Shown here: positions 1-64,000 of the stretch, one piece after another
Layout: each line of letters opens with the position of its first letter
How positions within the stretch are numbered: position 1 is the first letter of the stretch
Assembly: GCA_964502445.1 (NCBI GenBank)
Contig: CAZCWM010000004.1
Span: 127,977 to 191,976 of the forward strand
Source: an uncultured Phycisphaeraceae bacterium
GTDB lineage: Bacteria; Planctomycetota; Phycisphaerae; Phycisphaerales; Phycisphaeraceae
Reading direction: 5' to 3'
Length of the DNA: 64,000 bases
Position numbers and translations under genes: made by a program
The notes under the pieces: model-generated
The model's database searches: none
Told to the model about the DNA's origin: nothing
What the model saw: the letters and a program-made list of their open reading frames with translations, nothing else

Positions 1-1754
1 TGAGCGACGGTCACGACACGCAGGCGGGCGCGTTGAGCCTCGCAGCGGCCGTGGCGCGGCAGGCGGGCGTGCGGGTATGGACGGTCGCGCTGGGGCGGAC
101 GGATTCCCGCCCGCGCCTTCGCATCGATCAGCTCACGACGCCGACGTTACTGCGGACCGGCGAGCGAGGCGTGCTTGAGCTTGATGTGCGGCGGACCGCG
201 TCGTGCCCTGAGGAGCTGACGCTGCTCATCACCACGTCGTCGGCCGATCACGCGGGTTCGCACCGTTGGGTCGGCCGTTTCGACGCGGGCCTGACGCGGG
301 CGCGGTGGCAGGTTCCCATCGGGCCGTTCAACGCTGGCGGCGAGTGGGAAGTGCGCATCGAAATGGATGACGCGGCGGCAGGTGAAGCGGCGACTTCGCC
401 GGTGCAGCTTGCAGGTGGTCCGGTGGTCCTGTTTCTGCCGGTGGCGTGCGATCCCCTGAACATCCTTTGGCTGCAGGGCGAGGTGGATTGGGATAGTCGA
501 TTCGCCGCCATGGCGATGGCCGGTCGGTCGGACCTGCGTCTTTCGGTGATGAGCGTCCTGGGCGAGGGGCGTGGCGAGGCGGCATCGGCCGCACGCGCGT
601 CGGATGTGGACGTGCTGGTGCTGGGGCGCCGATCGGCCGGCCTCTTGTCCCAGGCCGCGTGGGCGGCCGTGCGCCGGCGGATCGACAGCGGGGTGTTGTC
701 GGTGCTCGTTCTGGACGTCGACGCGGCGAGGGCGCTGCGCGTGGGTGGACGGGTCGTGAATGATGCGGCGGATCGCGATGGCGAGGCGGCGACGTCATCG
801 GCGATGGTCTGGACACCCGCCGGTCGGCGGCACCCGCTGGGCGTCGCGCTGGAGCAGCGCTTTGCGCAGCTTGTGGATCGGCTGCCGGTTGGCGTGGATC
901 GTGCGGCGGCAGCGGCGTACGGGGGCATCGTCCTGGCGCGTCGGGGGCAGCGGCCGGTTCTGGTTGAGCATGCCGTGGGACGGGGGCGCGTCCTGGTGTT
1001 ATCGGCGTCCGAGTTGTGGCGGTGGCGTTTCCCGCAGGGCGGGGAGGCGGGTGAAGATGCATTCGACCACGCGCATGCGGACCCGCGTGGCGCGTTTTTC
1101 GAGGCGTTCTGGGCAGGCCTGCTGCTGTATGCGGGCGCGGGCGAGCGATTCGACGCCAGCGCTGATGTAGCCATCGAGCTGGATCACCCGGTGGTCCGTA
1201 TGGGCGAGAGGGTGGCGGTTGAGGTCAGGCGTCGGGACGCGGCGGCAGACGAGCGGGTCGAATTGACCTGGCGGCAACCCAGCGGCGCCCGGCATCGCGT
1301 GGACCTGTCGCCCGGCGAGGAGGCGGATGCAATGCCGCCGGTGCGCCGCTTGACCGGCGTGCTGCGGCCGACGGAGCCGGGAGTGCATGTGCTGACCGCC
1401 CGCATCGCCGATCAGCCCGCCGAGGCCGCGGTCCGGCGCCTGGCGGTTCGCGATGATGACCTGGAGGACTTTGACGTCTCGGCCCGTTCGGAAGTTTTGG
1501 CGCAGCTTGCGGCCGACACGGGCGGCGACAGGCTGTTTGTGGAAGGCGGCGGGTCGGCGGCGGGGCCATCGGCATGGGGCCAGGCGCTGGTGCGGCAGGT
1601 GAGCATTGTCGGCGGCCGGCCGCTGCTGATGCGGGGGTGGGTGCTGGGCCTGTGGTGTGTCGTGGTGATCGGCGGCTGGATGATCGACGGCCAAGCCGGG
1701 TGGCGCGCCGGGTCGATGGACGCGAAATCGCGGGGTGGAAGGGGGCCGACATGA
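1..1754 (+). CDS. Membrane protein of a BatA/vWA-type cluster, C-terminal part (5' end lies outside the window)
   Basis: The frame is open from nt 3 to the window edge. The first visible residues (AGVRVWTVALG) look like the end of a vWA fold. The C-terminus has one hydrophobic TM segment (LLMRGWVLGLWCVVVIGGWMI). Its stop overlaps the next start (ATGA), and a DUF4159 gene lies downstream as in aerotolerance-like clusters. The function is inferred from context only. Confidence 0.45.
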   Translation, partial: SDGHDTQAGALSLAAAVARQAGVRVWTVALGRTDSRPRLRIDQLTTPTLLRTGERGVLELDVRRTASCPEELTLLITTSSADHAGSHRWVGRFDAGLTRARWQVPIGPFNAGGEWEVRIEMDDAAAGEAATSPVQLAGGPVVLFLPVACDPLNILWLQGEVDWDSRFAAMAMAGRSDLRLSVMSVLGEGRGEAASAARASDVDVLVLGRRSAGLLSQAAWAAVRRRIDSGVLSVLVLDVDAARALRVGGRVVNDAADRDGEAATSSAMVWTPAGRRHPLGVALEQRFAQLVDRLPVGVDRAAAAAYGGIVLARRGQRPVLVEHAVGRGRVLVLSASELWRWRFPQGGEAGEDAFDHAHADPRGAFFEAFWAGLLLYAGAGERFDASADVAIELDHPVVRMGERVAVEVRRRDAAADERVELTWRQPSGARHRVDLSPGEEADAMPPVRRLTGVLRPTEPGVHVLTARIADQPAEAAVRRLAVRDDDLEDFDVSARSEVLAQLAADTGGDRLFVEGGGSAAGPSAWGQALVRQVSIVGGRPLLMRGWVLGLWCVVVIGGWMIDGQAGWRAGSMDAKSRGGRGPT

Positions 1755-3298
1755 GCAAGCCCCTCGCGTCATGGCCGGCATGGTTCGCGCACGTCGAGCG
1801 GATCGAGCGGCGGCGGCGCCGGCGTCGTCGACTCGGCCTGGGGATGGGCGGCATGGCGGGGATTCTGCTGGCGGGGATCGTGATCGACGGTTACTGGCCG
1901 CTGCCGATGGCGGGCTTATTGCTGGTCGACGCGGCGCTGCTGGCGGTGGGGGCGGGCATGCTCGCGGCCATGCGTCGACCCAGGCTGGATCGGTGGCGGC
2001 GGGCACGGCGGATCGAGCAAAGTCTTGGTTGCATGGACCAGACCTTGAGCAATGCGGTGGCCCTGGCCGACGACGCGGAGGCGGGCCGCGGGGCTGTCAG
2101 CGGGGCGCTGCGGGATCGGGTGAACAGGCGGGCTGATGCGATGGTGGGTGGCTTGGCCCCGGCGCGATGGGCCGGCGGTTCGCGGGGCGTGTGGGCGATG
2201 GCCTGGAGTGCGGCGGCGCTTGGCGTTGCGCTGGGCGTCTGGGCGTGGCGGCTGGACATGGCGGGCGCCGCGCTGGCGCGGCTGGCGCGGCCGTGGGCGG
2301 CGTTGCCGCCGTACGCGGTGACGCAGGTGGAGCTGGTCGTGGACGGCGCGACGCCGCTGGAAGGTTCACGGGTGCGGGTGACGGCCCGTGTGCGGCCGGC
2401 GGCGGTCGAGGCGGCGATGCTGTTGATCGAGGAGGAGGGTCAGCGCACGGACATGCGGCCGATGTCGCGGCGGGCCAGTGGGCAGAGCACCGGCGGCGAC
2501 GGGAACGCGGCGATGTTTGACGCCCGCGTGGCGGTGGGCCGCAGAGCGATGCGCCTTGCGGTGGCGGCGGGAGATGGCCGCAGCCGCTGGGTGCGCCTGG
2601 AACCGGTGGCGGTGCCGCGTCCGGCGCGCCTGCTTGGGCGCGTGCAGCCGCCGGTGGGGATGGGGCTGCCCGCCCGGCTTCTGGCGCTGGGCGAAGCACC
2701 CGCGCCCGCGCCGCCGGACTCGGTGGTGGCTGTGACGATGATCGCGGATCTGCCGCTGGCGGGCGGGACGGCCCAGTGGCGGGACGAGGCGGGCGTGACC
2801 GAGGCGATCGCGCTGACGCCGGACGGCATGGGCGGGCTCGCGGGTCAGTTTGTCGTGGCGCGATCGGGTCGCCTGCGTGTGGAGGCATGGGATTCGCGGG
2901 GTGTGCGTATGACGCCGGGCGTGGAGGCGGTGATCACGGCGGTGGCGCCGGGTAAGCTTGCGGAGGCCGATGGCCGCGTGAACCGCGAGACAGGTGGGGC
3001 GGACGGGTCGACTGGCGCGGGCGGGGGGTCGGGCGGAGGGCGGGCCCCGGCGGCGGGGTCGTGGGAGGATGAGCAGACGCTGGCGACGGTGGGGCAGGCG
3101 GGCGTGTTCATCGGCGGGAGTGGTGGGGCCAGTCGGTCAGCGGACGATGGGGGGGCGCCTGGGGGCCCAGCGTCGGCAGCGCCCCTAAAGTATCGGGACG
3201 CGGTGGCGGCGTATGCATCGTGGGCCTCGGGTTTGGCTTGGTCGCGGGACGGGGATCAGACGGCGAAGCAGGAGCAGGAACGTGAGCGGACTCCGTGA
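1751..3298 (+). CDS. Hypothetical membrane protein (Arg-rich head plus two TM helices, large Ala/Gly-rich ectodomain)
   Basis: ATG 1751 overlaps the upstream stop (ATGA). The translation MSKPLASWPAWFAHVERIERRRRRRRRLGLGMGGMAGILLAGIVIDGYWPLPMAGLLLVDAALLAVGAGMLAAM shows a cytoplasmic poly-Arg stretch followed by two hydrophobic helices. I recognise no catalytic motif. The 1574 start in the ORF track overlaps the upstream gene and is unlikely. Confidence 0.5.
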   Translation: MSKPLASWPAWFAHVERIERRRRRRRRLGLGMGGMAGILLAGIVIDGYWPLPMAGLLLVDAALLAVGAGMLAAMRRPRLDRWRRARRIEQSLGCMDQTLSNAVALADDAEAGRGAVSGALRDRVNRRADAMVGGLAPARWAGGSRGVWAMAWSAAALGVALGVWAWRLDMAGAALARLARPWAALPPYAVTQVELVVDGATPLEGSRVRVTARVRPAAVEAAMLLIEEEGQRTDMRPMSRRASGQSTGGDGNAAMFDARVAVGRRAMRLAVAAGDGRSRWVRLEPVAVPRPARLLGRVQPPVGMGLPARLLALGEAPAPAPPDSVVAVTMIADLPLAGGTAQWRDEAGVTEAIALTPDGMGGLAGQFVVARSGRLRVEAWDSRGVRMTPGVEAVITAVAPGKLAEADGRVNRETGGADGSTGAGGGSGGGRAPAAGSWEDEQTLATVGQAGVFIGGSGGASRSADDGGAPGGPASAAPLKYRDAVAAYASWASGLAWSRDGDQTAKQEQERERTP

Positions 3299-4139
3299 TG
3301 GTTGGCTGCGTGCGGGCGTTTGGGTGGTGATGCTGACGGCCATGACCTTGGCCGCGGGTCGTGCGGCGGCGCGCAGCGAAGGTGAGGCGGCGGAGGTCGC
3401 AGCGGCGGGCGTTGCGGAAATGACATCGGACGAGCCGGCGCCGACGACCCAGCCGGCGTTGGCCGTCGCCCTGTGGCGATGCGAATTGGCGACGACGGGC
3501 CAGTGTTTTTCGGGCGGGTTTCTGGCCGATGCACGGCGGCGAGGCGGCGTGCATGTGGCCCCGGTGTTCACCGACGTGCGTCTGGGCGAGGCGGAGGTGT
3601 TCGACCATCCGCTGGCGGTGCTGTCCGGTGATAGCCCGCTGTTGCTGACCGAGACCGAGACGCTGCATCTGCGGCAGTTCATCGAGGCGGGCGGGTGCCT
3701 GATCGCGTCGGCCAACTGCACCAGCGAGGCTTTCGACGCGAGCTTTCGCGGGCTGATCGGCGCGCTCTGGCCGCGGGCGGCGTTGACCCGGCTGGGGCCC
3801 GATCACCCGGTCTTTCACGGCGTCTATGAAATCGACGGCCTGCGCGGGCAGAAGGTGGGCGGGGATCCGCACCTGCTGGGCCTGGAGCTTGGAGGGCGGC
3901 TGGCGGTGCTGTACGCGCCCAACGGCCTGAACGCGACGGGTGAGCTTGGCCGCGAGTGCTGCTGCTGCGGGGGCGACGAACTGGCCAACGCCCGGCCGGT
4001 GCTGGTGAACACGCTGGTATGGGTGCTGACCGGGGAGGGCGCGGCCGTGGGAACCGATGGATCAGCCGTCGCGCCGTCCGCTGACGAATCCGGCGATGAG
4101 CGCGTTCACGAGGATGCCGGTCAGGTCGCGGCCCCATGA
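3282..4139 (+). CDS. DUF4159 domain-containing protein
   Basis: The blocks DHPLAVLSGDSPLLLTETETLHLRQFIEAGGCLIA and GGRLAVLYAPNGL match the DUF4159 family as I remember it. The N-terminus is signal-like (WLRAGVWVVMLTAMTLAAGRAAA). The start is ambiguous between GTG 3282 and ATG 3330. Confidence 0.6.
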   Translation: MSGLRDGWLRAGVWVVMLTAMTLAAGRAAARSEGEAAEVAAAGVAEMTSDEPAPTTQPALAVALWRCELATTGQCFSGGFLADARRRGGVHVAPVFTDVRLGEAEVFDHPLAVLSGDSPLLLTETETLHLRQFIEAGGCLIASANCTSEAFDASFRGLIGALWPRAALTRLGPDHPVFHGVYEIDGLRGQKVGGDPHLLGLELGGRLAVLYAPNGLNATGELGRECCCCGGDELANARPVLVNTLVWVLTGEGAAVGTDGSAVAPSADESGDERVHEDAGQVAAP

Positions 4140-4348
4140 GGCGGCCCGGCCCGGCGTGACGTTCCAAGGCGCGGACGCATCCGTTGCCGGTTCGCGGCGA
4201 AGGTATTTGCTTGCGGGGCCGCAGGGGATGCGGTAACGTGGGTTGGTCGACGGTTGCGCGTCTCGATTCCAGAGGCGCCTCGTCGATGTGTTCGGCCGAC
4301 GGCGCTGACGCGGAACATTCCAGGGGCTCGAGCAAGGGAGTGCTCGAT

Positions 4349-4573
4349 ATGCAAGCGCTTGAACGGAATCGGCTGCAGAGCTTTCTTTACGCGCGTGATG
4401 TGACCGAGCGCAGCCTTCTGTTGATGTACTACGCCGACCAGTTGACGCCCCAGGAGATCAGCCTGGTGATGGACCTGCCTTTGGGCGAGGTGGTGCGTCG
4501 CCTGGCGTCGCTGATCGCCGCCGCCCGCGCGGCCCTGACGGATGCGACGGGTGACGAGGTGCTGGTGGCGTGA
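4349..4573 (+). CDS. Stand-alone sigma-70 region-4-like HTH mini-protein (74 aa)
   Basis: ATG 4349 is preceded by a GGGAG RBS at 4336-4340. The segment LLLMYYADQLTPQEISLVMDLPLGEVVRRLASL resembles sigma-70/ECF region 4.2. No region 2 is present in the upstream in-frame sequence. Confidence 0.5.
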   Translation: MQALERNRLQSFLYARDVTERSLLLMYYADQLTPQEISLVMDLPLGEVVRRLASLIAAARAALTDATGDEVLVA

Positions 4574-4748
4574 GGGCGCGGGCGGGGTCGTCGATCGCCC
4601 GGGCTGCGGTCGGTCTTCTTTGACGCCCATGCAAACGATATCGGGACGCTGTCGGCGGCAGTTGCGGTCGCCGCGGTGGTGGCGTACAAGACGCACGAGC
4701 GGCGCGGCGTGGGCGTTGCGGCGTCTGCTTTGGCGAGGACGTACGACC

Positions 4749-5420
4749 ATGTCCAAGTGTGCGACACCGACGACAAAGACGGCCTCTCTTTGCGCGATGG
4801 AGGAGAGCGGGCTGGTGGCGATCATCCGTGCGGACAGCGGCGAGGCGCTGTTGAAGATCTTCCGGGCTCTGCATGAAGGCGGCGTCGTCGTAAGCGAGGT
4901 GACGATGACCACGCCCGGCGCGCTCGAGTCGATCGCCGAAGCCCGCAAGCTGCTGGGCACAGACGCGGTGATCGGGGCGGGCTCGATCCTCGACAGCGAG
5001 ACGTGCCGCGCGGCCATCGACGCGGGGGCGTCGTTCATCGTTTCTCCCATCACCGACCTGGGCGTGATCCGCACGGCCCAGCGTTACGGACGACCGGTCA
5101 TACCCGGGGCGCTGACGCCGACGGAGGTCATGACCGCCTTCCAGCATGGGGCCGACCTGGTGAAGATCTTTCCGGCCAACCATTTCGGGCCCAGATACAT
5201 CAGCGATCTGCTGGCTCCGATGCCGCAGCTTCGGCTGATTCCAACGGGCGGCGTGAAGCTCGACAACATCCATGAATGGATCGGCGCTGGCGCGGCCGCG
5301 CTGGGCGTGGGTACGTCGCTGGTGCGCAAAGACCTGATCGCGGCCGGTGACTTCAAGGGTCTGGCGGAACTTGCGAGCCAATACGTCGCGGCGGTGCGTA
5401 AGGCCCGCGAGGCAAGCTGA
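4749..5420 (+). CDS. eda: 2-dehydro-3-deoxyphosphogluconate / 4-hydroxy-2-oxoglutarate aldolase
   Basis: The translation GLVAIIRADSGEALLKIFRALHEGGVVVSEVTMTTPGALESI...FIVSPITD...IPGALTPTEVMTAFQHGADLVKIFPA...LIPTGGV is typical of the KDPG aldolase family, including the active-site Lys context VKIFPA. The start is ATG 4749, with 4797 possible. Confidence 0.85.
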   Translation: MSKCATPTTKTASLCAMEESGLVAIIRADSGEALLKIFRALHEGGVVVSEVTMTTPGALESIAEARKLLGTDAVIGAGSILDSETCRAAIDAGASFIVSPITDLGVIRTAQRYGRPVIPGALTPTEVMTAFQHGADLVKIFPANHFGPRYISDLLAPMPQLRLIPTGGVKLDNIHEWIGAGAAALGVGTSLVRKDLIAAGDFKGLAELASQYVAAVRKAREAS

Positions 5421-5515
5421 GGTTTCTCCGAGCCGGGCTCCGTGAGCCCGGACCGGCGACCCCATCGCCGGCTCGGAATGCAATGGACCGCTTTGACATG
5501 CTGTGACCTGCTGTC

Positions 5516-6886
5516 ATGCCCATCACACGCATCTGCATCACAGATCACGGGGCCGTCGCCGACGGCACGACGAACAGCGCGGCGGCCATTCAGGCGGCCA
5601 TCGACGTTTGCGCGGCTGGGGGCGGCGGGTATGTCGAGGTGCCGGCGGGGCGATTCCGCACGGGGCCGATCGATCTGGCCGACCACGTGCTGCTCGATCT
5701 TGCGCCCGGCGCGGAGCTTCTGGCCAGTGAGAATGTCGATGATTACGGCCCGCGCCGGGAAGGCTCGAAGATGGCCCCGCGCGGGTTGATCGTGGCCGAC
5801 GGCTGCACGGGCTGCGGTATCGTCGGCGAAGGCGTCATCGACGGGCGCGGATTGAGCTTCACCATTCCCGGCGCGTTCGGCATGGGCGGCGACTTCCATC
5901 TCCAGCGCACGCGGCAGGGCGAGGCGTACATGCGCGACGTGATGTTTCGCCCCGGTGATGGCCCGCTGGCCACGCGGCCGCGGCCGAGCGACATGATTCA
6001 CTTCCGCAACTGCCGCGACATCACACTCCGCGGTGTGACCTTGCGGGACAGCCCGTTCTGGACCGTTCACATCGCCGACACCGACGGGGCGATCTGCCGC
6101 GGTCTGCGGATCCGGGGCGAGCTGGCTGTGCCCAACAGCGACGGCATTCACGTGACGGTCAGCCGCAACGTGCTCGTCACCGGCTGCGACATTCGCGGGG
6201 GCGACGATCCGATCGCCGTCACCGGCTTCGGTGAGCGGGCCAACGTCTGCCGCAACGTCATCGTCAGCGACTGCGTGCTGACGACGCGCTCGTGCGGGGT
6301 GCGCGTCGGCTACGGGCAGCATGATGTTGAGGATTGCCTGTTCAGCAACCTCGTGATCCACGGCAACCGGGGACTCGGAGTCTTCGTGCGCGACGCCGGC
6401 TCCGTACGCAACGTGCGTTTCGAGAACATCGTGCTGCACACGGCGCTGACGCGCGGAAGCTGGTGGGGCCGGGGCGAGCCGATTCACGTCTCGGCGATCA
6501 CGCGCAACACCGACCAGCCGCTTGGCCGCGTCGAGAACGTGAGCTTTCGCGGGATCAGCGGCACGTGCGAGGCGGGCTGCGTGATCTACAGCGAGCCGGC
6601 CGGGCACGTGAGCGACGTCCGGCTCAGCGACGTCGATCTGCACCTGCGTGACAGCCCGCTGAACGCGGCCATCGGCGGCAACCTGGACCTGCGCCCAGTG
6701 CTGGATCCCGGCCGGGCCGTTTTCGCCCACGACCTGCCCGGTCTGCTTGCCGTCGGCGCGCGGGACCTGCGACTGGACAACCTGCGCCTGACGCGCGATG
6801 CCGATGTGCCCGCCTGGGTCACGGAACCGATCGCGCTGCGGGATTGTCCGGACGCGGCGTTTCACGAGGTGACGCAGGCGTGGTGA
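5516..6886 (+). CDS. Glycoside hydrolase family 28-like (polygalacturonase / pectin lyase-fold) protein
   Basis: The N-terminus ITDHGAVADGTTNSAAAIQAAIDVCAAGGGGYVEVPAGRFRTGPI is typical of right-handed beta-helix glycosidases. NSDGIHV and GGDDPIAV correspond to the GH28 NTDG and G/DDC catalytic Asp motifs. Confidence 0.75.
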   Translation: MPITRICITDHGAVADGTTNSAAAIQAAIDVCAAGGGGYVEVPAGRFRTGPIDLADHVLLDLAPGAELLASENVDDYGPRREGSKMAPRGLIVADGCTGCGIVGEGVIDGRGLSFTIPGAFGMGGDFHLQRTRQGEAYMRDVMFRPGDGPLATRPRPSDMIHFRNCRDITLRGVTLRDSPFWTVHIADTDGAICRGLRIRGELAVPNSDGIHVTVSRNVLVTGCDIRGGDDPIAVTGFGERANVCRNVIVSDCVLTTRSCGVRVGYGQHDVEDCLFSNLVIHGNRGLGVFVRDAGSVRNVRFENIVLHTALTRGSWWGRGEPIHVSAITRNTDQPLGRVENVSFRGISGTCEAGCVIYSEPAGHVSDVRLSDVDLHLRDSPLNAAIGGNLDLRPVLDPGRAVFAHDLPGLLAVGARDLRLDNLRLTRDADVPAWVTEPIALRDCPDAAFHEVTQAW

Positions 6887-7006
6887 ATCGGAGCGCGGCG
6901 CCAGGTTGGGAGTGACGCCGCAAACGATCATCGGAAAGCGAAATCTCCTTGTCCGGCCCTGAAGGGCTCGGCGTGGGGAGGCGACGTGGCGGCACCACAC
7001 GGGACG

Positions 7007-7579
7007 TCACTTGTCTTCGTAGCTGAATTTCTGTCCGCCGACGGAAGCTTCATACATGAGGCCGCCTTTGGCCATGGTGAAGACGAGCACGCCGCTCTCG
7101 TAGTCGGCGTCGGCCGAAGCGCCGGCCGTCGCCGCCACGGCCGAGGCCTGGGCGGCCAGCGCGAAGTCGCCGGACTTGAAGGCGTCGAAGGCGGCGGCGT
7201 TCTTGAAGAAGATCACTTCGCTGTACGCCTGGCCGCCGAGCTGCAGGCCGATGGTGCCCTGCGACAGGCTGCAGTAGCCGACCATGCGGCCGTTGCGGTA
7301 AACCTCGCCGCGGCCGAACGCGCCGCCGATCCCGGCCGCCCCCTTGCCGACGCTGGGGAAAAGGGCGTAGGCATACTCGTTGTCGAAGAGCGTGCGCATG
7401 CTCGGGTCGGCTTCGAGGAAGGCGGCGCGGGCTTCGTTGACGGCCTGGTGCAGGTCGTCGCGGGCGCCCGGCGTCTTCGGGGCTGTCGAGCAGCCCGCCA
7501 GACTCACGGCAACCAGCAGCGCGAGGCTCAGCCGCACCGTGGCGGAGCGATGGGCAAGGCATGAAGCGTCATGCGGCAT
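7007..7579 (-). CDS. SYLF (Ysc84/DUF500) domain lipoprotein
   Basis: ATG 7579 has a GGAGA RBS. There is a lipobox (LAGCS) after a hydrophobic leader. The core YALFPSVGKGAAGIGGAFGRGEVY...GLQLGGQAYSEVIFFKN...KSGDFALAAQASAVAA matches the SYLF lipid-binding domain pattern. Confidence 0.75.
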   Translation of the reverse strand: MPHDASCLAHRSATVRLSLALLVAVSLAGCSTAPKTPGARDDLHQAVNEARAAFLEADPSMRTLFDNEYAYALFPSVGKGAAGIGGAFGRGEVYRNGRMVGYCSLSQGTIGLQLGGQAYSEVIFFKNAAAFDAFKSGDFALAAQASAVAATAGASADADYESGVLVFTMAKGGLMYEASVGGQKFSYEDK

Positions 7580-7668
7580 GATGTTCTCCAGCAGAGGGTG
7601 AAGGGGACTATCCAGATCGACGTTCAATTCGCAGGGAGCTGGACCGGCCAGTTGCTAAAATCATAGGG

Positions 7669-9045
7669 GTGTCGGCCCCACACTCCAATCCGGCGGCGAA
7701 CAACCGGCGTCGCGCTCGGCGCGGGGTGCCGGGCTGGCTGCTGATCTCAGCGTTGGGGCTGGCGGCGGCGGTTTCGACGGGTCGGGCGGATGTGCTCGAA
7801 CTGCACGACGGGGCCCGCTATGAAGGCCGTGTCATCGAGCGTGACGACGAAGTCGTTGTATTTGAGATCAACATCGGTGCGGTGCGTCTGGCGAGGCGAT
7901 TCAACATCGCGCAGGTGCGATCGCTTCAGGTCGATGGCGCCGCGGCCGGCCACGGCGCCGGGCCACCTGCTCTGGCTGCGTTCGATGCCTCCGCGGCCGG
8001 TCCGGCTGACGTTGCCACGTCCACGCCGACCTACCTGCGCATTCCGTTGCACGGGGAGTTCGGCGCGGCGATCGACGGGCCGACGCTGGGGGCCTGCCTC
8101 GACCACGCCCGGCAGGTGGGCCCCGACGTGGTCGTGCTCGACATCGACAGCCCCGGCGGCGCGCTCGAGACGCTGGTGGACGTGGCCGAACGTCTGGGCC
8201 GCTTCAGCCGCGATACGTCGATCCCGCTGATCGCCTTCGTGAACAACGACGCTCTTTCGGCCGCGGCGCTGACCACGATGTCCGTGCCGACGATCTACGT
8301 CACGCCTGATGCGTCGCTGGGCGCGGCGCTGGTGATCAACGTCGGACCAGGCGGAGCCGTTTCGTCCGTGGCCGCGGGCGGCGACGTGGCGGAGAAGTTC
8401 CTGTCGGTCTTCCGCGCCCGGGTACGCGGCTGGGTGCAGCAGGCCGGCCACGACCCGCTGCTGTCCGAGGCGATGATCGACCCGAGCGTGGAGCTGGCGC
8501 TGGTCCACGGGCCCGACGGCGAGCCGCGCGTGCTGCGCGGGCCGATCGAGGCGCGCGACCTGCCGCCCGGCGATCTGCCCGAGTCGATCGTCGCCAGCGG
8601 CCGCCTTCTCACGCTCACGGCTCTTGAAGCCCAGCGCGTCGGTCTGGCCGACGGGGTGGTGGCCAACCTCGACGAACTGGGCCAGGCGCTGGGCTGTCCC
8701 GACTGGCGGCCGATCGATGATGAGGCGGCGCGGCTCATGGCCGAGCGCGCCGATCTGGTCGCTCGCGTGCAGGCTGACTATGAACGTTCGGCCAGGGGGC
8801 TGCTTACCACCTTCGGGCAACTGACCGACGGGTCGGCCGCGCAGTTGGGCGACTTTGAGCGCGGCATCACCGGTCTGCGCTCGCGCATCACGCGCATCGA
8901 GCGGCTCGTGGAGGAGCACCCCTTTCTGACGCCACGGGCCATGGCCGATTTTCCCAACGGGCTGGGCGGCCTGCGGCGTCAGTGCGACGAGGTTCTCGCC
9001 GACATCCGCCAGAAGCGGCGTGAATACATCCGGTCGCGTCAGTAG
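7669..9045 (+). CDS. NfeD/ClpP-class periplasmic serine protease-like protein
   Basis: GTG start followed by a signal peptide. The block VVVLDIDSPGGALETLVDVAERL...IPLIAFVNNDALSAAALTTMSVPTIYVTPDASLGAA resembles the NfeD/SppA ClpP-fold protease domain (SPGG ... SAA). Confidence 0.65.
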   Translation: MSAPHSNPAANNRRRARRGVPGWLLISALGLAAAVSTGRADVLELHDGARYEGRVIERDDEVVVFEINIGAVRLARRFNIAQVRSLQVDGAAAGHGAGPPALAAFDASAAGPADVATSTPTYLRIPLHGEFGAAIDGPTLGACLDHARQVGPDVVVLDIDSPGGALETLVDVAERLGRFSRDTSIPLIAFVNNDALSAAALTTMSVPTIYVTPDASLGAALVINVGPGGAVSSVAAGGDVAEKFLSVFRARVRGWVQQAGHDPLLSEAMIDPSVELALVHGPDGEPRVLRGPIEARDLPPGDLPESIVASGRLLTLTALEAQRVGLADGVVANLDELGQALGCPDWRPIDDEAARLMAERADLVARVQADYERSARGLLTTFGQLTDGSAAQLGDFERGITGLRSRITRIERLVEEHPFLTPRAMADFPNGLGGLRRQCDEVLADIRQKRREYIRSRQ

Positions 9046-9125
9046 AGCGGTGAAGCGAGCGTGAGCGGCGGCGCCTGCGATCGTCCGAACTACCGCGATC
9101 GCGTTAAGATCAGCGGCCGACATAC

Positions 9126-9199
9126 GGCCCTGTAGCCCAACTGGCAGAGGCAGGCGACTTAAAATCGCTCCAGTGCGGGTTCGACTCCCGCCAGGGCCA
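9126..9199 (+). tRNA. tRNA with anticodon UAA (nominally Leu) but a class-I body with a short 5-nt variable loop
   Basis: The cloverleaf was folded by eye. Acceptor stem GGCCCTG/CAGGGCC, U8, D arm GCC(C)...(A)GGC with GG in the loop, anticodon stem GGCGA/TCGCT, loop CTTAAAA (U33, anticodon TAA, A37). Variable loop CCAGT, T arm GCGGG-TTCGACT-CCCGC, discriminator A. No CCA is encoded. Confidence 0.8.
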
Positions 9200-9321
9200 T
9201 TGCGAGATCGCGACGACGGTGCGGGATGCGCCTGATCGCCAGGCCTGTTGCAGTTTGCCCCGGCGATCGTTCAAATGCCGCGATGCCTAACCGAGCCAGA
9301 CGTTCCGCACACACCACCGAC

Positions 9322-10581
9322 ATGCGCAGTGTCACCGCGCCCCGGGGCTTTCTCGCGGCCGGGACGACCTGCGGCATCAAGCCCTCCGGCAAGCCGGACA
9401 TGACGCTGATCGTTTCCGACCGCCCGGCGGTGGCGGCGGGAACCTTCACCCGCAACAAGCTGCCCGGCGCCCCGCTGGCGGTGACGCGCGATCACCTGCG
9501 AGGCCGCACGACGCGGGCGGTGGTGTGCAATGCCGGCATCGCCAACGACGCCACGGGGAAACAGGGTGTGGCCAACGCATTGCGCACCTGCGAGCTCGTC
9601 GCCGAGACGTGCGGAGCCGGGATGACCAGCGCCCAGGTGCTGGTCGCGTCGACCGGCGTCATCGGGCCGCAACTGCCGATGGACAAGATCGAGCGCGGCG
9701 TGCGCGACATGGCCGCGCATCTCAACGCGGGCCCCACCGCCGACGCCGCGGCCGCACGCGGCATCATGACCACCGATCTCACCCCCAAGTCGGCTGTGCA
9801 TCGTTTCACGCTCGACGGCAAGCGGGTGACGCTCGGCGGCATCGCCAAGGGCAGCGGCATGATCGCGCCGAACATGGCGACGATGCTGGTCTTTCTTACC
9901 ACCGACCTGGCCGTCGAGCGGGCCCCGCTGCGGCAGGCGCTCAAGGCGGCCGTCGGCGAGAGCTTCAACCGCATCTCGGTCGACGGGCACACCAGCCCCA
10001 GCGACATGGTGCTGCTGCTGGCCAACGGCGCGGCCGGCAACAAGCCGATCACCGCGGCCGACCTGCGATCGGGCGGCAAGCGGTTTCGCACGCTGCTCGA
10101 ACACCTCACCGCGCTGTGCCGGGATCTTGCGTATCAGATCGTGGCCGACGGCGAAGGGGCGACGCGCATCTTCCGTGTGAAGGTGCGCGGGGCCGCCAGC
10201 GTGAAGGACGCTGACGCGGTCGGCCGCGTGGTCGTCAACAGCCCGCTGGTGAAGGCGGCCGTGCATGGCGGCGACCCGAACTGGGGCCGCATCGTTACCG
10301 CGGCCGCCAACAGTTCAGCCGCCCTCACGCCGGAAAAGCTCTCGCTCGCCCTCGGCGCTGCCGGCAAGAGTCCAGCCGTAGCCGGCAAGCCGATCACGGT
10401 CTTCCGCAAGGGCGCGCCCGTCGCGATGGACAAGCCGACGGTCAAGCGTCTGGGCAGGCTGATGACCGCGAAGGAAGTGATCTTTCACCTCGACCTGGGC
10501 CGGGGTCAGGCCGCGGCCGACTGGCTGGGCTGCGACCTGTCCAAGGAATACGTCCGTATCAACGCGGAATACACGACGTAG
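9322..10581 (+). CDS. argJ: Bifunctional glutamate N-acetyltransferase / amino-acid acetyltransferase
   Basis: VTAPRGFLAAGTTCGIKPSGKPDMTLIVSD, the autoprocessing site context ATMLVFLTTD, and the C-terminal INAEYTT are hallmark ArgJ sequences. The start is ATG 9322, with 9283 possible. Confidence 0.9.
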   Translation: MRSVTAPRGFLAAGTTCGIKPSGKPDMTLIVSDRPAVAAGTFTRNKLPGAPLAVTRDHLRGRTTRAVVCNAGIANDATGKQGVANALRTCELVAETCGAGMTSAQVLVASTGVIGPQLPMDKIERGVRDMAAHLNAGPTADAAAARGIMTTDLTPKSAVHRFTLDGKRVTLGGIAKGSGMIAPNMATMLVFLTTDLAVERAPLRQALKAAVGESFNRISVDGHTSPSDMVLLLANGAAGNKPITAADLRSGGKRFRTLLEHLTALCRDLAYQIVADGEGATRIFRVKVRGAASVKDADAVGRVVVNSPLVKAAVHGGDPNWGRIVTAAANSSAALTPEKLSLALGAAGKSPAVAGKPITVFRKGAPVAMDKPTVKRLGRLMTAKEVIFHLDLGRGQAAADWLGCDLSKEYVRINAEYTT

Positions 10582-10825
10582 GCGACGAACGAATCGGCGA
10601 GTCATCGGCCATACACGGCGTGCACAACGAGCCGCGAGCGTCAGCGAGTGGTCGGATCCGGATTGACCGCCGCAGCCAGAGCCCGTTTCTCGGGCCGTCA
10701 CTCGCAACGAGCAGGCAGACCGCTCCCTCACGGTCGCGGCTCGTCGTGACGACGATTGCCGGCGATGAATGGTGCTGGTTGACGGCAGGCGCCGCCGCTA
10801 GCCGCCCGCTCCGCCCGGTCGTATC

Positions 10826-11467
10826 ATGACGCGGATGAGCACCGCCACCGATACCGATCGTCACGTGATCGCCGCCCTCGTCACCAATGAGCCGGGCGTG
10901 CTGTCGCAGATTGCCGGCATGTTCGCGGCCCGCGGGTTCAACATCGACTCGCTGGTCGTCGGCCGCACCGAGAACCCCGAGCTGTCGCGCATGACCATCG
11001 TCGTGGCCGGCGACGCGGCGGTGCTCGAGCAGGTGCGCAAGCAGCTTCAGCGGCTGGTGTCGGTGGTGAAGGTCGTGGACTACAAGGACGTGCCTTACGT
11101 CGAGCGCGACCTGATGATGGTGCAGGTGTCGACCAAGGGGCCTGGGGGTCACGGCGGGGCGGGGCAGGATGCGGGAAGCGAGGCCCACGGGCGGGCGCGA
11201 TCGGAGTTGATCGAGCTGGCCAATCTGTTTCGCGCGAAGATCGTGGACGTGGCCAGCGACCGTCTGATGATCGAGCTGGCCGGCACGGAAGACAAGATCG
11301 AGGCTTTCATCCGCTTGGTGCAGCCGTACGGCGTGGTGGAGCTGGCGCGAACAGGGGTCATCGCGATGCTGCGCGGCGACGCGGGGTCGGGCAAGACCAG
11401 AGCAGGGGCCAAGCCTGGCGGCAAGGCGACGCCGACGGTGGATGCGGCCGACCTGCCTCCGGGCTGA
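10826..11467 (+). CDS. ilvN: Acetolactate synthase small (regulatory) subunit
   Basis: The ACT domain reads HVIAALVTNEPGVLSQIAGMFAARGFNIDSLVVGRTENPELSRMTIVV, followed by FRAKIVDV...ELAGTEDKIEAFIRLVQPYGVVELARTG. It contains a Gly-rich insert and a C-terminal extension. Confidence 0.85.
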   Translation: MTRMSTATDTDRHVIAALVTNEPGVLSQIAGMFAARGFNIDSLVVGRTENPELSRMTIVVAGDAAVLEQVRKQLQRLVSVVKVVDYKDVPYVERDLMMVQVSTKGPGGHGGAGQDAGSEAHGRARSELIELANLFRAKIVDVASDRLMIELAGTEDKIEAFIRLVQPYGVVELARTGVIAMLRGDAGSGKTRAGAKPGGKATPTVDAADLPPG

Positions 11468-11631
11468 GGCACCCGTCCAGCGCCGACGCGCGTGAAGCCG
11501 GTGCCGAACCCGGTCATGAGTAGCTCAACGCGGCACGGTCATCGAACCGATAGTACGCAAGACGGACCACGGCCCGCGCCGTCGGCCACCACGGTGCTTA
11601 TCGCCTGCCCATTGCGGATGCGGATTTACCC

Positions 11632-13410
11632 ATGACAGACCAGCGTCTGACCCTCGCCCACGTCACCCACGAGGCGGTCGAGCATCTCGGGGGCATCGGC
11701 ACCGTGCTTCAGGGCATGATGACCAGCCCGGTCTATCAGAAGCAGGTCAAGCGTTCCATCCTCGTGGGCCCGTCGGCCAATCACATGTCGACCGACGCCG
11801 AGTCGCGGCTGGGTGCCCACGGCAAGGTGCTTTACAGCTCGGTGGACGCGATCGACCGCAGCGGGCTGGCCCACAAGTTCCGCCCGATCGAATGGGCCTT
11901 CAACGTGGCGATCACCTACGGCACGCGGCGCTACGAGATGCCCGGGGAAAGCCGCACCGGCGAGGCCGAGGTGCTGCTCATCGACGTTTTCCGGTTCAAT
12001 CCCGATCGGCTGAACATCTTCAAGCTGCGGCTGTGGGAGTCGTTCGGCATCGACTCGGGCCGGTACGAGTCGGCCTGGGACTATGAGGAGTACGTGCGCC
12101 TGGCCGAGCCGGCCTACTACGCCATTCTCGCGCTGCTCGGCGACGACCCGAATCCGTGTGTGCTCTTCAGCCACGAGTTCATGGGCATGCCGGCCGCGTT
12201 GCAGGCGATCCTCGACGGCCAGCAGCGCTTCCGCACCGTTTTCCATGCCCACGAGTGCGCCACAGCCCGCCGTCTGGTCGAGGATCATCCCGGCCACGAC
12301 ACGATGTTCTACAACGTGCTGCGCCAGGCGATGGCCCGCGGTCAGAGCGTTGAGGACGTCTTCGGCGATCAGAGCCACCTGCTGCGGCATGCGCTGGTGA
12401 GCCGTGCCCACCTGCTGGATGGCGTGGTCGCGGTCGGCGACTGGACGAAGGAAGAGATGCGTTTTCTCAGCCCGCGGTTCGACGACAAGCCGATCGACCT
12501 GGTCTACAACGGCGTGCCGGCCATGCATGTCGACCTGGACAGCAAAACGGCCAGCCGGCGGATGCTCATCGATTACACGAACACGATTCTCGGCTACCGG
12601 CCGGACGTGGTGATGACGCATGTCACGCGGCCGGTCATCAGCAAGGGCCTGTGGCGCGATCTGAAGGTCTGCCATGAGATGGAGCGGCTGCTGGCGGCCG
12701 ACGACAAGACGGGTGTGCTCTACATCCTGACCAGCGGCGGGGGCGTGCGGCGGCAGCAGGACGTGCTGCGCATGGAGCAGAGCTACGGCTGGCCGGCGGC
12801 GCACCGCTTCGGCTTCCCCGACCTGGTGGGGCCAGAGACCGACCTGTGGCGCGACATCGACGCCTTCAACGCCGGCCACACGCGGATACAGGCGGTGCTG
12901 GTCAACCAGTTCGGCTGGTCGCGGTCGCGCATCGGCAAACGGCTTCCCGAGAACATGGATATCGCCGATCTTCGCCGGGCCACGGATGTCGAATTCGGCA
13001 TGGCGACCTACGAGCCGTTCGGCATCAGCCCGCTGGAGCCATTGGGCAGCGGCGCGGTGTGCGTGATCTCGAACGTGTGCGGCTGCAAGGGCTTTGTCGA
13101 TCACGTGGCCAACGGCTCGGGCGAGCCGAACGTCATCGAGGCCGACTTCACGATGCTCGACCATCCGCGGACGATCGACGAGCTGCTTCGTATGGACCGG
13201 CGTGAGCGGGACGCCATTGAGCAGAAGGTGGCCGGCGAGGTGGCCAGGCGGGTGTATGACGCCTTGCCCCGCGATGACCAGCAGCGTCGGCGGCTGATCG
13301 AGGGTGGCCAGGCCCTGGTGGCCCGCATGGGCTGGGACCAGGTGCTCGAAGAGGGGCTGCTGCCGCTGCTGCACCGGCTGGTGGCGTCGACCAACGGCGT
13401 GGCGGTGTGA
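11632..13410 (+). CDS. Glycosyltransferase, glycogen-synthase-like (GT3-like)
   Basis: HVTHEAVEHLGGIGTVLQGM resembles the GT3 glycogen synthase N-terminus (EVANKVGGIYTV). Also present are LFSHEFMGMPAAL and the nucleotide-sugar-binding-type MATYEPFGISPLEPLGSGAVCVISN. The family assignment is from memory. Confidence 0.6.
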   Translation: MTDQRLTLAHVTHEAVEHLGGIGTVLQGMMTSPVYQKQVKRSILVGPSANHMSTDAESRLGAHGKVLYSSVDAIDRSGLAHKFRPIEWAFNVAITYGTRRYEMPGESRTGEAEVLLIDVFRFNPDRLNIFKLRLWESFGIDSGRYESAWDYEEYVRLAEPAYYAILALLGDDPNPCVLFSHEFMGMPAALQAILDGQQRFRTVFHAHECATARRLVEDHPGHDTMFYNVLRQAMARGQSVEDVFGDQSHLLRHALVSRAHLLDGVVAVGDWTKEEMRFLSPRFDDKPIDLVYNGVPAMHVDLDSKTASRRMLIDYTNTILGYRPDVVMTHVTRPVISKGLWRDLKVCHEMERLLAADDKTGVLYILTSGGGVRRQQDVLRMEQSYGWPAAHRFGFPDLVGPETDLWRDIDAFNAGHTRIQAVLVNQFGWSRSRIGKRLPENMDIADLRRATDVEFGMATYEPFGISPLEPLGSGAVCVISNVCGCKGFVDHVANGSGEPNVIEADFTMLDHPRTIDELLRMDRRERDAIEQKVAGEVARRVYDALPRDDQQRRRLIEGGQALVARMGWDQVLEEGLLPLLHRLVASTNGVAV

Positions 13411-13585
13411 GGGGCTGGATTCTGCGGAGCGGGTGCAAGCCGGCGGGGTAGGTCGACCCCGTGGAACGGGATGACTACAATAGTCGGCCCCGCAGGGCGG
13501 CCGCGGCTGACCGCTCATGGAGCCCGATGGCCGGTGCGTGCCGGCGGCCAAGGCTCCGATGACTTGCTCCACTGAGGCCAGCACC

Positions 13586-13987
13586 ATGTTTCGCAAGATG
13601 ATGCGCGCCAAAATCCACCGGGCGACGGTGACGTTCGCCAACCCCGACTACGTCGGCTCGATCACCATCGATGCCGACCTGCTTCGGGCCGCGGACATCC
13701 GACCCAACGAGGCGGTGCACGTGCTGGACATCGACAATGGGGCGCGGTTCGAGACCTATGTGATCCGCGGCGAGGCGGGTTCGGGGGTCATCGGCATCAA
13801 CGGGGCGGCCGCCCGACTGACCGACGTGGGCCACAAGGTCATTGTCGTGGCGTACGGCCTGCTCGACGAGGCCGTCCTGGACGAGCATGTCGGCCGCGTC
13901 ATCGTGGTCAACGAGCACAACCACATCGCCCAGCGGCTGACCTATGACAGCCGTCATCACCCGGCCGACGAGCCCGCCGCGGTGTGA
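13586..13987 (+). CDS. panD: Aspartate 1-decarboxylase
   Basis: MFRKMMRAKIHRATVTFANPDYVGSITIDADLL contains the conserved self-cleavage site (G-S in YVGSIT). The remainder (NGARFETYVI...GVIGINGAAARL) is canonical PanD. Confidence 0.9.
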   Translation: MFRKMMRAKIHRATVTFANPDYVGSITIDADLLRAADIRPNEAVHVLDIDNGARFETYVIRGEAGSGVIGINGAAARLTDVGHKVIVVAYGLLDEAVLDEHVGRVIVVNEHNHIAQRLTYDSRHHPADEPAAV

Positions 13988-14129
13988 GCAGCGGCCCGTG
14001 CCGCTGGTCGCCGGCTTCTGGATGCACATTACGGCGGATGGCAGGGGGGGATGGCACGCTCCAGACGCTACACTGGGGCGATCGGTCCGCATCGTCCCGC
14101 TTTCGTCTCCGTGTGGTCGCGATCCGCCC

Positions 14130-15791
14130 ATGGCCAAACGCCTTCGCCTGAGTCTGGCCAACAAGTGCCAACTGCTGTTCGGCGCCGCGGTGCTGCTGAT
14201 CCTCGCGGCGGCGTTGTCCGTGCCGTGGCATCGCATGCAGACACTGGTGACCGAGGGCCAGGAGGAGACGGCCCGGAAGCTGGCGGACGCCTGGCTCAAC
14301 GGCAAGATCGAACTGGGCTCGGAGCTGGCGCCTGTCGAGCAGTTGCGTCCGATCGAGGCGGCCGCCCCCGAACAGGGCCTGATGCTCACGCTCATCGACC
14401 GCGATGAGTTCGATCTGGCCGCCGGCCGCAGCGCGTTTCTCGCACGGGCCATCCAATTGTTCCAGACACGCGAGGATCGCCAGGAAATGTTCGAGCCAGG
14501 CGAGAAGGTGCGCGATCGGGCCGTCTTCCGCTACGCCCGGGCCATCCGACGCAGCGACTTGTCGCGGATCCGCAGCGGCGCGGCGGTGCGGTTCGATTCG
14601 GCCGTCGAGTCCACCGCCCTGGCCGATCCGGTGGAAATGGTTCTGCTGCTGCAACTGCGCACCGAAATCGTCGCCCGGCAGCTGGTGCGCAACCGCGTTT
14701 ACATCGTCGCGGCGGGTCTGCTGGCAGGCCTGCTGGCCATCGCGGTGTTCTACTTCATTACCATGCGGATCATTCTTTCGCCTGTGCGCGTGCTGCGCGA
14801 CACCGCCGCCCGCGTGTCGGACGGCGACGTGGCCATCCGTTCGGACATCAATACCGGCGACGAGTTCGAGCAACTGTCGGACATGTTCAACACGATGCTC
14901 GAATCGCTCAAGGCCAACGAAGACAAGCTGCGGTCGGTCAACAAGAGCCTGGACCTGAAGCTCGGCGAGCTGGCGGAGAGCAACATCGTGCTGGATGAGG
15001 CCAACAAGCTCAAGAGCGAGTTTCTGGCCAACGTGTCGCACGAGCTGCGCACGCCGCTGCATTCGATCATCGGCTTCGCCGAGGTGTTGCAGGAGACGCT
15101 TGAAGGGCGGACGGGTCCGGTCGATGAAAAGCGTCAGCGTTACATAGGCAACATCATCACGTCCAGCCGGCGTCTGCTGGACCTGATCAACGACCTGCTG
15201 GACCTGGCGAAGATCGAGGCCGGCCGCCTGGAGGTGCACCTGAGCCCCCTGTCGGTACCCGACACCACCGAGGCCATGATCAACCTCATCCGCCCGCAGG
15301 CTGAGAAGAAGGGCGTGACGCTGCGCCGCAAAGTCGCGCCGAGCCTGCCCGTGGTGCAGACCGACCCGGGAAAGGTGCAGCAGATTCTGTTCAACTTCCT
15401 GTCCAACGCGGTGAAGTTCACGCCGCCGCAGGGCGCGGTGACCATCAGCGCGGCCGCAGAGGGCGCGGGCGACGGCGTGCAGAGCGCGGCGTCGGGGGTG
15501 CGCATCGCCGTCACCGACACCGGGCCGGGCATCGCGGCCGAGGACCATCAGCGCATTTTCGAGAAGTTCGTTCAGCTCGACGACACGGTGACGCGCGAAT
15601 TCGGCGGCACAGGTCTGGGCTTGACCATCAGCCGCGACCTGGCCAGGCTGCTGGGGGCGAAAATCGTGGTGGACAGCGATACGGGTCGAGGCGCCACCTT
15701 TGCCCTGGTGCTTCCGCTGACGCCGCCGGCCGCCACAGCCGCGCTCATGCCCGACGCGCCCCCCGCCGCGGACGCTGCCGCGCGCCACTGA
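14130..15791 (+). CDS. Sensor histidine kinase (TM - periplasmic region - TM - HAMP - HisKA - HATPase_c)
   Basis: H-box FLANVSHELRTPLHSIIGFAE, N-box QQILFNFLSNAVKFT, G-boxes DTGPGI and GGTGLGLTISR, and a HAMP-like segment after the second TM. No response regulator is adjacent. Confidence 0.85.
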   Translation: MAKRLRLSLANKCQLLFGAAVLLILAAALSVPWHRMQTLVTEGQEETARKLADAWLNGKIELGSELAPVEQLRPIEAAAPEQGLMLTLIDRDEFDLAAGRSAFLARAIQLFQTREDRQEMFEPGEKVRDRAVFRYARAIRRSDLSRIRSGAAVRFDSAVESTALADPVEMVLLLQLRTEIVARQLVRNRVYIVAAGLLAGLLAIAVFYFITMRIILSPVRVLRDTAARVSDGDVAIRSDINTGDEFEQLSDMFNTMLESLKANEDKLRSVNKSLDLKLGELAESNIVLDEANKLKSEFLANVSHELRTPLHSIIGFAEVLQETLEGRTGPVDEKRQRYIGNIITSSRRLLDLINDLLDLAKIEAGRLEVHLSPLSVPDTTEAMINLIRPQAEKKGVTLRRKVAPSLPVVQTDPGKVQQILFNFLSNAVKFTPPQGAVTISAAAEGAGDGVQSAASGVRIAVTDTGPGIAAEDHQRIFEKFVQLDDTVTREFGGTGLGLTISRDLARLLGAKIVVDSDTGRGATFALVLPLTPPAATAALMPDAPPAADAAARH

Positions 15792-15807
15792 TCGGGCCGC
15801 CGCCCCA

Positions 15808-17496
15808 TCACGGTCGGGCGAGCCGTGCCCCTGGTGGCTGCCGGTCGTCCAAGGCTCGCATCACGCCTGTGAGAACCTCATCGAGTCGGCGGCGAGCCAC
15901 GTCCATGTCCGTGGCCTGCGTCGGCGCATCCGCAGGGGCCAGCGGCGTCGAAACGCGAATCAGGCGACCGGCCATCGCTTGGCCGCGCAGGGCCCGCGCG
16001 GCCATCCGCGCGTGCTGGACGGTGAAGTTCGGCGTCGTCCGGCCCGCACACGCGTACACATAGCGATACAGCACACGCACGCCGGCATGGGCGACCAGCA
16101 GTTCGGTCACCGCCGTTCCCTCGGTCGTGAGCTGTTCGCTGCGCTCGATCAACGCATCGCCTCGGCCACCCAGACAGACTTCCGGCGGATGCAGCATGTC
16201 GCGTCGTCCCCCCGTCTCGATCAGCAGTGCGTCGACACCTGGCGCGCCGAAGCGCTGATACGACCAGCGTCCGGACGCCAGCCAGCGGCGGGTCGCCTGG
16301 TCGATGGGCAGAGGTCGGCCGACCACCCATCGGCCGTCGAGATTCAGCGCGACGCCGGGCATGAGCAGCGGGGCGGCTGACGTCGGCGCATCGCTTCGCA
16401 CAGCCGAAACCCCGCCGCTCAAGTTCATCGAGACCAGCATGGAGAGGGCGAGGACGGTCACGACGGCCCACGGTTCGAGCCGTGGCGCGGGCCGGTGCGC
16501 GTCGGGCGGCGCGGAGGCGGGTGCAACGTCGGCGGGTCTGCGAACGGCCGCCATGGCTCGCTCGATCAGCGTCAGGATCATCAGGGCGATGAGGAACAGA
16601 GCTGGCCCCGTCCAGTCGTGCAGCCAGCCGCCCTCGCTGGCGACGTCCACGCCCCAGCGCCCCGCGCCCGCGATGAGCACCGCCACACGCAGCACGTTCA
16701 GCGCGACCGCGAGGGGTAGCGCCGTCAGCAGCAGGACGACGCAGCGCCAGCCGCGCAGCCGGCACAGCGCGGCGAAAAGCGTGGCCGTGAACAGCATCGC
16801 CACCAGACTGCGCAGGCCGCTGCATACGCTGCCGATCAGCAGGGCGCCGTGGCTTTCGGCTCCCGTCGCGGTCGGCGCTGCGAGGAGAACGTAGCTGCCG
16901 TGTCGCGCGATCCCGCCACGGACCCATGGTTGGGCCAGCCCCATCGCGCCGTCGATGGCGATCTGCTTGAGCGTCAGATTGAGTTGCGCGATCCAGGCCA
17001 TCGGCCACGGCACGGCCAGCGCCGCGACCGCCAGGGCCCAACCGTAGCGTTTCAGTTCACGGATGCCGCCGATCGCCAATGCGATGCCCGCCAGGGCGGC
17101 GATCATCGCGTATGCGGACATGAACGTCACTCCCGCCCATCGGGACAGGCTGTGCACGGCCAGCGCGATCAGCAGGAGCAGCCAGCCCGCCAGTCGCGGC
17201 AGACGGGCGGTGGGTGCGGCAGCGAGTATGTCGGCGGTGCGTGAGCGTCTGGCCGCCCGCCACGCCAGGAACACCGCCGCGACGACAGCCCATAAGCCGT
17301 GGGCGAAGTACGAATCTCCCCCCAGCAGTCGCTGACGCAGCGGCTGATCGGTCATTTCCCACGCGGGAAACCAGCGATGCCACATTTCGATGAAAGTGCC
17401 CGCCCACAGCCCCATGATGAGCGCGGCGGCAGCGAACGTCGCCGCGACGAGCGACGCGCTCGATCGACACGACCAGGCGGTGGCGCGGTGCTTCAC
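15808..17496 (-). CDS. Exosortase fused to a C-terminal EpsI-family domain
   Basis: A polytopic membrane protein with the exosortase catalytic Cys motif (LIGSVCSGLRSLVAM), the conserved N..R (ALNVLRVAVL) and His (GGWLHDW). The C-terminal soluble domain has the EpsI-like HPPEVCLGGRG motif. GTG 17496 overlaps the upstream stop (GTGA). Confidence 0.8.
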   Translation of the reverse strand: MKHRATAWSCRSSASLVAATFAAAALIMGLWAGTFIEMWHRWFPAWEMTDQPLRQRLLGGDSYFAHGLWAVVAAVFLAWRAARRSRTADILAAAPTARLPRLAGWLLLLIALAVHSLSRWAGVTFMSAYAMIAALAGIALAIGGIRELKRYGWALAVAALAVPWPMAWIAQLNLTLKQIAIDGAMGLAQPWVRGGIARHGSYVLLAAPTATGAESHGALLIGSVCSGLRSLVAMLFTATLFAALCRLRGWRCVVLLLTALPLAVALNVLRVAVLIAGAGRWGVDVASEGGWLHDWTGPALFLIALMILTLIERAMAAVRRPADVAPASAPPDAHRPAPRLEPWAVVTVLALSMLVSMNLSGGVSAVRSDAPTSAAPLLMPGVALNLDGRWVVGRPLPIDQATRRWLASGRWSYQRFGAPGVDALLIETGGRRDMLHPPEVCLGGRGDALIERSEQLTTEGTAVTELLVAHAGVRVLYRYVYACAGRTTPNFTVQHARMAARALRGQAMAGRLIRVSTPLAPADAPTQATDMDVARRRLDEVLTGVMRALDDRQPPGARLARP

Positions 17497-18635
17497 GGGA
17501 TGCCGCTGACGATGTGGGGACCGACGATCTTGGTGACCCAGACGGGCAACTTCCGCCACAGGGCGATGCGGCGGCGGTACGCGGGGTTATCCGGCCGCAG
17601 TTGCCCGATCCGCCCTTCGCGGACGTAATACTGCCAGATGGTGGCCTGCGGCTTGGCGCCCCACTGTTTCTTGAAGCGGTAGGTGCCCGAGTCCTCGCTG
17701 CTGCGGCCGAAGTCGAACAGCCGGCTGCCGCGCTGATGGGCTCGCAACAGCAGGCGGTGGTACATCCACATATTGGCGTTGGTGTGGTTGAACGTCCGCA
17801 GGCACGATGCCGAGGGCACGGCCGTGGTGGCGGGCTCGGCGGCGGCGCGATGATGGGTGAGCAGCGCACCGGCGATGGCCTGGCCATCACAGGAAACGAC
17901 CGCGAGCTCGGCGGCTTCGAAGGTTTTGAGGATGCTGGCGAACAGCCGGCGCGGATAGACCGGCGTTCCCAGGTCGCGCATATTGACGGCGAATACGCGG
18001 TAGAAGTCGTCGAGCAGCTCCCGGCCGCCGAAGCGGATCGCGAGGTTGTGCTGTTCGCCTTTGCGGACCTGGTTGCGCACCTTGGACGGCAGCGCCTTCC
18101 AGATGGCGCTGGCGGCATCGTCGGCGGATGCGGTGTCAGGCAGTTCGAGCACCATGCGGAACTTGTCGTCGCGCGTGTGGTTCAAGGCTGGATGGTGGAT
18201 CGGCTGGCGCTGATGACGCAGCTCGAGATACTGGACGCCCAGCTCGTCGGCCAGGGCGACCGCTTGACCCACGAGAGCCGCCGCGGCCACGTCGTCATCG
18301 GCCACCACGCCGGCGCGGTTGAGGTAAGGCAGGCTCACGAGGAAGCGGCCGAACAACCGGCTGCGGACCAGGGCCAGGGGCATGAAGCCGCACATCCACC
18401 CGTTGGCTGTGGCGTCCCAGGCGATCAGCAGGTAGGGATCGTGGCCCATCGAGCGTCGCAGGACATCGAGCCAGCGCGGGTCATGTTCCCCGCTGCCCGC
18501 CAGGGCCGGCGGGTCGGCGGGCGTGGGGCATCGCTGGAGAAAGGCCCGCACCTGCTCGCCGATCGCGTCATCAGGGCGATGAATCACTTCGACGGTATGA
18601 CGTGGCCGCTCAGTACTGGAAGAGGACGCGATCAT
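17493..18635 (-). CDS. FemAB-family (GNAT-fold) protein, PEP-CTERM-system-associated type
   Basis: SRLFGRFLVSLPYLNRAG..., KVRNQVRKGEQ..., FYRVFAVNMRDLGTPVYPRRLF..., and NMWMYHRLLLRAHQRGSRLFDFGRSSEDSGTYRFKKQWGA are the blocks I associate with TIGR03019-type FemAB-related proteins. ATGA overlap with the upstream gene. Confidence 0.75.
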   Translation of the reverse strand: MIASSSSTERPRHTVEVIHRPDDAIGEQVRAFLQRCPTPADPPALAGSGEHDPRWLDVLRRSMGHDPYLLIAWDATANGWMCGFMPLALVRSRLFGRFLVSLPYLNRAGVVADDDVAAAALVGQAVALADELGVQYLELRHQRQPIHHPALNHTRDDKFRMVLELPDTASADDAASAIWKALPSKVRNQVRKGEQHNLAIRFGGRELLDDFYRVFAVNMRDLGTPVYPRRLFASILKTFEAAELAVVSCDGQAIAGALLTHHRAAAEPATTAVPSASCLRTFNHTNANMWMYHRLLLRAHQRGSRLFDFGRSSEDSGTYRFKKQWGAKPQATIWQYYVREGRIGQLRPDNPAYRRRIALWRKLPVWVTKIVGPHIVSGIP

Positions 18636-19270
18636 GCAGCCTCCGCGTTGGCGTCGGTACTGGTCTCGGCGAGCTTGAGGGTCGTGGACGGGACGTCGAC
18701 GATGGCTCGGGCGGGCACGCCAGCCACGCGCTGGCGATCGGCGACCGGTTTGACGACCACGGCCCCGGCGGCGACGAGGGCGTCGGCGCCGACATCAGCC
18801 ATCACGACGCTCGCGGCTCCCAGCCAGGCGCCGTGGCCGATGATGACGCGCTGGCACCGCTGGGGATTGTCGCGCATGGGCCTGCCGTCGACCGGTTGCG
18901 ATCCGTGCGTATGTCGGCCGCTGAGCACCTGCACGCCGTCGGCCAGCATCACACCATCGCCAAGGTCCGCCAGGCCGACGGTGCAGAAGCGACCGATGTA
19001 GACGCCGTCGCCGATGCGTGTCTCGGGCTTGCTCAGTACGCTCATGAATCCGAAATGCACATCGCGGCCGACATGGGCCAGCGTGCGGCGGTAGAAGGCG
19101 GCCCGCACGTGCAGTCCCCACAGTCCGGGCAGGCGTGACAGGCGCTCGCTGGCGGCGCTGAAGGCCCGGCGGCGGCCGAGCGGGACTGCGCTCAGGTGAT
19201 AGCCCAGCAGGCAGGGGCAGGCTCCGGCGAGGGCGGCGGTACGAAGCAGGGCTCGGGCGAGTTGGCGCAT
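18632..19270 (-). CDS. Left-handed beta-helix (hexapeptide-repeat) acyl/acetyltransferase
   Basis: Hexapeptide repeats ([33 protein letters not shown]...[31 protein letters not shown]). ATG 19270 has a GGAG RBS. This is the first gene of the three-gene exosortase operon. Confidence 0.75.
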
Positions 19271-19503
19271 GGACAGTCTCCAGCCGCTACGAGGTCTGGC
19301 GTGGTGCGGATGCGACAGGAGATCGGCGAGCCACCGCCCGCGAGGCCAGCGGATGCGCCCCTGACGCGCCAACGCCCGATAAAAGGCCGCCGCGACCGAC
19401 TGGTTGCCAGCCGGCCCATGGACCCTATGATTTGCGCGTGCAAGCCTCGGCCGCGGGCGGTGAATACGCGGCAGGTCGGCCTGAGAACCCCCCGGAAACC
19501 GTC

Positions 19504-20079
19504 ATGGGCATTGAAGCCGTTCTCCGACAGGAAGGTTACCTGACCACGACCTTGCAGAAGGCGGTCAACTGGTCGCGGCGCAGCTCGCTGTGGCCGATGC
19601 CCTTCGCGACAGCATGCTGCGGCATCGAGTTGATGGCCACGGCCTCCAGCCGCTATGACCTGGCCCGTTTCGGCGCGGAAGTGATGCGGTTCAGCCCGCG
19701 ACAGAGTGACCTGCTGATCGTCGCCGGCCGCGTGGCGGTCAAGATGCTGCCGGTGCTGCAGCGCATCTACGAGCAGATGACCGAGCCGAAGTGGGTGATC
19801 TCAATGGGCGCCTGCGCCTCCACCGGCGGGGTGTTCGACACCTATGCCGTGGTCCAGGGTATCGACCAGTTCATTCCGGTGGATGTATATGTGCCCGGCT
19901 GCCCGCCGCGGCCGGAAATGCTGATGGAAGGCATCTTCGCCATCCAGCGCATCGTGGACGAAGACGGCATCCCGCCGGCCGGTCCGGGGGGCAAGCGTCA
20001 GCCGCTGCAGGTCACCCTGGAGCCGAACTACGAGCTCAAGCCCCAGCCCGTGCCGCTGACGGTGGGCGGGAAGAACTGA
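19504..20079 (+). CDS. nuoB: NADH-quinone oxidoreductase subunit B (NuoB/PSST-like)
   Basis: [18 protein letters not shown]...[17 protein letters not shown]...[13 protein letters not shown]...[13 protein letters not shown] carries the four Cys ligands of cluster N2. No other nuo genes are adjacent. Confidence 0.9.
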
Positions 20080-20119
20080 GGCCGACGTTCCCGCCTTCGC
20101 GCGCCACGCGGCGGCTGGC

Positions 20120-22303
20120 CTACCCCACATCCACGAGGCCGAGTGTTTGGCCGTACTGTTTCAGAAGCGGCCCGCGCAGTTTCGCCCATGGGCTTTCGCG
20201 CAGGGTCGGGTCGGCGTCGATAATCGACTCGGCTTCACGTCGGGCCAGCTTCAGCAGGTCCATGTCGCGCGGGATCTGGGCCACGCGCAGCGGGGGCGCG
20301 CCGTGCTGGCGTGTGCCGAAGAACTCGCCAATGCCTCGGATCGCCAGGTCCGCCTCTGCGATTTTGAAGCCGTCGGTCGTGCCTGCGATCGCTTCGAGGC
20401 GCTGGCGGGCGTCGTCCGTGGCGGCGTCGGCGATGAGCAGGCAGACATTCTCGCGGCCGTGCGCGCCGCGGCCGATGCGGCCACGCAGTTGATGCAGTTG
20501 CGCCAGGCCGAAGCGCTCGGCATGTTCGACGATCATGATCGACGCGTTGGGCACGTCGACGCCGACCTCGATGACGGTGGTCGCCACGAGCACATGAATC
20601 TCGCCGCGGCGGAAACGGTCCATGATGACTTCGCGGGTGCGCCGCTTGAGCCTGCCATGCACCGCCGCCACGCGGAAGCCGGCACAATAGTGTTCCTGAA
20701 GCAGCCGGGCGTGGCCGCGCACGCTCTTGAGCTGGTCGGCCGTCTCGTGGCCGGCCGCGTCGATGGTGGGCACGACGACATAAGCCTGATCGCCCGCCGC
20801 CAGACGCTGGGCCATGCGGCGGTAGACCGCATCGGCCTTGTCGGGCGGCAGCACGTGCGTGGCGATAGGCGTGCGTCCGGGCGGAAGCTGGTCGATGGTC
20901 GAGACATCGAGATCGCCGAACACCGTGAGGCTGAGCGTGCGTGGGATGGGTGTGGCGGTCATGACCAGCGAGTGCGGCACGCGCGGCTTGCGCAGGGCGA
21001 CGGCGTCGGCGGTCATATCGCCCCGCTGCTTGAGCGCGGCCCGCTGAAGCACGCCGAAGCGGTGCTGCTCGTCGACGACGACGACAGCCAGATCCTTGAA
21101 TTTCGCTTTGTCGGTCAGCAGCGCCTGGGTGCCGACGACCAGGTCAATCTCACCGCGTTTGATGCGGCCAAGTTGCAGGCGGCGATCTTCCGACCCGGAG
21201 GCCGCCCGACCGGCGGTGAGCAGTTCCATGCGGACACTGGAACCGGCGAGGATGGCCGCGATGGATGCGAAATGCTGCTCAGCCAGTAGCTGTGTCGGGG
21301 CCATCAGCGCGCCCTGGCAGCGGTTGGCGACGGCCAGCAGCAGGGCGTAGAGGGCGACGACCGTCTTGCCGCTGCCGACATCACCCTGAAGCATGCGGTT
21401 CATCGGGCGGTCGCGCCGCAGGTCGGCGGTGATCTGGGCGATCACCTTCTCCTGGGCGGCTGTAAGCGGGAAGGGAAAGCGGGCGCGGATGTGCCGGTCG
21501 ATGGCGTCCGAGAAGCGCAGCGGCGGCGCGGCAAGCTGCGTCTGGGTGAAGCGGCGTTTCATGACGATGCCCAGTTGCAGGAGCAGTAACTCGTTGAATG
21601 CCAGCCGTCGTCGGCCGGCGGCGGGCTCGTCTTCGTCGGCGGGCCGATGCAGCATGCGGTAGGCTTCGGCCAGAGAAGGCATCGCCAGGCGCCGGCGCAT
21701 GTCGTCGGGCAGCGGGTCGGCCACCAGCTTGAGGGCGTCGTCAAGCACGGCGCCGATCTGCCGTTCGACCATGAGCGTCGACAAGTCGTCCGTGGCCGGG
21801 TAGATCGGGCACAGGCGCTGGTCTTTGAGCGGGGCCGCGCCTTCCGCGTCCAGCCGCTCCCAGCGTGGGTTGACCATCTGGGGCTGGCCGCGATATCGGC
21901 CGATTCTGCCCTGCACGCGCAGCGTCATGCCGGGGTGCAGCTGGTCGCGCAGATACGACGCATTGAACCAGACCAGATGCATCTGGCCCTGGCCATCATC
22001 GAGCACGCCTTCAAAGCGTGCCTTGGCGCGGCCGTGGCCCGGAACCCAGCGGGCTGAGGTCAGAGTTCCGCGCGTGGAGCCCAGGACGTTGGCCGTCAGG
22101 TCGGCGACGCCGCTCTCGGCCGCCTCCCATTCGTAGCGGTGCGGCAGATGGCGCAGCAAGTCGAAGAGCGTGTTCACGCCTAGGCGCCGCCACGCGGCGG
22201 CGCGGTGTTTGCCGGCGCCGGGCAGATCGGCAATGGACGTGTTCAAACGCACGGCCGCGGGGCCTTCGGGGGCGGCGGCACGTGGACCATGCGATGGAGG
22301 CAT
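20120..22303 (-). CDS. recG: ATP-dependent DNA helicase RecG
   Basis: A wedge-domain region, then helicase motifs (MNRMLQGDVGSGKTVVA; VVVDEQHRFGV; MTATPIPRTL; and VEVGVDVPNASIMIVEHAERFGLAQLHQLRGRIGRG). The start is ATG 22303. Confidence 0.9.
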   Translation of the reverse strand: MPPSHGPRAAAPEGPAAVRLNTSIADLPGAGKHRAAAWRRLGVNTLFDLLRHLPHRYEWEAAESGVADLTANVLGSTRGTLTSARWVPGHGRAKARFEGVLDDGQGQMHLVWFNASYLRDQLHPGMTLRVQGRIGRYRGQPQMVNPRWERLDAEGAAPLKDQRLCPIYPATDDLSTLMVERQIGAVLDDALKLVADPLPDDMRRRLAMPSLAEAYRMLHRPADEDEPAAGRRRLAFNELLLLQLGIVMKRRFTQTQLAAPPLRFSDAIDRHIRARFPFPLTAAQEKVIAQITADLRRDRPMNRMLQGDVGSGKTVVALYALLLAVANRCQGALMAPTQLLAEQHFASIAAILAGSSVRMELLTAGRAASGSEDRRLQLGRIKRGEIDLVVGTQALLTDKAKFKDLAVVVVDEQHRFGVLQRAALKQRGDMTADAVALRKPRVPHSLVMTATPIPRTLSLTVFGDLDVSTIDQLPPGRTPIATHVLPPDKADAVYRRMAQRLAAGDQAYVVVPTIDAAGHETADQLKSVRGHARLLQEHYCAGFRVAAVHGRLKRRTREVIMDRFRRGEIHVLVATTVIEVGVDVPNASIMIVEHAERFGLAQLHQLRGRIGRGAHGRENVCLLIADAATDDARQRLEAIAGTTDGFKIAEADLAIRGIGEFFGTRQHGAPPLRVAQIPRDMDLLKLARREAESIIDADPTLRESPWAKLRGPLLKQYGQTLGLVDVG

Positions 22304-22412
22304 GGCTTCATGGTAACGAGTACGCTGCGGCCGTCGCGAAGACTTGCATTCGCCGGGCCGTTGGGCATCATCACAAGCTCCGCCCGTACAAACCACCGCC
22401 GAGGAGCCCGCC

Positions 22413-24356
22413 ATGAGCCGTCGGGACATTGCCGCTTCGTTCGCCGAGCGCGAGCGCATTCCCACCCGTGTGTTTCCCCACGCCCGCGAGGCCTCGAAAG
22501 CCGTCGCCCATGAAATCGCCTCGTTGATCCGCGAGCGTCAGGCCGCGGGCAAGCACTGCGTCCTGGGGCTGGCCACCGGGTCGACGCCCACCGGCGTGTA
22601 CGACGAACTGGTACGCCTGCATCGCGAGGAAAAGCTGTCGTTCAGGAACGTCGTCACGTTCAACCTGGACGAATACTTCCCGATGCCCAAGGACAACCTG
22701 CAGAGCTACCACCGCTTCATGCACGAGTACCTGTTCGACCTGATCGACATCGAGCCGGCCAACGTGCATATTCCCGACGGCACGTACGAGCTGGACCAGG
22801 TGGGCGAGCAGTGCGCCGCCTATGAGCGGGCGATCGTCGAGGCTGGCGGCATCGACCTGCAGATTCTGGGCATCGGCCGCACGGGCCACATCGGCTTCAA
22901 CGAGCCGGGCTCGTCGCGCACCAGCCGCACGCGCCTGATCACGCTGGACAAGGTGACGCGCATCGACGCGGCCAGTGATTTTTTCGGTCAGGAGAATGTG
23001 CCGCGGCGGGCCATCACCATGGGCGTGGGCACGATTCTGTCGGCCCGGCGGGTGATCATCATGGGTTTCGGCGAGCACAAGGCGCCGACCATCGCCCGAG
23101 CGATCGAAGGCGAGATCACGCCGACCGTCGCCGCCAGCTTCCTGCAGGAGCACCCCAACGCGCAGTTCATCGTGGACAGCGCCGCGGCGTCATCGCTGAC
23201 GCGGGTCAAGTGTCCCTGGCTGCTGGGGCCCGTGGATTGGGACGAGAAATTGATTCGCCAGGCGGTGATCTGGCTGGCCGGCAGGCTGAGCAAGCCGATC
23301 CTCAAGCTCACCGACGAGGACTACAACGAATGGGGCCTGCAGGATCTGCTGGCTGAGCGCGGGCCGGCGTACGACATCAACATCGCGGTGTTTCGCGGCC
23401 TGCAGCAGACGATCACCGGCTGGCCGGGCGGCAAGCCGGCGTCGGCGCGGCGGCCGATGGATCGAGCGGTCCCCGGTGATGAAATCTTTCCCAAGCGGGT
23501 GCTGGTCTTTTCGCCGCACCCGGACGACGACGTGATCTCCATGGGCGGTACGCTCATTCGGCTCGCGGACCACGGCCATGAGGTGCATGTGGCCTACCAG
23601 ACGTCGGGCAACATCGCCGTATTCGACGAGGACGCGATCCGCTTCGCCGACTTCGCGACGGAGTTCAGTCGGCTGTTCCATCTCGACGCTCCGCGCGTGG
23701 TGGAGATTGAAGAGCACATCGAGCAGTTCCTGAAGAACAAGCAGCCCGGCCAGGTCGACAGCGATGAAGTGCAGGCGATCAAGGGCCTGGTTCGCCGCGG
23801 CGAGGCGAGGGCGGCGGGGCGGTACTGTGGTGTGCCGATCGACAACCTGCATTTTCTTGACATGCCGTTCTACGAGACCGGCCGGGTGCGCAAGAAGCCG
23901 CTGTCGGACGCGGACGTGAAGATCATCGTGGACCTCCTGCGCGAGGTTAAGCCGCACCAGGTTTACGCGGCCGGCGATCTGTCCGACCCGCACGGCACGC
24001 ATCGCACGTGTCTGGCGGCGATCTTCCGCGCCTTCGAGGAGGTGGCCAACGACGCATGGCTGAAGCAGTGCGTGGTCTGGCTCTATCGCGGGGCGTGGCA
24101 GGAATGGGAGCCGCAGTCCATCGAGATGGCTGTGCCCCTGTCGCCCGAAGAACTGCTGCGCAAGCGCACCGCCATCTTCAAGCACGAGTCGCAAAAGGAC
24201 AAGGCGCTGTTTCCCGGCATTGACGAGCGCGAGTTCTGGCAACGGGCCGAGGACCGCAACCGCCAGACGGCGGTGCTTTACGACAAGCTCGGCCTGGCCG
24301 AATATGAGGCGATCGAGGGCTTCGTCCGCTGGAACTTCGATCCCAACTGGGCGTAA
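22413..24356 (+). CDS. nagB: Long-form glucosamine-6-phosphate deaminase (NagB domain fused to a LmbE/PIG-L deacetylase-like domain)
   Basis: GAGGAG RBS. The NagB motifs are LGLATGSTPTGVY, FNLDEY and GIGRTGHIGFNEPGS. The C-terminal half carries VLVFSPHPDDDVISMGGT, typical of the LmbE/PIG-L family. Confidence 0.85.
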   Translation: MSRRDIAASFAERERIPTRVFPHAREASKAVAHEIASLIRERQAAGKHCVLGLATGSTPTGVYDELVRLHREEKLSFRNVVTFNLDEYFPMPKDNLQSYHRFMHEYLFDLIDIEPANVHIPDGTYELDQVGEQCAAYERAIVEAGGIDLQILGIGRTGHIGFNEPGSSRTSRTRLITLDKVTRIDAASDFFGQENVPRRAITMGVGTILSARRVIIMGFGEHKAPTIARAIEGEITPTVAASFLQEHPNAQFIVDSAAASSLTRVKCPWLLGPVDWDEKLIRQAVIWLAGRLSKPILKLTDEDYNEWGLQDLLAERGPAYDINIAVFRGLQQTITGWPGGKPASARRPMDRAVPGDEIFPKRVLVFSPHPDDDVISMGGTLIRLADHGHEVHVAYQTSGNIAVFDEDAIRFADFATEFSRLFHLDAPRVVEIEEHIEQFLKNKQPGQVDSDEVQAIKGLVRRGEARAAGRYCGVPIDNLHFLDMPFYETGRVRKKPLSDADVKIIVDLLREVKPHQVYAAGDLSDPHGTHRTCLAAIFRAFEEVANDAWLKQCVVWLYRGAWQEWEPQSIEMAVPLSPEELLRKRTAIFKHESQKDKALFPGIDEREFWQRAEDRNRQTAVLYDKLGLAEYEAIEGFVRWNFDPNWA

Positions 24357-24403
24357 CGCGCCGCGGCGGCAGGACGAACACACGAACCGACGGAGACGCG
24401 ACG

Positions 24404-25246
24404 ATGCGAAAACAGACTCCCGCGCAACTGGGCGTGTGCAGTTGGTCGCTGCACCCCAGGAACCCCGCCGACCTCGTCGAGCAGGTGAAACAGCTTGGGC
24501 TCAGGCAGGTGCAGCTTGTGCTCAACCCCGTCAGCGATCAGCCGGACGTCTGGGGCGGCGTTGCGCAGGTGCTCGCCGAGGGCGGCATCGCGGTGCGGTC
24601 GGGCATGTTCCACTGCGTGGGTGAGGACTACTCGACGCTGGAGACGATCCGCAAGACCGGCGGGGTGATCCGTGACCAGACGTGGCCGGACAACGAGCGC
24701 ATCGCCCAGAGGGCGGCCGCGACGGCGCGGGCGCTGGGTCTGAGCGTGGTGTCGACGCACGCGGGCTTTCTGCCCGAGGATTCCGCGGATCCGCGTTTCG
24801 AAAAGCTGGTGGGCCGGATCGCGCGGCTGGCGGAGATTCTCAGCGACCATGGTCAGACGCTGCTGTTCGAGACCGGCCAGGAAGACGCCGACACGCTGCT
24901 GCGTTTTCTGGAAGCTCTGGACGGGGCGGGGGCGGACAACGTGGGCGTCAATTTTGACCCGGCCAATATGATCCTTTATGCCAAGGGCGAGCCCGTGTCG
25001 TCGCTGAGGCGCCTCATGCCGCGTGTACGGCAGGTCCATGCCAAGGACGCCACGAAGACCCGAACGCCCGGCACCTGGGGCACGGAGGTGGCGGTGGGCA
25101 AGGGCGAGGTGGACTGGCCGGCGTTCATGCAGGTTCTTGCCAAAGCGGACTTTGAAGGTCCGATCATGATCGAGCGCGAGGCGGGTGACCAGCGCATCGC
25201 CGACATCCGCTCGGCCGTCGCGGTGCTGACCCGGGCCATGGCCTGA
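24404..25246 (+). CDS. Sugar phosphate isomerase/epimerase (xylose isomerase-like TIM barrel)
   Basis: GVCSWSL...LGLRQVQL..., STHAGF, LLFETGQE, NFDPANMILY and IMIEREAG follow the AP endonuclease 2/TIM-barrel family pattern. Confidence 0.7.
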   Translation: MRKQTPAQLGVCSWSLHPRNPADLVEQVKQLGLRQVQLVLNPVSDQPDVWGGVAQVLAEGGIAVRSGMFHCVGEDYSTLETIRKTGGVIRDQTWPDNERIAQRAAATARALGLSVVSTHAGFLPEDSADPRFEKLVGRIARLAEILSDHGQTLLFETGQEDADTLLRFLEALDGAGADNVGVNFDPANMILYAKGEPVSSLRRLMPRVRQVHAKDATKTRTPGTWGTEVAVGKGEVDWPAFMQVLAKADFEGPIMIEREAGDQRIADIRSAVAVLTRAMA

Positions 25247-25371
25247 AAAGAGCCGTGGGGTCATATCGGCGTCGGGTTCACTAAGAGCGGCGCCTGTCCA
25301 CAGCGCCGGGGGCCGCGACCCCCATCGGCCTTGTGGCGGGGGTATAATGCCTTGCGGCAGGGGAACGCTGA

Positions 25372-25616
25372 CAAGTGAAGATCGCCTTCGGCCGCGGGGG
25401 CTAGCAAAAGCCGAGCGCATTTTGCTCGAACCTATGAGAACCCCAAGGGAGCTGGAAATCGGGCACAATGGTCAAGCCGTCCACGAGCGGAAGGCCGGGC
25501 TGCCCCGACGACGCGCCCACCTGCAATTGGGGTTCGAGCAAAATCTCGGTTAGCCCCGGCGGACCCAAGGCGATCCACACACATCGCGGCCCGTCTCATG
25601 GCGGGCCGCGTTTTTT
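25372..25616 (+). ncRNA. Structured ncRNA candidate, 6S RNA-like rod, ending in an intrinsic terminator
   Basis: A TATAAT box lies at 25343-25348. Long interrupted helix pairs are 25380-25388 GATCGCCTT with 25567-25575 AAGGCGATC, 25397-25403 GGGGCTA with 25551-25557 TAGCCCC, and 25419-25432 ATTTTGCTCGAACC with 25531-25544 GGTTCGAGCAAAAT (14/14 bp). These enclose a roughly 98-nt apical region. A terminator at 25585-25616 has a 9-bp GC stem (CGCGGCCCG/CGGGCCGCG) plus TTTTTT. The segments CGACGAC..CACCU..GGGUUCGAG..AUCUCGG resemble E. coli 6S RNA as I recall it. Confidence 0.5.
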
Positions 25617-25702
25617 CTGGCCGCCGAACGTCGCGGGACGGCATCGGCGGGGACACGTCGGAGGCCGGGGCTTCTATAATCGTGTCGCCTTACGCGGCGG
25701 TG

Positions 25703-26722
25703 ATGTCCATTGAAGGCCGGCCCATGCCTCCACACTTCGACGACGAACAGCGACTGGAAACCCTGGCCGACCGCCTGGTCGACAGCTACTACGCCGACCC
25801 GCGCACCCAGCATCTGGACTCGACCTTCCTTCCCAACCGCCAGAAGGCCATCGAAGCGGTCGATCTGCTGCGGATGCTGCTGTTCCCCGGCTTCTTCGAG
25901 CAGGAGCGGCTCACCTCGGCGAACATCGGGCCTCTGACCCGCAACCGGGTGCGGCAGATTCGCGATCTGCTCTACGACCAGGCGCGCCAGTCGCTGCGCC
26001 ACGCCGCCAACTGCGACGTGCGCGGCGTCAGCGGCGACCAGACCCAGCGCGAGGCCTGCGAGCGCTGCGACGAGCAGGCGGCCCATATCGTGGATGCTTT
26101 CCTCGAACGGCTGCCGGAGACTCGCCGACTGCTGGCGTTGGACGTGCAGGCTGCCTTCGAGGGCGATCCCGCGGCCGTGCATACCGATGAGGTGATCTTC
26201 TGCTACCCGGGTCTGACGGCCGTGTTCGTCTATCGCATCGCCCACGAGTTTTACCGCATGGGTGTGCCGCTGCTGGCGCGCCTTATGTCGGAATACGCGC
26301 ACTCGACGACCGGCATCGAGATTCACCCCGGCGCGAAGATCGGCGAGTCGTTCTTCATCGACCACGGCGCGGGCGTGGTGATCGGCGAGACCACGGTCAT
26401 CGGCAACCGCGTGAAGATCTACCAGGGTGTGACGCTTGGCGCTTTGTCGACCAAGGGCGGCCAGGCGTGGCGCGGCCGCAAACGCCACCCGACGATCGAA
26501 GACGATGTGACGATTTATGGCGGCGCGATCATACTTGGTGGTGACACGATCATCGGGCGCGGCTCGACGATCGGGGGGTCGGTGTTCCTCACCAGCTCTG
26601 TGCCGCCGCATCACACGGTGGGCATGAAGCCGCCGGAACTGCGTCTGCAGGCCCGGCCGCAGAAGGCCGTGGAACGCGACGAGGCGCTTCGCCGTCAGAG
26701 TCCCGCGGGAGCCGCCGAGTAG
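25703..26722 (+). CDS. cysE: Serine O-acetyltransferase (long N-terminal form)
   Basis: [30 protein letters not shown]...[44 protein letters not shown] is canonical CysE (SATase N-terminal domain plus hexapeptide repeats). Confidence 0.85.
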
Positions 26723-26749
26723 GTTCTTTTCCCGATCACATCAGGCCCC

Positions 26750-29005
26750 ATGAGCCATCGTCCATGCCCTACAATGCGGGGCATGAGTCGTTTGCCGATG
26801 CAGCCAAGCGCCGCCGCGGACGCCCTGTTCGCCGATCTCAACGGCCCGCAGCGCGAGGCGGTGGCGCATGTCGATGGCCCGCTGCTGGTGCTGGCGGGCC
26901 CGGGCTCGGGCAAGACGCGCGTCATCACCCGCCGCATCGCCCACCTGATCCGCGGCCAGGGCGTCGCCCCGTGGCACATCCTGGCCATCACGTTCACCAA
27001 CAAGGCGGCTGGCGAAATGCGCGAGCGCGTCGCGGGGCTGCTCTCGCCCGTCGAGGCTCGGCGCACGACGGTCTGCACGTTCCACGCCTTGTGTGCCCGA
27101 CTGCTGCGGCAGTATGGCGACCAGCTCGGCCTGCCCGCGGCGTTTTCGATCTATGACACGACCGACCAGCAGCGGGCCATGAAGCAGGCCCTGACCGACG
27201 CGGAAGTCTCGTCGAACCATTTTCCGCCGTCGAAGGTGCTCGCGGCCGTCAGCCACGCCAAGAATGAACTTCTGGACGCCGACGCCTACGCCGCCAGCGT
27301 CAGCGATTTCTACCACAAGAACGTCGCCAGGCTCTACCGCGCCTATCAGCGGATTCTCGCCCGCTCCAACGCCCTTGATTTCGACGACCTGCTGCTCAAG
27401 ACCGTTGAGCTGCTGAAGATTGAAGCCCTGCGGACGCAGCTTCAGGAGCGTTTCCAGTACCTACTGATCGACGAATACCAGGACACCAACCGGGCCCAGT
27501 TCACCATGGCGTCGTTGCTTGCGGCGGCGCACCGCAACATCTGCGCCACGGGCGACCCGGACCAGTCGATCTACCGCTGGCGCGGAGCCGACATCCGCAA
27601 CATCCTCGATTTTCAGAGCCACTACCCCAACGCGGCCGTGGTGCGGCTGGAGCAGAACTACCGTTCCACAAAGCGCATTCTCGAGGCGGCCGACACACTT
27701 ATCCATCACAACACGCAGCGGCAAGCCAAGGCGCTTTTCACCAACAACGAGGAGGGCCAGCCGATCCGTCTGCTCACGTGCGTTGACGAACGGCACGAAG
27801 CCAGATGCATCGTCGAGCGGCTGGTCGAGCTGCACGACCGCGAGAAGCTGCCGTGGTCGGAGATGGCGCTGTTTTACCGCACCAACAGCCTGTCGCGCGT
27901 GCTCGAGGAAGCGTGCCGCACCGCGTCGATCCCTTACCAGATCGCCCGCGGCACCGCGTTTTACGAGCGCAAGGAGATCAAGGACGCGCTGGCGTACCTG
28001 CGGGCCATCGCGAATCCCGCGGACACGATCAACCTCGCCCGCATTCTCAACACCCCGGCCCGCGGCATCAGCGACAAAACGCTCCAGGCGCTGCAACTGC
28101 ACGCCCTCAACGTCGGTGCGACGCTTTGCGACGTGCTGCATCGCGTGGGCGAGATTCGCAGCCTCAATGCCCGGGCTGTCTCGGCGGTCGTGAAATTCAC
28201 CAGGCAGCTCAGCGCCTGGCGGCATGAGATCGAACATGACGGATCTGACATGTCGCTGCGAGGGTTCGTCGAGCAGGTGCTGCGCGACTCGGGTCTGGAA
28301 GATTACTACCGCAAGGATGCGTCCGACCCGGACGAAGAGCGGCTGGCCAATCTCGGTGAACTCATCACTGCCGTGCAGCAGTTCGAGCAACAGCTCGTCG
28401 ACGAGCAGTTGCAGGGGGGTATCGACGAGCCTTTGCCCCTGGGCGAGCGTCTGAACCGCTATCTCGAACAGGTGAGTCTGGTCAGTGATATCGACGGGCT
28501 GGACACATCGCAGGGCGCGGTGACGTTGATGACGCTGCATGCGGCCAAGGGCCTGGAGTTCGCGGCCGTGGCGATCGTCGGGGTCGAGGACGGCCTGCTG
28601 CCGCACAGTCAGTCGTCGGACGATCGGCAGGAACTGGAGGAGGAGCGTCGGCTGGCGTTCGTGGGCATCACCCGCGCCAAGCGGTTCCTGAGTCTCTCGC
28701 ACGCCCGCTACCGGACGATTTTCGGCCGCACCGAACCCACGATCCCTTCGCGCTTTCTGCGCGAATTGCCCCAGGAGCGGATCGAGAGCATCGACCGCAC
28801 CGACGAAGAGGGGCTCGACACGCCCTCGCGCGACACGCAGGCGTTGCGCTACCCGCCGGGCACGCTGGTGCGCCATCCGAGCTTCGGCCTGGGCCGCGTG
28901 GTCCGCGTGCAGCCGCACCGTTCCCAGACGCGCATTCAGGTGCAGTTCAACACCTCGGGCGTCAAAACGCTGATCCTCGAATACGCGCCGTTGGAGCGGG
29001 TGTAG
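26750..29005 (+). CDS. ATP-dependent DNA helicase, UvrD/PcrA/Rep family
   Basis: LNGPQREAVAHVDGPLLVLAGPGSGKTRVITRRIAHLI, ILAITFTNKAAGEM, LLIDEYQDTN, YRSTKRIL, TLHAAKGLEFAAV and AFVGITRAK are SF1 helicase motifs I through VI. Confidence 0.9.
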   Translation: MSHRPCPTMRGMSRLPMQPSAAADALFADLNGPQREAVAHVDGPLLVLAGPGSGKTRVITRRIAHLIRGQGVAPWHILAITFTNKAAGEMRERVAGLLSPVEARRTTVCTFHALCARLLRQYGDQLGLPAAFSIYDTTDQQRAMKQALTDAEVSSNHFPPSKVLAAVSHAKNELLDADAYAASVSDFYHKNVARLYRAYQRILARSNALDFDDLLLKTVELLKIEALRTQLQERFQYLLIDEYQDTNRAQFTMASLLAAAHRNICATGDPDQSIYRWRGADIRNILDFQSHYPNAAVVRLEQNYRSTKRILEAADTLIHHNTQRQAKALFTNNEEGQPIRLLTCVDERHEARCIVERLVELHDREKLPWSEMALFYRTNSLSRVLEEACRTASIPYQIARGTAFYERKEIKDALAYLRAIANPADTINLARILNTPARGISDKTLQALQLHALNVGATLCDVLHRVGEIRSLNARAVSAVVKFTRQLSAWRHEIEHDGSDMSLRGFVEQVLRDSGLEDYYRKDASDPDEERLANLGELITAVQQFEQQLVDEQLQGGIDEPLPLGERLNRYLEQVSLVSDIDGLDTSQGAVTLMTLHAAKGLEFAAVAIVGVEDGLLPHSQSSDDRQELEEERRLAFVGITRAKRFLSLSHARYRTIFGRTEPTIPSRFLRELPQERIESIDRTDEEGLDTPSRDTQALRYPPGTLVRHPSFGLGRVVRVQPHRSQTRIQVQFNTSGVKTLILEYAPLERV

Positions 29006-29106
29006 GAAGAGCGGGAGTCTTTCCCGAATTTCTCCGAGCCGACCTCTATGCCGCCCGTCCCGGTTCACAGAGCCCGGCTCGGTTCTTACGCGGCTACAAT
29101 GACGCC

Positions 29107-29775
29107 ATGTCCGTGCGCATCAAGATCTGCGGGATTCGTGAGCCAGAGCACGCCCGTGTCGCCGCTGAGGCGGGGGCCGATGCGATCGGCCTGGTGTTCG
29201 TCGAAAGCTCGCCACGCCACGTCACCTTGGACCAGGCGCGAGCGGTCATCGACGCCTTGCCGCCGTTCGTCGAGCCGGTCGGCCTGTTTGTCAACGCCAC
29301 GCTCAGCCAGGTGCGTACCACGTCGACGGCGCTGGGTCTGCGCATGGTGCAGTTGCACGGCGGCGAGGAGCCGGCCTATGCCCGCGAACTGGCGCCGTTG
29401 CGGATTCTCCGCGGCATCGCGTTTGACGCCGCGACATTCACCGCCACCGCGCGCCTGTGGGCGGAAATGTGCCCGAATCTCGCTGGTCTGCTGGTGGATA
29501 CGCCGCCGTCGCCTGACGCCGCGGCTGCGGGACGCACGGGCGGATCGGGTCATTGCTTCGACTGGCAGGGTCTGGCGCGGGCGTGCTTGGCTGTGGGCGA
29601 CGAGGTTCCGCCGCTGATGCTGGCGGGCGGGTTGACGGCCGACAACGTCGCCACGGCGATCGCGGCCGTGCGGCCATGGGCGGTGGACGTGTCGTCCGGC
29701 GTGGAAAGCTCGCGCGGGGTCAAGGATGGCAAGATGATTCGCCGCTTCTGCGCGGCGGCGCGCAACGCTCAGTAG
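29107..29775 (+). CDS. trpF: N-(5'-phosphoribosyl)anthranilate isomerase
   Basis: IKICGIREPEHARVAAEAGADAIGLVFVESSPRHV...VGLFVN...VQLHG...LAGGLTADNV...PWAVDVSSGVE is canonical TrpF. Its 3' end overlaps the convergent sulfatase gene by 7 nt. Confidence 0.9.
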   Translation: MSVRIKICGIREPEHARVAAEAGADAIGLVFVESSPRHVTLDQARAVIDALPPFVEPVGLFVNATLSQVRTTSTALGLRMVQLHGGEEPAYARELAPLRILRGIAFDAATFTATARLWAEMCPNLAGLLVDTPPSPDAAAAGRTGGSGHCFDWQGLARACLAVGDEVPPLMLAGGLTADNVATAIAAVRPWAVDVSSGVESSRGVKDGKMIRRFCAAARNAQ

Positions 29776-31232
29776 ATCTGCAAACCCCGTTTTTCGCGTT
29801 CGCCGTCGAACCACGCTTCGGCCTGGCCGTTGAAGCGCGGCAACTGCTTGACGCGCAGGCCGGATTTCCCGGCGTCTTCGCAGGCGGCATAGAAATCGTC
29901 GATCTGTCGCTCGAGCGTGTTGAACGTCCGGGCCAGTTCGGGGTCCGTCTCACAGCGTGGCGTCAGGTTGTGCTTCTCGTCGGGATCGCGTTGCAGGTCG
30001 AACAGTTCGTGCGGTCCGTTCGGATAGCGCCAGACGAGCTTGCACCGGGGTGTGCGTGCCATGCGCAAATCGCCGTATTCGCCGATGCGTGTGTCGTCCC
30101 AGTCGGCGGGGGCTCGACCGGTGGCGAGGGGCATGAGTGAACGGCCGGGGTATTGCCGATCGCGCCGAGACGGCTGCGTCAGATCGACGTCGGCGGCCTC
30201 GCACAGGGCTTGAAACAGATCGTAATGGTCGGTGCAGCGGTCGACGACGCTGCCGGCGGGGACGCGCCCCGGCCAGCGCATCAACATGGGTACGCGAATC
30301 GATGTTTCATACATGTTCAACGGGCGGGTGCTGTTGCCCTTGCCCCAGAAACCCTGGTGGCCGAGGCTGCAGCCGTGATCGGAGACGTAGATGACCAGCG
30401 TGTTGTCGCGCTGGCCGGTTTGGTCGAGGTGGGTCAGCAGCCGGCCGACGCCGTCGTCGATATTGGTCACCGCCGCGTAATAGCCACGATAGAACTGTCT
30501 GAGGTGCGCCGGCTCGGTGCGGTGGCCGTGCAGACCTTCGGCGCGGTGCCAGGGGTGTGGCGAATACGCGGGGATGTCACGGAATGTCGCGTGTTCGTAC
30601 CGGGCGAGATAGGCGGGATCCTGGGTGTGGTACGGCGAGTGCGTGGCGGTGTAGCCGACGTGCAGAAACCACGGCGCAGTGGTCGATCCGTCCGCGGCCG
30701 CCCGCGTGATGAAATGCATGGCGTGGTCGGTGACGATCCGCTCGCGGTTGCCTTCATAATCCTTGAGCTGGCCGTTGTCGCCGAAGGTGCACTTGCCGTG
30801 GTGATTGTGCTGGCCGTGGAGCATGCCGAACCAGTCGTCGAAGCCGGGCTTGGGCAGGTGCGAGGCGCCCAGGTGCGTCTTGCCCGACTGACCGCAGCGG
30901 TAGCCGACCTCGTGCAGCAACTGGCCGAGGGTGATTTCGTCGCGCAGCCAGTCGATGTCGCGGATGCCGGGCTGGTTTTCGTTGAGCCAGTCGTGGATGC
31001 CGACCTGGGAGGGCGTGCGGCCGGTGAGGATGCAGGCGCGGGCTGGCGAACTGACGGGACACGGCGTGAAGTGGTGGTCGAAACGTGCGCCCTCCGCGGC
31101 AAGGCGGTCGAACGCGGGCGCCTGGATCTCGCTGTTGCCGTAACAGGGCAAGGCCCACTGGCCGTGGTCGTCGGTGACGAAAAGCAGAATGTTGGGGTGG
31201 GCCGCCATGATGCGTCGAGGGTACCGGCTCAT
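29769..31232 (-). CDS. Sulfatase (arylsulfatase family), Ser-type active-site motif
   Basis: NILLFVTDDHGQWALPCYG... followed by the signature PVSSPARACILTGR, where canonical proteins have C-x-P-x-R. Also HGCSLGHQGFWGKG. No N-terminal signal peptide is visible. Confidence 0.85.
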   Translation of the reverse strand: MSRYPRRIMAAHPNILLFVTDDHGQWALPCYGNSEIQAPAFDRLAAEGARFDHHFTPCPVSSPARACILTGRTPSQVGIHDWLNENQPGIRDIDWLRDEITLGQLLHEVGYRCGQSGKTHLGASHLPKPGFDDWFGMLHGQHNHHGKCTFGDNGQLKDYEGNRERIVTDHAMHFITRAAADGSTTAPWFLHVGYTATHSPYHTQDPAYLARYEHATFRDIPAYSPHPWHRAEGLHGHRTEPAHLRQFYRGYYAAVTNIDDGVGRLLTHLDQTGQRDNTLVIYVSDHGCSLGHQGFWGKGNSTRPLNMYETSIRVPMLMRWPGRVPAGSVVDRCTDHYDLFQALCEAADVDLTQPSRRDRQYPGRSLMPLATGRAPADWDDTRIGEYGDLRMARTPRCKLVWRYPNGPHELFDLQRDPDEKHNLTPRCETDPELARTFNTLERQIDDFYAACEDAGKSGLRVKQLPRFNGQAEAWFDGEREKRGLQIY

Positions 31233-31268
31233 GGCGGCCAGGCAACCCGCGGCGCCCTCCGCGGCGCG

Positions 31269-32382
31269 TCAGGCGTGGGCCTTCTCTTTCGCCCGGCGGC
31301 GCAGCTCGGCCTCGATGAAGCCCTGAAGATCGCCATCGAGCACCCGCTGGGGGTTGCCCACTTCGTGGCCGGTGCGGATGTCCTTCACACGGTTGTCGTA
31401 GATCACGTAGCTGCGGATCTGCGTGCCCCAGCCCATGTCGAGTTTGCCGCCGGTGGCCGCATCGAGCTCCTGCTGTCGTTTCTGCTCCTCCATGAGTTCA
31501 AGCTTGCCGCGCAGAATACCCAGGGCCTGCTTGCGGTTCTGCTCCTGGCTTTTGTGGACGGAGCAGACGATCTGAATGCCGGTGGGAATATGGGTGAGTC
31601 GCACGGCCGTGGCGACCTTGTTCACGTTCTGGCCGCCCGGGCCCGACGAGCGGGCGAAGCCGATGATCTCGACGTCTTTCTCGTCGACCTGCACGGCGCC
31701 GTCTTCGTCGAACTCGGGCACGACGTCGACGGCCGCGAAGCTCGTCTGCCGCTTGCCCTGGGCGTTGAAGGGGGAGACGCGAGCCAGGCGGTGAGTGCCG
31801 CGCTCCGCAGAGAAGTAGCCGTAGGCCATCGGACCCTGGATGTAAAGCGTGACGTCCTTCAGGCCGGCCTCTTCGCCAACGGTCTTGTCGATCTCCTGAA
31901 CCTTGAAGCCGGCATTCTCGCAGTAATGCAGGTACATGCGCAGGAGCATCTCGGTCCAGTCCTGGGCCTCGACGCCGCCCTCGCGGGCATAGATGGTCAT
32001 GTAGCAGTTGCGGCCGTCGTACTTGCCCGACAGCAGCGAGAGCGTCTCGACACGCTCCAGGCGTTCTTCTAGCTTGTCGATCTGGGCGTCGACTTCTTCT
32101 CGCGTTTCCTGGTCGTCGGCCTCTTCGGCCATATCCCAGAGCACGCGGGCTTCCTCGACGGCCCGCATGGCGCTGCGCAGCGGATCGACGCGTGACTTGA
32201 CGGCCTTCATCTGGACGACAGTCTTGTTGGCCGCGTCCGGGTCGTCCCAGAAATGCGGATCGGCCATGCGCTTCTCGAGTTCCTGAAGCTCGGCCAGCTT
32301 GCGATCGTAGTTAAAGAGAGTCGCGGATCGTTAAAATCCGCGCCTCGAAGTCATCGAGAATGCCGGGGATATTGTCGCGCAT
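31269..32382 (-). CDS. prfB: Peptide chain release factor 2, requiring a programmed +1 ribosomal frameshift
   Basis: The frame-0 segment 32382..32314 encodes [23 protein letters not shown] and ends at CTT TAA C (TAA at 32313..32311). The +1 frame from 32312 continues [24 protein letters not shown]..., which aligns with the RF2 N-terminus. The SPF tripeptide (RVSPFNA) and GGQ ([10 protein letters not shown]) are present. The ORF track only shows 31269..32267. Confidence 0.9.
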
Positions 32383-32470
32383 CGGTGGCGTGGTTCCAGG
32401 AAAAGGCGGACCGGGCGATTCGCGTCGTCGCGGGGGAAAGGACATAGCTTAGCAGCGCCGCCGACAACCG

Positions 32471-33754
32471 TCATGCCGCCGGACGGCAGCCGGTCGCCAG
32501 TTGCACCGCCGCGTCGACAACCCGGTCGCCGGCATCCTCGTGCAGGCAGCTGGACGTGATGAGCGTGCACTCGTACCCGCCGCCATCGAAGGCGCGGCGC
32601 GTCGGGAGGTAGCCGACCATGCCGTTGGCCGCGCCGACGACGTGCGTGCCGGGCACAGGGCTGGCGGCCTTGATCCGCAGGCCCAGTTGTGCGAACGGTT
32701 CGGCGGGAATGCCCACGAAGGCGTGGTCCGGTCCCAGGTACAGGCACTGCAGCTCGGCGGGGAAGTGGTCGCGGTTGGCCTGCTTACGGCGCAGGCGCTC
32801 GATCAGGGCGTCGTAGAGTTCATCGTCGCGAAAGCGCTGGCGGCGGGCCATGTCGCGGCCGTAGCGGCCGTCGATGTCGCGCCAGGGCAGGCGCAGGGTG
32901 ACGCTCCTGCCGCTGAGGGTCAGGTGATCGGTCATGGGCGCCTGGGCCGCGAGCCGCGCCGCATGGTCGGCCAGCGTCTCGCCGATCCACAGGGGATCGC
33001 CATTGTGGCCGGGGTTGAGCGTGTTGGTGTGATGCACGTCACCGAAGGCGCCGTTGAGCAGCAGGCCGACGCACGACGGGCCCATCCGCTGCTTGAGGTG
33101 CGCGGCCATGTGGCCCGGCCAGTCGGCGCAGATCATGGGCGAGCCGCCGAAGTGCGTGGGATGGCAGGCGAAGTTGACGATCATGCCCAGGCAGCGGTCG
33201 GCCAGATCATTGACCACCATCACCGCCAGCTCGGGGTCGAGTACACTTTCGGCGCAGCGGATGCGTGAGCGATCGCGCGGATGGCACTGGACCGAGCCGT
33301 CGTCGAGTATGAAACGGCGGATAAAGGACACGCGGTCCTCGAGCCCGCGGCTGAAACCGACGCGGGCCGGCGCCAGCGCCTCGCAGGCGCGGCGCAAACC
33401 CTCCGCGACCCGAGGCAGCAGACATTGGTCGAGATAGGCGTCGTCGCGCGGGACTTCGCCGGTGTGGCTGGTGGCCGGACCGCAGTGCGTGTGCGTGGCG
33501 GCGATCATGAGATGCCGTGGCTGAAAGCCCAGTTCGGCGGCCGCACGCCGCATGCGGTCCACTTCGGTCCAGCGAACGCTCAGCAGGTCAAGGCTCACGA
33601 AGCCGATGCGGGTCTGATCATCATCGAACACCGCCACGCGCGCCAGCAGCGGGTCGCGCACGGTTTCGGCCGTAACACGGGTCAGCCAGCCGATCTTGTC
33701 GCACGGGAGGGACGGGGTGATGTCGATTTCAGCAAATCCGGCTCGTAGCGTCAT
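32471..33754 (-). CDS. Neutral/alkaline ceramidase N-terminal-domain-like hydrolase (paralog 1)
   Basis: ATG 33754. MTLRAGFAEIDITPS..., DPLLARVAVFDD..., the zinc-site-like IAATHTHCGP, RVSFIRRF, NFACHPTHFGG, LNGAFGDVH and GGYEC. No signal peptide. The ORF-track N-terminal extension to 34327 overlaps the upstream paralog and is rejected. Confidence 0.65.
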   Translation of the reverse strand: MTLRAGFAEIDITPSLPCDKIGWLTRVTAETVRDPLLARVAVFDDDQTRIGFVSLDLLSVRWTEVDRMRRAAAELGFQPRHLMIAATHTHCGPATSHTGEVPRDDAYLDQCLLPRVAEGLRRACEALAPARVGFSRGLEDRVSFIRRFILDDGSVQCHPRDRSRIRCAESVLDPELAVMVVNDLADRCLGMIVNFACHPTHFGGSPMICADWPGHMAAHLKQRMGPSCVGLLLNGAFGDVHHTNTLNPGHNGDPLWIGETLADHAARLAAQAPMTDHLTLSGRSVTLRLPWRDIDGRYGRDMARRQRFRDDELYDALIERLRRKQANRDHFPAELQCLYLGPDHAFVGIPAEPFAQLGLRIKAASPVPGTHVVGAANGMVGYLPTRRAFDGGGYECTLITSSCLHEDAGDRVVDAAVQLATGCRPAA

Positions 33755-33779
33755 GATGGTCCACCCTTCACCCAAGATA

Positions 33780-35048
33780 TCATGCATCAGCCGCATCGCA
33801 TAGCAGACAGACGGCGGCATCCACCAGCCGTCGTCCCGCTTCGGGCGCGAAGCGGCTGGCCGGGAACGTGCATTCGTAGCCGCCTCGGGCCACCGCGTCA
33901 GGAAACGGCATGTAGCCGATCGAGTCATTGCCGTTGCCCACGATGAAGCTGTAGTCGAAGGGGCTGTCTTGCTTGATCTCGATGCCCAGGCGCGTGAACA
34001 GCTCGCAGCCGACGCTGATAAAAGCCGCCTGCTCCCCCCCCAGGGTGACCGCCTGCAACTCAAGCTCGTAGGCATCGCGCCCGGCACGCCAGGCGTCAAA
34101 GCGCTGACGGGCGGCCGCGACCACGTCCGGGGCAAGAAACATCTGGTGCGGCCCATACACTTTGTCGGGGTCGCGGAACGGCAACGCGACACAGGCCTTG
34201 GACGCGCCGACATGCATCGCATGCCGGTATTCGCCGTGTTCAGCCAGATCGACAACCCGATCGGCCAGGGTGCGGCCGATGCGGTCCACGTCCTCGTCCA
34301 CCGTGGGGTCCAGGCGATTCTGGGCATGGACGTCGCCGAAGGCGCCGTTGAGAAAGACGACGCCGCACGATTGCCCGAGTCGCTGGCGAACGCGGTCCAC
34401 CATGCGTCCCGGCCAGCCGCGCTGCACGGTCTGGTCGCCGCCGAACTGCGTGGGGTGCAGGGCGAAATTCACCACCAGGCCGCGCATCGCGCCGCCGGGG
34501 CTGCGCAAAGCGATCACGCCCAGCTCGGGGTCGATCGGACTTTCCACGCAGCGGATGTTCGGGTCGCCAGGCCTCGGCTGGCTCTTGACCGACCCGTCTT
34601 TCATGAGGCAGCGGCGAATGAAGCTTACCCGTCCCTCGACACCGCTGGCCACGCACGCCTCGACCGGCGCCAGGGCGCCACAGGCCTCACGGATCGCGCT
34701 CACAAGTCGCGGGCCGACGAACTCGACGGTGTAAGGCACAGTGGTCTGGATGGGGCGGTCATCGGTGAACCCCGGAGCCGCGTGGTTGTGCGTCGCGCCG
34801 AGGATCAGATCGCCGCCGGGCAGACAGTCGGCTGTGCGCTGCCGCACGTGTTCGGTCAGACGCCGCGGCGTCCAGCACAGATCATGCGACACCAGCGCCG
34901 CCCGCCGCCGACCATCGTCGAGCACGGCGACATGGGCGAAGATCGGCTCGACGATCCTGTCGATGACGATCGGATGCGACCAACTGAGTTTGTAACCGCC
35001 GACCGACGGCGTGATGTCGACCTGAGCGAAGCCGGCTCGGAGGGTCAT
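33780..35048 (-). CDS. Neutral/alkaline ceramidase N-terminal-domain-like hydrolase (paralog 2)
   Basis: ATG 35048 lies 4 nt after the DegT stop, with a GGAG inside the upstream gene. MTLRAGFAQVDITPS..., LGATHNHAAPG, RVSFIRRC, NFALHPTQFGG, LNGAFGDVH and GGYEC are clearly paralogous to 32471..33754. Confidence 0.65.
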   Translation of the reverse strand: MTLRAGFAQVDITPSVGGYKLSWSHPIVIDRIVEPIFAHVAVLDDGRRRAALVSHDLCWTPRRLTEHVRQRTADCLPGGDLILGATHNHAAPGFTDDRPIQTTVPYTVEFVGPRLVSAIREACGALAPVEACVASGVEGRVSFIRRCLMKDGSVKSQPRPGDPNIRCVESPIDPELGVIALRSPGGAMRGLVVNFALHPTQFGGDQTVQRGWPGRMVDRVRQRLGQSCGVVFLNGAFGDVHAQNRLDPTVDEDVDRIGRTLADRVVDLAEHGEYRHAMHVGASKACVALPFRDPDKVYGPHQMFLAPDVVAAARQRFDAWRAGRDAYELELQAVTLGGEQAAFISVGCELFTRLGIEIKQDSPFDYSFIVGNGNDSIGYMPFPDAVARGGYECTFPASRFAPEAGRRLVDAAVCLLCDAADA

Positions 35049-35052
35049 GAGG

Positions 35053-36348
35053 TCACTCCCGTGCAGGCGTGGCATTGATGAGCACGTCGGCCTGTTCGAG
35101 CACTTTGCGGATGGCGCGGGCGACGGCACGGGCGGCGTCGCGGCCGTTGGGCGCCCGCAGCGGCGATCCCAGACAGAAGTGGGTGTCGCAGTGTCGTTGG
35201 GCCACCGGGAACTTCGCGGGGTCGTAGTCGACCTGCCCGGCCTGAGGCAGGGACCACGGGACGCCTTGGCCGTAGGCGTTCCTGGCCTTGAAGACGGTCA
35301 TGTCGGGCAGGATGAATCGCTGCCAGACCATGGCTCGGGCGCCCTCGGCGTTCATGGCTTTGAGCAGCTTGTCACGCAGAGCGACCGGCGGGCCGTCATA
35401 ACCCCAGGCCGTCGGATCGATGCGCAAGGTAGCGTTGTACCAGTTGTGCATGTGGCCTTGCGGCTCGGTGGGCAGGATCAGGCCGGGCGCGCCTTCGAGT
35501 TCCGCAAACAGGGCGGCTGCATTCTCGCGCTGCCGGGCGATGTAGCCATCAAGCTTGGTGAGCTGGGCCCGGGCGAAGGCGGCGCCCAGGTCGTCGTTGC
35601 GGTACATCCAGCCCAGGGCGTAGGCGTGATAGTCCCGGCTCTGGGCCGGGGTCGCGGTTTCGCCGAACGACCAGATCTGCAGGGCCTTGAGGTGCAGATC
35701 GTCGTCATCGGTGACGAACAGGCCGCCCTCGCCGCCGCACAGGCACTTGTTCTGGTTGAGGCTGAAGGCGGCGCAATGCCCGAAGGTGCCGACCTTGCGC
35801 CCTTTGAACGTCGCGCCGTGACTTTGACAGGCATCCTCGATCACCATCAGCTTGTGGCGACGGGCGATATCCAGCACGACGTCCATATTCACGGCGAGCC
35901 CATGCAGGTGTACGACGATGATGGCCCTGGTCTGAGGCGTGATGGCCGCTTCGATCTTCGTCACGTCGATGTTCATCGTCTCCCAGTCGATATCGACGAA
36001 GACGGGGATGGCGTTGTGGTGCAGGGCGCAGGTCGCGGAACTGGACCATGTGTAGGCGGTGACCAGCACGTGATCGCCAGCCCCGCAGCCGACGGCGGCG
36101 ACGGCCATGTGCAATGCAGCCGTACCGGAGTTGGTGGCGATGCAGCGGCGGTTGCCGTTCCACGCGGCGAATTCGTCCTGCAGCTTGACGCAGTTGGGCC
36201 CGAACGTGTGGGCGTCACTCTCGAGCGATGCCATCACGTAGCGCCGGTCGATCTCGCCGATCGGCGGCCAGGGCTGCAGCAGGTCGTCGGGCACGGCCTT
36301 GGGCCCGCCGAGAATCGCCAGGGTGTCGGTTGCGTGGGGCATGGGCAT
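35053..36348 (-). CDS. DegT/DnrJ/EryC1/StrS family PLP-dependent aminotransferase
   Basis: LAILGGPKAVP..., EFAAWNGNRRCIATNSGTAALHMAV..., AGDHVLVTAYTWSSSATCALHHNAIPVFVDID..., IVVHLHG and FSLNQNKCLCGGEGG (Lys in the expected Schiff-base context). A GGAGA RBS precedes ATG 36348. Confidence 0.85.
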   Translation of the reverse strand: MPMPHATDTLAILGGPKAVPDDLLQPWPPIGEIDRRYVMASLESDAHTFGPNCVKLQDEFAAWNGNRRCIATNSGTAALHMAVAAVGCGAGDHVLVTAYTWSSSATCALHHNAIPVFVDIDWETMNIDVTKIEAAITPQTRAIIVVHLHGLAVNMDVVLDIARRHKLMVIEDACQSHGATFKGRKVGTFGHCAAFSLNQNKCLCGGEGGLFVTDDDDLHLKALQIWSFGETATPAQSRDYHAYALGWMYRNDDLGAAFARAQLTKLDGYIARQRENAAALFAELEGAPGLILPTEPQGHMHNWYNATLRIDPTAWGYDGPPVALRDKLLKAMNAEGARAMVWQRFILPDMTVFKARNAYGQGVPWSLPQAGQVDYDPAKFPVAQRHCDTHFCLGSPLRAPNGRDAARAVARAIRKVLEQADVLINATPARE

Positions 36349-36500
36349 GTCTCCAGTGGTGGCGCCCCATCATCATCATCGCCGCGCCGCCCCCGGCAAG
36401 GGCGCAAGGTTGTCCGCAATGTGTGATGTCTTGCACTGCCGCCCCGTCGGCGCGGTGAGTCAGTCGATGCCGTGAACTTCCATCCGCAACCAAGCCGGCG

Positions 36501-39434
36501 TCACTGGCGATCAAACAGCGTGTTGTCGTCCGGACCGAAATAGCCGACACCCAGGTCGCGGGACTGCTGCTCGGTGGGGCCATAGATGCTGGCGCGGGTG
36601 AAGGTCATGGTGTGGGCGTCGACGTGGGTGTCGAGGTAGATGGCATTGGCACGGCCTGTGTGGCGGAAGTGGATCGACGGCGTGGAGGGGCCGCCCCAGG
36701 TCCAGAGGGGCGGTTCGATGAACGAGTACTCGGCGGCGATCACTTGCGTGCCGTCGGGCTGGGCGATGGCGGCGTCGGCGAACATGAGTGTGCCGGCCGC
36801 GTCGCGGAAAGCGTCGACCCGGGCGCCCAGCGCGTCGGGATTGTCGAAGTCGGTGGGATTGTCACGCCCGACGTACTCGTTGTTGTAGCCATAGCCGCCG
36901 TTGCCGGCCTCGAAGCCCCGGCCGTCGGGCGAGTAGGCGGGGCACTGCTGGATCGAACCTTCCTTGCCCAGGTACGGGGTGAGCGGGCCTTCACGGTGGT
37001 TGAAGGGTTCGCCGCCGCCGTCGCGCGAGCCGTGCCAACGATGGCGGTTTTGCATGAAGTTGGCCGCGCCGGGGACGTAGCGCTGGTCGTGATCGGCGGC
37101 GAAGGCGACGTTGGCGTGGGCCAGTTCACGCAGGTTGGCGGCGCAGCCGGCGACATCGGCGGAGCTGCGGGCCGAGGCGAGGACGGGAAACAGCAGCCCC
37201 ACCAGCACGCCCATGATGGCGACGACCACCAGCAGTTCGATGAGGGTGAAGGCGGTCGAAGTGGGTTGAAGGTTCAAGGCTGAAATTCGCAATGAAGGTT
37301 GAGGCGGGGGCACGCGTCGGCGTCGACGGGTGAAGGTGGCGAGGCCGAGGGCGAGCATCACAGCCGTCGTCGGCTCGGGCAGGGCGGGGGTCGTTCGCAC
37401 CGTCAGGTCATCCATGGCGAAGAACCCCGGCGTGTTCATTCCCCAGTCGCCCACGTCGCTGGACGCGAGGCTGAAACTCAGACTGCTCACCTCGCCCAGG
37501 GGTTGAAGGTCCACCCACGTCCACGCATCAATGAGGTAGTCGCTCGCGCCAGGGCCGGTAAAATCCGCCAGATAGAACGGCACGCTGCCGATCTCCGTCC
37601 CGCTCGCGTCGTGGCCACGAATCGTCAACAGGAACCAGTCGGGCGCCGTCCCATCCTCGCCGCCGAACCGCTTGGCAAACCCGTCCCCGTGCAGCATGGA
37701 CAGGTAGGCGTAGGTCGTGTTGGTGAAATAGGCGCCTTCAACGACGGTGGGTGCGGGCAGGATGACGCGGGCGTGGCCGCTGACGTCGGCCACGGCGTAC
37801 CGCGACGAGCCGTGGACGCCGCCGCCGGTGAAGGCGCTGAACGAATTGCCGAAACCGGCCGTGGTGGTGTCCGTGGCGGCCGAGACGGCGAAGCCCTGCC
37901 AGTAGAACCAGTCGCCGTCGGAGAAGACTTCGAAATCCACGCCGCGGCTGCTCCAGGTTTCGACCAGCCCCACGCCGCCGATGCCGTCGACCGGGTACTG
38001 GCCGCTGTAGGCGATCGCGGCGCCCAGGTCGACGTCTTCGAAGTCGACGATGACGCTGGTGTGAGCGAGGGGGGCCACAAGCGTGAGAGCCAGCGAGACA
38101 GGCAGGGCCCCGAGAGCGGCGTGAACCGCTGCCATGGAGCGGCGGCTCGAACCGCTCGTGATGCGTGGAGGGGCGAACCCGCCGCGCCGGCGCCTGAGGC
38201 CGAATGTGATTGCGAGCAGCATGACCGACAGGGCGCTCGCGGGCTCGGGGATGACGGCGCCGGAGCCGGCCCCCGCGCCGGTGAGCAGGGCGACGAACCG
38301 ATTGATGTCCTGCGTATTCACACTGCCGGAGTTGTCGGGATCGATGGCCGCGATATCGATGCCGGGGTAGGCCGCGGCATAGCCGGCGAAGTTGGTGAGG
38401 GCGAGAACGAAGGCATTGATGTCCTGCGTGTCGACATGTCCGGAGGCGTCAAAGTCGCCCGGCGGTGTATGCGTCTGATGCAGCACCGCCACCGCGTCCA
38501 GATCGAAGCCGCCGCTGTTGAACGACGTGGTGAAAGGATCGTTGACGATGTGGCCGAGGCCGTCGTAGGTAGCGTATGCGGGATCGATGCTGCCGACGAC
38601 GTCGATAAGGCGCACATGCGTGATCGCACGCAGATCCAGCACGGCCACGCCAGCCTCATCGGCCGTCGCCTGCAGGTCGCTCAGGTCGAACGGCGTCCCG
38701 AATCCCTGGCGGTACTTGCCCGCCAGGTTGTGCAAGTTGGTCGGATCGAGCGTCGACCACGGGCCGATCTGCGTGGTTGTCGGCGTCAGGCTCACGGCTG
38801 GGAAGCGGAAAAAGTCATGGCCATTGGACGAGACTTCAACGAAGGCCAGTTCGAGGAACGTATCGGAGAAGGCGTTTTCAAAGACCGCCAGATCGGCGCC
38901 TGGGCCGTTGGCGATCGGATGGGGAAAGGTGAGCGTGATGCTTCCGCCATCGCCGAGGCTGACGACGCCGAAGACATCGCCCTGGGCTGGCCCGAGGGCA
39001 TTGGCCCCGGAGCCGAAGGATGCAAGGGCGGCGAAGGGATCGGTGATGTCGATCGACCCGCGCGTGAGAGCGGCGACGGCATCGGCCCAATTGACGATGC
39101 TTGCGTCACCAATGGCGATGGCGGTGGAGCCTTCGAGCCCCGCGGCCGGGGCGTATGGGCCGGCCTGAGCCATGGCGGTGAAGACGCTGAGCAGGATGAT
39201 TCCTATCACGGCGAGACCGCTGCGCACGTGGCCCGTCACGGATCGCTTCAGACGCTGGTCACGCCTCGCGACCGTCAGGCAGCGGTGCCGTTCTCGTACG
39301 GTGGAATGCGGGCCGCGCACCGACGCTCGCGGCTTGTGGCGGGCACACGCCGGCTGCGTGGTCGTCTCTGCCAAATGTGCGGATGCTCCAGGAGATTCGA
39401 TGAGCGATGGGAGGGTCGATAGGAACCGATGCAC
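36501..39434 (-). CDS. Tri-modular secreted/surface protein: [signal peptide - beta-rich domain - 2 dockerin-like repeats - PEP-CTERM] + [signal peptide - DUF4465-like domain - PEP-CTERM] + [prepilin-type N-terminal motif - DUF1559 (H-X9-D) domain]
   Basis: A single uninterrupted frame of 977 codons. GTG 39434 lies 6 nt after a strong AAGGAG RBS (39441-39446). Module 1 covers residues ~66-417, module 2 residues 434-707 and module 3 residues ~720-977. See the sub-features and findings. There is no SD-like sequence before the internal Met434 or before module 3. Confidence 0.75.
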   Translation of the reverse strand: MHRFLSTLPSLIESPGASAHLAETTTQPACARHKPRASVRGPHSTVRERHRCLTVARRDQRLKRSVTGHVRSGLAVIGIILLSVFTAMAQAGPYAPAAGLEGSTAIAIGDASIVNWADAVAALTRGSIDITDPFAALASFGSGANALGPAQGDVFGVVSLGDGGSITLTFPHPIANGPGADLAVFENAFSDTFLELAFVEVSSNGHDFFRFPAVSLTPTTTQIGPWSTLDPTNLHNLAGKYRQGFGTPFDLSDLQATADEAGVAVLDLRAITHVRLIDVVGSIDPAYATYDGLGHIVNDPFTTSFNSGGFDLDAVAVLHQTHTPPGDFDASGHVDTQDINAFVLALTNFAGYAAAYPGIDIAAIDPDNSGSVNTQDINRFVALLTGAGAGSGAVIPEPASALSVMLLAITFGLRRRRGGFAPPRITSGSSRRSMAAVHAALGALPVSLALTLVAPLAHTSVIVDFEDVDLGAAIAYSGQYPVDGIGGVGLVETWSSRGVDFEVFSDGDWFYWQGFAVSAATDTTTAGFGNSFSAFTGGGVHGSSRYAVADVSGHARVILPAPTVVEGAYFTNTTYAYLSMLHGDGFAKRFGGEDGTAPDWFLLTIRGHDASGTEIGSVPFYLADFTGPGASDYLIDAWTWVDLQPLGEVSSLSFSLASSDVGDWGMNTPGFFAMDDLTVRTTPALPEPTTAVMLALGLATFTRRRRRVPPPQPSLRISALNLQPTSTAFTLIELLVVVAIMGVLVGLLFPVLASARSSADVAGCAANLRELAHANVAFAADHDQRYVPGAANFMQNRHRWHGSRDGGGEPFNHREGPLTPYLGKEGSIQQCPAYSPDGRGFEAGNGGYGYNNEYVGRDNPTDFDNPDALGARVDAFRDAAGTLMFADAAIAQPDGTQVIAAEYSFIEPPLWTWGGPSTPSIHFRHTGRANAIYLDTHVDAHTMTFTRASIYGPTEQQSRDLGVGYFGPDDNTLFDRQ
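37185..37253 (-). other. Prepilin-type N-terminal cleavage/methylation motif (AFTLIELLVVVAIMGVLVGLLFP) located internally
   Basis: Residues 728-750. It is followed by DUF1559-like sequence and a C-terminal FRHTGRANAIYLDTHVD (H-X9-D) motif typical of planctomycetal pseudopilin-like proteins. Confidence 0.8.
37314..37382 (-). other. Internal PEP-CTERM sorting signal 2 (LPEPTTAVMLALGLATFTRRRRR), not followed by an in-frame stop codon
   Basis: Residues 685-707. It follows a DUF4465-like domain (WFYWQGFAVSAATDTTTAGFGNSFSAFTGGGVHGSSRYAV...FYLADF...WTWVDLQPLG...SSDVGDWGMNTPGFFAMDDL). Confidence 0.8.
38184..38252 (-). other. Internal PEP-CTERM sorting signal 1 (IPEPASALSVMLLAITFGLRRRR), not followed by a stop codon
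   Basis: A PEP tripeptide, a hydrophobic helix and an Arg cluster at residues 395-417 of the 977-aa ORF. It is preceded by dockerin-like repeats GDFDASGHVDTQDINAFVLAL and DPDNSGSVNTQDINRFVALL. No stop occurs in any of the three forward frames for more than 200 nt downstream. Confidence 0.8.
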
Positions 39435-39667
39435 GATGGTCTCCTTGCCCTGATTCGCGCAGGGCGGCCCCGAGGCGACGATGCAATCGTGTCGGCGCGT
39501 TGGGGTTCGAAGACGGGCCGTGGCGGCCGATCGGACAATCGTGTGGCCGGGCCAGGTGATCGCCGTCGTCGGCCGGTGGGTCCGCTTCGGGTCACGGGGG
39601 CATCGGGGCTGCTTCGGGGTGCAACAGGCCGAACCCTCGTGGTCCCGTAACGCGAGGACACACGCGG

Positions 39668-39989
39668 GTCCGACAGGCAGGTCTTCCGGCTCTGAGCTTC
39701 ACGGTCCGGGGCCTTCCCATCCAGCCGCACGCTGCATCCAGCGTGGGCCAGACAGTGGCGAAGATTCCGGGCCGCCTATCCCTTCGGCAGGCCGCCTCGC
39801 TCGTTCAATGCGAGGGCATGAATGCCAAGGGCCGCTCATCACGGCGGCGCGTCCGCGGAGGCTTTTCCGGGCTCGGTCGATGCCGCTGCACCCCTTTGAA
39901 AGGCAGGCAGGCGGTCGGCCTCGTCCGGGTACCTCACTTCCCTTTTCACCCGTCCGGGCCGATTCGGCTCGGGCGGGCACCTGTCGGAC
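39668..39989 (-). promoter_or_regulatory. Cobalamin (AdoCbl) riboswitch-like leader, long variant
   Basis: On the minus strand there is a 10-bp closing helix, GTCCGACAGG (39989..39980) with CCTGTCGGAC (39677..39668). Elements in order are GGTGCC, AAAAGGGAAG, GCCACTGT, a hairpin, GGGAAGGC, and the B12-box-like AGCCGGAAGACCTGCC immediately 5' of the 3' P1 strand. That box is one mismatch from the E. coli btuB box as I recall it. It lies about 230 nt upstream of the GTG 39434 start. Confidence 0.65.
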
Positions 39990-40001
39990 GTCTGAAGGCC
40001 G

Positions 40002-40030
40002 ACAATATCGGGCCCGCCCACAGGGGTCAA
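40002..40030 (-). promoter_or_regulatory. Sigma-70-like promoter for the riboswitch-led transcript
   Basis: Minus strand TTGACC (40030..40025) - 17 nt - TATTGT (40007..40002), ending 12 nt before the riboswitch P1 helix. Confidence 0.35.
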
Positions 40031-40121
40031 GCCCCGGCGAGCCGACGAGGTCTGGGGCGTGAGTAACCGACTCAAGCGGCTTGCATGATCGGTCGATCGC
40101 GGTACATTATTGGGCCGCTAC

Positions 40122-40193
40122 GCGGGTGTAGCTCAGTGGTAGAGCGTCACGTTGCCAACGTGAATGTCGTGGGTTCGAGCCCCATCACCCGCT
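40122..40193 (+). tRNA. tRNA-Gly (anticodon GCC)
   Basis: GCGGGTGTAGCTCAGTGGTAGAGC, anticodon stem TCACG/CGTGA, loop TTGCCAA, T arm GTGGGTTCGAGCCCCAT, acceptor CACCCGC, discriminator U. CCA is not encoded. Confidence 0.95.
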
Positions 40194-40311
40194 TTGGACC
40201 TTGATCCGACCTGGATCGGGTCCGGTTCAAGTTAATTTTGCTGACGCCCCGGTTGCCGCCGGGGCGTTGTCGTTGGTGGCGGCGGTGACGCAGGCGATTA
40301 CGGGTCGACCG

Positions 40312-41517
40312 CTAGACCGCGGCGACGGGCGCGGTGGACTGTTCGATGCACCAGTCGGCGCGATCGCGGATGACGCGGCGGTAGAGGGTGTCGCGTTCGA
40401 CGGGCTGGTAGCCGGCTTCGGCGATGACGCGGCGAAGGTCGGCGACGGTGACTTCCTGGTGCGTGTCACGGCCTTCGATTTTGGTGATGTCGTACCAGAC
40501 GACCGTGCCGTCGATATCGTCAACGCCGAAGTCGAGGGTGATCTGCGAAAGCGGCAGGGTCTGCATGATCCAGAAGGCTTTGACGTGGGCGAAGTTGTCG
40601 AGCATGAGCCGGCAGACCGCCAGCATCTTCAGGTCGTCCAGCCCCGTCGGGCCATAGAGGGATTCGAGCTCGCTGTCGTCGGGGATGAAGGGCAGGGGTA
40701 TGACGGTCTGGAAGCGGGCCGGCAGGTCGGCGGCGAGGGCGCGGTCCTGGGCCTCGCGGAGCATGATCAGGTGGGCGATGCGGTCTTCGAACGACTCGAT
40801 GTGGCCGTAGAGAATCGTGGCGTTGGTCATCAGTCCGAGGCGATGGGCGGTTTCGTGGACTTCGAGCCACTTGTCGGAACGAATCTTGCCTTTGAAGGCT
40901 TCGTCGTGGACGCGGTCGTCGAAGACTTCGGCGCCCCCGCCGGGCAGGGAGCCGAGGCCTGCGGCCTGCAGGTCGCGGAGGACGCCTTCGATGTCGCGTG
41001 GCCGCTTGCTGATGCGGGCAAGATGCACGATTTCGACAGCGGTGAAGGCCTTGATGTGCAGCTTCGGGGCGGCCTGGCGGATCGCGGCGAGCATGTTGGT
41101 GTAGTAGGTGAAAGGCTCGAAGGGGTGCAGTCCGCCGACGATGTGGATCTCGGTGGCGCCGGCGTCCTGGGCGGCCCTGGCCTGGGCGGCAATTTCGTCA
41201 GGGCGATGGAAATAAGCGCCGCTCTGCCCCTGCTTGCGGTAGAAGGAGCAGAACTTGCAGGACAGGGCGCAGACGTTGGTGTAGTTGAGGTGGCGGTTGA
41301 TGTTGTAGTAAGCGACGTTGCCGTGCATGCGGCGGCGGACAGCGTCGGCGAGGCGGCCGAGGGTCCAGATGTCGCGGGTTCGCAGCAGGGTCAGGCCGTC
41401 GGCGGCGTCGAGACGCTGGCCGGCGCGGCACTTTTCAGCGATGGGGGCGAGGGTCGGGTCCATGGGCGCTATTCGACTGCCGTTTTCCGGTTTTTGAGTC
41501 GCCGGCGGGTTGGCCAT
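40312..41517 (-). CDS. Radical SAM enzyme of the MqnC/MqnE (futalosine menaquinone pathway)/CofH family
   Basis: NINRHLNYTNVCALSCKFCSFYR (CxxxCxxC cluster), EIHIVGGLHP, GSLPGGGAEVF, ATILYGHIE and FQTVIPLPF. I cannot separate MqnC from MqnE by eye. The start is ATG 41517 or 41463. Confidence 0.75.
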   Translation of the reverse strand: MANPPATQKPENGSRIAPMDPTLAPIAEKCRAGQRLDAADGLTLLRTRDIWTLGRLADAVRRRMHGNVAYYNINRHLNYTNVCALSCKFCSFYRKQGQSGAYFHRPDEIAAQARAAQDAGATEIHIVGGLHPFEPFTYYTNMLAAIRQAAPKLHIKAFTAVEIVHLARISKRPRDIEGVLRDLQAAGLGSLPGGGAEVFDDRVHDEAFKGKIRSDKWLEVHETAHRLGLMTNATILYGHIESFEDRIAHLIMLREAQDRALAADLPARFQTVIPLPFIPDDSELESLYGPTGLDDLKMLAVCRLMLDNFAHVKAFWIMQTLPLSQITLDFGVDDIDGTVVWYDITKIEGRDTHQEVTVADLRRVIAEAGYQPVERDTLYRRVIRDRADWCIEQSTAPVAAV

Positions 41518-41571
41518 GCATGGTAGATACTACACTGCCCGCCAGACGGAGGCGGTCATGCGGAGGTGAGC

Positions 41572-41967
41572 ATGCGTATCGTGGGGCATGGGATCGACAT
41601 CGTGGAGACGGCCCGGATCGCCCGGATGCTGCAGGAGCACGGTGAGCGGTTCTTGTCGCGCTGCTTCACCGAGGCGGAGCGCCACTACGCGCAGGGCGAA
41701 GGCAAGCGGCGGCAGGTGGAGCATCTGGCTGGACGTTTCGCGGCCAAAGAGGCGATCTTCAAGGTGCTGGGCACCGGCTGGTCGGGCGGGGTGGCCTGGC
41801 ATGAGGCGGAGGTGGTGCGGCAGGCGGGCGGGGCGCCGGCAGTGGTGCTGCATGGTCGGACGGCCGAGGTCGCGGCAGGCCTGGGGATCACGCAGTGGCT
41901 GATCAGCATCAGTCATATCCAGACGCACGCGACAGCCAGCGCGATCGGGGTGGACGACGAGGCGTGA
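41572..41967 (+). CDS. acpS: Holo-[acyl-carrier-protein] synthase
   Basis: GGAGGTGAG RBS. MRIVGHGIDIVETARI...ERFLSRCFTEAE...LAGRFAAKEAIFKVLG...ISISHI is canonical AcpS. Confidence 0.9.
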   Translation: MRIVGHGIDIVETARIARMLQEHGERFLSRCFTEAERHYAQGEGKRRQVEHLAGRFAAKEAIFKVLGTGWSGGVAWHEAEVVRQAGGAPAVVLHGRTAEVAAGLGITQWLISISHIQTHATASAIGVDDEA

Positions 41968-42077
41968 TGGGGCGGCGATCGCCCGCGGTGCGCGGGCCGA
42001 AGGTGAACTGCGGACGCTGTGGGCCCGTATTGACTTGGACATGTGCCCGTTTGGGGTGGGCGCGATAGGCTGGTGGG

Positions 42078-42851
42078 ATGGCAGCACGCAAGGACAACCT
42101 GGCACCGTATGAGGTGATGCGTCAGCCGGCCGGGACGCCCGCCGGCCGGACGGGGGCCGTCCGCGCCGGGGAGCGGGAGCCGGTGCTCGACAAGCCGACC
42201 GAGGAAGCAGGCGCGGGGACGTCAACAGGGCTGGGCGGGTTGCTCCAGGGCCCGCGGCAGCCGCTGATCCTGCGTGTGCCCAAGGGCTACATCGCAGTGG
42301 CGGGGGTCTTGCTGGCGTCGGTGGTGGTGCTGGCGTACTGGAGCGGCCGAAGCATCGGCTACCGGGCGGGTCTGCGGGAGGCCAGCGAGCGGTTTGAGGC
42401 GATCCAGCCCGGCGGGCTGTGGGAACTGGGGGATGAGGCCGCATCGGGCACATCCAGCGGCCAGAGCAGCGCTGAGCTCGGCTCGGTCCATGGGACGCTG
42501 GTGCAGCGGCCGACGGCGGGTCAGGATCCTCGCAAGGTCGGGCTGAACTACTGGGTGCTGGCGCACTACCGCCAGGCGGAGGCGCAGCGTCTGCTGGGCT
42601 TTCTGTGGAACCAGGGAGTTGAAGCGGCGGCGTTCGCCCGTCATAATGAGGGACTTTTCCAGGTGGTGGCCCTCCGGGGCTTCGCGCCTGGGGAGTTGAA
42701 CGAACCGGCCGAAACGTACCGTCGCCAGCTTCTGGCGCTGGGGCGTGTCTGGAAGGATAAGCACCGGGGCAGCGACCTGGCCCGGAATGGGATCTACCTG
42801 GACAAGTATGAGGGCGAATCGGCGACGGCGATGATAGTCCGGGCGCGGTAG
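42078..42851 (+). CDS. Membrane-anchored protein with a C-terminal SPOR-like domain (hypothetical)
   Basis: One TM helix (YIAVAGVLLASVVVLAYW). The C-terminal NYWVLAHYRQAEAQRLLGFLWNQGVEAAAFARHNEGLFQVVALRGF resembles the SPOR beta-alpha-beta-beta repeat. The assignment is weak. Confidence 0.45.
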   Translation: MAARKDNLAPYEVMRQPAGTPAGRTGAVRAGEREPVLDKPTEEAGAGTSTGLGGLLQGPRQPLILRVPKGYIAVAGVLLASVVVLAYWSGRSIGYRAGLREASERFEAIQPGGLWELGDEAASGTSSGQSSAELGSVHGTLVQRPTAGQDPRKVGLNYWVLAHYRQAEAQRLLGFLWNQGVEAAAFARHNEGLFQVVALRGFAPGELNEPAETYRRQLLALGRVWKDKHRGSDLARNGIYLDKYEGESATAMIVRAR

Positions 42852-42899
42852 CAGGCCGGGACAAGGCCGCTCGATCGCTTGAAAGGAAGAGCAGCGGAC

Positions 42900-43121
42900 A
42901 TGAGCATTGACCCGAGTCTGAAGACCAGTGGCGCGATGGCCAAGCACCGCAATGTGCTGACGCGGGCCGAGCGCATCGAGAAGCTGGCGGGCAAGAGCAA
43001 GTTTGACAAGCAGGGCGACAGCCCGCTGGGGTTGCCGAAGGTGGGCAACCGGAAGCTGGCGACGGGCAAAGCGAGCAAGAAGAAAGAGGCTGGCGAAGAG
43101 GGTGCGGCGCCGGCGAAATAG
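42900..43121 (+). CDS. Small basic protein (TIGR04137-like)
   Basis: GAAAGGAAGAG RBS. MSIDPSLKTSGAMAKHRNVLTRAERIEKLAGKSKFDKQGDSPLGLPKV matches my memory of the conserved small basic protein family (SID.SLK...R.VL.R.ERI..L......GDSP.GLPKV). Confidence 0.65.
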   Translation: MSIDPSLKTSGAMAKHRNVLTRAERIEKLAGKSKFDKQGDSPLGLPKVGNRKLATGKASKKKEAGEEGAAPAK

Positions 43122-43161
43122 TTCGCTGGCGATGGGCGCTGGTCGCGACGGTGCAATTCCA

Positions 43162-43193
43162 ACCGCGGGGCCCGACAGGCCTCGCGGTTTCTT
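43162..43193 (+). terminator. Rho-independent terminator after the small basic protein gene
   Basis: An 11-bp stem, ACCGCGGGGCC / GGCCTCGCGGT (one G-U), with loop CGACA, followed by TTCTTG. Confidence 0.55.
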
Positions 43194-43332
43194 GTGCGCA
43201 GGGCAAGCGCGTGTGGCGGGCAGGTGGCGGGGACGATCTGCGATCGCGCGCGGAGCGTGGAGGGCAGATCGCGGTGAGGGTATGGGGTAGGATGGGGATC
43301 GTATGCGGGCATGGTGACGGAAAGGACGACTC

Positions 43333-44505
43333 ATGTTTGATCCGCAGGTTCATATCGCCCAGCGTGTGCGCGCGGTCCAGGCGTCGGGGATCCGGCGCGT
43401 GTTCGAGCTGGCGGGCCAGCTCAAGGATCCGATCAACCTGTCAATCGGCCAGCCGGACTTCGACGTGCCGCATAGGATCAAGCAGGCGGCGATCGGCGCG
43501 ATTGAGCGTGGGGTGAACAAGTACACGCTGACACAGGGCATGGAGGAGCTGCACGCGGCGATCGCCGGACGGCTTGGCGTCGAACTGCCGAACTGGAAGC
43601 TGCGACATGCCGGCGGGGACGGCGGGTTGCTGGTGACCAGCGGCGTGTCAGGGGGGCTGGTGCTGGCGTTTCTGGCGTGCCTGAACCCCGGCGATCAGGT
43701 GATCGTGCCTGACCCATACTTCGTGATGTACAAACACCTGCTGACGGTGGCCGGCGCCGAGGCGGTGTATGTGGACACGTACCCGGACTTCCAGCTCACA
43801 GCCCAGCGGGTTGAGGCGGCGCTGACGCCGCGCACGAAGATGGTGCTGCTGAACACGCCGAGCAACCCGACGGGCGTGGTGGCCGACCAGACGATGTGCC
43901 TTGAACTGGCGGAACTGGCTGAGCGGCGTAACCTGCTGCTGGTGTCCGATGAAATCTACGATGAGTTCTGCTACGACAAGTCGGCGCGACGGGGCAACGA
44001 CGGGCGGGCGTATTGTCCGAGTCCAGCCGCGTTCACGCAGAATCTGCTGCTGCTGCGAGGCTTCAGCAAAACCTACAGCATGACGGGCTGGCGCATGGGT
44101 TACGCGGCCGGCCCGGTGGCGATCATCGAGCAGATGACCAAGCTGCAGCAGTATTCATTCGTCTGCGCGCCGTCCATGGTGCAGGTGGCGGGTGTGGCGG
44201 CGCTCAACGAATCGATGGACCAGTACGTTGAAGCGTACCGCCGCAAACGGGATCTGGTGATGCAGAAGCTGAGCGGGACGTTCGAGCTGGTGAAGCCCGA
44301 GGGCGCGTTCTATGCGTTCCCGAAAGTGCCCCAGCGGCTGGGTATGACCGGAACGCAGTTCGTCGAGGCGGCGCTGGCGCGCAACGTGGTGATGATCCCC
44401 GGCGGTGTCTTCAGCGAGCGGGACACGCACTTTCGCATCAGCTACGCGACCAGCGACGCCAAGCTGGCCCAGGGACTGGACGTGCTGGTGGAGCTGGCGT
44501 GCTGA
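43333..44505 (+). CDS. Class I/II pyridoxal-phosphate-dependent aminotransferase (aspartate aminotransferase-like)
   Basis: INLSIGQPDFDVP, YTLTQGMEEL, NTPSNPTGVV, and GFSKTYSMTGWRMGY (the PLP Lys in the SK motif). Confidence 0.85.
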   Translation: MFDPQVHIAQRVRAVQASGIRRVFELAGQLKDPINLSIGQPDFDVPHRIKQAAIGAIERGVNKYTLTQGMEELHAAIAGRLGVELPNWKLRHAGGDGGLLVTSGVSGGLVLAFLACLNPGDQVIVPDPYFVMYKHLLTVAGAEAVYVDTYPDFQLTAQRVEAALTPRTKMVLLNTPSNPTGVVADQTMCLELAELAERRNLLLVSDEIYDEFCYDKSARRGNDGRAYCPSPAAFTQNLLLLRGFSKTYSMTGWRMGYAAGPVAIIEQMTKLQQYSFVCAPSMVQVAGVAALNESMDQYVEAYRRKRDLVMQKLSGTFELVKPEGAFYAFPKVPQRLGMTGTQFVEAALARNVVMIPGGVFSERDTHFRISYATSDAKLAQGLDVLVELAC

Positions 44506-44529
44506 ACGTCGGCGCCGCGGTGGTCGGCG

Positions 44530-45048
44530 TCAGCTTCGCCGTCGGTCCTGGTCGGGCTGGCGGTAGAGATCGAGGTAGAACTCGAGCAGTTCCTTCTGAT
44601 CGGTCTGGCGGCTGCGGCTGTGCTGGAAGCCGAAACGTTCGAACATGTCGACGGCCGCGTTCTTCTCGAAGCGGGTGTCGAGGACGACCTTCAGATAGCC
44701 GTGCTCGCGGCAATGGGAGACGGCCGTCTGGATGAGGCGGGTGGCGATCGGCGTCTGCTGCCACTGCGGATCGACGCGCAGGCGGCGGATTTCGGCCACA
44801 TGCTCGCGATCGCGGGCCACGCCGATCATGCCGACGATTCGCCCGTCGTGCTCCGCGACCCAGAAGTGGCTGGCGCTGTCGCCGAGGTAGGCGTCGAAGA
44901 TATTGTCGATGTCCAAGCCGGTGTCGTTGGGCGGGATCTGCCCGGCCAGCAGGCCATCGCGATAAAGGCGTGCGACATGCGGCTGGTCTTCCCCGCGAAA
45001 GGTCCGCACGGTCAGCTTCTCAAGCTGGAGCGCTTGCTGGTCGGTCAT
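44530..45048 (-). CDS. GNAT family N-acetyltransferase
   Basis: FWVAEHDGRIVGMIGVAR...EIRRLRVDPQWQQTPIATRLIQTAVSHCREHGYLKVVLDT...NAAVDMFERFGF is the GNAT motif A/B pattern. The start is ATG 45048. Confidence 0.75.
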   Translation of the reverse strand: MTDQQALQLEKLTVRTFRGEDQPHVARLYRDGLLAGQIPPNDTGLDIDNIFDAYLGDSASHFWVAEHDGRIVGMIGVARDREHVAEIRRLRVDPQWQQTPIATRLIQTAVSHCREHGYLKVVLDTRFEKNAAVDMFERFGFQHSRSRQTDQKELLEFYLDLYRQPDQDRRRS

Positions 45049-45089
45049 GGGTTGGCAGTCGGTTCGGTGTCGAGCAAGGCCACTATACA

Positions 45090-45662
45090 TCATCGCTTCG
45101 GGGGTCGCGACGGCGTCGCGGCGGGTTCGACGGGAAGGATCTGAAGATGGTCGCGTTGCGGGTCCAGAAGAGCGACCGAAGGGCAGGTGGTGCGGAACAG
45201 AGCTCCAGGGTTGATGACGCGGGTCGGGCCTCGGCGGTAGTCGGCGGCCTGGTGCGTGTGGCCGTGACACAGGTAGCGTGGGCCGGCGCCCAGGGCGCGG
45301 CTCAAGGCACGGCTGTCGTCGCCATGGGTGAAGACCAGCGGGCCCGCGGGCAGGGGCAGGGAGCCGACGGGGTCGTCGACATGGATATCCAGAAAGCGGG
45401 CATAGCGTGCCAGCTCCAGGCGGTTCGCGTCGGTGTTGCCGAAGACCAGGCGAGCTTCGACGGGGGTGTGGCCATCGTCACCTGGGCAGAGCAGGGCGTC
45501 GAGAACCAGCGCTGAACCGATGTCGCCCAGGTGGATCAGCAGCCGAGCCCCGCGGTGGACGAGCAGGTCGACGGCCCGGCGGGTGATGCCGGCCTGACCG
45601 TGTGAATCCGACAGCAAGCCGATGAGTGCCACAGGTTGGGGGCGGTGCAAAGTCCGGGCCAT
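45090..45662 (-). CDS. Metallophosphoesterase (YfcE/MJ0936-like phosphodiesterase)
   Basis: IGLLSDSHG, LIHLGDIG, FGNTD, THGD and CHGHTH are metallophosphoesterase motifs in the canonical order. Confidence 0.8.
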   Translation of the reverse strand: MARTLHRPQPVALIGLLSDSHGQAGITRRAVDLLVHRGARLLIHLGDIGSALVLDALLCPGDDGHTPVEARLVFGNTDANRLELARYARFLDIHVDDPVGSLPLPAGPLVFTHGDDSRALSRALGAGPRYLCHGHTHQAADYRRGPTRVINPGALFRTTCPSVALLDPQRDHLQILPVEPAATPSRPPKR

Positions 45663-45826
45663 AGCGATACTGGGGCGTATGGTTTACGTGCCAATGGTAG
45701 ACATGTCGTGGTGGACGCGGTCGCGGGTCGCGCCATGGGGCCGAGGACGCCGAATCGGGTCGATTGTCTGGCGGCGGACGAGGCCGCTATGCTTGGTTTC
45801 CGGGCTTGTGCGCGAAAGGTAAGCAG

Positions 45827-46648
45827 ATGGCCGTCAATGTGTTGGCCCAGATCGTCGCCGATAAGAAGCAGGAGGTGGCCGCGGCCCGGCGGATTCGGTC
45901 CCAGGAAGACCTGAAGGCGATGGCCCAGGATCAGCCTGGGCCGCGCAATTTCTTCAAGGCGGTGACGTCGCCCAAGGGAGGGTTACGGGTGATCGCCGAG
46001 GTCAAGAAGGCCAGTCCGTCGGCCGGGGTGATCCGCCCGGACTTCGACCCGGTGGCCATCGCCCGGGCCTACGCGGACAACGGAGCGGCTGCTATCAGTT
46101 GCCTGACCGACGCCAAGTATTTTCAGGGGTCGCTGGCGTACCTGACGCGAATTCGCGCGGCAGTGGCGCTGCCCGTGCTGCGTAAGGATTTTCTGATCAG
46201 CGAATACCAGATCTACGAAGCCCGGGCGGCCGGGGCGGACGCGGTGCTGCTGATCGCCGAGTGCCTGGATGGCGAGGCCCACCTGCTGGACCTTCTGATC
46301 CTCGCCACCGAGTTGAAGATGACCACACTGGTCGAGGTGCATAGCGTGGAGAACCTGCTCAAGGTGCGGCCGCACCTTGGCTTTCCGCATCCGCAATACA
46401 CACTGCTGGGCATCAACAACCGCGACCTGGCGACAATGACCACCGACTTGAACCACACGATGCGTATGCTGGAGATGGTGGAGGACACGAGCATCGTCGT
46501 CAGCGAATCGGGCATCCGTACGCCTGCGGATGTGCAGCGTCTGGCGGCGGCGGGGGTGCATCGCATACTGGTGGGTGAGCATCTCATGCGCCAGCCGGAT
46601 CCGGGCGCGGCGCTGCGGGAGTTGATGGGTAACAACGGCCGAGCGTAA
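45827..46648 (+). CDS. trpC: Indole-3-glycerol phosphate synthase
   Basis: VIAEVKKASPSAGVIR, ISCLTDAKYFQGS, LPVLRKDFLISEYQIYEARAAGADAVLLI, VEVH, LGINNRDL, SESGI. Confidence 0.9.
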   Translation: MAVNVLAQIVADKKQEVAAARRIRSQEDLKAMAQDQPGPRNFFKAVTSPKGGLRVIAEVKKASPSAGVIRPDFDPVAIARAYADNGAAAISCLTDAKYFQGSLAYLTRIRAAVALPVLRKDFLISEYQIYEARAAGADAVLLIAECLDGEAHLLDLLILATELKMTTLVEVHSVENLLKVRPHLGFPHPQYTLLGINNRDLATMTTDLNHTMRMLEMVEDTSIVVSESGIRTPADVQRLAAAGVHRILVGEHLMRQPDPGAALRELMGNNGRA

Positions 46649-46668
46649 GACGCGGCGTGAGGGGAACG

Positions 46669-48072
46669 TCAGTCTGCGGCGATAAGCGCCTCAGCCAAAT
46701 CGGCGCTGCATGATGCGGGCGTGACGCTGGCGCCGCGCAGGCGCTGCGGATCACGCAGCAGCTTGACCCGGCCCCCGACGATCGCACCGACGGCGCGGGC
46801 GGTGACATTCCAGCCATGGAAGGGACAGTTGCGGCCCTTGCTGGCGAAGTCGTCGGCGTCGATGGTCCAATGGGCCTTGGGGTCGATGAGCGTGACGTCG
46901 GCGTCGGCGCCCTGGGCGAGGGTGCCCTTGCGGCCCAGGCGGCAGAGTTTGGCCGGGTTGATGGTCATCATCGCGAGCATGGCCGGCCAGTCGAGAGTCT
47001 CCGACTCAACCAGAGCCTGCACGTAGAGGGGCAGCGCGCAGTCGAGTCCGACGATGCCGAACGGGGCGGCGGCGAATTCGAGTTCTTTTTCCTCTTGCGT
47101 ATGCGGGGCGTGATCGGTGGCGAGGATTGTGAGGGTGCCGTCGCGCACGCCGTCGAGCAGGGCGGCGACATCGGCGCGTGCCCGCAGAGGTGGGTTCATC
47201 TTATAACGGGTGTCGTAGGTCGCGCAGGCGTCCTCGGTGAGCAGCAGGTGATGGGGGCTGACCTCGGCGGTGATGTGCGCCTGGCCGAACAGATCGTGTC
47301 GCGCGCGACGTACCAGTTCGACACTGCCGCCGCTGGACAGGTGCTGCGCGTGGTAGCGGGCGCCGATGTTCTGCCGCAGGTTGAGCAGGATGTCGCGTTG
47401 GATCATCAACTCCTCGGCCACGCGCGGCCAGCCCGCCAGCCCCAGTCGCGTGGCCAGCGAACCGGCGTTCATGACGCCGCCGCCCAATTCCGGATCCTCG
47501 CAGTGCTGCATGAACACGCCGCCGGTCATGGCGACATAGGCCAGGGCCTTGGCCATGATGTTCGCGGAGGCGACGCCCACGCCGTCGTCAGAGAAGCCAA
47601 CCGCGCCGGCGTTGGCCATCAGACCGATTTCCGCCAGCTCCTTGCCCGCCCGGCCGCGTGTCACCGCCCCGACGGGAAAGACGTTGGCCATGTCCGCCTG
47701 GGCGGCTCGGTAGTAGACAAACTCGATACGCGAGTCATCGTCGATGGTCGGGTCGGTATTGGGCATGCAGCAGATGCTGGTGAACCCGCCATGAATGGCC
47801 GCGGCCGCGCCGGTGGCGATGGTCTCCTTCTCTTCCTGACCGGGCTCGCGCAGATGGACATGCGGGTCGATCAGGCCGGGGCTGACGATCAGGCCGGAGG
47901 CGTCAATTGTGGGGGTGTTGGCAGCGGCGCCGGTTTCGCCTGGCGGGGCGACGCGGGCCACACGGCCATCGATCAGCAAGACGTCGGCGGCCTGATCCAA
48001 GTCCACGGCTGGGTCGACGAGTCGACCGTTGGCGATCAGCAGGGCGTGCAAGGGCGGCTGCGACACGGCCAC
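46669..48072 (-). CDS. pyrC: Dihydroorotase (allantoinase-type, class I)
   Basis: GLIDPHVHLREPGQEEKETIATGAAAAIHGGFTSICCMPNT, VSPHHL, ILATDHAPH. Confidence 0.9.
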   Translation of the reverse strand: MAVSQPPLHALLIANGRLVDPAVDLDQAADVLLIDGRVARVAPPGETGAAANTPTIDASGLIVSPGLIDPHVHLREPGQEEKETIATGAAAAIHGGFTSICCMPNTDPTIDDDSRIEFVYYRAAQADMANVFPVGAVTRGRAGKELAEIGLMANAGAVGFSDDGVGVASANIMAKALAYVAMTGGVFMQHCEDPELGGGVMNAGSLATRLGLAGWPRVAEELMIQRDILLNLRQNIGARYHAQHLSSGGSVELVRRARHDLFGQAHITAEVSPHHLLLTEDACATYDTRYKMNPPLRARADVAALLDGVRDGTLTILATDHAPHTQEEKELEFAAAPFGIVGLDCALPLYVQALVESETLDWPAMLAMMTINPAKLCRLGRKGTLAQGADADVTLIDPKAHWTIDADDFASKGRNCPFHGWNVTARAVGAIVGGRVKLLRDPQRLRGASVTPASCSADLAEALIAAD

Positions 48073-48166
48073 AGCTTAACAGGGGGCATCAAACAGGCAA
48101 CAGGCGGTGACCACGGCTGAGTGGACGCGGCGGTGTGTCGCGTCGTGCGTGACGGCTCGCGGCGGG

Positions 48167-48412
48167 TCAGCGATCATTGCGCATGCGCTCGGAAAGCTGG
48201 CGGAAGTAGGCGTTGCGCATCTGCAGCGATTCGCGGACGCGGTCGTGCAGGTCGATGTGCTTCTTGCGCTCGTAGGTGAGGACGGTGAGTACGGCCGTGA
48301 CCAGCAGATAGCCCAGCAGCAGAAGCACGGGCCAGACGGATTGGATGGCTTGCCAGTTCACGCGAAGAAAGACCTGCCGGTTGAGGAGGGTCGCCGGTGG
48401 GGTTATCGGCAT
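48167..48412 (-). CDS. Possible small single-pass membrane protein (81 aa)
   Basis: ATG 48412. One TM (VWPVLLLLGYLLVTAVLTVLTY) and a basic C-terminal tail, located upstream of pyrC on the same strand. No homology is recognised, so this may not be a gene. Confidence 0.3.
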   Translation of the reverse strand: MPITPPATLLNRQVFLRVNWQAIQSVWPVLLLLGYLLVTAVLTVLTYERKKHIDLHDRVRESLQMRNAYFRQLSERMRNDR

Positions 48413-48546
48413 TGGGGGGCTTTGAGCTTCAGCCGGCCCTCTGCGACGGCGGTCGAGGGCATGGTTTTGTGCTGGTTGGCGAAGATGGGCGATGGCTGTC
48501 GCGGCGGGGTGGATCGACACGGCCGGTCGGTAGACTATGGAGCGTG

Positions 48547-51036
48547 ATGCGCTTGGGCTGTGAAGTTCGGGGATGCGTCGGTCGCCGGGTGAGGGTGGGT
48601 GTGCTGCTGTGCGCGGCGGCCTGGTGCGGGCTGTGGTGCTCTGCGGCGGCGCAGCCCGTGGCGACCGGCGAAAGCGAGCCGGTGGTGTCCATTGCCGTTG
48701 GTCCCGAAGGTGTCGGGTTAGGTGGTCAGTATCGGCCGGGCGATTGGACGGCTTTATCGGTTGACCTTGCGAATCACGCAGGCCGGCCACTCGGCGTGAT
48801 CTGCGAATGGGTGTTGCAGGATGCCGATGGCGATCCGCTGCACATGCGGCGGGCGGCGACGCTGGATCCATCGCGACCGGGTCGCATGTGGCTGTATGCG
48901 CCTGTGCCGCTGACCAGCGGCCTGCGGCCGCGCTGGCGGGTGAACGTTCTGGGCACGATGGACGAGGAGGCGAACGCCCTGCTGGCCACGCGCCTTCTGG
49001 AGCCGCGTCCCGAGTCGTACCTTTCGCCGCGCGCGGGTCTGGTGGTGCTGACCGGTTCGAGCCGGCTGGGTCTGGAGGCGTATGCGACAGCGCATACGCA
49101 GCAGGAGCCGGTGAATCTGGTCAATGACGTCGATCCTGCCGACCTGCCCGATCGCTGGTACGGATTGACGTCGGCCCAGGCGCTGATCTGGACGCCCGAC
49201 AGCCGGGACTTCGACGACGCGGCGGTGGGCTATGCGACGGTCGCGGCGGTGCGGCACTGGGTGATGCGTGGCGGGCATCTGGTGGTGGTGCTGCCGGCCG
49301 CGGGCGAGCGCTGGACGCGGGGACCGCTGGCGGCCCTGTTGCCGTCGGTGACGCTGCGGCCGGTGGATGATGTGGGATGGCCGACATGGCTGGGCGGGCC
49401 CAGCCGCGTCACAACCGGCGAGGCGCGGATCGCGGCGCTGTCGCTGGAGCTGGTGGAGGCCGAGGTGGGCCGGCATCCGGCGCAGCCTCCCGCGGCGGTG
49501 TTGCTGCGCGATGTGGAGGGGCGGCCGCTGGTGGTTGGAGCCTCGGCGGGGATGGGACGGGTGACGTTGATCGGGCTGGACCTGACGCATCCGGCGCTGA
49601 GGCGGATGGGCCTGCCGCGCGGGCCAGGTTTATGGTCGGTGGTGTTCGGGTGGCGCAGTCCGGCGTGGGAGGCGCCGCGCATCGAGGCGGAACTGGCGGC
49701 GAGGCGTCTGTCGTCGCCGCAGGGACGGGCCGGCTATGAGCAGAGCCGGTTCATCGCAGTCCTGACGGCCAGGCGGTCGACGGCTGGGGGGATCATCGGG
49801 GTGTCGATTGTTGGGCTGACGGTGTATTGGCTCGTGGCCGGACCGCTCGGATTCATGGTGTTGCGGCGTCGCGGCCAGACGCATCTGGCGTGGATGGTCT
49901 TCGCGGCGGTGGTTCTGGTATTCAGCGTGACGGCCTGGGGGGCGGCACTGCTGCTGCGTCCGACGCGCGGGAGCATCGAGCATATGACCGTCATGGATGT
50001 CGACGTGACGACGGGCCTGGCGCGGGTGCGAGGCTGGGCGTCGTTGCTGGTGCCTCGGCACCGTACGGCGGCGCTGGAGCTTGGGTCGACCGGGGAAGCA
50101 AACAACGAAATGGCCGCGTCGCGTCGCATGGACCCGCGCGTCGGTCCGGATGTATTGGCGTCGGCGGCGTTTGAGGATCGGCTGGAGAGTGGCGGATTCG
50201 TTGTGCCGGTATCCTACGAGGCGGACGCGGCCGACCCGCTGCGAAGTGAAGGCGACGCCGCGCCGCTACGCGTGCCGATGCGTGCGACGACACGAACCCT
50301 GGCGTTTGACGCGATGCGCCGAACGCAGGGCATGGTGGATGTCTATGCGACAGGGCTTCCTCTGGGACAGGTGACGGTGACAAGCGAGGCGGGATCGGCT
50401 CGCGTGCAGGGCGATGTGCGGCACGGGCTGCCGGGTCCGCTGCGCAACGTGCTGATCGTCTACTGCCCTGGCGATCGAGGGATGCCGCGCGTGACGCAGC
50501 AGGCGATCTGGGAGGCGGGCCAGCCGTTGGGTCTGGATGGGTTGAACCAGCCGGGGCAATGGCTGGAACTGCTGGCTGCGCCGGAGGTGATGTCGCCGGC
50601 CGAGCGAGCCGCGGGGGCTCTGATGAAACCGTGGCGCGGCTACCTGGGGCGGCTGATGCGCAGCGCCGACGCCGACGCGCCCCAGGCCGGTGCGCCGCCG
50701 GGCGCGGTGGGCGACGAGATTTTCACGTTGACCGAGGATCAGACGGTGAGGATGATCCAGCGGCTGAGTTTCTATGCGATGCTGCCGCCGCCGCTATGGG
50801 ACCGGGTGCAGATGTTCGGTAGCGCCGAAAGCTGGCACGCCGAGCGGGCGTTGGGCCGGGGCCTGGACCTGACCGATCACCTGGCGCAGAGGCGGCTGAT
50901 CGTGATCGGCCACCTGCCCGACAGCTCGCCGCCGCTGTCGTGGCGTGTGGACGGCCGCGAAGTGCCGGGGCACGGGTGGACCGTTGTACGCTGGATGACG
51001 CCGGTACGCGGCGCCAGGGATGGCGGAAGCAACTGA
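48547..51036 (+). CDS. Large hypothetical membrane protein (signal peptide, extracytoplasmic domain, two central TM helices, C-terminal domain)
   Basis: ATG 48547. Signal-like VGVLLCAAAWCGLWCSAAAQP. TM helices IIGVSIVGLTVYWLVAGPLGFMVL and LAWMVFAAVVLVFSVTAWGAALLL. It ends 27 nt upstream of an ABC ATPase gene. No domain is recognised. Confidence 0.5.
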   Translation: MRLGCEVRGCVGRRVRVGVLLCAAAWCGLWCSAAAQPVATGESEPVVSIAVGPEGVGLGGQYRPGDWTALSVDLANHAGRPLGVICEWVLQDADGDPLHMRRAATLDPSRPGRMWLYAPVPLTSGLRPRWRVNVLGTMDEEANALLATRLLEPRPESYLSPRAGLVVLTGSSRLGLEAYATAHTQQEPVNLVNDVDPADLPDRWYGLTSAQALIWTPDSRDFDDAAVGYATVAAVRHWVMRGGHLVVVLPAAGERWTRGPLAALLPSVTLRPVDDVGWPTWLGGPSRVTTGEARIAALSLELVEAEVGRHPAQPPAAVLLRDVEGRPLVVGASAGMGRVTLIGLDLTHPALRRMGLPRGPGLWSVVFGWRSPAWEAPRIEAELAARRLSSPQGRAGYEQSRFIAVLTARRSTAGGIIGVSIVGLTVYWLVAGPLGFMVLRRRGQTHLAWMVFAAVVLVFSVTAWGAALLLRPTRGSIEHMTVMDVDVTTGLARVRGWASLLVPRHRTAALELGSTGEANNEMAASRRMDPRVGPDVLASAAFEDRLESGGFVVPVSYEADAADPLRSEGDAAPLRVPMRATTRTLAFDAMRRTQGMVDVYATGLPLGQVTVTSEAGSARVQGDVRHGLPGPLRNVLIVYCPGDRGMPRVTQQAIWEAGQPLGLDGLNQPGQWLELLAAPEVMSPAERAAGALMKPWRGYLGRLMRSADADAPQAGAPPGAVGDEIFTLTEDQTVRMIQRLSFYAMLPPPLWDRVQMFGSAESWHAERALGRGLDLTDHLAQRRLIVIGHLPDSSPPLSWRVDGREVPGHGWTVVRWMTPVRGARDGGSN

Positions 51037-51063
51037 CCGGGCATGTCGCCGCGGACGTGATTC

Positions 51064-51999
51064 ATGACCATGATCGAAACGGTCAACCTGACGCGAAAAT
51101 TCGGCGAGCTGACGGCCCTGTCGAATCTGAACCTGTCGATCGCGGCTGGCGAATGCTATGGGTTCATCGGGCCCAACGGGGCGGGCAAGACGACGACGAT
51201 CAAGATTCTTGCGACGCTGCTGCGTCCGACCTGGGGCGAAGCGCGGATTGACGGCCTATCGGTCGGTCCGGTCAATGCCCGGCAGGTGCGCAGCATTATC
51301 GGTTACGTGCCGGACACCTTCGGATCCTACGACCCGATGGCGGTGCGGGAATATCTGGAATTTTTCGCGGCCGCTTACGACATTCACGGGTCCAGGCGTC
51401 GGCAGGTGGTGGACGACGTGCTGGATCTGACCGACCTGGGCGGGCGTGCCGACGCGGAGGTGAACGGTCTGTCGCGCGGGATGAAGCAGCGACTGAGTCT
51501 GGCGCGGGTGCTGCTGCACGATCCGAAGGTGTTGCTGCTCGATGAGCCGGCCAGCGGTCTGGACCCGCGAGCGCGCATCGAAATCCGCGAACTGCTCAAA
51601 GAACTGCACCGCATGGGCAAGACAATCCTGATCAGCAGCCACATTCTCGTGGAGCTGGCGGACCTGTGTTCGAGCGTGGGGATCATCGAGCGTGGTGAGC
51701 TGAAGTTCAGCGGGACGGTGCGCGAGATTCTGGCGCGGGCGAAGACGGGGCTGGTGGTGGAAGCGGTGGTGTCCGAGCGAGGCGACGAGGCGGCGGCGCT
51801 GCTGGAGCGTACGCCGGGCGTGCTGGAGGCGGCGGTGCGCGACGGACATGTACGTGTGAGTCTGGACGCGGGCAAGGCGGATGTGGCCCTGGTGGCCGAG
51901 ACGCTGGTGCGAGGCGGGTACCGGCTGCTGAGGTTGAGCGAAGAGCCGGTGAGTCTGGAGACGGCGTTCATCCGGCTCACGCAGGGGCTGGTGCAGTAG
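51064..51999 (+). CDS. ABC transporter ATP-binding protein (ABC-2/DrrA-like with a C-terminal accessory domain)
   Basis: Walker A GPNGAGKTTT, Q-loop, signature LSRGMKQRL, Walker B LLLDEPASGLD, H-loop SSHIL. Confidence 0.9.
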   Translation: MTMIETVNLTRKFGELTALSNLNLSIAAGECYGFIGPNGAGKTTTIKILATLLRPTWGEARIDGLSVGPVNARQVRSIIGYVPDTFGSYDPMAVREYLEFFAAAYDIHGSRRRQVVDDVLDLTDLGGRADAEVNGLSRGMKQRLSLARVLLHDPKVLLLDEPASGLDPRARIEIRELLKELHRMGKTILISSHILVELADLCSSVGIIERGELKFSGTVREILARAKTGLVVEAVVSERGDEAAALLERTPGVLEAAVRDGHVRVSLDAGKADVALVAETLVRGGYRLLRLSEEPVSLETAFIRLTQGLVQ

Positions 52000-52005
52000 G
52001 GCGAG

Positions 52006-52893
52006 CTACGCGGTCATGTCTTCAAGGGCGGCTTCGCGCCATTCGACGCTTGCGGTGCTCTTCACCAGATAGCTCACGCGCCTGTAGCCGGCGTCGGCGA
52101 TCGCACGCAGGCAGGCGTCGAGGCCGGCGCCGACGTCCGCGACGGCGTGGCTGTCATCGCCGAGGGTGACGCGCACGCCGATCTGGCGGGCTCGCTTGAG
52201 AATTGACGGCAGGGGGTAGACCGGGCCGAACCTTTTGCGCGCGGGGGCGGCGTTGACATCGAGGGCGGCGTCGATGGCGCGCGCGGCTTCCAGTGTTTCG
52301 TCGATGAGAGGCAGAACCTCGGCGGCGAAGGCGGGCGTCTGGCCGTCATAACGACGGATCAGGTCGAGGTGGCCGACGACACGCGGGCGCAGCGTGCGGA
52401 TCATCCCGGCGACCGCGTAGAAGTAGGCCTTATGCATGGCGGTCGGCCCACCCATCCGCTCGGCGAGCGCGGCGGTGATCTGCGGCTTGTAGTCGATCCA
52501 GGTGTCGCCCAGGTTATGGACGCTGCCGACCATGTAGTCGAATCTTCTGGAATCGCGGAGGGCGGTCATGTAGGTCGCCCAGTTATCCGGCGGCATGGTC
52601 TCGGCTTCGAAGCCGACGAGGATGGGCAGGCGGTCGGCCCAGTGGGCCTGCAGCCGGCGGGCCTCGACGGCGTAGGCGTCGAACATGGCCGCCAGATCGG
52701 CGGGCGTGAGGCCGGCTTCGTCTTCGTAGAGATCGCGCGTCCGATAGCGCGGGGCGTGTTCGGTGATGCCCAGATGCGTGAATCCAAGTTCGGCTGCCTG
52801 GGCGACCATGTCGGCCAGCGGACTTCGCGCATGGCGGCAGTAGGCCTGACTGTGGCAGCCGTGAAAGCTGAAGCGGTGGCGACGAGGCGGCAT
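52006..52893 (-). CDS. Histidinol-phosphatase, PHP family (HisJ/HisK type)
   Basis: FHGCHSQAYCRHA...GFTHLGITEHAPRY..., VGSVH, VGHLD and LGDDSH are the PHP metal-binding motifs in order. Confidence 0.8.
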   Translation of the reverse strand: MPPRRHRFSFHGCHSQAYCRHARSPLADMVAQAAELGFTHLGITEHAPRYRTRDLYEDEAGLTPADLAAMFDAYAVEARRLQAHWADRLPILVGFEAETMPPDNWATYMTALRDSRRFDYMVGSVHNLGDTWIDYKPQITAALAERMGGPTAMHKAYFYAVAGMIRTLRPRVVGHLDLIRRYDGQTPAFAAEVLPLIDETLEAARAIDAALDVNAAPARKRFGPVYPLPSILKRARQIGVRVTLGDDSHAVADVGAGLDACLRAIADAGYRRVSYLVKSTASVEWREAALEDMTA

Positions 52894-52953
52894 GGGATCG
52901 GATTGTACGGGATGGGGCTGCGGGGGATCAGCCGGTGAGGCAGGCGGCTATCA

Positions 52954-52991
52954 CCACAAAACACCGAGGCCCGGTCGGGTGACCGGGCCTC
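52954..52991 (-). terminator. Terminator-like hairpin on the minus strand, 60 nt upstream of the histidinol-phosphatase start
   Basis: A perfect 11-bp stem, GAGGCCCGGTC / GACCGGGCCTC, with a 4-nt loop (52966-52991). On the minus strand it is followed by GGTGTTTTGTGG. The T-run is short and offset. Confidence 0.35.
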
Positions 52992-53242
52992 GATGCCGTT
53001 GCGTGGGTCTGTCACGGAGTCCGAAGGAGACGATAAGAAAGCGTGCGTGTGGATGTTCTCTGCGGCTCTGAGTCTCGTAGACGCCTGGCTGGGGCCGGCT
53101 CCCTTGGCCCGGGCTTCGACGCCTTTCATCGGTACTTACGGAGCGGTGCATGGGGCGGTTCGCGGTGGAAACGAAAAATCTCAGAAAATGTGGTGCAGCG
53201 GTGCGGCGGTTGCGAAAAGCCGTGTCCCCGCGGGACTTGGCG

Positions 53243-53268
53243 CAAAAAGCCCCCGTCGGACGGGGGCT
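53243..53268 (-). terminator. Rho-independent terminator of the Spy/CpxP-like gene
   Basis: Minus strand AGCCCCCGT-CCG-ACGGGGGCT followed by TTTTT, about 75 nt after the stop at 53341. Confidence 0.6.
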
Positions 53269-53340
53269 GGGAGGGGTGGAGAGTTATGGGCAGTCGATCG
53301 CAAAGCGGATTCGGCGGGCTTGCGGTGTGGCGTGGCGGGC

Positions 53341-54186
53341 CTACCAGCGGCCTCCACGGCCGTCCGGATCGCGGCGTTGCGGGTCGCGCCAGCCCCGGTC
53401 GTCACCACCACGGCCGTCCATCGGGCGACGGTCGGAAGGCCGCTGGGCATCGGGGCCGCGTCCGTCGTCGAAGCTGGCGCGAGGTCCGCGCATCATCATC
53501 ATCCCGGGCAGGGGCGCTTTGCCTGCCTGTTCGATCCGCTTGCGGACGGCGATGATGGCGTCGGCGGCCTGTGCACGCTGCTCGTCGGTAAGCACCGCGA
53601 CAACCTCGTCCAGCAGGGTCGACCACGAGGGAGCGGTCGCATGCAGCTTTTCCCATCGCTCACGCAGCGGCTGGGCGTCGGCTTCAACCTGGTCGCGAAG
53701 TTTGAACCACTCGCTGCGCAACTCGGCGATCTTCGGCATGATCGCCTCGGTCGAATCGTCGCTGCGCAGCAGCTTGTCCATCTCGACATGCAGGTCGCGC
53801 ATGTCCTGCCAGACCGGCTGCTGCCCCTGGCGACGAGCCTGGAAATCGTTGCGAAGCTGGTTGAGGGCGTCGGCGTTCTTTTCCTGCCATTGTGTCATGG
53901 CTTCACGATGATCGCTCATCTCCTGACGAATCTGCCGGCGCTGGTCACGGGTGAGGTCGGCGTCGCGCAGGGCCGCCATGAGGTTCGTGAGCGGGCCACG
54001 CTGCCCAAACTCCATTCGCCCGGGCCGGTCCTGTGGGCCGGGGCGCTGACCGGATTTGCCTCCAGCGGGACCGGGCTGGGCGAAGGTGTCAGCCGCCAGC
54101 AGGGGCGACAGACCGAGGAGAAGCATGGCCAGGACCAGTGTGAAACGGCCACGGCGGATGCGGGCGTGTGATATCAGGCGTTGCAT
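53341..54186 (-). CDS. Periplasmic Spy/CpxP-like (LTxxQ motif) protein with an Arg/Gly/Asp-rich tail
   Basis: Signal peptide (FTLVLAMLLLGLSPLLAADTFA). Helical repeats carry LTRDQRRQI and LTDEQRAQA (LTxxQ). The C-terminal low-complexity tail reads RGPDAQRPSDRRPMDGRGGDDRGWRDPQRRDPDGRGGRW. Confidence 0.6.
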   Translation of the reverse strand: MQRLISHARIRRGRFTLVLAMLLLGLSPLLAADTFAQPGPAGGKSGQRPGPQDRPGRMEFGQRGPLTNLMAALRDADLTRDQRRQIRQEMSDHREAMTQWQEKNADALNQLRNDFQARRQGQQPVWQDMRDLHVEMDKLLRSDDSTEAIMPKIAELRSEWFKLRDQVEADAQPLRERWEKLHATAPSWSTLLDEVVAVLTDEQRAQAADAIIAVRKRIEQAGKAPLPGMMMMRGPRASFDDGRGPDAQRPSDRRPMDGRGGDDRGWRDPQRRDPDGRGGRW

Positions 54187-54472
54187 GACTGATCTCCGTG
54201 GAGCCTGGGTGGTGGAGTACGACGGGAGGTCGCGAGCCGGGCGACATCGCGTCGTGGTCGCACGCGACGGCGGCCGCGTGCCTCTGTCAGGTCTAACGCT
54301 CGTGAAGTGGTTCTATTGCGGAGGCCATGAAGAATGCAGGGGCAAAGGCGTGGCGGGGCGACGAGGTGGTCAGTGGCCGGGCCGAGCTCTATGATTGCTC
54401 GTTCTGCCGCGAGCCGCGGGGCTGTGCGGCTGGACGCATTCACCCCCTGTTTTCAAGTCAGCGGAGTCGGCG

Positions 54473-55618
54473 ATGGCCATCACCAAGGACCATGTTTTCC
54501 AGCAGCTCAGCCGTGTGCATGAGCCTCAACTTCATCGCGATATTGTGACCCTAGGCATGGTCAAAGGCGTCGCGGTATGCGACGGACTGGTGAGCGTGAA
54601 GGTGCAGCTCAGCGAAGGGGCGCAGGGGCTGCGGCCGCGGCTGGAGGCGGACATCAAGGCGGCGGTCGGAGCCTTGGGCGAGGAAATCAAGCAGGTCGCG
54701 GTGGAGTTCGCGGTGGCGTCGGGATCAGCGTCGGACGCCTCGGCGCAGGCGGCGGGGGGGGCCGGAGGGGCGCACGTGCCGGGTTCCCAGCCGCACACCC
54801 ACGAGCAGAACCCCTTGCCGGGGGTGAAGCACATCATCGCGGTGGGCGCGGGAAAAGGTGGCGTGGGCAAGAGCACGGTGGCGGTGAATCTGGCGGTCGG
54901 TCTGGCGCGGACGGGGGCGCAGGTCGGGCTGCTGGACGGGGACATTTACGGCCCATCGCTGCCGACGATGCTGGGGCTGGACGGCATGCGGCCGCGGGCG
55001 ACGAAGGATAACGAGCTGATCCCTTTCGAGATTCACGGCCTGCGGGCGATGACCCTCGGGGCCCTGGTCGAGCAGGAGAAACCGCTGATCTGGCGCGGGC
55101 CGATGGCCCACGGGGCCTTTCGACAACTGGCGACGCAGACGGCCTGGGGTGAGCTGGACTATCTGGTGATCGACCTGCCGCCCGGTACCGGCGATGTGCC
55201 GCTGACCATGAGCCAGCTATTGCCGCTTACCGGCGCGGTGGTGGTTTGCACGCCCCAGAAGGTGGCGCAGGATGATGCGCGACGGGCGATGCGCATGTTC
55301 GAGCAGCTTGGCATCGAGGTGCTGGGCGTCGTCGAGAACATGAGCTACTTCATCGGCGACGACGGCAAGGAGTATGACATCTTCGGCCGCGGCGGGGCCG
55401 AGCAGATGGCCCGGGAGATGGGCAAGCCGTTTCTCGGCGGCGTGCCGATCAACATGGCGTTGCGCCGCAATTGCGATGCCGGCGACCCGACGGCGAATTT
55501 CGAGGAGGGGGGCAAGTTGGCCAAGGAACTTGAGACGCTGGTGCACAACTTGAGTGGCCAGGTCGAGGTGGCCGCGATGGCGCAGGTGGCAAGTCAGCCG
55601 ACGATCAGCATCCGTTGA
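54473..55618 (+). CDS. apbC: Iron-sulfur cluster carrier protein ApbC/Mrp (NBP35 family)
   Basis: An N-terminal DUF59-like segment (EPQLHRDIVTLGMVKGV), a deviant Walker A (GAGKGGVGKSTVAVNLA), LLDGDIYGPS, and DYLVIDLPPGTGD. Confidence 0.9.
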   Translation: MAITKDHVFQQLSRVHEPQLHRDIVTLGMVKGVAVCDGLVSVKVQLSEGAQGLRPRLEADIKAAVGALGEEIKQVAVEFAVASGSASDASAQAAGGAGGAHVPGSQPHTHEQNPLPGVKHIIAVGAGKGGVGKSTVAVNLAVGLARTGAQVGLLDGDIYGPSLPTMLGLDGMRPRATKDNELIPFEIHGLRAMTLGALVEQEKPLIWRGPMAHGAFRQLATQTAWGELDYLVIDLPPGTGDVPLTMSQLLPLTGAVVVCTPQKVAQDDARRAMRMFEQLGIEVLGVVENMSYFIGDDGKEYDIFGRGGAEQMAREMGKPFLGGVPINMALRRNCDAGDPTANFEEGGKLAKELETLVHNLSGQVEVAAMAQVASQPTISIR

Positions 55619-55685
55619 AGAGCGAGCGGGAAGCGGGGTAATGGGGTGGTGAGCATGCGGCCCTGAAGGGGCCGGCGTGCAGGAG

Positions 55686-58016
55686 TCAGCCCGTCTGTTG
55701 AACCGGCTGGGGTGCGGGGGTGGCGTCGGCGCGTGGAGGGCCGCCTTCTTTTTCCGTCGGGTACTTGATGCGGGCGTGGTAGATGGCCGCCAGGGTGCGG
55801 CTCATGGCCACCTCGATCTGATGCAGTTCCTGCAGCGTGAGGCTCGATTCGTCGAACTGGCCGTCCATCAGGCGCTTCTGGGCGATGGCGTGAACCAGTT
55901 GTTCGAGTCGGACGGCGGTGGGCTCGCGCAGGGTGCGGGCGGCCGACTCGACCGCGTCGCCGAGCATGAGGATGGCGGCTTCACGCGTGCGCGGCTTGGG
56001 GCCGGGGTAGCGGAATTCAAACTCGGTAGGCGCGGGGGTGTTTTTCTCGTCGCTCTGCTGCCTGGCGGCGTGGTAGAAGTACTCGACGAGCGTGGTGCCG
56101 TGGTGGCTCTCGATGAAGTGGCGCAGCGAGACGGGCAGGTTGTACTCGCGAGCCATCTCGATGCCATCTTTGACATGGCCGACGATGATGAGCAGGCTCA
56201 TGGCCGGGCTGAGGCGTTCGTGGCGGTTGGGCCCCTCGGCCTGGTTCTCGACGAAGTAGGCGGGCTTGTTGATCTTGCCCACGTCGTGGTACATCGCGCC
56301 CACGCGGCACATCAGGCCGTTGGCCCCGATGGCGTTGGCGGCGGCTTCGGACAGGTCGGCCAGACGCAGGGAGTGCTGGTACGTGCCGGGAGCTTCCTGG
56401 GCCAGGCGGCGCAGCAGCGGATGCGAGGCGTCGTTAAGCTCCTTGAGCGTCATGGAGGTGGTGACTTTGAAGACACTTTCGATGGCCGGCAGGGCGCCCT
56501 GCACCAGAAGGCCCGTGCCGAGGGCGGCCCCGAGGGCTTTGAGTGAGTCGAAACCGATCTCATGGATAGGGTTGAGATATTCGGTCAGGTGCAGCGGCCG
56601 TGTGGCCAGGCCGACAAGCCAGACCACCACCCCCATGGCCATGCCGGTCCACAGACCGACCCACATGAGTTTCGAACGGGTGCGCACTTCCTGAAGCTGG
56701 GCGACGGCGGTGGCGACGCCGGCGATGAGCACCAGGGCGAAGCCGACGGGCAACTCGAGAACGACGACGGTGAGGATGGCGTGCAGCGCGCCGACAGCCA
56801 GGGCCAGCCGCTGGTCGTAGGCGATCGCCAGGACAATCGCCACCAGCAGGGCCGGGTAGACCGCCACGACATAGCGGTAGTCGGGCACTGTGATCTGTCC
56901 GAACACCGCCAGGCTCACGGCGAGCACCAGCAGGCTGGTCATGGCCAGGCCGCGCATGCCGTTTTCAACCACGCGGCGTTTGAAGTGGTACAGGTACAGC
57001 CATAGACCGGCGGCGATAACCAGCGCGATGCCCAGGTGTGAAGCGGTGATAAGCCGGGCGCGCAGCGGGCCGAGTTCGTGCTGATATTCGCGACGCTCGG
57101 ATTCGAGCAGAGACAAGTCGCCGTGGGTGATGCGTCGGCCGGCGGGGATGAGCAGTTGATGCACGGTGATCTTGTCGCGCACGGGCTGGACGGCCGCTTC
57201 GGCGGCGGCGCGGCGTGTCTCGGTTTCGTCGATGTCGATGAAGTAAGTCGGTTGCAGATCGCTCATCAGCACGGCCAGCACAGTCTCACGCAGCGCCTTG
57301 GGGAAACGCAGGGTTTCCGTTCGGGCGAGCATGTCGGCGAACGCATCGCGGTCGGTGGCGATATTGCGCAGGGCGGTGTCCATGCGCGGCAGCTCGCGAC
57401 CGTCAGCCTTACGGATGAGGATCTGGTAGGCCAGTTGCGTCGGGTTCAGTTCGCGCTCGTAGTCCTGTTGGCGCAACAGAGCGATGGAGGCGACGCCGTC
57501 CACGAACTCGTCGACCATCTGCTGCCACTGCGCGTAGTTGTTTTCGGCGGCGAACTGCTTGAGGCTGTCGAGCACCGCCGGGGTCAGACGCCATGCCTCG
57601 CGCGTCGAAGCTTCAATCTGATCGACACGGGTGATCGAAGTGTTGCGGCCCAGGTCGCCGAGGTTCAGGAGCTTCTCACGCAGGTTGTCGAGGAAGGAAA
57701 GATTGGGTGCGTAGACGGCCGGCTCTTTCTGGCGGGCGGTGCGGCGGCGGTTGAGGGTCAGCTCCTCGTTGTCGGCTTCGAAGCTGACGCGCGAAACGAT
57801 CGGCTGGGGCACGATCTGGCCCACGCGGTAGACCGGGCGCTGGGCGATCGTCAGGGCCAAGGCTCCTGCCGTCAGCCCCAGGATCAGCGTCCACAGGGTC
57901 GCCCAGAGCATCTCCCGACGTGTGAGACGGGCGATCCACTGCTGGCGGATCGAGGGGATCGACCGGCGAACTTCGCGTCGTCGGGCCGCTCTCGGATTGG
58001 GCTTGCCTTTGGCCAT
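55686..58016 (-). CDS. pgpH: 7TM-HD membrane phosphohydrolase (PgpH/YqfF-like, putative cyclic-di-AMP phosphodiesterase)
   Basis: An N-terminal extracellular domain and a 7-TM block. The C-terminal HD domain reads HSLRLADLSEAAA...MYHDVGKINKPAYFVENQ...IIVGHVKDGIEMA...IESHHGTTLVEYFY. Confidence 0.85.
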   Translation of the reverse strand: MAKGKPNPRAARRREVRRSIPSIRQQWIARLTRREMLWATLWTLILGLTAGALALTIAQRPVYRVGQIVPQPIVSRVSFEADNEELTLNRRRTARQKEPAVYAPNLSFLDNLREKLLNLGDLGRNTSITRVDQIEASTREAWRLTPAVLDSLKQFAAENNYAQWQQMVDEFVDGVASIALLRQQDYERELNPTQLAYQILIRKADGRELPRMDTALRNIATDRDAFADMLARTETLRFPKALRETVLAVLMSDLQPTYFIDIDETETRRAAAEAAVQPVRDKITVHQLLIPAGRRITHGDLSLLESERREYQHELGPLRARLITASHLGIALVIAAGLWLYLYHFKRRVVENGMRGLAMTSLLVLAVSLAVFGQITVPDYRYVVAVYPALLVAIVLAIAYDQRLALAVGALHAILTVVVLELPVGFALVLIAGVATAVAQLQEVRTRSKLMWVGLWTGMAMGVVVWLVGLATRPLHLTEYLNPIHEIGFDSLKALGAALGTGLLVQGALPAIESVFKVTTSMTLKELNDASHPLLRRLAQEAPGTYQHSLRLADLSEAAANAIGANGLMCRVGAMYHDVGKINKPAYFVENQAEGPNRHERLSPAMSLLIIVGHVKDGIEMAREYNLPVSLRHFIESHHGTTLVEYFYHAARQQSDEKNTPAPTEFEFRYPGPKPRTREAAILMLGDAVESAARTLREPTAVRLEQLVHAIAQKRLMDGQFDESSLTLQELHQIEVAMSRTLAAIYHARIKYPTEKEGGPPRADATPAPQPVQQTG

Positions 58017-58265
58017 ACGTCGGTGTCAGGGGCGTGGAGCAGGAAGCGAGGGGGGCAGTTCGGACCATCCTTGGGGTGGGTGTCCCGGGATCCCCCAGGA
58101 GGCGGCTGAGGGTCCTGACGCCGGTTGGACGTTTGCCAGCCCCCATTGCCAGCTTCCGCCGTTTATATCGTCCTGAGCCGGGGGGTATTGTACGTCGATG
58201 GGCCTGATCGGTCATGGTCGGGGGCGATACCCGCCTCGTGGCCCGGTCTGGGGTCGGTGAGACCC

Positions 58266-59399
58266 TCATTCACGGCCCACAGAAGCCGATTCCGAAGCGA
58301 CGTGCGAACCTGGGCTATCTGGGAGTTCTGTAAGGGTTGTAGCGATGCTGCCGGTGGTAACGACGTCGCTGGCGGGTCCGCGATCCCGCGAGAGGGCTAC
58401 CGGGGAACCGTAGGCGTCGACAATCCGCTGGACCAGATCGTGGCGGACGATGTCGAGGGGCGTGAGGCTGACCAGGGCCACGCCGGGGACACGGCGCAAG
58501 CGGCGGGCGGCGTCGATGAGGCCGCAGCGGCTGGGGTCGGGCAGGTCGATCTGCGAGGTGTCGCCGGTGACGATCATGCGGCTGCCGTGGCCCAGGCGCG
58601 TGAGGAACATGAGCATCTGCTGGGTGGTGGTGTTCTGAGCCTCGTCGAGAATGATGGTGGCGTCGTTGAGCGTGCGGCCGCGCATAAAGGCCAGGGGCAC
58701 GATCTCGATCACGTCGCAGGCCATCATGCGCTGGATCTGGTCGAACTCCATCATGTCATGCAGGGCATCGAACAGCGGGCGCAGGTAAGGGTTGACCTTG
58801 TCCTGCATGGTGCCGGGCAGGAAGCCGAGTTTTTCACCCGCCTCGACGGCCGGCCTCACGAGCACGAGCTTGCGTGCCCGTCCGTGCTTGAGCATGGAGA
58901 CGGCCGCGGCCACGGCAAGGTAGGTCTTGCCGGTTCCGGCCGGGCCGGAGCAGAAGGTCAGGTCATGATGGCGAATCGCCCTCAAGTAGGCATCCTGGCC
59001 GAGCGTCTGGCCGCGGATGCGGCGGCTGCGGACATAAACGTCGAAGCCCGGGTCGCGGCCGTCGACGTCAAGGCTGTCATTTTCCACCTCGTCCGGTTCG
59101 CCTGTCACAGCCACGTCGTCATCCGATCCAGGCAAGGCTGTTTCACTGCCTACCGCGAGGATGGCGTCCAGAAGCTGATCGCGGTCCATCGGTCGGCTGC
59201 GCCGCGCGGCCGCGGCCAGGCGCTCGAGCACGCGAGCCGCTCTGCCCACGGCGTCGGTCTCGCCGCTGATGCGCAGCGAGCCGTTGCGGGCGGTAATCTT
59301 GACACCCAGCGTCTCCCGGATGATCTTCAGGTTACGCTCCGCGGGGCCGGTCATGGCAACGCGCTGCTCGCCGTGCGGCAGGTTGATGGTCAATTCCAA
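58266..59399 (-). CDS. phoH: PhoH-like ATPase (YbeZ family)
   Basis: RGQTLGQDAYLRAIRHHDLTFCSGPAGTGKTYLAVAAAV..., LVRPAVEAGEKLGFLPG..., IILDEAQNTT and MIVTGDTSQIDLP. The N-terminal alignment to YbeZ suggests a TTG 59399 start (GGAG 9 nt upstream). ATG 59354 is the conservative alternative. Confidence 0.85.
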   Translation of the reverse strand: MELTINLPHGEQRVAMTGPAERNLKIIRETLGVKITARNGSLRISGETDAVGRAARVLERLAAAARRSRPMDRDQLLDAILAVGSETALPGSDDDVAVTGEPDEVENDSLDVDGRDPGFDVYVRSRRIRGQTLGQDAYLRAIRHHDLTFCSGPAGTGKTYLAVAAAVSMLKHGRARKLVLVRPAVEAGEKLGFLPGTMQDKVNPYLRPLFDALHDMMEFDQIQRMMACDVIEIVPLAFMRGRTLNDATIILDEAQNTTTQQMLMFLTRLGHGSRMIVTGDTSQIDLPDPSRCGLIDAARRLRRVPGVALVSLTPLDIVRHDLVQRIVDAYGSPVALSRDRGPASDVVTTGSIATTLTELPDSPGSHVASESASVGRE

Positions 59400-59531
59400 G
59401 GTGCGAGGCTCCGCGTGAACGTGGCGATCAAACCGGGACCGATGAGGACGGCTAGGCCAACCTCTACATTCTACCTTCGGGTAAGGCGATGTCCGTCCTT
59501 TTTCGAGCGGCTTGCCTCGGTCGGCGGCGCG

Positions 59532-60053
59532 ATGCTGCTGGGTCTGCTGGTTGCGGGCTGCGCCGCGTCCGGGGGCAAGGCGACGAGCGCCCAAGGGCCT
59601 GGCGTCGCGGTGGGTGACGAAGCCTGGGGGCCGATCACCATGGCCGAGCGCTCCGGCCAGTCACTGCAGGTGCTGACGAGCCTGCGGCGATTGCGGCAGG
59701 AGGTGGCCCGGTCGTTTGCGGCCATGGAGTGGGCTGTCTTGCGGCTCGAAGGCGGCGAAGTCGGGGCCGACGCTCCCGATCTGCTGGACGCAGCCGGCAC
59801 CAACCCACCACCGGCCGTATGCGCCTGGGCTCTGCTGGCCGACGGGAGGACGGCCACGGTGGTCGGGCGCGTGACCCAACGGGGCGAGGGCACGGACGCG
59901 ATCGGTGGGGTCAACTACCTGCTGACGGTGTACGCCCGCGTCGGTCGGTTCGGCGATAGTCCGCTCGAACGCCGTTACCTGGATGAACTGGCGGCCAAGA
60001 TTCAGGGCAAACCCCAGCGGCAGCGGATATTCTTCATCCTGCCTTCACCCTGA
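59532..60053 (+). CDS. Hypothetical lipoprotein (173 aa)
   Basis: MLLGLLVAGCAASGG carries a lipobox. This is only the C-terminal part of the 642-aa track ORF. The rest of that ORF is antisense to phoH and is rejected. Confidence 0.5.
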   Translation: MLLGLLVAGCAASGGKATSAQGPGVAVGDEAWGPITMAERSGQSLQVLTSLRRLRQEVARSFAAMEWAVLRLEGGEVGADAPDLLDAAGTNPPPAVCAWALLADGRTATVVGRVTQRGEGTDAIGGVNYLLTVYARVGRFGDSPLERRYLDELAAKIQGKPQRQRIFFILPSP

Positions 60054-60102
60054 AGCGTCACCACAGCGCTGTCCGCGAACCCGCCGCGCCAAACCTGCGC
60101 GG

Positions 60103-61518
60103 TTACCGCGCGCCGCCGATGGCCAGAATCTGGCGCCGTGTGCTCGGAATGATCCGCTGGTTGTTGGGCAACTGGCGTTCGGCCAGGGCGCCGTCGGCAT
60201 CGAAGACGAGGGTCTCGAACGGTGAATTGGGACTCGGATGGATGGTGACGCGTGTGCCGCCGCGGTTGTCGGGGGTGACGGTCGCGGTGCGATAGGTGAT
60301 CTGTCCATCCGAGGGGTAGTAGGCGTAGAAGCCCAGCGTGCTTGATCCATCGGGACTGACGGAGGCGGGCACGGCCTTGGGCAGCAGCGGGGGCAGCAGG
60401 TACAACTCGGCTTGCGAGAGATATCCGGCCGGCGGAGCCTGCCATTCGAAGCTTTTCTTCTGGCCGCGGTCTTCGCGCGTGACTGTGATGCGGTTGCCGC
60501 TGCGCACGCCGGTCTCGATGACGGTCATGTCCTGGGGCACGCCGCCGGGGGTCGCGCCTTGCGGGCGCGTGGTGGTCTTGGTCGACCAGATCTCCTGCTC
60601 GCCGTCGCGCGACACGAACATTTCGCTAAGGCTGTCGACCGACTGACCGCCAAGTTGGGCGTGGGCCTGGACGGTCACCGTCAGGCCCGGGTAACCCATC
60701 CTGGTTTCGAGCTTACGGCTCAGCCGCAGGTGGCCGATATCGTCGGACCCTTTGAGCAGGCGGTACCACTGCTCCTCGGGCAAGGCCTGGGCCAGGCGTT
60801 CGAACCCCTGATTGTCGCGCACAGCCTGGCCGAGTTCGATCTCGATTCGCCGCCGAGCGTCGCGTTGGTCGGGATCCTCGATGCGCATGCTGGCGAGCAT
60901 GGCTTCGAGGATGGGGCGGGCGTCATTCAGCCGCTTCGCATCCACGAGGCTGCGCACCATGACGAAACTGTCGTGGCTGATGAGCGTGTAGGCGTGCAGA
61001 AGGATGAAGGGCTGTCCTGAGCTGGGATCCTTGATGCGAAAGTAGAGGGTCGCGGAGGGCAGGTCATCCAGCGGGGCATTGTCGCGGTCCATCAGGACGG
61101 CGGAGGGGTGAGCGACATTGACCTGCTGCATGGCCATCGCGACGACCTGGTCGATCGTCAGCTGAACCGCGGACGTGGATGAGGCGGCGGGGTTGCGGAT
61201 AACGCTCGTCGGCTCACTGGCCTCGACCTGGCGCAGGTAAACCTCCGCGGAGTAACCCTCCGCACCGGCGATGCGCAGCAGGGCGTCATCGGCGGTGGCC
61301 TGGTGGAGCGTTGCGCCCAGCGGCGGGCGCAGGGAAATGCCGAAGGCTTGCTCGGACCAGCGTTCGGCGGCGAGCAAGGCGTCTTGACGCTGGGCGGTGA
61401 TATCGGAGATGGCGGCCGAGGCGGCCGACGGTATCGCCATCGGCATGGCGAGCGTGGCCGCGATGAAAAGGATCGGCGTGCGGATGCAGATCACACTAAA
61501 TCGGGGGGTCGTTTTCAC
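60103..61518 (-). CDS. Hypothetical secreted protein (471 aa)
   Basis: GTG 61518 with a GGGAG RBS, 12 nt after the upstream stop. Signal peptide ILFIAATLAMPMAIPSAASA. No domain is recognised. Confidence 0.5.
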   Translation of the reverse strand: MKTTPRFSVICIRTPILFIAATLAMPMAIPSAASAAISDITAQRQDALLAAERWSEQAFGISLRPPLGATLHQATADDALLRIAGAEGYSAEVYLRQVEASEPTSVIRNPAASSTSAVQLTIDQVVAMAMQQVNVAHPSAVLMDRDNAPLDDLPSATLYFRIKDPSSGQPFILLHAYTLISHDSFVMVRSLVDAKRLNDARPILEAMLASMRIEDPDQRDARRRIEIELGQAVRDNQGFERLAQALPEEQWYRLLKGSDDIGHLRLSRKLETRMGYPGLTVTVQAHAQLGGQSVDSLSEMFVSRDGEQEIWSTKTTTRPQGATPGGVPQDMTVIETGVRSGNRITVTREDRGQKKSFEWQAPPAGYLSQAELYLLPPLLPKAVPASVSPDGSSTLGFYAYYPSDGQITYRTATVTPDNRGGTRVTIHPSPNSPFETLVFDADGALAERQLPNNQRIIPSTRRQILAIGGAR

Positions 61519-61530
61519 GTTCCAGCTCCC

Positions 61531-63432
61531 TCAAGGCCTGGTCAATGGAATCGCCTGCCTGGGGAAGGCGTTGCCGCAGGGTCCGCAGGTCGACGCGCTG
61601 CGTGGCATGCCATTGGCTGCCGCTCGATCCGGCGCCCTCCCATAGACTTTCATATCGGACCGCGCGCCCCCCGCGTCCAGCGTCAAGGGGTAAGAAACGG
61701 CACTAAACATCGGCCGCACCCAGATTCGGATAGAACCATCTTCCGTGGTGGCCGCCTCGTTGGCCCGGCGCAGCTCGAATGGAGCCGGCCGACTGCCTCC
61801 CCAGCGCATCCACGCGATGGCGGGCGCGGCTGCATCGTTGAACAGATGGAGGGGCCAGCGTCCCGAAGCCAGGGGGGTGAGCATCGGCTCGGGTGCGGCC
61901 ATCTCCCAGACCAGCCGCATGGGGCCGCCGTCATGGCCAACGGCGAAACGCAGCACGCCGTCCGCCAGTTCCAGCCGATGGACGATAGCCCGCTGCGTCT
62001 GGCCGTCGAGGCCGAGTTGTTCGAGGGTGCGTGTCTGGACATAGGCGCTGGCGTCGGCCTGACCGTGAGAGCGCGACCGTACGCGCATGGTTTGACCGAA
62101 AGCTCCGACTGATCCGCCGCTGAGACTGTCACCGGAGGCGTCGATCGACAGCCGGCCGATTTCCCAACCGACCGCATGACCGTCGCGCTCGACCAGAAAC
62201 GCCTCCTGTTCGGACACGGGGCCGCCCTCCAACAGTTGCGTCTGACTTGCCCGCAGCCGTTGGCCCAACGCAAGGGCGGCGTGCAGGGATTGAAGCTGTG
62301 CCTCCGCGCTTTCGTCGGTTGAGGCGCCGGTCGTCGCGGCGGCGATCAGTTCGCGGGCGAACAAGACCGTCTGCCGAAGGGCGGCCGGTTCGGCGGTCAG
62401 TTCCAGGAACATCATGCGGCCAGGGGCGATGCGGGCGAGCCAGACCTGCTCCTGGAGCATGGCCAGTTGACGCGGATCGGAGGAGAGGGTTATTTGCCAG
62501 ACGCGAACATTCCCGAACCACACCTCGGCCATTTCGCGTGGTGAGGGCGGCCTTTCGTGGATCAGCCAGTAGCGTTCAGCCAGAAGCTGAGGCGGCGCGA
62601 GCTGATGAACGGGATCGAGCTCGACGGTGTCCGCGGTCCAGCGACTTCGTACGCAGCGGAGCATGCCATCCTCCGCTTCGGGCGCCCATAACCAGGTGCG
62701 GCTGTCACCATACTGGTCCACGTGAGCCAGCCAGGGGCCGGCAGCGGAGGTGTTCGGTCTGGGGAAAAGGGCGGCATTGGCGGCCGGCTCCCGCCATCGC
62801 GCGATGCGCCCCGAGGCGAGGATGGCGTCAAAGAGGATGCGGTCGTCGCGCAGCTCCAGCACCGCCTGGCGCGACTGGCGGCTGTCGCTATGCACCGGTC
62901 CGCTGAGATAAACGACGAACTGCTGACGGCCGTCGAGGGTCAGCACGCCCAGAAAGTGCTTGCGCTGACGTTGGTGGGTCAGGGCCTCGCACACCGCGCC
63001 CGTCGCCGGCCCGATACGCGCCCGGCGAACGCGAGATCGTTCGATGGGCAGTCCATCAGCGGTTCGGGGAAGCAGAAGCGACATGGCCTGCTGCATCGCC
63101 TCCACCGCCGTGCGCGCGGGGGCCTCGGGCAGACGGGCGACCAGCAGTTGGCGCCCGTCGTCGCGACCGGCGGTGAAGATGCAGGTGTCGCGCAACTCGG
63201 CGGCCAGCGGGATCTCGTCTCGAGCGGATGACGTCCAGTTGGCCGGGACGGCCAGACTCAGGACGCCAAGTTCACGGTGTTCAAGCCGCGGCGGTTCGGG
63301 CGGCTGACGGGCGGCGCTGATCCATTGCGCCAGCGCCGCCGAAGCGAGCAGCACGCCCAGCATGGACGCCAGCAATGCTGCCTGTCGGGTTGGCGCAGGC
63401 CATTGGCCGATCCGTCGGGACAGAGCGTTCAT
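61531..63432 (-). CDS. Hypothetical signal-anchored/secreted protein (about 633 aa)
   Basis: MNALSRRIGQWPAPTRQAALLASMLGVLLASAALAQ is a signal peptide or anchor. No domain is recognised. An alternative start at 63498 would overlap the upstream gene. Confidence 0.5.
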   Translation of the reverse strand: MNALSRRIGQWPAPTRQAALLASMLGVLLASAALAQWISAARQPPEPPRLEHRELGVLSLAVPANWTSSARDEIPLAAELRDTCIFTAGRDDGRQLLVARLPEAPARTAVEAMQQAMSLLLPRTADGLPIERSRVRRARIGPATGAVCEALTHQRQRKHFLGVLTLDGRQQFVVYLSGPVHSDSRQSRQAVLELRDDRILFDAILASGRIARWREPAANAALFPRPNTSAAGPWLAHVDQYGDSRTWLWAPEAEDGMLRCVRSRWTADTVELDPVHQLAPPQLLAERYWLIHERPPSPREMAEVWFGNVRVWQITLSSDPRQLAMLQEQVWLARIAPGRMMFLELTAEPAALRQTVLFARELIAAATTGASTDESAEAQLQSLHAALALGQRLRASQTQLLEGGPVSEQEAFLVERDGHAVGWEIGRLSIDASGDSLSGGSVGAFGQTMRVRSRSHGQADASAYVQTRTLEQLGLDGQTQRAIVHRLELADGVLRFAVGHDGGPMRLVWEMAAPEPMLTPLASGRWPLHLFNDAAAPAIAWMRWGGSRPAPFELRRANEAATTEDGSIRIWVRPMFSAVSYPLTLDAGGARSDMKVYGRAPDRAAANGMPRSASTCGPCGNAFPRQAIPLTRP

Positions 63433-63466
63433 GGCCTGATTGTACGCCGCGACGCGCCGACGTGAA

Positions 63467-64000
63467 TCACGCGGCCGATGCCGCGGCGTGCGTCGCACGG
63501 GGGGTGACGATGACCGCTGCTGGGGCGGCGGCCTGCGTCGGTGACGTGGGATGGCGACGGATCAACTGCGCCAGGCCGCCGGGGCAGACCGTGACGCGGG
63601 CGAAGTGTTTGAGTCGATGCGCGGTGCGGCGATCGGCGGTGACCACCAGATTCGCGATCGCGGCTTCGCGTGCTTCGATACGATGATGGATCAGGGCTGT
63701 CTGCCGGGACAGCGCCCGTCGCGGCCAACCTTGCCGGCGGCTGAGGCGATGGTTGTTGACGCACCATGAATCGCGCAGGTCCAGCACGCGCCGATTGCAC
63801 GTGAAATCGGCCGCGGCGGGGGCCAGCATCGCATCCATGCACCAGATCACGTCGTAGCGTTCATCGGCCGCGGCGTTCAGTTCGCGTCGCAGCGCGGCGC
63901 AGACGCCGTGCCAGCGTTGTAGCGCCAAGGGCCCCGCGCCGGTGACAGGCAGGCTGTCGCGGATCGTGACGGGTGCCGCGGCCGGAGCGAGGATGAGCCG
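63467..64000 (-). CDS. Partial ORF (5' end outside the window); resembles only the N-terminal half of a GT4-type glycosyltransferase
   Basis: The frame is open to the window edge. YDVIWCMDAML..., VLDLRDSW..., IEAREAAIANLVVTAD... and VTVCPGG resemble a Glyco_trans_4 N-domain. The ORF stops about 35 codons later without a C-terminal catalytic domain. The assignment is weak. Confidence 0.35.
   Translation of the reverse strand, partial: RLILAPAAAPVTIRDSLPVTGAGPLALQRWHGVCAALRRELNAAADERYDVIWCMDAMLAPAAADFTCNRRVLDLRDSWCVNNHRLSRRQGWPRRALSRQTALIHHRIEAREAAIANLVVTADRRTAHRLKHFARVTVCPGGLAQLIRRHPTSPTQAAAPAAVIVTPRATHAAASAA

Follow-up and report, generated by a model that had tools for sequence, protein, structure and literature searches.

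How can a single reading frame hold three exported proteins, each with its own signals, and what becomes of its product? The question is posed by a minus-strand ORF (36501..39434, 977 aa, GTG start) in the window, by which we mean the whole 64,000-nucleotide stretch analysed here. The ORF exists as described in the first-pass annotation, which had read it as 977 codons with three separately signalled exported modules in one frame, and the motif positions all proved exact. On the minus strand this frame is open from 39701 to 36503. Since homologs start directly with a signal peptide, translation probably begins at GTG 39239 or GTG 39227 (a further in-frame GTG lies at 39209), for a product of about 908-912 aa. 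That no SD-like sequence precedes the internal modules had been pointed out earlier, but this absence is in itself uninformative because the probable true start is likewise without SD. Codons 1-65 of the mechanical ORF (39240..39434), which display no signal-peptide character, are probably 5′ leader RNA rather than protein, a feature missed in the earlier annotation.

The N-terminal Sec signal peptide (residues 66-91, 39162..39239, ...LAVIGIILLSVFTAMAQA|GPYAP) is detected as a hydrophobic segment and aligns with those of the homologs, all of which end in AXA|GP[YF]. It is followed by module 1 (hereafter mod1; residues 92 to about 330, 38445..39161), a predicted beta-sandwich domain without family name. 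Homologs of mod1 number in the hundreds, and it has no sequence match in Pfam, NCBIfam or PDB. Its AlphaFold2 model (pLDDT 92.2) finds its best, though weak, fold matches in B12-binding lipoproteins of Bacteroides thetaiotaomicron. Next comes a dockerin-like pair of putative Ca-binding repeats (residues 327-384, 38283..38456, DFDASGHVDTQDINAF.../DPDNSGSVNTQDINRF...). Among 16 alignment rows this pair is common to P0001, P0028 and P0035 only, and it is also present in P0141; PF00404 (Dockerin_1) is recorded, weakly, on P0028 and P0035. After these repeats stands the first internal PEP-CTERM signal (residues 395-417, 38184..38252, IPEPASALSVMLLAITFGLRRRR), composed of IPEP, a helix and RRRR, and a homologous internal site occurs in 29 of the 120 best homologs.

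Module 2 (residues 461-684, 37383..38054) is a DUF4465/BtuJ-like beta-jellyroll. The domain had been suspected after the first junction, and PF14717 indeed matches residues 508-677 with an E-value of 2.1e-50; it also matches the solved structures 9hmu (1.2e-42) and 9fct (1.1e-40). Vitamin B12 binding has been reported for this family (PMC13398666, PMC13616437). The second PEP-CTERM signal (residues 685-707, 37314..37382, LPEPTTAVMLALGLATFTRRRRR), made of LPEP, a helix and RRRRR, lines up with the PEP-CTERM that all relatives have at their actual C-terminus. A TIGR02595 search recovers both PEP-CTERM stretches previously proposed: scanned as isolated 40-mers they score 23.6 and 26.0 bits, above the cutoff of 16 bits.

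About 20 residues further, the expected prepilin-type motif AFTLIELL begins at residue 728 (A728|F729-TLIE733-LLVVVAIMGVLVGLL, 37188..37253). Scanned by itself, module 3 scores 21.5 bits with PF07963 (cutoff 21.2) and 21.6 bits with TIGR02532 (cutoff 16.3). The motif displays Glu at +5 and, as in the orthologs L003 and L004, Ala at -1, and its helix matches N-terminal pilin helices in PDB. The globular part (36504..37187), pseudopilin-like and carrying H925-X9-D935-T, had been assigned to DUF1559/H-X9-D. This assignment is not upheld: neither PF07596 (DUF1559) nor TIGR04294 (H-X9-DG) is detected in module 3 of the window, their cutoffs being reached only by the Verrucomicrobial ortholog L008, and the module appears to be a distant kin of that group. 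Its orthologs are stand-alone genes of 254-258 aa.

These stand-alone genes lie downstream of a cassette, and the three modules are neighbouring separate genes in Verrucomicrobiota, Sedimentisphaerales and Chthonomonas. Upstream of the ORF lies a cobalamin riboswitch aptamer with large insertions (RF00174, 39659..39999, minus strand), its putative 5′ regulatory element. In the window the match remains just below the gathering score (30.5 vs 31.5 bits, E 4.6e-6) and the B12 box AGCCGGAAGACCUGCC is present. RF00174 is above threshold at the same position in six orthologous cassettes (L017, 100.6 bits; L071, 73.2; L004, 58.2; L055, 47.9; L003, 40.1; L028, 34.1). Directly upstream of the riboswitch, a sigma-70-like promoter candidate (TTGACC-17-TATTGT, 40002..40030, minus strand), proposed from its consensus match, is the sole promoter-like match in 36200-40250. 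As gene order and riboswitch matches indicate, the modules are three genes of a conserved cobalamin-riboswitch-controlled cassette encoding mod1, a BtuJ-like DUF4465 protein and a pilin-like protein. The cassette, the riboswitch and the nature of DUF4465 as a B12-binding domain had all been missed in the first-pass annotation. No exosortase or prepilin peptidase gene was found in the scanned parts of the window.

At junction 1, PEP-CTERM 1 is followed by a predicted cytoplasmic loop of 16 residues (418-433, 38136..38183, GGFAPPRITSGSSRRS), variable in length and sequence between relatives; residues 414-437 include seven Arg/Lys and no Asp/Glu. A signal-peptide-like re-insertion helix starting at M434 comes next (residues 434-460, 38055..38135, MAAVHAALGALPVSLALTLVAPLAHTS, hydrophobic peak 1.96). 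Its putative signal peptidase I site, LAHT|S, is weaker than that of relatives and the least canonical of the family. In relatives, an AXA motif stands 0-5 residues ahead of the DUF4465 domain in 18 of 18 cases. In all six reverse-order fusions, Ala occupies position -1 directly before the GP[YF] of mod1, the same position as the N-terminal signal-peptide site.

This junction was said to be free of stops in the three forward frames for more than 200 nt and hence beyond a simple indel. The stop-free stretch in fact reaches about 580 nt (minus-strand stops at 38320 and next 37627 in the +1 frame, at 38451 and next 37740 in the +2 frame). Consequently no indel could repair the junction, which is not an artefact. 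Moreover, the fused architecture is shared by relatives that are 43-65% identical and come from several independent samples, among them P0001 (64%), P0028 and P0035 (43%), P0141, P0083 and P0049. P0001 is present in two SRA runs and P0028 on six contigs from at least three different SRA runs. In both, the codon next to the Arg cluster is TGG (Trp), at the position expected for a TGA stop. In L004, module 2 is without a start codon of its own (RRW-SAQVLATLLLSASMATA|GP) and thus producible only within the fusion; to judge from this case, the fused state is functional. The internal PEP-CTERMs exceed the TIGR02595 cutoff in P0083, P0056, P0049, P0066 and P0030, and those of the closest fused relatives P0001 and P0028, as well as that of P0035 (14.9 vs 16), fall below it, which could reflect relaxed constraint. 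The PEP tripeptide is retained in every hairpin junction examined. The mod1-DUF4465 fusion, found in relatives as distant as 43-65% identity, is old.

Four types of junction are found: mod1 to DUF4465, DUF4465 to mod1, mod1 to pilin and DUF4465 to pilin. Among the best 150 representatives, at least 21 different clusters at 50% identity contain one of them, and fusions of a PEP-CTERM to a prepilin motif occur elsewhere in P0030, P0034, P0038, P0066, P0025, P0029, P0222, P0237 and P0238. By this comparison the fusions are recurrent and independent. Direct mod1/DUF4465 fusions that dispense with the hairpin are common as well (53 junctions in the 150 best representatives, plus another 64 loci from the metagenome scan), so both domains can work while joined covalently, and their function does not require that they be separated.

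Junction 2, which is specific to this organism, has a different history. Its linker (residues 708-727, 37254..37313, VPPPQPSLRISALNLQPTST) contains, as earlier described, a C5 run (37306-37310) and a +1-frame TGA (37276) overlapping a TTG (37277..37275). Its position is a gene boundary in L001, L003, L004 and L091. Module 3 is separate with a short leader after a gap of 45 nt in L001 and with overlaps of 22 nt in L003 and 7 nt in L004, while in L008, L020, L026 and L091 the PEP-CTERM and pilin genes share a frame with a single stop between them. Since the linker GC3 dips to 0.57-0.63, vs 0.8-0.97 in the flanks, and module 3 is a separate gene in the nearest relatives, the DUF4465-pilin fusion looks recent. 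In the orthologous loci junction 1 is fused and module 3 stands alone in the closest ones; the three-part precursor is therefore lineage-specific.

We lean, with some reserve, towards a genuine in-frame fusion of a B12-capture cassette in which each part keeps its topogenic signals and is resolved by sorting peptidases. The fusions would have arisen where genes are tightly packed, simply through loss of a stop codon or through a frameshift between them. According to this model, the product of about 910 aa would be inserted by Sec as a polytopic precursor, signal peptide first, with mod1 outside. PEP-CTERM helix 1 would act as stop-transfer before the Arg-rich cytoplasmic loop, and signal-like helix 2 would re-initiate export, placing DUF4465 outside. 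PEP-CTERM helix 2 would lead to the second Arg-rich loop, the pilin helix and module 3, again outside. The alternating topology suggested at the outset is self-consistent, both predicted cytoplasmic loops having 6-7 Arg/Lys and no acidic residue. We infer that signal peptidase I would cut behind both signal peptides, that exosortase would remove both PEP-CTERM anchors and that prepilin peptidase would cut A728|F729 at the cytoplasmic face, leaving three envelope proteins in a 1:1:1 ratio and small membrane remnants. We know of no precedent for prepilin peptidase acting on a substrate with an exported 'leader' of about 660 residues. The fused architecture, PEP motif and AXA site kept by relatives match what processing predicts, and we propose that fusions persist because the retained signals resolve them.

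Joining of three ordinary genes by sequencing or assembly errors seems highly improbable. A single-base change in the C5 homopolymer would split modules 2 and 3, and the source records are metagenome assemblies that include chimeric contigs such as L090. Yet junction 1, irreparable by indels, has been conserved among distant relatives that come from unrelated samples, and four assembled contigs, which may share read sets, yield the very same 977-aa product; one of them, L087, matches the window at 100% identity over 13,075 nt, including the junction 2 region. The earlier caveat of an error at junction 2 is therefore weakened, not eliminated. Alternatively, junction 2 could be a real but recent one-base insertion of little functional meaning, the working products being the ancestral two-module protein and a separate pilin-like protein. 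The latter would be made from an internal start (TTG 37277, TTG 37295 or GTG 37313), or ribosomes slipping by +1 on CCC-CCG from time to time would meet the TGA stop at 37276 again; the three-part precursor would then be a by-product. The separate module 3 of the nearest relatives and the compositionally intergenic-like linker agree with this, as does the fact that one C fewer would produce a TTGA stop/start overlap and a leader, MNLQPTSTA|FTLIELL, comparable to those of orthologs; no other DUF4465-pilin fusion exists among the best 150 representatives. We consider it unlikely: many other lineages have fixed PEP-CTERM-prepilin fusions built in the same way, so such a design is evidently tolerated, module 3 is intact throughout (GC3 0.8-0.93), and neither internal start nor slippage has supporting evidence.

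A real fusion might also stay uncleaved, or be partly cleaved, as a polytopic inner-membrane protein. The PEP-CTERM-like and signal-like helices would then serve solely as a two-helix tether by which mod1, DUF4465 and the pilin-like domain stay together at the periplasmic side. Hairpin-free mod1-DUF4465 fusions, the commonest architecture, make covalent linkage compatible with function; the sub-cutoff PEP-CTERMs of P0001 and P0028 and the poor LAHTS site of the window fit as well, and Haft et al. 2006 (PMC1569441) regarded the few non-terminal PEP-CTERM matches, which are more variable, as possibly non-functional. However, a mere tether would need neither a PEP tripeptide at every hairpin junction examined nor small -3/-1 residues exactly where unfused orthologs have those of their N-terminal signal peptides. 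It would also prevent B12 capture of the BtuJ type, extracellular in characterised systems (PMC13616437), and we hold it to be rather unlikely. Returning to the processed precursor, the recurrence and persistence of such fusions suggest that bacteria can make secreted "polyproteins" cut by ordinary sorting peptidases. No published description of exosortase substrates organised in this way was found in the literature, in agreement with the first reading.

The locus shares features with known systems. As in PEP-CTERM/exosortase sorting (TIGR02595; PMC1569441), an N-terminal signal peptide is present and both sites combine PEP, a short hydrophobic helix and an Arg cluster and pass the curated cutoff. 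Here, however, the signals lie 560 and 270 residues from the C-terminus, vs a usual median of 3, and after each of them come a fresh export signal and a further folded module. The DUF4465 beta-jellyroll and the cobalamin riboswitch recall the riboswitch-regulated btu loci of Bacteroides with BtuJ (PMC13398666, PMC13616437), but the protein of the window would be PEP-CTERM-anchored instead of carrying a lipoprotein or T9SS signal, and its partners are mod1 and a pilin-like protein; no BtuB, BtuG or BtuH was seen near the locus. With type IV prepilins and pseudopilins (TIGR02532, PF07963) it shares [G/A]|FTLIELL, Glu at +5 and the hydrophobic helix that follows. The module 3 orthologs are ordinary small genes with leaders of 6-9 residues, whereas here, as in about ten other lineages, an entire upstream exported protein with its PEP-CTERM helix and Arg-rich loop serves as the 'leader', and the window has Ala, not Gly, at -1.

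In flavivirus polyproteins, signal helices alternate with stop-transfer helices and host signal peptidase cuts there; FbcH of Bradyrhizobium, a precursor of cytochromes b and c1, likewise contains an internal signal peptide. The likeness lies in a single translation product, alternating topogenic helices and the use of general-purpose membrane peptidases, which we infer here. On the other hand, the separators would include exosortase and prepilin peptidase sites besides signal peptides, and the cargo is a set of envelope proteins. Finally, as in Rosetta-stone fusions of operon neighbours, the modules are adjacent in many genomes and fused in others, some of the unfused being one stop away. Ordinary exported fusions lose their internal signals, as the direct mod1-DUF4465 fusions did, whereas the hairpin fusions retain them repeatedly and across long divergence.

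The ORF listing returns the 977-codon frame at 36501..39434 on the minus strand as the first-pass annotation had read it, and the motifs lie exactly where it had placed them: a first PEP-CTERM segment at residues 395-417, Met434 sixteen residues further on with a hydrophobic helix at 434-460, a second PEP-CTERM segment at 685-707 and the start of AFTLIELL at residue 728. The three-frame stop map likewise bears out the stop-free junction 1, the boundary between module 1 (mod1) and DUF4465. Both other minus-strand frames are open there from 38319 to 37741, so that no indel could restore a gene boundary. TIGR02595 finds two matches in the full protein, and isolated 40-mers of sites 1 and 2 score 23.6 and 26.0 bits (cutoff 16); PF07589, the other PEP-CTERM profile, reaches only 15.9 bits on the ORF versus a threshold of 20.7. 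Both sites combine the PEP motif, a transmembrane helix and a basic cluster above the TIGR02595 cutoff, and neither occupies the extreme C-terminus, site 1 being followed by 560 residues and site 2 by 270. The proposed DUF4465 domain is detected by PF14717 with an E value of 2.1e-50 (172 bits, cutoff 25).

Module 3 is a pilin-like protein. Taken alone, it passes TIGR02532 (21.6 bits, cutoff 16.3), as had been expected of it, and also PF07963 (21.5, cutoff 21.2), and residue +5 of its mature chain is Glu (F729-T-L-I-E733). Its prepilin motif has no short leader, since it begins only at ORF residue 728, and Ala takes the place of Gly at -1, as also in the module 3 orthologs of loci L003 and L004. 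Unfused orthologs occur as stand-alone genes encoding 254-258 aa, their leaders of 6-9 residues being MRTHPQPG/FTLIEML, MLRRKA/MTLMELL and MLSRRA/FTLLELL (slash, cleavage point). The assignment of this module to DUF1559/H-X9-D did not hold: PF07596 and TIGR04294 give no match at E<=1 for the module of the window, nor for those of L001 or L003, and H925-X9-D935 is followed by T instead of G. Only the verrucomicrobial ortholog of L008 passes, with 26.3 bits for PF07596 (cutoff 23.3; the match covers profile positions 1-31 only) and 26.5 for TIGR04294 (cutoff 19).

By profile comparison, module 2 can be assigned to the BtuJ-type vitamin-B12-binding jellyrolls, the profile of our 16-row homolog alignment matching the solved structures 9hmu (E 1.2e-42) and 9fct (E 1.1e-40). 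B12 binding is documented for the DUF4465/BtuJ family (PMC13398666, PMC13616437), and cobalamin binding by the module of the window would follow from this family membership (PMC13398666) and from the riboswitch context. For mod1, searches of Pfam, NCBIfam and PDB sequences gave no match. Its AlphaFold2 model, computed from a 40-sequence alignment, is a confident beta-sandwich (pLDDT 92) whose best PDB folds are the Bacteroides B12-binding lipoproteins 8blw_B and 7biz_B (E ~6e-4, TM 0.41-0.44); this modelled likeness is weak and serves as a lead only. We consider mod1 a candidate new B12-related domain family. Homologs of mod1 (window 38445-39161, minus strand) occur in Planctomycetota, Verrucomicrobiota, Bacteroidota, Cloacimonadota and Armatimonadota, nearly always adjoining or fused to DUF4465 and often downstream of a cobalamin riboswitch.

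To judge from its relatives, junction 1 is a conserved fusion and not an error. An internal PEP-CTERM segment is present in 29 of the 120 best homologs of the ORF, about 290-330 residues before the C-terminus. Eighteen of these continue with a signal-like helix and DUF4465, like the window ORF; five show the reverse order, in which DUF4465 precedes the PEP-CTERM segment, a signal peptide and mod1, and in the remaining six a prepilin motif and module 3 come next. The exact mod1-DUF4465 design, together with dockerin-like repeats, is common to the homologous proteins P0001 (64% identity), P0028, P0035 and P0141 (43-45%). P0001 is found on contigs from two SRA runs and P0028 on six contigs, the three shown coming from three different SRA runs. 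At junction 1 of locus L004, which encodes P0028, the protein reads ...LRRW SAQVLATLLLSASMATA/GP and offers no possible start codon for module 2, which could therefore be produced only within the fusion. HMMER, run exhaustively against 1.84 billion cluster representatives, extends this picture, the best 150 having been classified by architecture. Among these 150, hairpin fusions, with a PEP-CTERM helix, an Arg loop and a new export signal between the modules, occur in at least 21 different 50%-identity clusters (11 mod1-DUF4465, 6 DUF4465-mod1 and 4 mod1-module 3), and there are 53 direct fusions devoid of membrane segments.

The modules also exist apart. Homolog-alignment scans, taking one genome per species and labelling stop-to-stop ORFs with custom HMMs for the three modules, revealed them as adjoining separate genes in Chthoniobacter, Rariglobus, an Akkermansia-like MAG, Opitutaceae, Sedimentisphaerales and Chthonomonas. 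Cassettes of separate genes are present at loci L009, L010, L028, L032, L071, L022 and L091. Several complete units thus stand in one ORF that are individual genes elsewhere, which is the gene content of a polyprotein. Pairs of mod1 and module 3 genes are found in many Verrucomicrobiota. Bacteroidota carry mod1 and DUF4465 either as neighbour genes or as one directly joined protein with a terminal T9SS sorting domain, and in 56 of 80 related loci from JGI metagenomes DUF4465 is directly joined to mod1 and followed by a separate module 3 gene. This distribution across genomes, in which all possible fusion states are found, indicates that the cassette is real and old. Pirellulaceae and relatives encode proteins of 1,100-2,600 aa (P0124, P0002-P0027) in which a single mod1 precedes 2-5 tandem DUF4465 domains and membrane segments are absent; by their domain content they look like arrays of B12-binding domains. 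The direct DUF4465-mod1 fusions of sediment and groundwater loci (JGI, L093-L169) often have a short linker of the form ...PASS[FY]A-GPYTE. It looks like the fossil of a signal-peptide c-region (AXA/GPY) that would have outlasted the membrane hairpin, in which case the direct fusions may derive from hairpin ancestors.

Several loci suggest how such fusions could arise. At L008, L020 and L026, the mod1 gene ends in ...RRRRAH before a lone stop codon, past which the pilin gene continues in the same frame. At L091 (48% identity), DUF4465 ends in ...RRRHANKR and a stop, and 54 nt later comes the in-frame MKRIHPQHG/FTLIELL. A single substitution would, as far as the reading frames tell, join these gene pairs. 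P0001 (L001) and P0028 (L004) have TGG (Trp) right behind the Arg cluster of the internal PEP-CTERM segment, at the position expected for a TGA stop, which is consistent with an origin by TGA-to-TGG stop loss. Stop-codon reassignment as the cause of this Trp was considered and ruled out, the codons of both proteins being TGG and not TGA. Moreover, stops are rare in all frames of this 67% GC genome, making read-through into the next gene easy.

The first ~65 codons of the ORF resemble no homolog N-terminus and probably lie in the leader, between the riboswitch and the probable start, a GTG at 39239 or 39227; an exact-sequence look-up found no record of ORF variants starting at residues 66, 70, 76 or 88. 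This probable cobalamin riboswitch (RF00174, 39659-39999, minus strand) lies 5' of the ORF on the same strand with an intact B12 box and scores 30.5 bits locally (E 4.6e-6) against a gathering score of 31.5. It contains insertions of ~150 nt and falls one bit short of the Rfam gathering threshold, so that the default scan missed it. At the equivalent place in six orthologous loci, RF00174 scores above threshold (34-101 bits). The distance of ~420 nt from the aptamer to the probable start codon is unusually long for an expression platform. A promoter-like site (40002-40030, minus strand) stands immediately upstream of the riboswitch, and a divergent tRNA-Gly(GCC) gene (40122-40193, plus strand) begins ~90 nt further upstream. 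The ~30 neighbouring genes scanned in the 64-kb window include no exosortase or prepilin peptidase gene; they are housekeeping genes (among them RecG, UvrD, RF2, sulfatase, histidine kinase, PhoH, MqnE-like and DegT-like). No canonical CTTTGAC frameshift site was found near the RF2 gene of the window.

The signals at the junctions look selected when the fusions are compared. The PEP motif, hydrophobic helix and basic cluster are present in every hairpin junction detected, these same features being the detection criteria. Internal sites of P0083, P0056, P0049, P0066 and P0030 pass TIGR02595, that of P0035 is just under the cutoff, and those of P0001 and P0028 fail. An AXA-type motif lies 0-5 residues ahead of the conserved DUF4465 start in 18 of 18 mod1-DUF4465 relatives. 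Directly ahead of GP[YF], all six reverse-order fusions show Ala at -1, with a small residue at -3; this is the very site that N-terminal signal peptides use in unfused mod1 genes. In the window ORF, the two loops predicted to be cytoplasmic contain 7 and 6 Arg/Lys, respectively, and lack acidic residues.

Junction 2, between DUF4465 and module 3 (linker 37254..37313), has another history. Comparison with the nearest relatives only partly gives the three separate genes that had been envisaged: module 3 is separate there (45 nt downstream at L001, overlapping by 22 nt at L003 and by 7 nt at L004), but mod1 and DUF4465 are fused there too. Neither the best 150 representatives nor the 120 best homologs contain another DUF4465-pilin or three-part fusion. 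GC3 over residues 697-720 is 0.57-0.63, versus 0.8-0.97 elsewhere and 0.73-0.87 at junction 1, which indicates that non-coding or out-of-frame sequence was recently recruited as the linker. The three-part form is thus young and lineage-specific, having grown out of an older two-part fusion. It might be read as a recent frameshift of no functional relevance, which we hold to be unlikely; PEP-CTERM segments followed by a prepilin motif are also seen in P0222, P0237 and P0238, and a search with a synthetic consensus peptide of such a junction returned short DUF1559 fragments only, none with an upstream PEP-CTERM. The first-pass annotation had cautioned that a sequencing error could explain this junction, and the TGA at 37276 that it invoked is present in the +1 frame. 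Four contigs (one of 20-50 kb, three of 0.2-1 Mb), whose read sets are possibly shared, however carry a call for the exact 977-aa product, and one of them, L087 (GCA_013328895.1), is 100% identical to the window across 13,075 nt, which makes such an error improbable. A sequencing or assembly artefact is in our estimate very improbable, a small probability being kept because the reads of the four assemblies are possibly not independent. P0137 (236 aa, 95% identical to module 3), which had seemed a separate gene of a close relative, was dropped: its contig L090 (GCA_013328915.1, 863 nt) is chimeric, AT-rich foreign DNA being joined at window 37282 to a match to 36663-37282 with 2 gaps and 2 mismatches. 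Assemblies of the source project therefore contain misjoins, which bears on the trust to be placed in junction 2. Module 3 might also be translated independently from TTG 37277, TTG 37295 or GTG 37313. At the homopolymer of the junction (37305-37313, minus strand) the sequence is GUG-CCC-CCG, and its CCC-C is a classic setting for +1 slippage of tRNA-Pro. After a +1 shift at CCC-CCG, translation would terminate at the TGA overlapping the TTG at 37277; that programmed or leaky frameshifting yields both fused and separate products is pure speculation.

The mechanistic idea of the first-pass annotation, a precursor processed into separate envelope proteins, is the best-supported reading of these sequences, and we regard it as probable, with real room for doubt. 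Sec would insert a product of ~910 aa with alternating topology, signal peptidase I would cleave at AQA/G92 and near AHT/S461, exosortase would remove both PEP-CTERM anchors, and prepilin peptidase would cut A728/F729 on the cytoplasmic face, releasing mod1, a B12 binder and a pilin-like protein in equal amounts. We propose that the retained signals, by resolving such fusions, make them tolerable and allow an occasional one to become fixed. The chief rival, that the whole protein stays in place as a polytopic membrane tether, seems to us rather unlikely: the abundant direct fusions indicate that mod1 and DUF4465 can function while covalently joined, and the internal PEP-CTERM segments of some relatives are degenerate, but a simple tether has no need of PEP or of a -3/-1 site, both of which a precursor of exosortase and signal peptidase requires.

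PEP-CTERM was defined as a domain of the extreme C-terminus, 87% of members having <10 residues after it, and the few exceptions 'may represent non-functional examples' (Haft 2006, PMC1569441). The sites of the window share the motif, helix and basic cluster of this system but, unlike its C-terminal members, are internal. All parts are of known kinds (PEP-CTERM, Sec signal peptide, prepilin motif, DUF4465, cobalamin riboswitch); the arrangement is not. In the literature searched, neither internal or tandem PEP-CTERM signals nor exosortase polyproteins nor a link of PEP-CTERM to prepilins or DUF1559 are described; for the polyproteins this agrees with what had been claimed. The DUF4465 papers mention no such fusion architectures.

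The observation thus stands, and its scope reaches beyond the single ORF of the window. Whatever the mechanism, it defines a widespread cobalamin-riboswitch-controlled cassette of mod1, DUF4465 and a pilin-like protein in Planctomycetota and Verrucomicrobiota, the mod1-DUF4465 pair reaching Bacteroidota, and it marks mod1 as a candidate for a new component of B12 scavenging. Genome annotation should not automatically discard internal PEP-CTERM matches as frameshift or noise. If processing takes place, exosortase substrates need not be C-terminal and prepilin peptidase tolerates a very large membrane-embedded leader. These fusions would also be natural substrates for work on exosortase specificity, to our knowledge still biochemically obscure, the fused and unfused ortholog pairs being built-in controls. 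More tentatively, sorting-signal-delimited polyproteins could be a selectable route of the PVC group to stoichiometric sets of envelope proteins, exosortase recognizing internal PEP-CTERM and prepilin peptidase accepting a leader of hundreds of already-exported residues, with the B12-capture hairpin fusions as first natural examples. The nearest analogies are the membrane-resolved viral polyproteins and the cytochrome b-c1 precursor of Bradyrhizobium (FbcH). If processed, the proteins described here would be bacterial secretory polyproteins resolvable by general sorting peptidases, following a logic otherwise tied to enveloped viruses.

Follow-up and report, generated by a model that had tools for sequence, protein, structure and literature searches.

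An insertion-expanded cobalamin riboswitch upstream of a three-module open reading frame with probable vitamin B12-binding modules in a Phycisphaeraceae bacterium

Introduction

Vitamin B12 is a micronutrient that is both exchanged and competed for. To our knowledge, well-described accessory systems for its capture are confined to the gut Bacteroides. In the btu operons 1-3 of Bacteroides thetaiotaomicron, riboswitch control extends over BtuB and the surface lipoproteins BtuG, BtuH, BtuJ, BtuK and BtuL (PMC13616437, PMC8941943). Binding of B12 by DUF4465 proteins has been established experimentally, including for a Phycisphaerae member, and B12-contacting roles were assigned to Y146 in the DE loop and Y245 in the HI loop of BtuJ1 (PMC13398666). 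In B. thetaiotaomicron, DUF4465 proteins support B12-limited growth (PMC13616437). Outside Bacteroidota, DUF4465 binders were described as D5EK51 of Coraliomargarita akajimensis (9HMU) and 'Pan' of Mucisphaera calidilacus (Phycisphaerae), and their published neighbourhoods stress TonB-dependent and ABC transporters (PMC13398666).

The bacterium belongs to the Planctomycetota, class Phycisphaerae. The locus described here lies in the window, by which the whole 64 kb stretch of analysed DNA is meant, and consists of a leader followed by an open reading frame (ORF) of three modules. It shares with the btu operons of B. thetaiotaomicron a cobalamin riboswitch upstream of the coding region for extracellular B12 binders, the presence of a DUF4465 (BtuJ) protein and probably of a BtuH-type domain, and an expected repression by B12 (PMC13616437, PMC8941943). 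The binders of the window carry PEP-CTERM tails whereas those of Bacteroides carry lipoprotein signals, the products are fused in one ORF, the pilin-like partner has no counterpart in Bacteroides, and BtuB, BtuG and BtuFCD are absent from both the operon and the window.

Results

Aptamer of the leader

The leader was found to align end to end with the Cobalamin model of Rfam (RF00174, model positions 1-189; 30.5 bits, E = 7.5e-6) in a permissive scan of 39400-40150. The gathering score of the model is 31.5 bits, and a scan of the whole window with Rfam at gathering returned two tRNAs only and no riboswitch; the aptamer falls 1 bit short because of three large insertions. The orthologous or related leaders L002, L003 and L004 were found to score 37.6, 40.1 and 47.9 bits, respectively, all above gathering. 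The leader had been called unusually long in the first-pass annotation, and its 341 nt indeed stand against the 189 positions of the model, the extra length stemming from inserted sequence in both L4 (about 39929-39867) and the P6-type periphery. The coordinates of all features are collected in Table 1.

The motifs listed in the first-pass annotation were all recovered on the minus strand, namely both strands of P1, GGTGCC, AAAAGGGAAG, GCCACTGT, GGGAAGGC and the B12 box. The core, enclosed by P1, was found to contain the AAGGGAA junction followed by GCCACUG, GGGAAGG and the B12 box in intact order. With known riboswitches of RF00174 (for example the E. coli btuB leader and the Thermoanaerobacter and env8 aptamers), the window aptamer has in common the order of P1, the AAAAGGGAA junction, the stem P4, GCCACUG, GGGAAGG and the B12 box; a candidate for the L5-L13 kissing loop also lies immediately 3' of P1 in the window. 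The known RF00174 riboswitches measure about 190 nt, whereas the window aptamer carries an L4 insertion of ~63 nt and extra peripheral hairpins and is followed by a C-rich spacer of ~190 nt from P13 to the Shine-Dalgarno (SD) sequence.

In the RNAalifold consensus of three orthologues, P1, P2, P4 and the long-range helix were retained; P1 comprised 10-11 bp, with columns 11-21 paired to columns 351-361 in all three. The L4 insertion occupies an identical site in L002 and L003, with compensatory pairs inside its hairpins, and the covariation in the insertions is thin because just three close orthologues exist. A metagenome scan with a DNA pattern of the B12 box and P1 returned one contig, L062, which adds no covariation data because it is identical to the window. 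P5 and L5 were placed by the Rfam alignment of L003 together with the identical sequence of the window. Two findings had been named beforehand as speaking against a riboswitch: a score under gathering, which was seen in the window by 1 bit, and a fold lacking covariation, which was not seen, as compensatory double changes occurred in 15 of the 89 consensus pairs (P2, the long-range helix and the insertion hairpins; three sequences). With the full-length alignment, the orthologues above gathering and these compensatory pairs, the proposal of a cobalamin riboswitch held, and the leader is regarded on sequence grounds as a genuine, insertion-expanded member of the RF00174 type with a peripheral P6-type extension.

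Table 1. Positions of the leader elements and of the ORF modules in the window
Feature	Position	Strand	Remarks
Promoter-like site TTGACC-N17-TATTGT	40002..40030	-	Sole such site in 39000-40250; shuffle mean 0.2
Cobalamin riboswitch aptamer	39659..39999	-	RF00174; 341 nt including insertions
P1 5' strand GTCCGACAGG (GUCCGACAGG)	39980..39989	-	Motif search, RF00174, consensus fold
L4 insertion, ~63 nt, between GAGGUA and AAAAGCCUCC	39867..39929	-	RF00174 alignments
P5/L5 GCGG-ACGCG-CC	39846..39856	-	Loop ACGCG 39852-39848
B12 box AGCCGGAAGACCTGCC (AGCCGGAAGACCUGCC)	39676..39691	-	Motif search and RF00174
P1 3' strand CCTGTCGGAC (CCUGUCGGAC)	39668..39677	-	Motif search, RF00174, consensus fold
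Candidate P13 hairpin GUCC-UCGCGUUACG-GGAC	39642..39659	-	Loop CGCGU complements L5
Spacer, P13 to SD hairpin	39466..39641	-	C-rich, G-poor, length variable
Hairpin GCCCUG-CGCGAAU-CAGGGC, SD AAGGAG (39446-39441), 6 nt, GTG (39434-39432)	39432..39465	-	
ORF, 977 aa, three modules	36501-39434	-	GTG start
Basic N-terminal extension, 65 aa, before the signal peptide	39240..39434	-	Window-specific
Module 1 core, aa 92-323	38466..39161	-	Conserved domain, no Pfam model, probably BtuH-like
Dockerin-like repeats (aa 324-392) and first PEP-CTERM tail VIPEPAS...RRRR (aa 393-417)	38184..38465	-	
Second, internal signal peptide MAAVHAALGALPVSLALTLVAPLAHTS	38055..38135	-	In frame, no stop before it
Module 2, DUF4465, BtuJ-type (predicted B12-binding) jelly roll	37404..37913	-	PF14717
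Second PEP-CTERM tail LPEPTT...RRRRR	37314..37388	-	TIGR02595 20.7 bits, cut-off 16
Module 3, prepilin-type leader and helix (STA/FTLIELLVVVAIMG), globular domain, H-X9-D(T) end	36504..37313	-	

Expression platform

The promoter-like site was located just upstream of the aptamer, as the first-pass annotation had it, and was found to be kept in the orthologue L002. The candidate P13 hairpin 3' of P1, conserved in orthologues, is mutually exclusive with an alternative hairpin UCCUCG/CGAGGG (39658-39634). The complements of L5 and L13, with L5 positions read from the Rfam alignments, were found to shift together, being ACGCG/CGCGU in the window, UCGCG/CGCGA in L006 and UUGCG/CGCAA in L007. The exact 5-nt complement of L5 was present in the window and L002, in L006 and in L007 and was missing in L003, L004 and L039; this support is moderate, since for any one sequence an exact match is expected by chance with a probability of 10-26%.

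Counted from where the P13 hairpin begins, the hairpin adjacent to the SD was reached after 194 nt in the window, with shorter distances of 157 nt and 121 nt in L002 and L003, respectively; the window spacer contains 42% C and 29% G. No intrinsic terminator-like site was found on the minus strand of the window leader. The relative L006 was found to contain an intrinsic terminator with a 15-bp stem and T8 between the aptamer and the genes, and transcriptional control therefore occurs in this lineage. The spacer is followed by the block of hairpin, SD and GTG, whose conservation extends to L002 and L003, and the window GTG aligned with the annotated starts of the homologues P0001 and P0035.

Three further candidate elements were rejected. 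An 8-bp pairing GGACGCGC/GUGUGUCC from the duplex search was discarded as a kissing loop, an A-to-U change of L5 in L006 being uncompensated there. A leader peptide, encoded by a UUG-initiated upstream ORF after CGAGGG, was conserved in L002 neither in frame nor in start. The best partners for a long-range anti-SD pairing differed among the three orthologues compared, and no conserved anti-SD partner was found among them.

Architecture of the open reading frame

The product of 977 aa from the GTG start is on record, the ORF was found on 4 contigs, and its codon statistics were gene-like (GC3 0.83). The 65-aa extension is absent from P0001 and P0035, in which the signal peptide directly follows the start. 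Module 1 is followed by the presence of dockerin-like repeats, for which the orthologue in L006 gave a weak Dockerin_1 match, and by the first PEP-CTERM tail (TIGR02595, 18.2 bits, cut-off 16). The stop-less junction before the internal signal peptide was also found in P0001, P0028, P0035 and P0083. In the junction alignment, the codon at 37319-37317, within the second PEP-CTERM tail, is CGA where the orthologue L001 has a TGA stop.

Both tails passed TIGR02595, in agreement with the PEP-CTERM label given earlier. As in the described PEP-CTERM/exosortase sorting (Haft et al. 2006, PMC1569441), each of the two PEP motifs precedes a hydrophobic helix with an Arg cluster behind it, whereas the tails of the window are internal to the ORF rather than C-terminal, and each is followed by a new in-frame export signal. 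Hydropathy, topology and charge pattern were consistent with a processed polyprotein. No exosortase (EpsH) and no prepilin peptidase were seen among the window ORFs scanned; the products would presumably be anchored to the surface through an exosortase.

Module 1

The AF2 model of module 1 had a pLDDT of 93.3. In Foldseek, ranks 1 and 2 were occupied by 8BLW_B (BtuGH; E = 8e-4, TMq 0.45) and 7BIZ_B (BtuH2; E = 1.2e-3, TMq 0.48), followed by generic jelly rolls of carbohydrate-binding and discoidin types. The module 1 profile found residues 373-472 of 8BLW_B, the BtuH domain of BtuGH, as its top match in the PDB (E = 0.018). A search for the BtuH family seeded with the BtuGH fragment returned eight short fragments only, and hhalign of module 1 against four BtuGH fragments gave P = 2.3e-4 and a probability of 44.6%, a weak result because the BtuH profile is thin and covers half the domain. 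The invariant N96, F98, E104 and D220 are spaced similarly to N399, F401, E406 and D522 at the metal site of BtuH2, a likeness drawn from residue numbers in PMC13616437 and not from an alignment. The family of module 1 was found to comprise ~2,000 clusters at 50% identity. Taken from fold and profile comparisons, each weak as a single measure, module 1 is probably a BtuH-type B12-binding domain.

Module 2

The DUF4465 label of module 2 was confirmed by PF14717 (172 bits, cut-off 25, E = 2.1e-50). Matches in the PDB were 9FCT (BtuJ1, E = 5e-23), 9HMU (E = 6e-23) and 9I2L (BtuJ2, E = 2e-8), and module 2 is, by this sequence likeness, homologous to solved B12 binders. It shares with D5EK51 and 'Pan' the Pfam family, the jelly-roll fold, a signal peptide of its own and the DE-loop Tyr equivalent to Y146 of BtuJ1, which was kept in TNTTYAYL. 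The HI-loop Tyr equivalent to Y245 of BtuJ1 (NTPxYF), conserved in 97% of DUF4465 proteins, is replaced by Phe (NTPGFF) in the window and likewise in P0001, with Tyr retained in P0028, P0035 and P0083. Module 2 differs from D5EK51 and 'Pan' in this residue, in being polyprotein-internal and PEP-CTERM-tailed, and in that the transporters of their neighbourhoods are absent at the window.

In the first-pass annotation, DUF4465 had been named as the B12-binding module of BtuH. The first part stands, as B12 binding is proven for the family; the name does not, since the DUF4465 proteins are BtuJ1 and BtuJ2 (PMC13398666, PMC13616437), and the identity of DUF4465 with BtuH is ruled out (PMC13398666). 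The BtuH-like part of the ORF appears instead to be module 1, to which no function had been assigned.

Module 3

Module 3 continues in frame from module 2 and contains an in-frame TTG at 37277-37275. It was found to match PF07963 (N_methyl; 21.5 bits, cut-off 21.2) and TIGR02532 (21.6 bits, cut-off 16.3), and its N-terminus matched pilin N-termini in the PDB. It shares with the DUF1559/H-X9-DG proteins of Planctomycetota and Verrucomicrobiota (PF07596, PF07963) the N-terminal methylation motif, the hydrophobic helix and the C-terminal His-X9-Asp, and differs from them in the residue at -1 of the cleavage site, which is Ala instead of Gly, and in the motif DT instead of DG. The DUF1559 domain proposed earlier for this part of the ORF was not recovered: PF07596 gave no match to module 3 even at E <= 10, and BLASTP against the DUF1559 protein of L039 aligned the N-terminal helix only, so that the pilin helix alone resembles true DUF1559. 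The predicted structure was poor (pLDDT 49.9). Module 3 falls into a conserved subfamily of its own, whose members are often fused to module 1. L001, L003 and L006 encode it as a separate gene, and fusions of the pilin-like module to module 1 were found in P0025, P0029-31, P0034, P0038, P0055 and P0066.

Locus context across genomes

A cobalamin riboswitch was found upstream of module-1 homologues at 27 of 37 loci from at least five phyla, the riboswitch lying on the same strand at 13 of the 20 loci of one set and at 14 of the 17 of another; at the level of sequence, the family of module 1 is thus tied to cobalamin riboswitches across phyla. At seven loci outside Planctomycetota (Verrucomicrobiota, Desulfobacterota and others), module 1 was directly preceded by a TonB-dependent receptor, and these receptors were BtuB-like. 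At the loci of Planctomycetota type the receptor was absent and a pilin-like gene was present in its place. Behind the riboswitches of L001-L006, L039 and L041, the three modules were again found together, in permuted order or as fusions, and the Pirellulaceae locus L039 contains a true DUF1559 member in the same operon position. The 64 kb window yielded no TonB-dependent receptor, and no further B12 genes were seen among the window ORFs scanned, which accords with the earlier view that secreted PEP-CTERM-tailed proteins are regulated here and not a transporter or an enzyme.

Discussion

The locus is most likely a variant of the Bacteroides Btu accessory system that was not described before. 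The reading considered likely is a single-ORF operon for corrinoid scavenging, repressed by B12 through a B12-responsive OFF switch, with exosortase-sorted binders as products. At high intracellular B12, the ligand-bound aptamer would lock the P13 hairpin 3' of P1 through the kissing loop of L5 (ACGCG) and L13 (CGCGU), and the locked P13 would exclude the alternative hairpin, upon which expression would be turned off. The step from the riboswitch signal to the gene may, at somewhat below an even chance, be transcription that ends prematurely within the C-rich spacer of ~190 nt, probably through Rho; a possible but less probable route is that the SD and the conserved hairpin next to it are occluded. 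When B12 is scarce, the 977-aa product would be made and inserted by Sec in alternating topology, followed by cleavage by signal peptidase at two sites, by exosortase at the two PEP-CTERM tails and by prepilin peptidase. The expected products would be BtuH-like and BtuJ-like corrinoid binders on the cell surface or matrix and a pilin-like protein, which, in place of the TonB-dependent B12 receptor of other phyla, presumably aids the passage of corrinoids over the outer membrane.

The switch might instead be purely translational, which is thought rather unlikely. The SD-adjacent hairpin with the loop CGCGAAU would then be the real L13 and would kiss the CGCG of L5 when B12 is bound, so that the SD is docked against the aptamer and ribosome entry is blocked, the long spacer being a tolerated linker. 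Outside the aptamer, no part of the leader is better conserved than the block of hairpin, SD and start, the loop CGCG does complement L5, and the spacer varies in length while both of its ends are conserved; in L007, moreover, the L5 complement lies shortly upstream of an SD-like GAGGA before the start, which is the classical translational layout. However, the match comprises just 4 nt, is self-complementary and shows no covariation among the three sequences, whereas the post-P1 hairpin offers a better complement of 5 nt at the canonical position that covaries in L006, and L006 has its intrinsic terminator. That the aptamer is a decaying relic, with B12 binding lost and the ORF constitutive or otherwise controlled, is held to be very improbable. 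Its score below gathering, with which it was missed by the default Rfam scan, its three large insertions and the oddities of the ORF (the 65-aa N-terminal insertion and the lost stop codon) would fit such a decay, but P1, the B12 box and every core motif are intact, the insertion sites and compensatory pairs are shared with L002 and L003, both above gathering, the downstream platform elements are conserved, and the codon statistics of the ORF, which is found on 4 contigs, are gene-like.

A functional switch could also govern products that act outside B12 uptake, as B12-responsive surface or matrix proteins, for example adhesins or lectin-like proteins for attachment to B12-producing partners, or competitive 'sponges' that sequester corrinoids, with the pilin-like protein an unrelated Planctomycetota paralogue. 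After the two BtuH entries, the folds closest to module 1 are jelly rolls of carbohydrate-binding and discoidin type; PEP-CTERM tails and dockerin-like repeats are commonly seen in proteins associated with the matrix (PMC1569441), and neither the operon nor the window contains a transporter. Against this stand the position of module 1 right after BtuB-like receptors in the riboswitch operons of other phyla, the support of B12-limited growth in B. thetaiotaomicron by DUF4465 proteins (PMC13616437) and the recurrent fusion of the pilin-like module with module 1, which argues for a dedicated partnership; products outside uptake are accordingly judged quite improbable.

Within the scavenging reading, a bolder version is unlikely. 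In this version B12 would cross the outer membrane of Planctomycetota without a TonB-dependent receptor, the cleaved polyprotein yielding two surface binders and a dedicated pseudopilin that pulls corrinoids inward. Competence pseudopili take up DNA and offer a model for such a pull. The partner of the pseudopilin would be a type IV filament or a machine like the type II secretion system (T2SS), and the repeated fusion of BtuH-like and pilin-like modules could reflect a physical hand-over.

For the annotation of riboswitches, the leader is an example of a functional-looking aptamer that is overlooked by the standard thresholds of Rfam, and the ORF, which chains export and sorting signals without intervening stops, has an unusual architecture. 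In at least five phyla, the B12 regulon includes the family of module 1, for which no Pfam model exists and which is probably the wider family of the BtuH domain, which was supposedly restricted to Bacteroidetes. The locus would also place one subfamily of the prepilin-type H-X9-DG proteins, which are hugely expanded in Planctomycetota, in a functional context for the first time. For this phylum, the locus offers a testable candidate for B12 acquisition, in which exosortase-sorted binders would act together with a pilin-like protein at the operon position of BtuB.

Cobalamin-class leader

The ordered leader motifs, the P1 helix, the B12 box and the promoter just upstream, as named in the first-pass annotation, were each recovered in their places on the minus strand (table). 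The promoter-like site was the only one found in 39000-40250, where shuffled sequences contained a mean of 0.2. With default settings, Rfam returned two tRNAs for the whole window and no riboswitch. In a permissive scan of 39400-40150, the cobalamin model RF00174 was found to align over its entire length, but with 30.5 bits (E = 7.5e-6), under the gathering score of 31.5. The element was 341 nt long, the extra length consisting of a ~63-nt insertion in L4 and added hairpins in the peripheral region.

Features of the window
Feature	Coordinates	Strand	Remark
Promoter-like site TTGACC-N17-TATTGT	40030-40002	-	
RF00174 alignment	39999-39659	-	model positions 1-189
P1 5' strand GTCCGACAGG	39989-39980	-	motif search
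GGTGCC, AAAAGGGAAG, GCCACTGT, GGGAAGGC	inside leader	-	motif search
B12 box AGCCGGAAGACCTGCC	39691-39676	-	motif search
P1 3' strand CCTGTCGGAC	39677-39668	-	motif search
Candidate P13 hairpin	39659-39642	-	
Modular ORF	36501-39434	-	977 aa
Basic stretch	39240-39434	-	65 aa
Module 1-2 junction	~38136-38183	-	
Module 2-3 junction	~37251-37319	-	
RF-2 gene, first part	32310-32382	-	
RF-2 gene, continuing ORF	31269-32267		
tRNA gene	40122-40193	+	72.3 bits
tRNA gene	9126-9199	+	
Large ORF	48397-51036	+	879 aa
Large ORF	33780-35129	-	449 aa
Large ORF	60103-61518	-	471 aa
Large ORF	17514-19001	+	495 aa

The nearest homologue of the ORF product (P0001, 64% identity) was encoded on contigs L001 and L002. 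L002 shared its P1 with the window and matched RF00174 at 37.6 bits, and the relatives L003 and L004 scored 40.1 and 47.9 bits, respectively. The leaders of the window, L002 and L003 were found to contain four conserved blocks: the promoter (window and L002) and, in all three, the aptamer, a hairpin immediately 3' of P1, and GCCCUG-CGCGAAU-CAGGGC with AAGGAG behind it, 6 nt ahead of the start codon. The window GTG at 39434 aligned with the starts annotated for the orthologues P0001 and P0035. P1, P2, the P4 stem and the long-range helix were retained in the RNAalifold consensus of the three aptamers, with compensatory double changes at 15 of the 89 consensus pairs, some inside the insertion hairpins. 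When metagenomes were scanned for a DNA pattern, nothing beyond one contig identical to the window was found, and the comparative depth therefore remains three sequences.

In L004, a weak Acido-Lenti-1 RNA match (4430-4476; 30.9 bits, gathering score 37) was present upstream of the riboswitch, and a possible ORF of ~38 codons (4869-4983) downstream of it overlapped the start of a 338-aa gene of no assigned identity, followed by a module 1-3 fusion.

Expression platform

L5, positioned from the Rfam alignments, was ACGCG in the window, L002 and L003, UCGCG in L006 and UUGCG in L007. Its exact reverse complement was found after the P1 3' strand as CGCGU at offsets +1 and +13 (window and L002), CGCGA at +20 (L006) and CGCAA at +53 (L007), and was not present shortly 3' of P1 in L003, L004 and L039. 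Such a complement is expected by chance in 10-26% per sequence; the complements lend moderate support to a canonical L5-L13 kissing loop. The window partner lay in the loop of the hairpin GUCC[UCGCGUUACG]GGAC, the candidate P13, which is mutually exclusive with an alternative hairpin UCCUCG/CGAGGG.

Occlusion of the SD and attenuation in the spacer were weighed as the output step. The L5 complement of L007 lies a little upstream of an SD-like GAGGA, which precedes the start codon; no conserved anti-SD partner was found in the window leader when compared with L002 and L003. An intrinsic terminator (15 bp, T8) was found between the aptamer and the genes in L006, and no intrinsic terminator-like site in the window. 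The spacer that runs from P13 up to the hairpin next to the SD had 194 nt in the window (42% C, 29% G) and was shorter in L002 (157 nt) and L003 (121 nt). Attenuation in this spacer, probably Rho-dependent, is tentatively favoured for the window over SD occlusion.

Modular ORF

The ORF was a single frame, and the identical product with the same start was recorded on four contigs. It was found to contain three export-competent modules without stops, in the order signal peptide, PEP-CTERM tail, second signal peptide, PEP-CTERM tail and prepilin leader. At the module 1-2 junction, which contained no stop codon, a fresh signal peptide came after a PEP-CTERM tail with its Arg cluster, and this junction recurred in the divergent homologues P0001, P0028, P0035 and P0083 and in a giant ORF of L039. 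The module 2-3 fusion was window-specific: the TGA stop of L001 was replaced by CGA (37319-37317), one base apart, and the module 3 SD of L001 was missing. Hydropathy and charge distribution were compatible with a topology that alternates between in and out, the basic linkers being cytoplasmic, and cleavage of the polyprotein by signal peptidase, exosortase and prepilin peptidase may therefore be topologically feasible. The basic stretch that separates the first signal peptide from the conserved start codon was not present in P0001 and P0035.

Module 1 (aa 92-323) contained no Pfam match and no significant match in a single-sequence PDB search. It was 47-74% identical across phyla with at least 30 invariant columns, and its AlphaFold model had a pLDDT of 93.3 and a pTM of 0.92. 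The best two PDB fold matches were 8BLW_B (BtuGH) and 7BIZ (BtuH2) (E ~1e-3, TMq 0.45-0.48), the two entries containing the BtuH B12-binding domain, followed by generic jelly rolls. The BtuH domain of 8BLW_B was also the top of a profile search of PDB (E = 0.018), and hhalign against a thin BtuGH-fragment profile gave P = 2.3e-4 and a probability of 44.6%. Module 1 is thus probably homologous to BtuH, a domain reported without known structural homologues (PMC8941943).

Module 2 was DUF4465 (PF14717, 172 bits), matching the solved B12 binders BtuJ1 (9FCT), D5EK51 (9HMU) and BtuJ2 (9I2L). Eight divergent DUF4465 members, including a protein of Mucisphaera calidilacus (Phycisphaerae), bind B12, and BtuJ1 supports B12-limited growth (PMC13398666, PMC13616437). 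The DE-loop Tyr was retained, whereas the HI-loop Tyr (97% conserved) was replaced by Phe in the window and P0001. Module 3 combined a methylation motif and helix of the prepilin type with an H-X9-D motif at the C terminus; its subfamily was strongly conserved and its structure prediction was of low confidence. No Pfam DUF1559 match was found, the likeness to a true DUF1559 protein was confined to the helix, and no DUF1559-cobalamin link was found in the literature searched.

The putatively B12-repressed, PEP-CTERM-tailed corrinoid-capture set proposed for Planctomycetota by the first-pass annotation thus holds in outline, with three corrections to its modules: DUF4465 is BtuJ and not BtuH (PMC13398666, PMC13616437), the BtuH-like part probably lies in module 1, and module 3 belongs with the prepilin-type H-X9-D proteins and not with Pfam DUF1559.

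Genomic surroundings

The window contained 67% G+C. The genes flanking the locus were housekeeping, and no B12-related gene, exosortase or prepilin peptidase was found among the neighbouring window genes. The tRNA gene at 40122-40193, probably Gly-GCC as read by eye because its anticodon loop is UUGCCAA, was located directly upstream of the riboswitch promoter in divergent orientation. The RF-2 gene, nearest to Phycisphaeraceae MAG proteins, appears to contain a programmed +1 frameshift: from ATG at 32382 the frame reaches CTT TAA C at 32316-32310 and RF-2 resumes in +1. Its stop was UAA instead of the usual UGA, and no obvious SD-like stimulator was seen upstream. The four large ORFs resembled genes in their codon statistics; none of them matched Pfam at E <= 1e-4.

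Module-1 loci across phyla

An exhaustive phmmer search with module 1 returned 2,061 clusters at 50% identity (E <= 1e-3; 857 at E <= 1e-30). The core occurred at 56 genome loci, the majority in Bacteroidota and the others in Pirellulaceae, Verrucomicrobiota (including Akkermansia), Kiritimatiellales, Desulfobacterota and one Gammaproteobacterium. BtuH was reported only from gut Bacteroidetes and three Firmicutes species (PMC8941943), whereas the module-1 family, its probable relative, extends to these further groups. A same-strand cobalamin-class riboswitch preceded module 1 in 14 of 17 Bacteroidota loci and in 13 of 20 mostly non-Bacteroidota loci.

A TonB-dependent receptor gene was found immediately upstream of module 1 in L042, L045, L046, L049, L054, L057 and L058, most of them in the order riboswitch, DUF4465, receptor and module 1. 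In contrast, the Planctomycetota-type loci (window, L001-L006, L039, L041) contained no receptor, nor did the whole 64 kb window; a pilin-like module instead joins modules 1 and 2 in varied order and fusion state. In L058 (Kiritimatiellales MAG), DUF4465, the receptor and module 1 were preceded by an AdoCbl-II aptamer (RF01689; 875-947) instead of RF00174, and different riboswitch classes therefore serve the regulon. The giant ORF of L039 (Pirellulaceae MAG; 3815-8626, +) contained one module-1 domain and three tandem DUF4465 domains; a riboswitch lay ahead of it, as did a true DUF1559 gene. Database matches P0002-P0027 (1,000-1,660 aa) suggest that multi-binder proteins are common in Pirellulaceae.

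Relative to the 2022-2026 Bacteroides and DUF4465 literature, the new elements are a riboswitch expanded and scoring under threshold, the polyprotein architecture, a cross-phylum module-1 family without a Pfam model, and a pilin-like partner in place of the TonB-dependent receptor.
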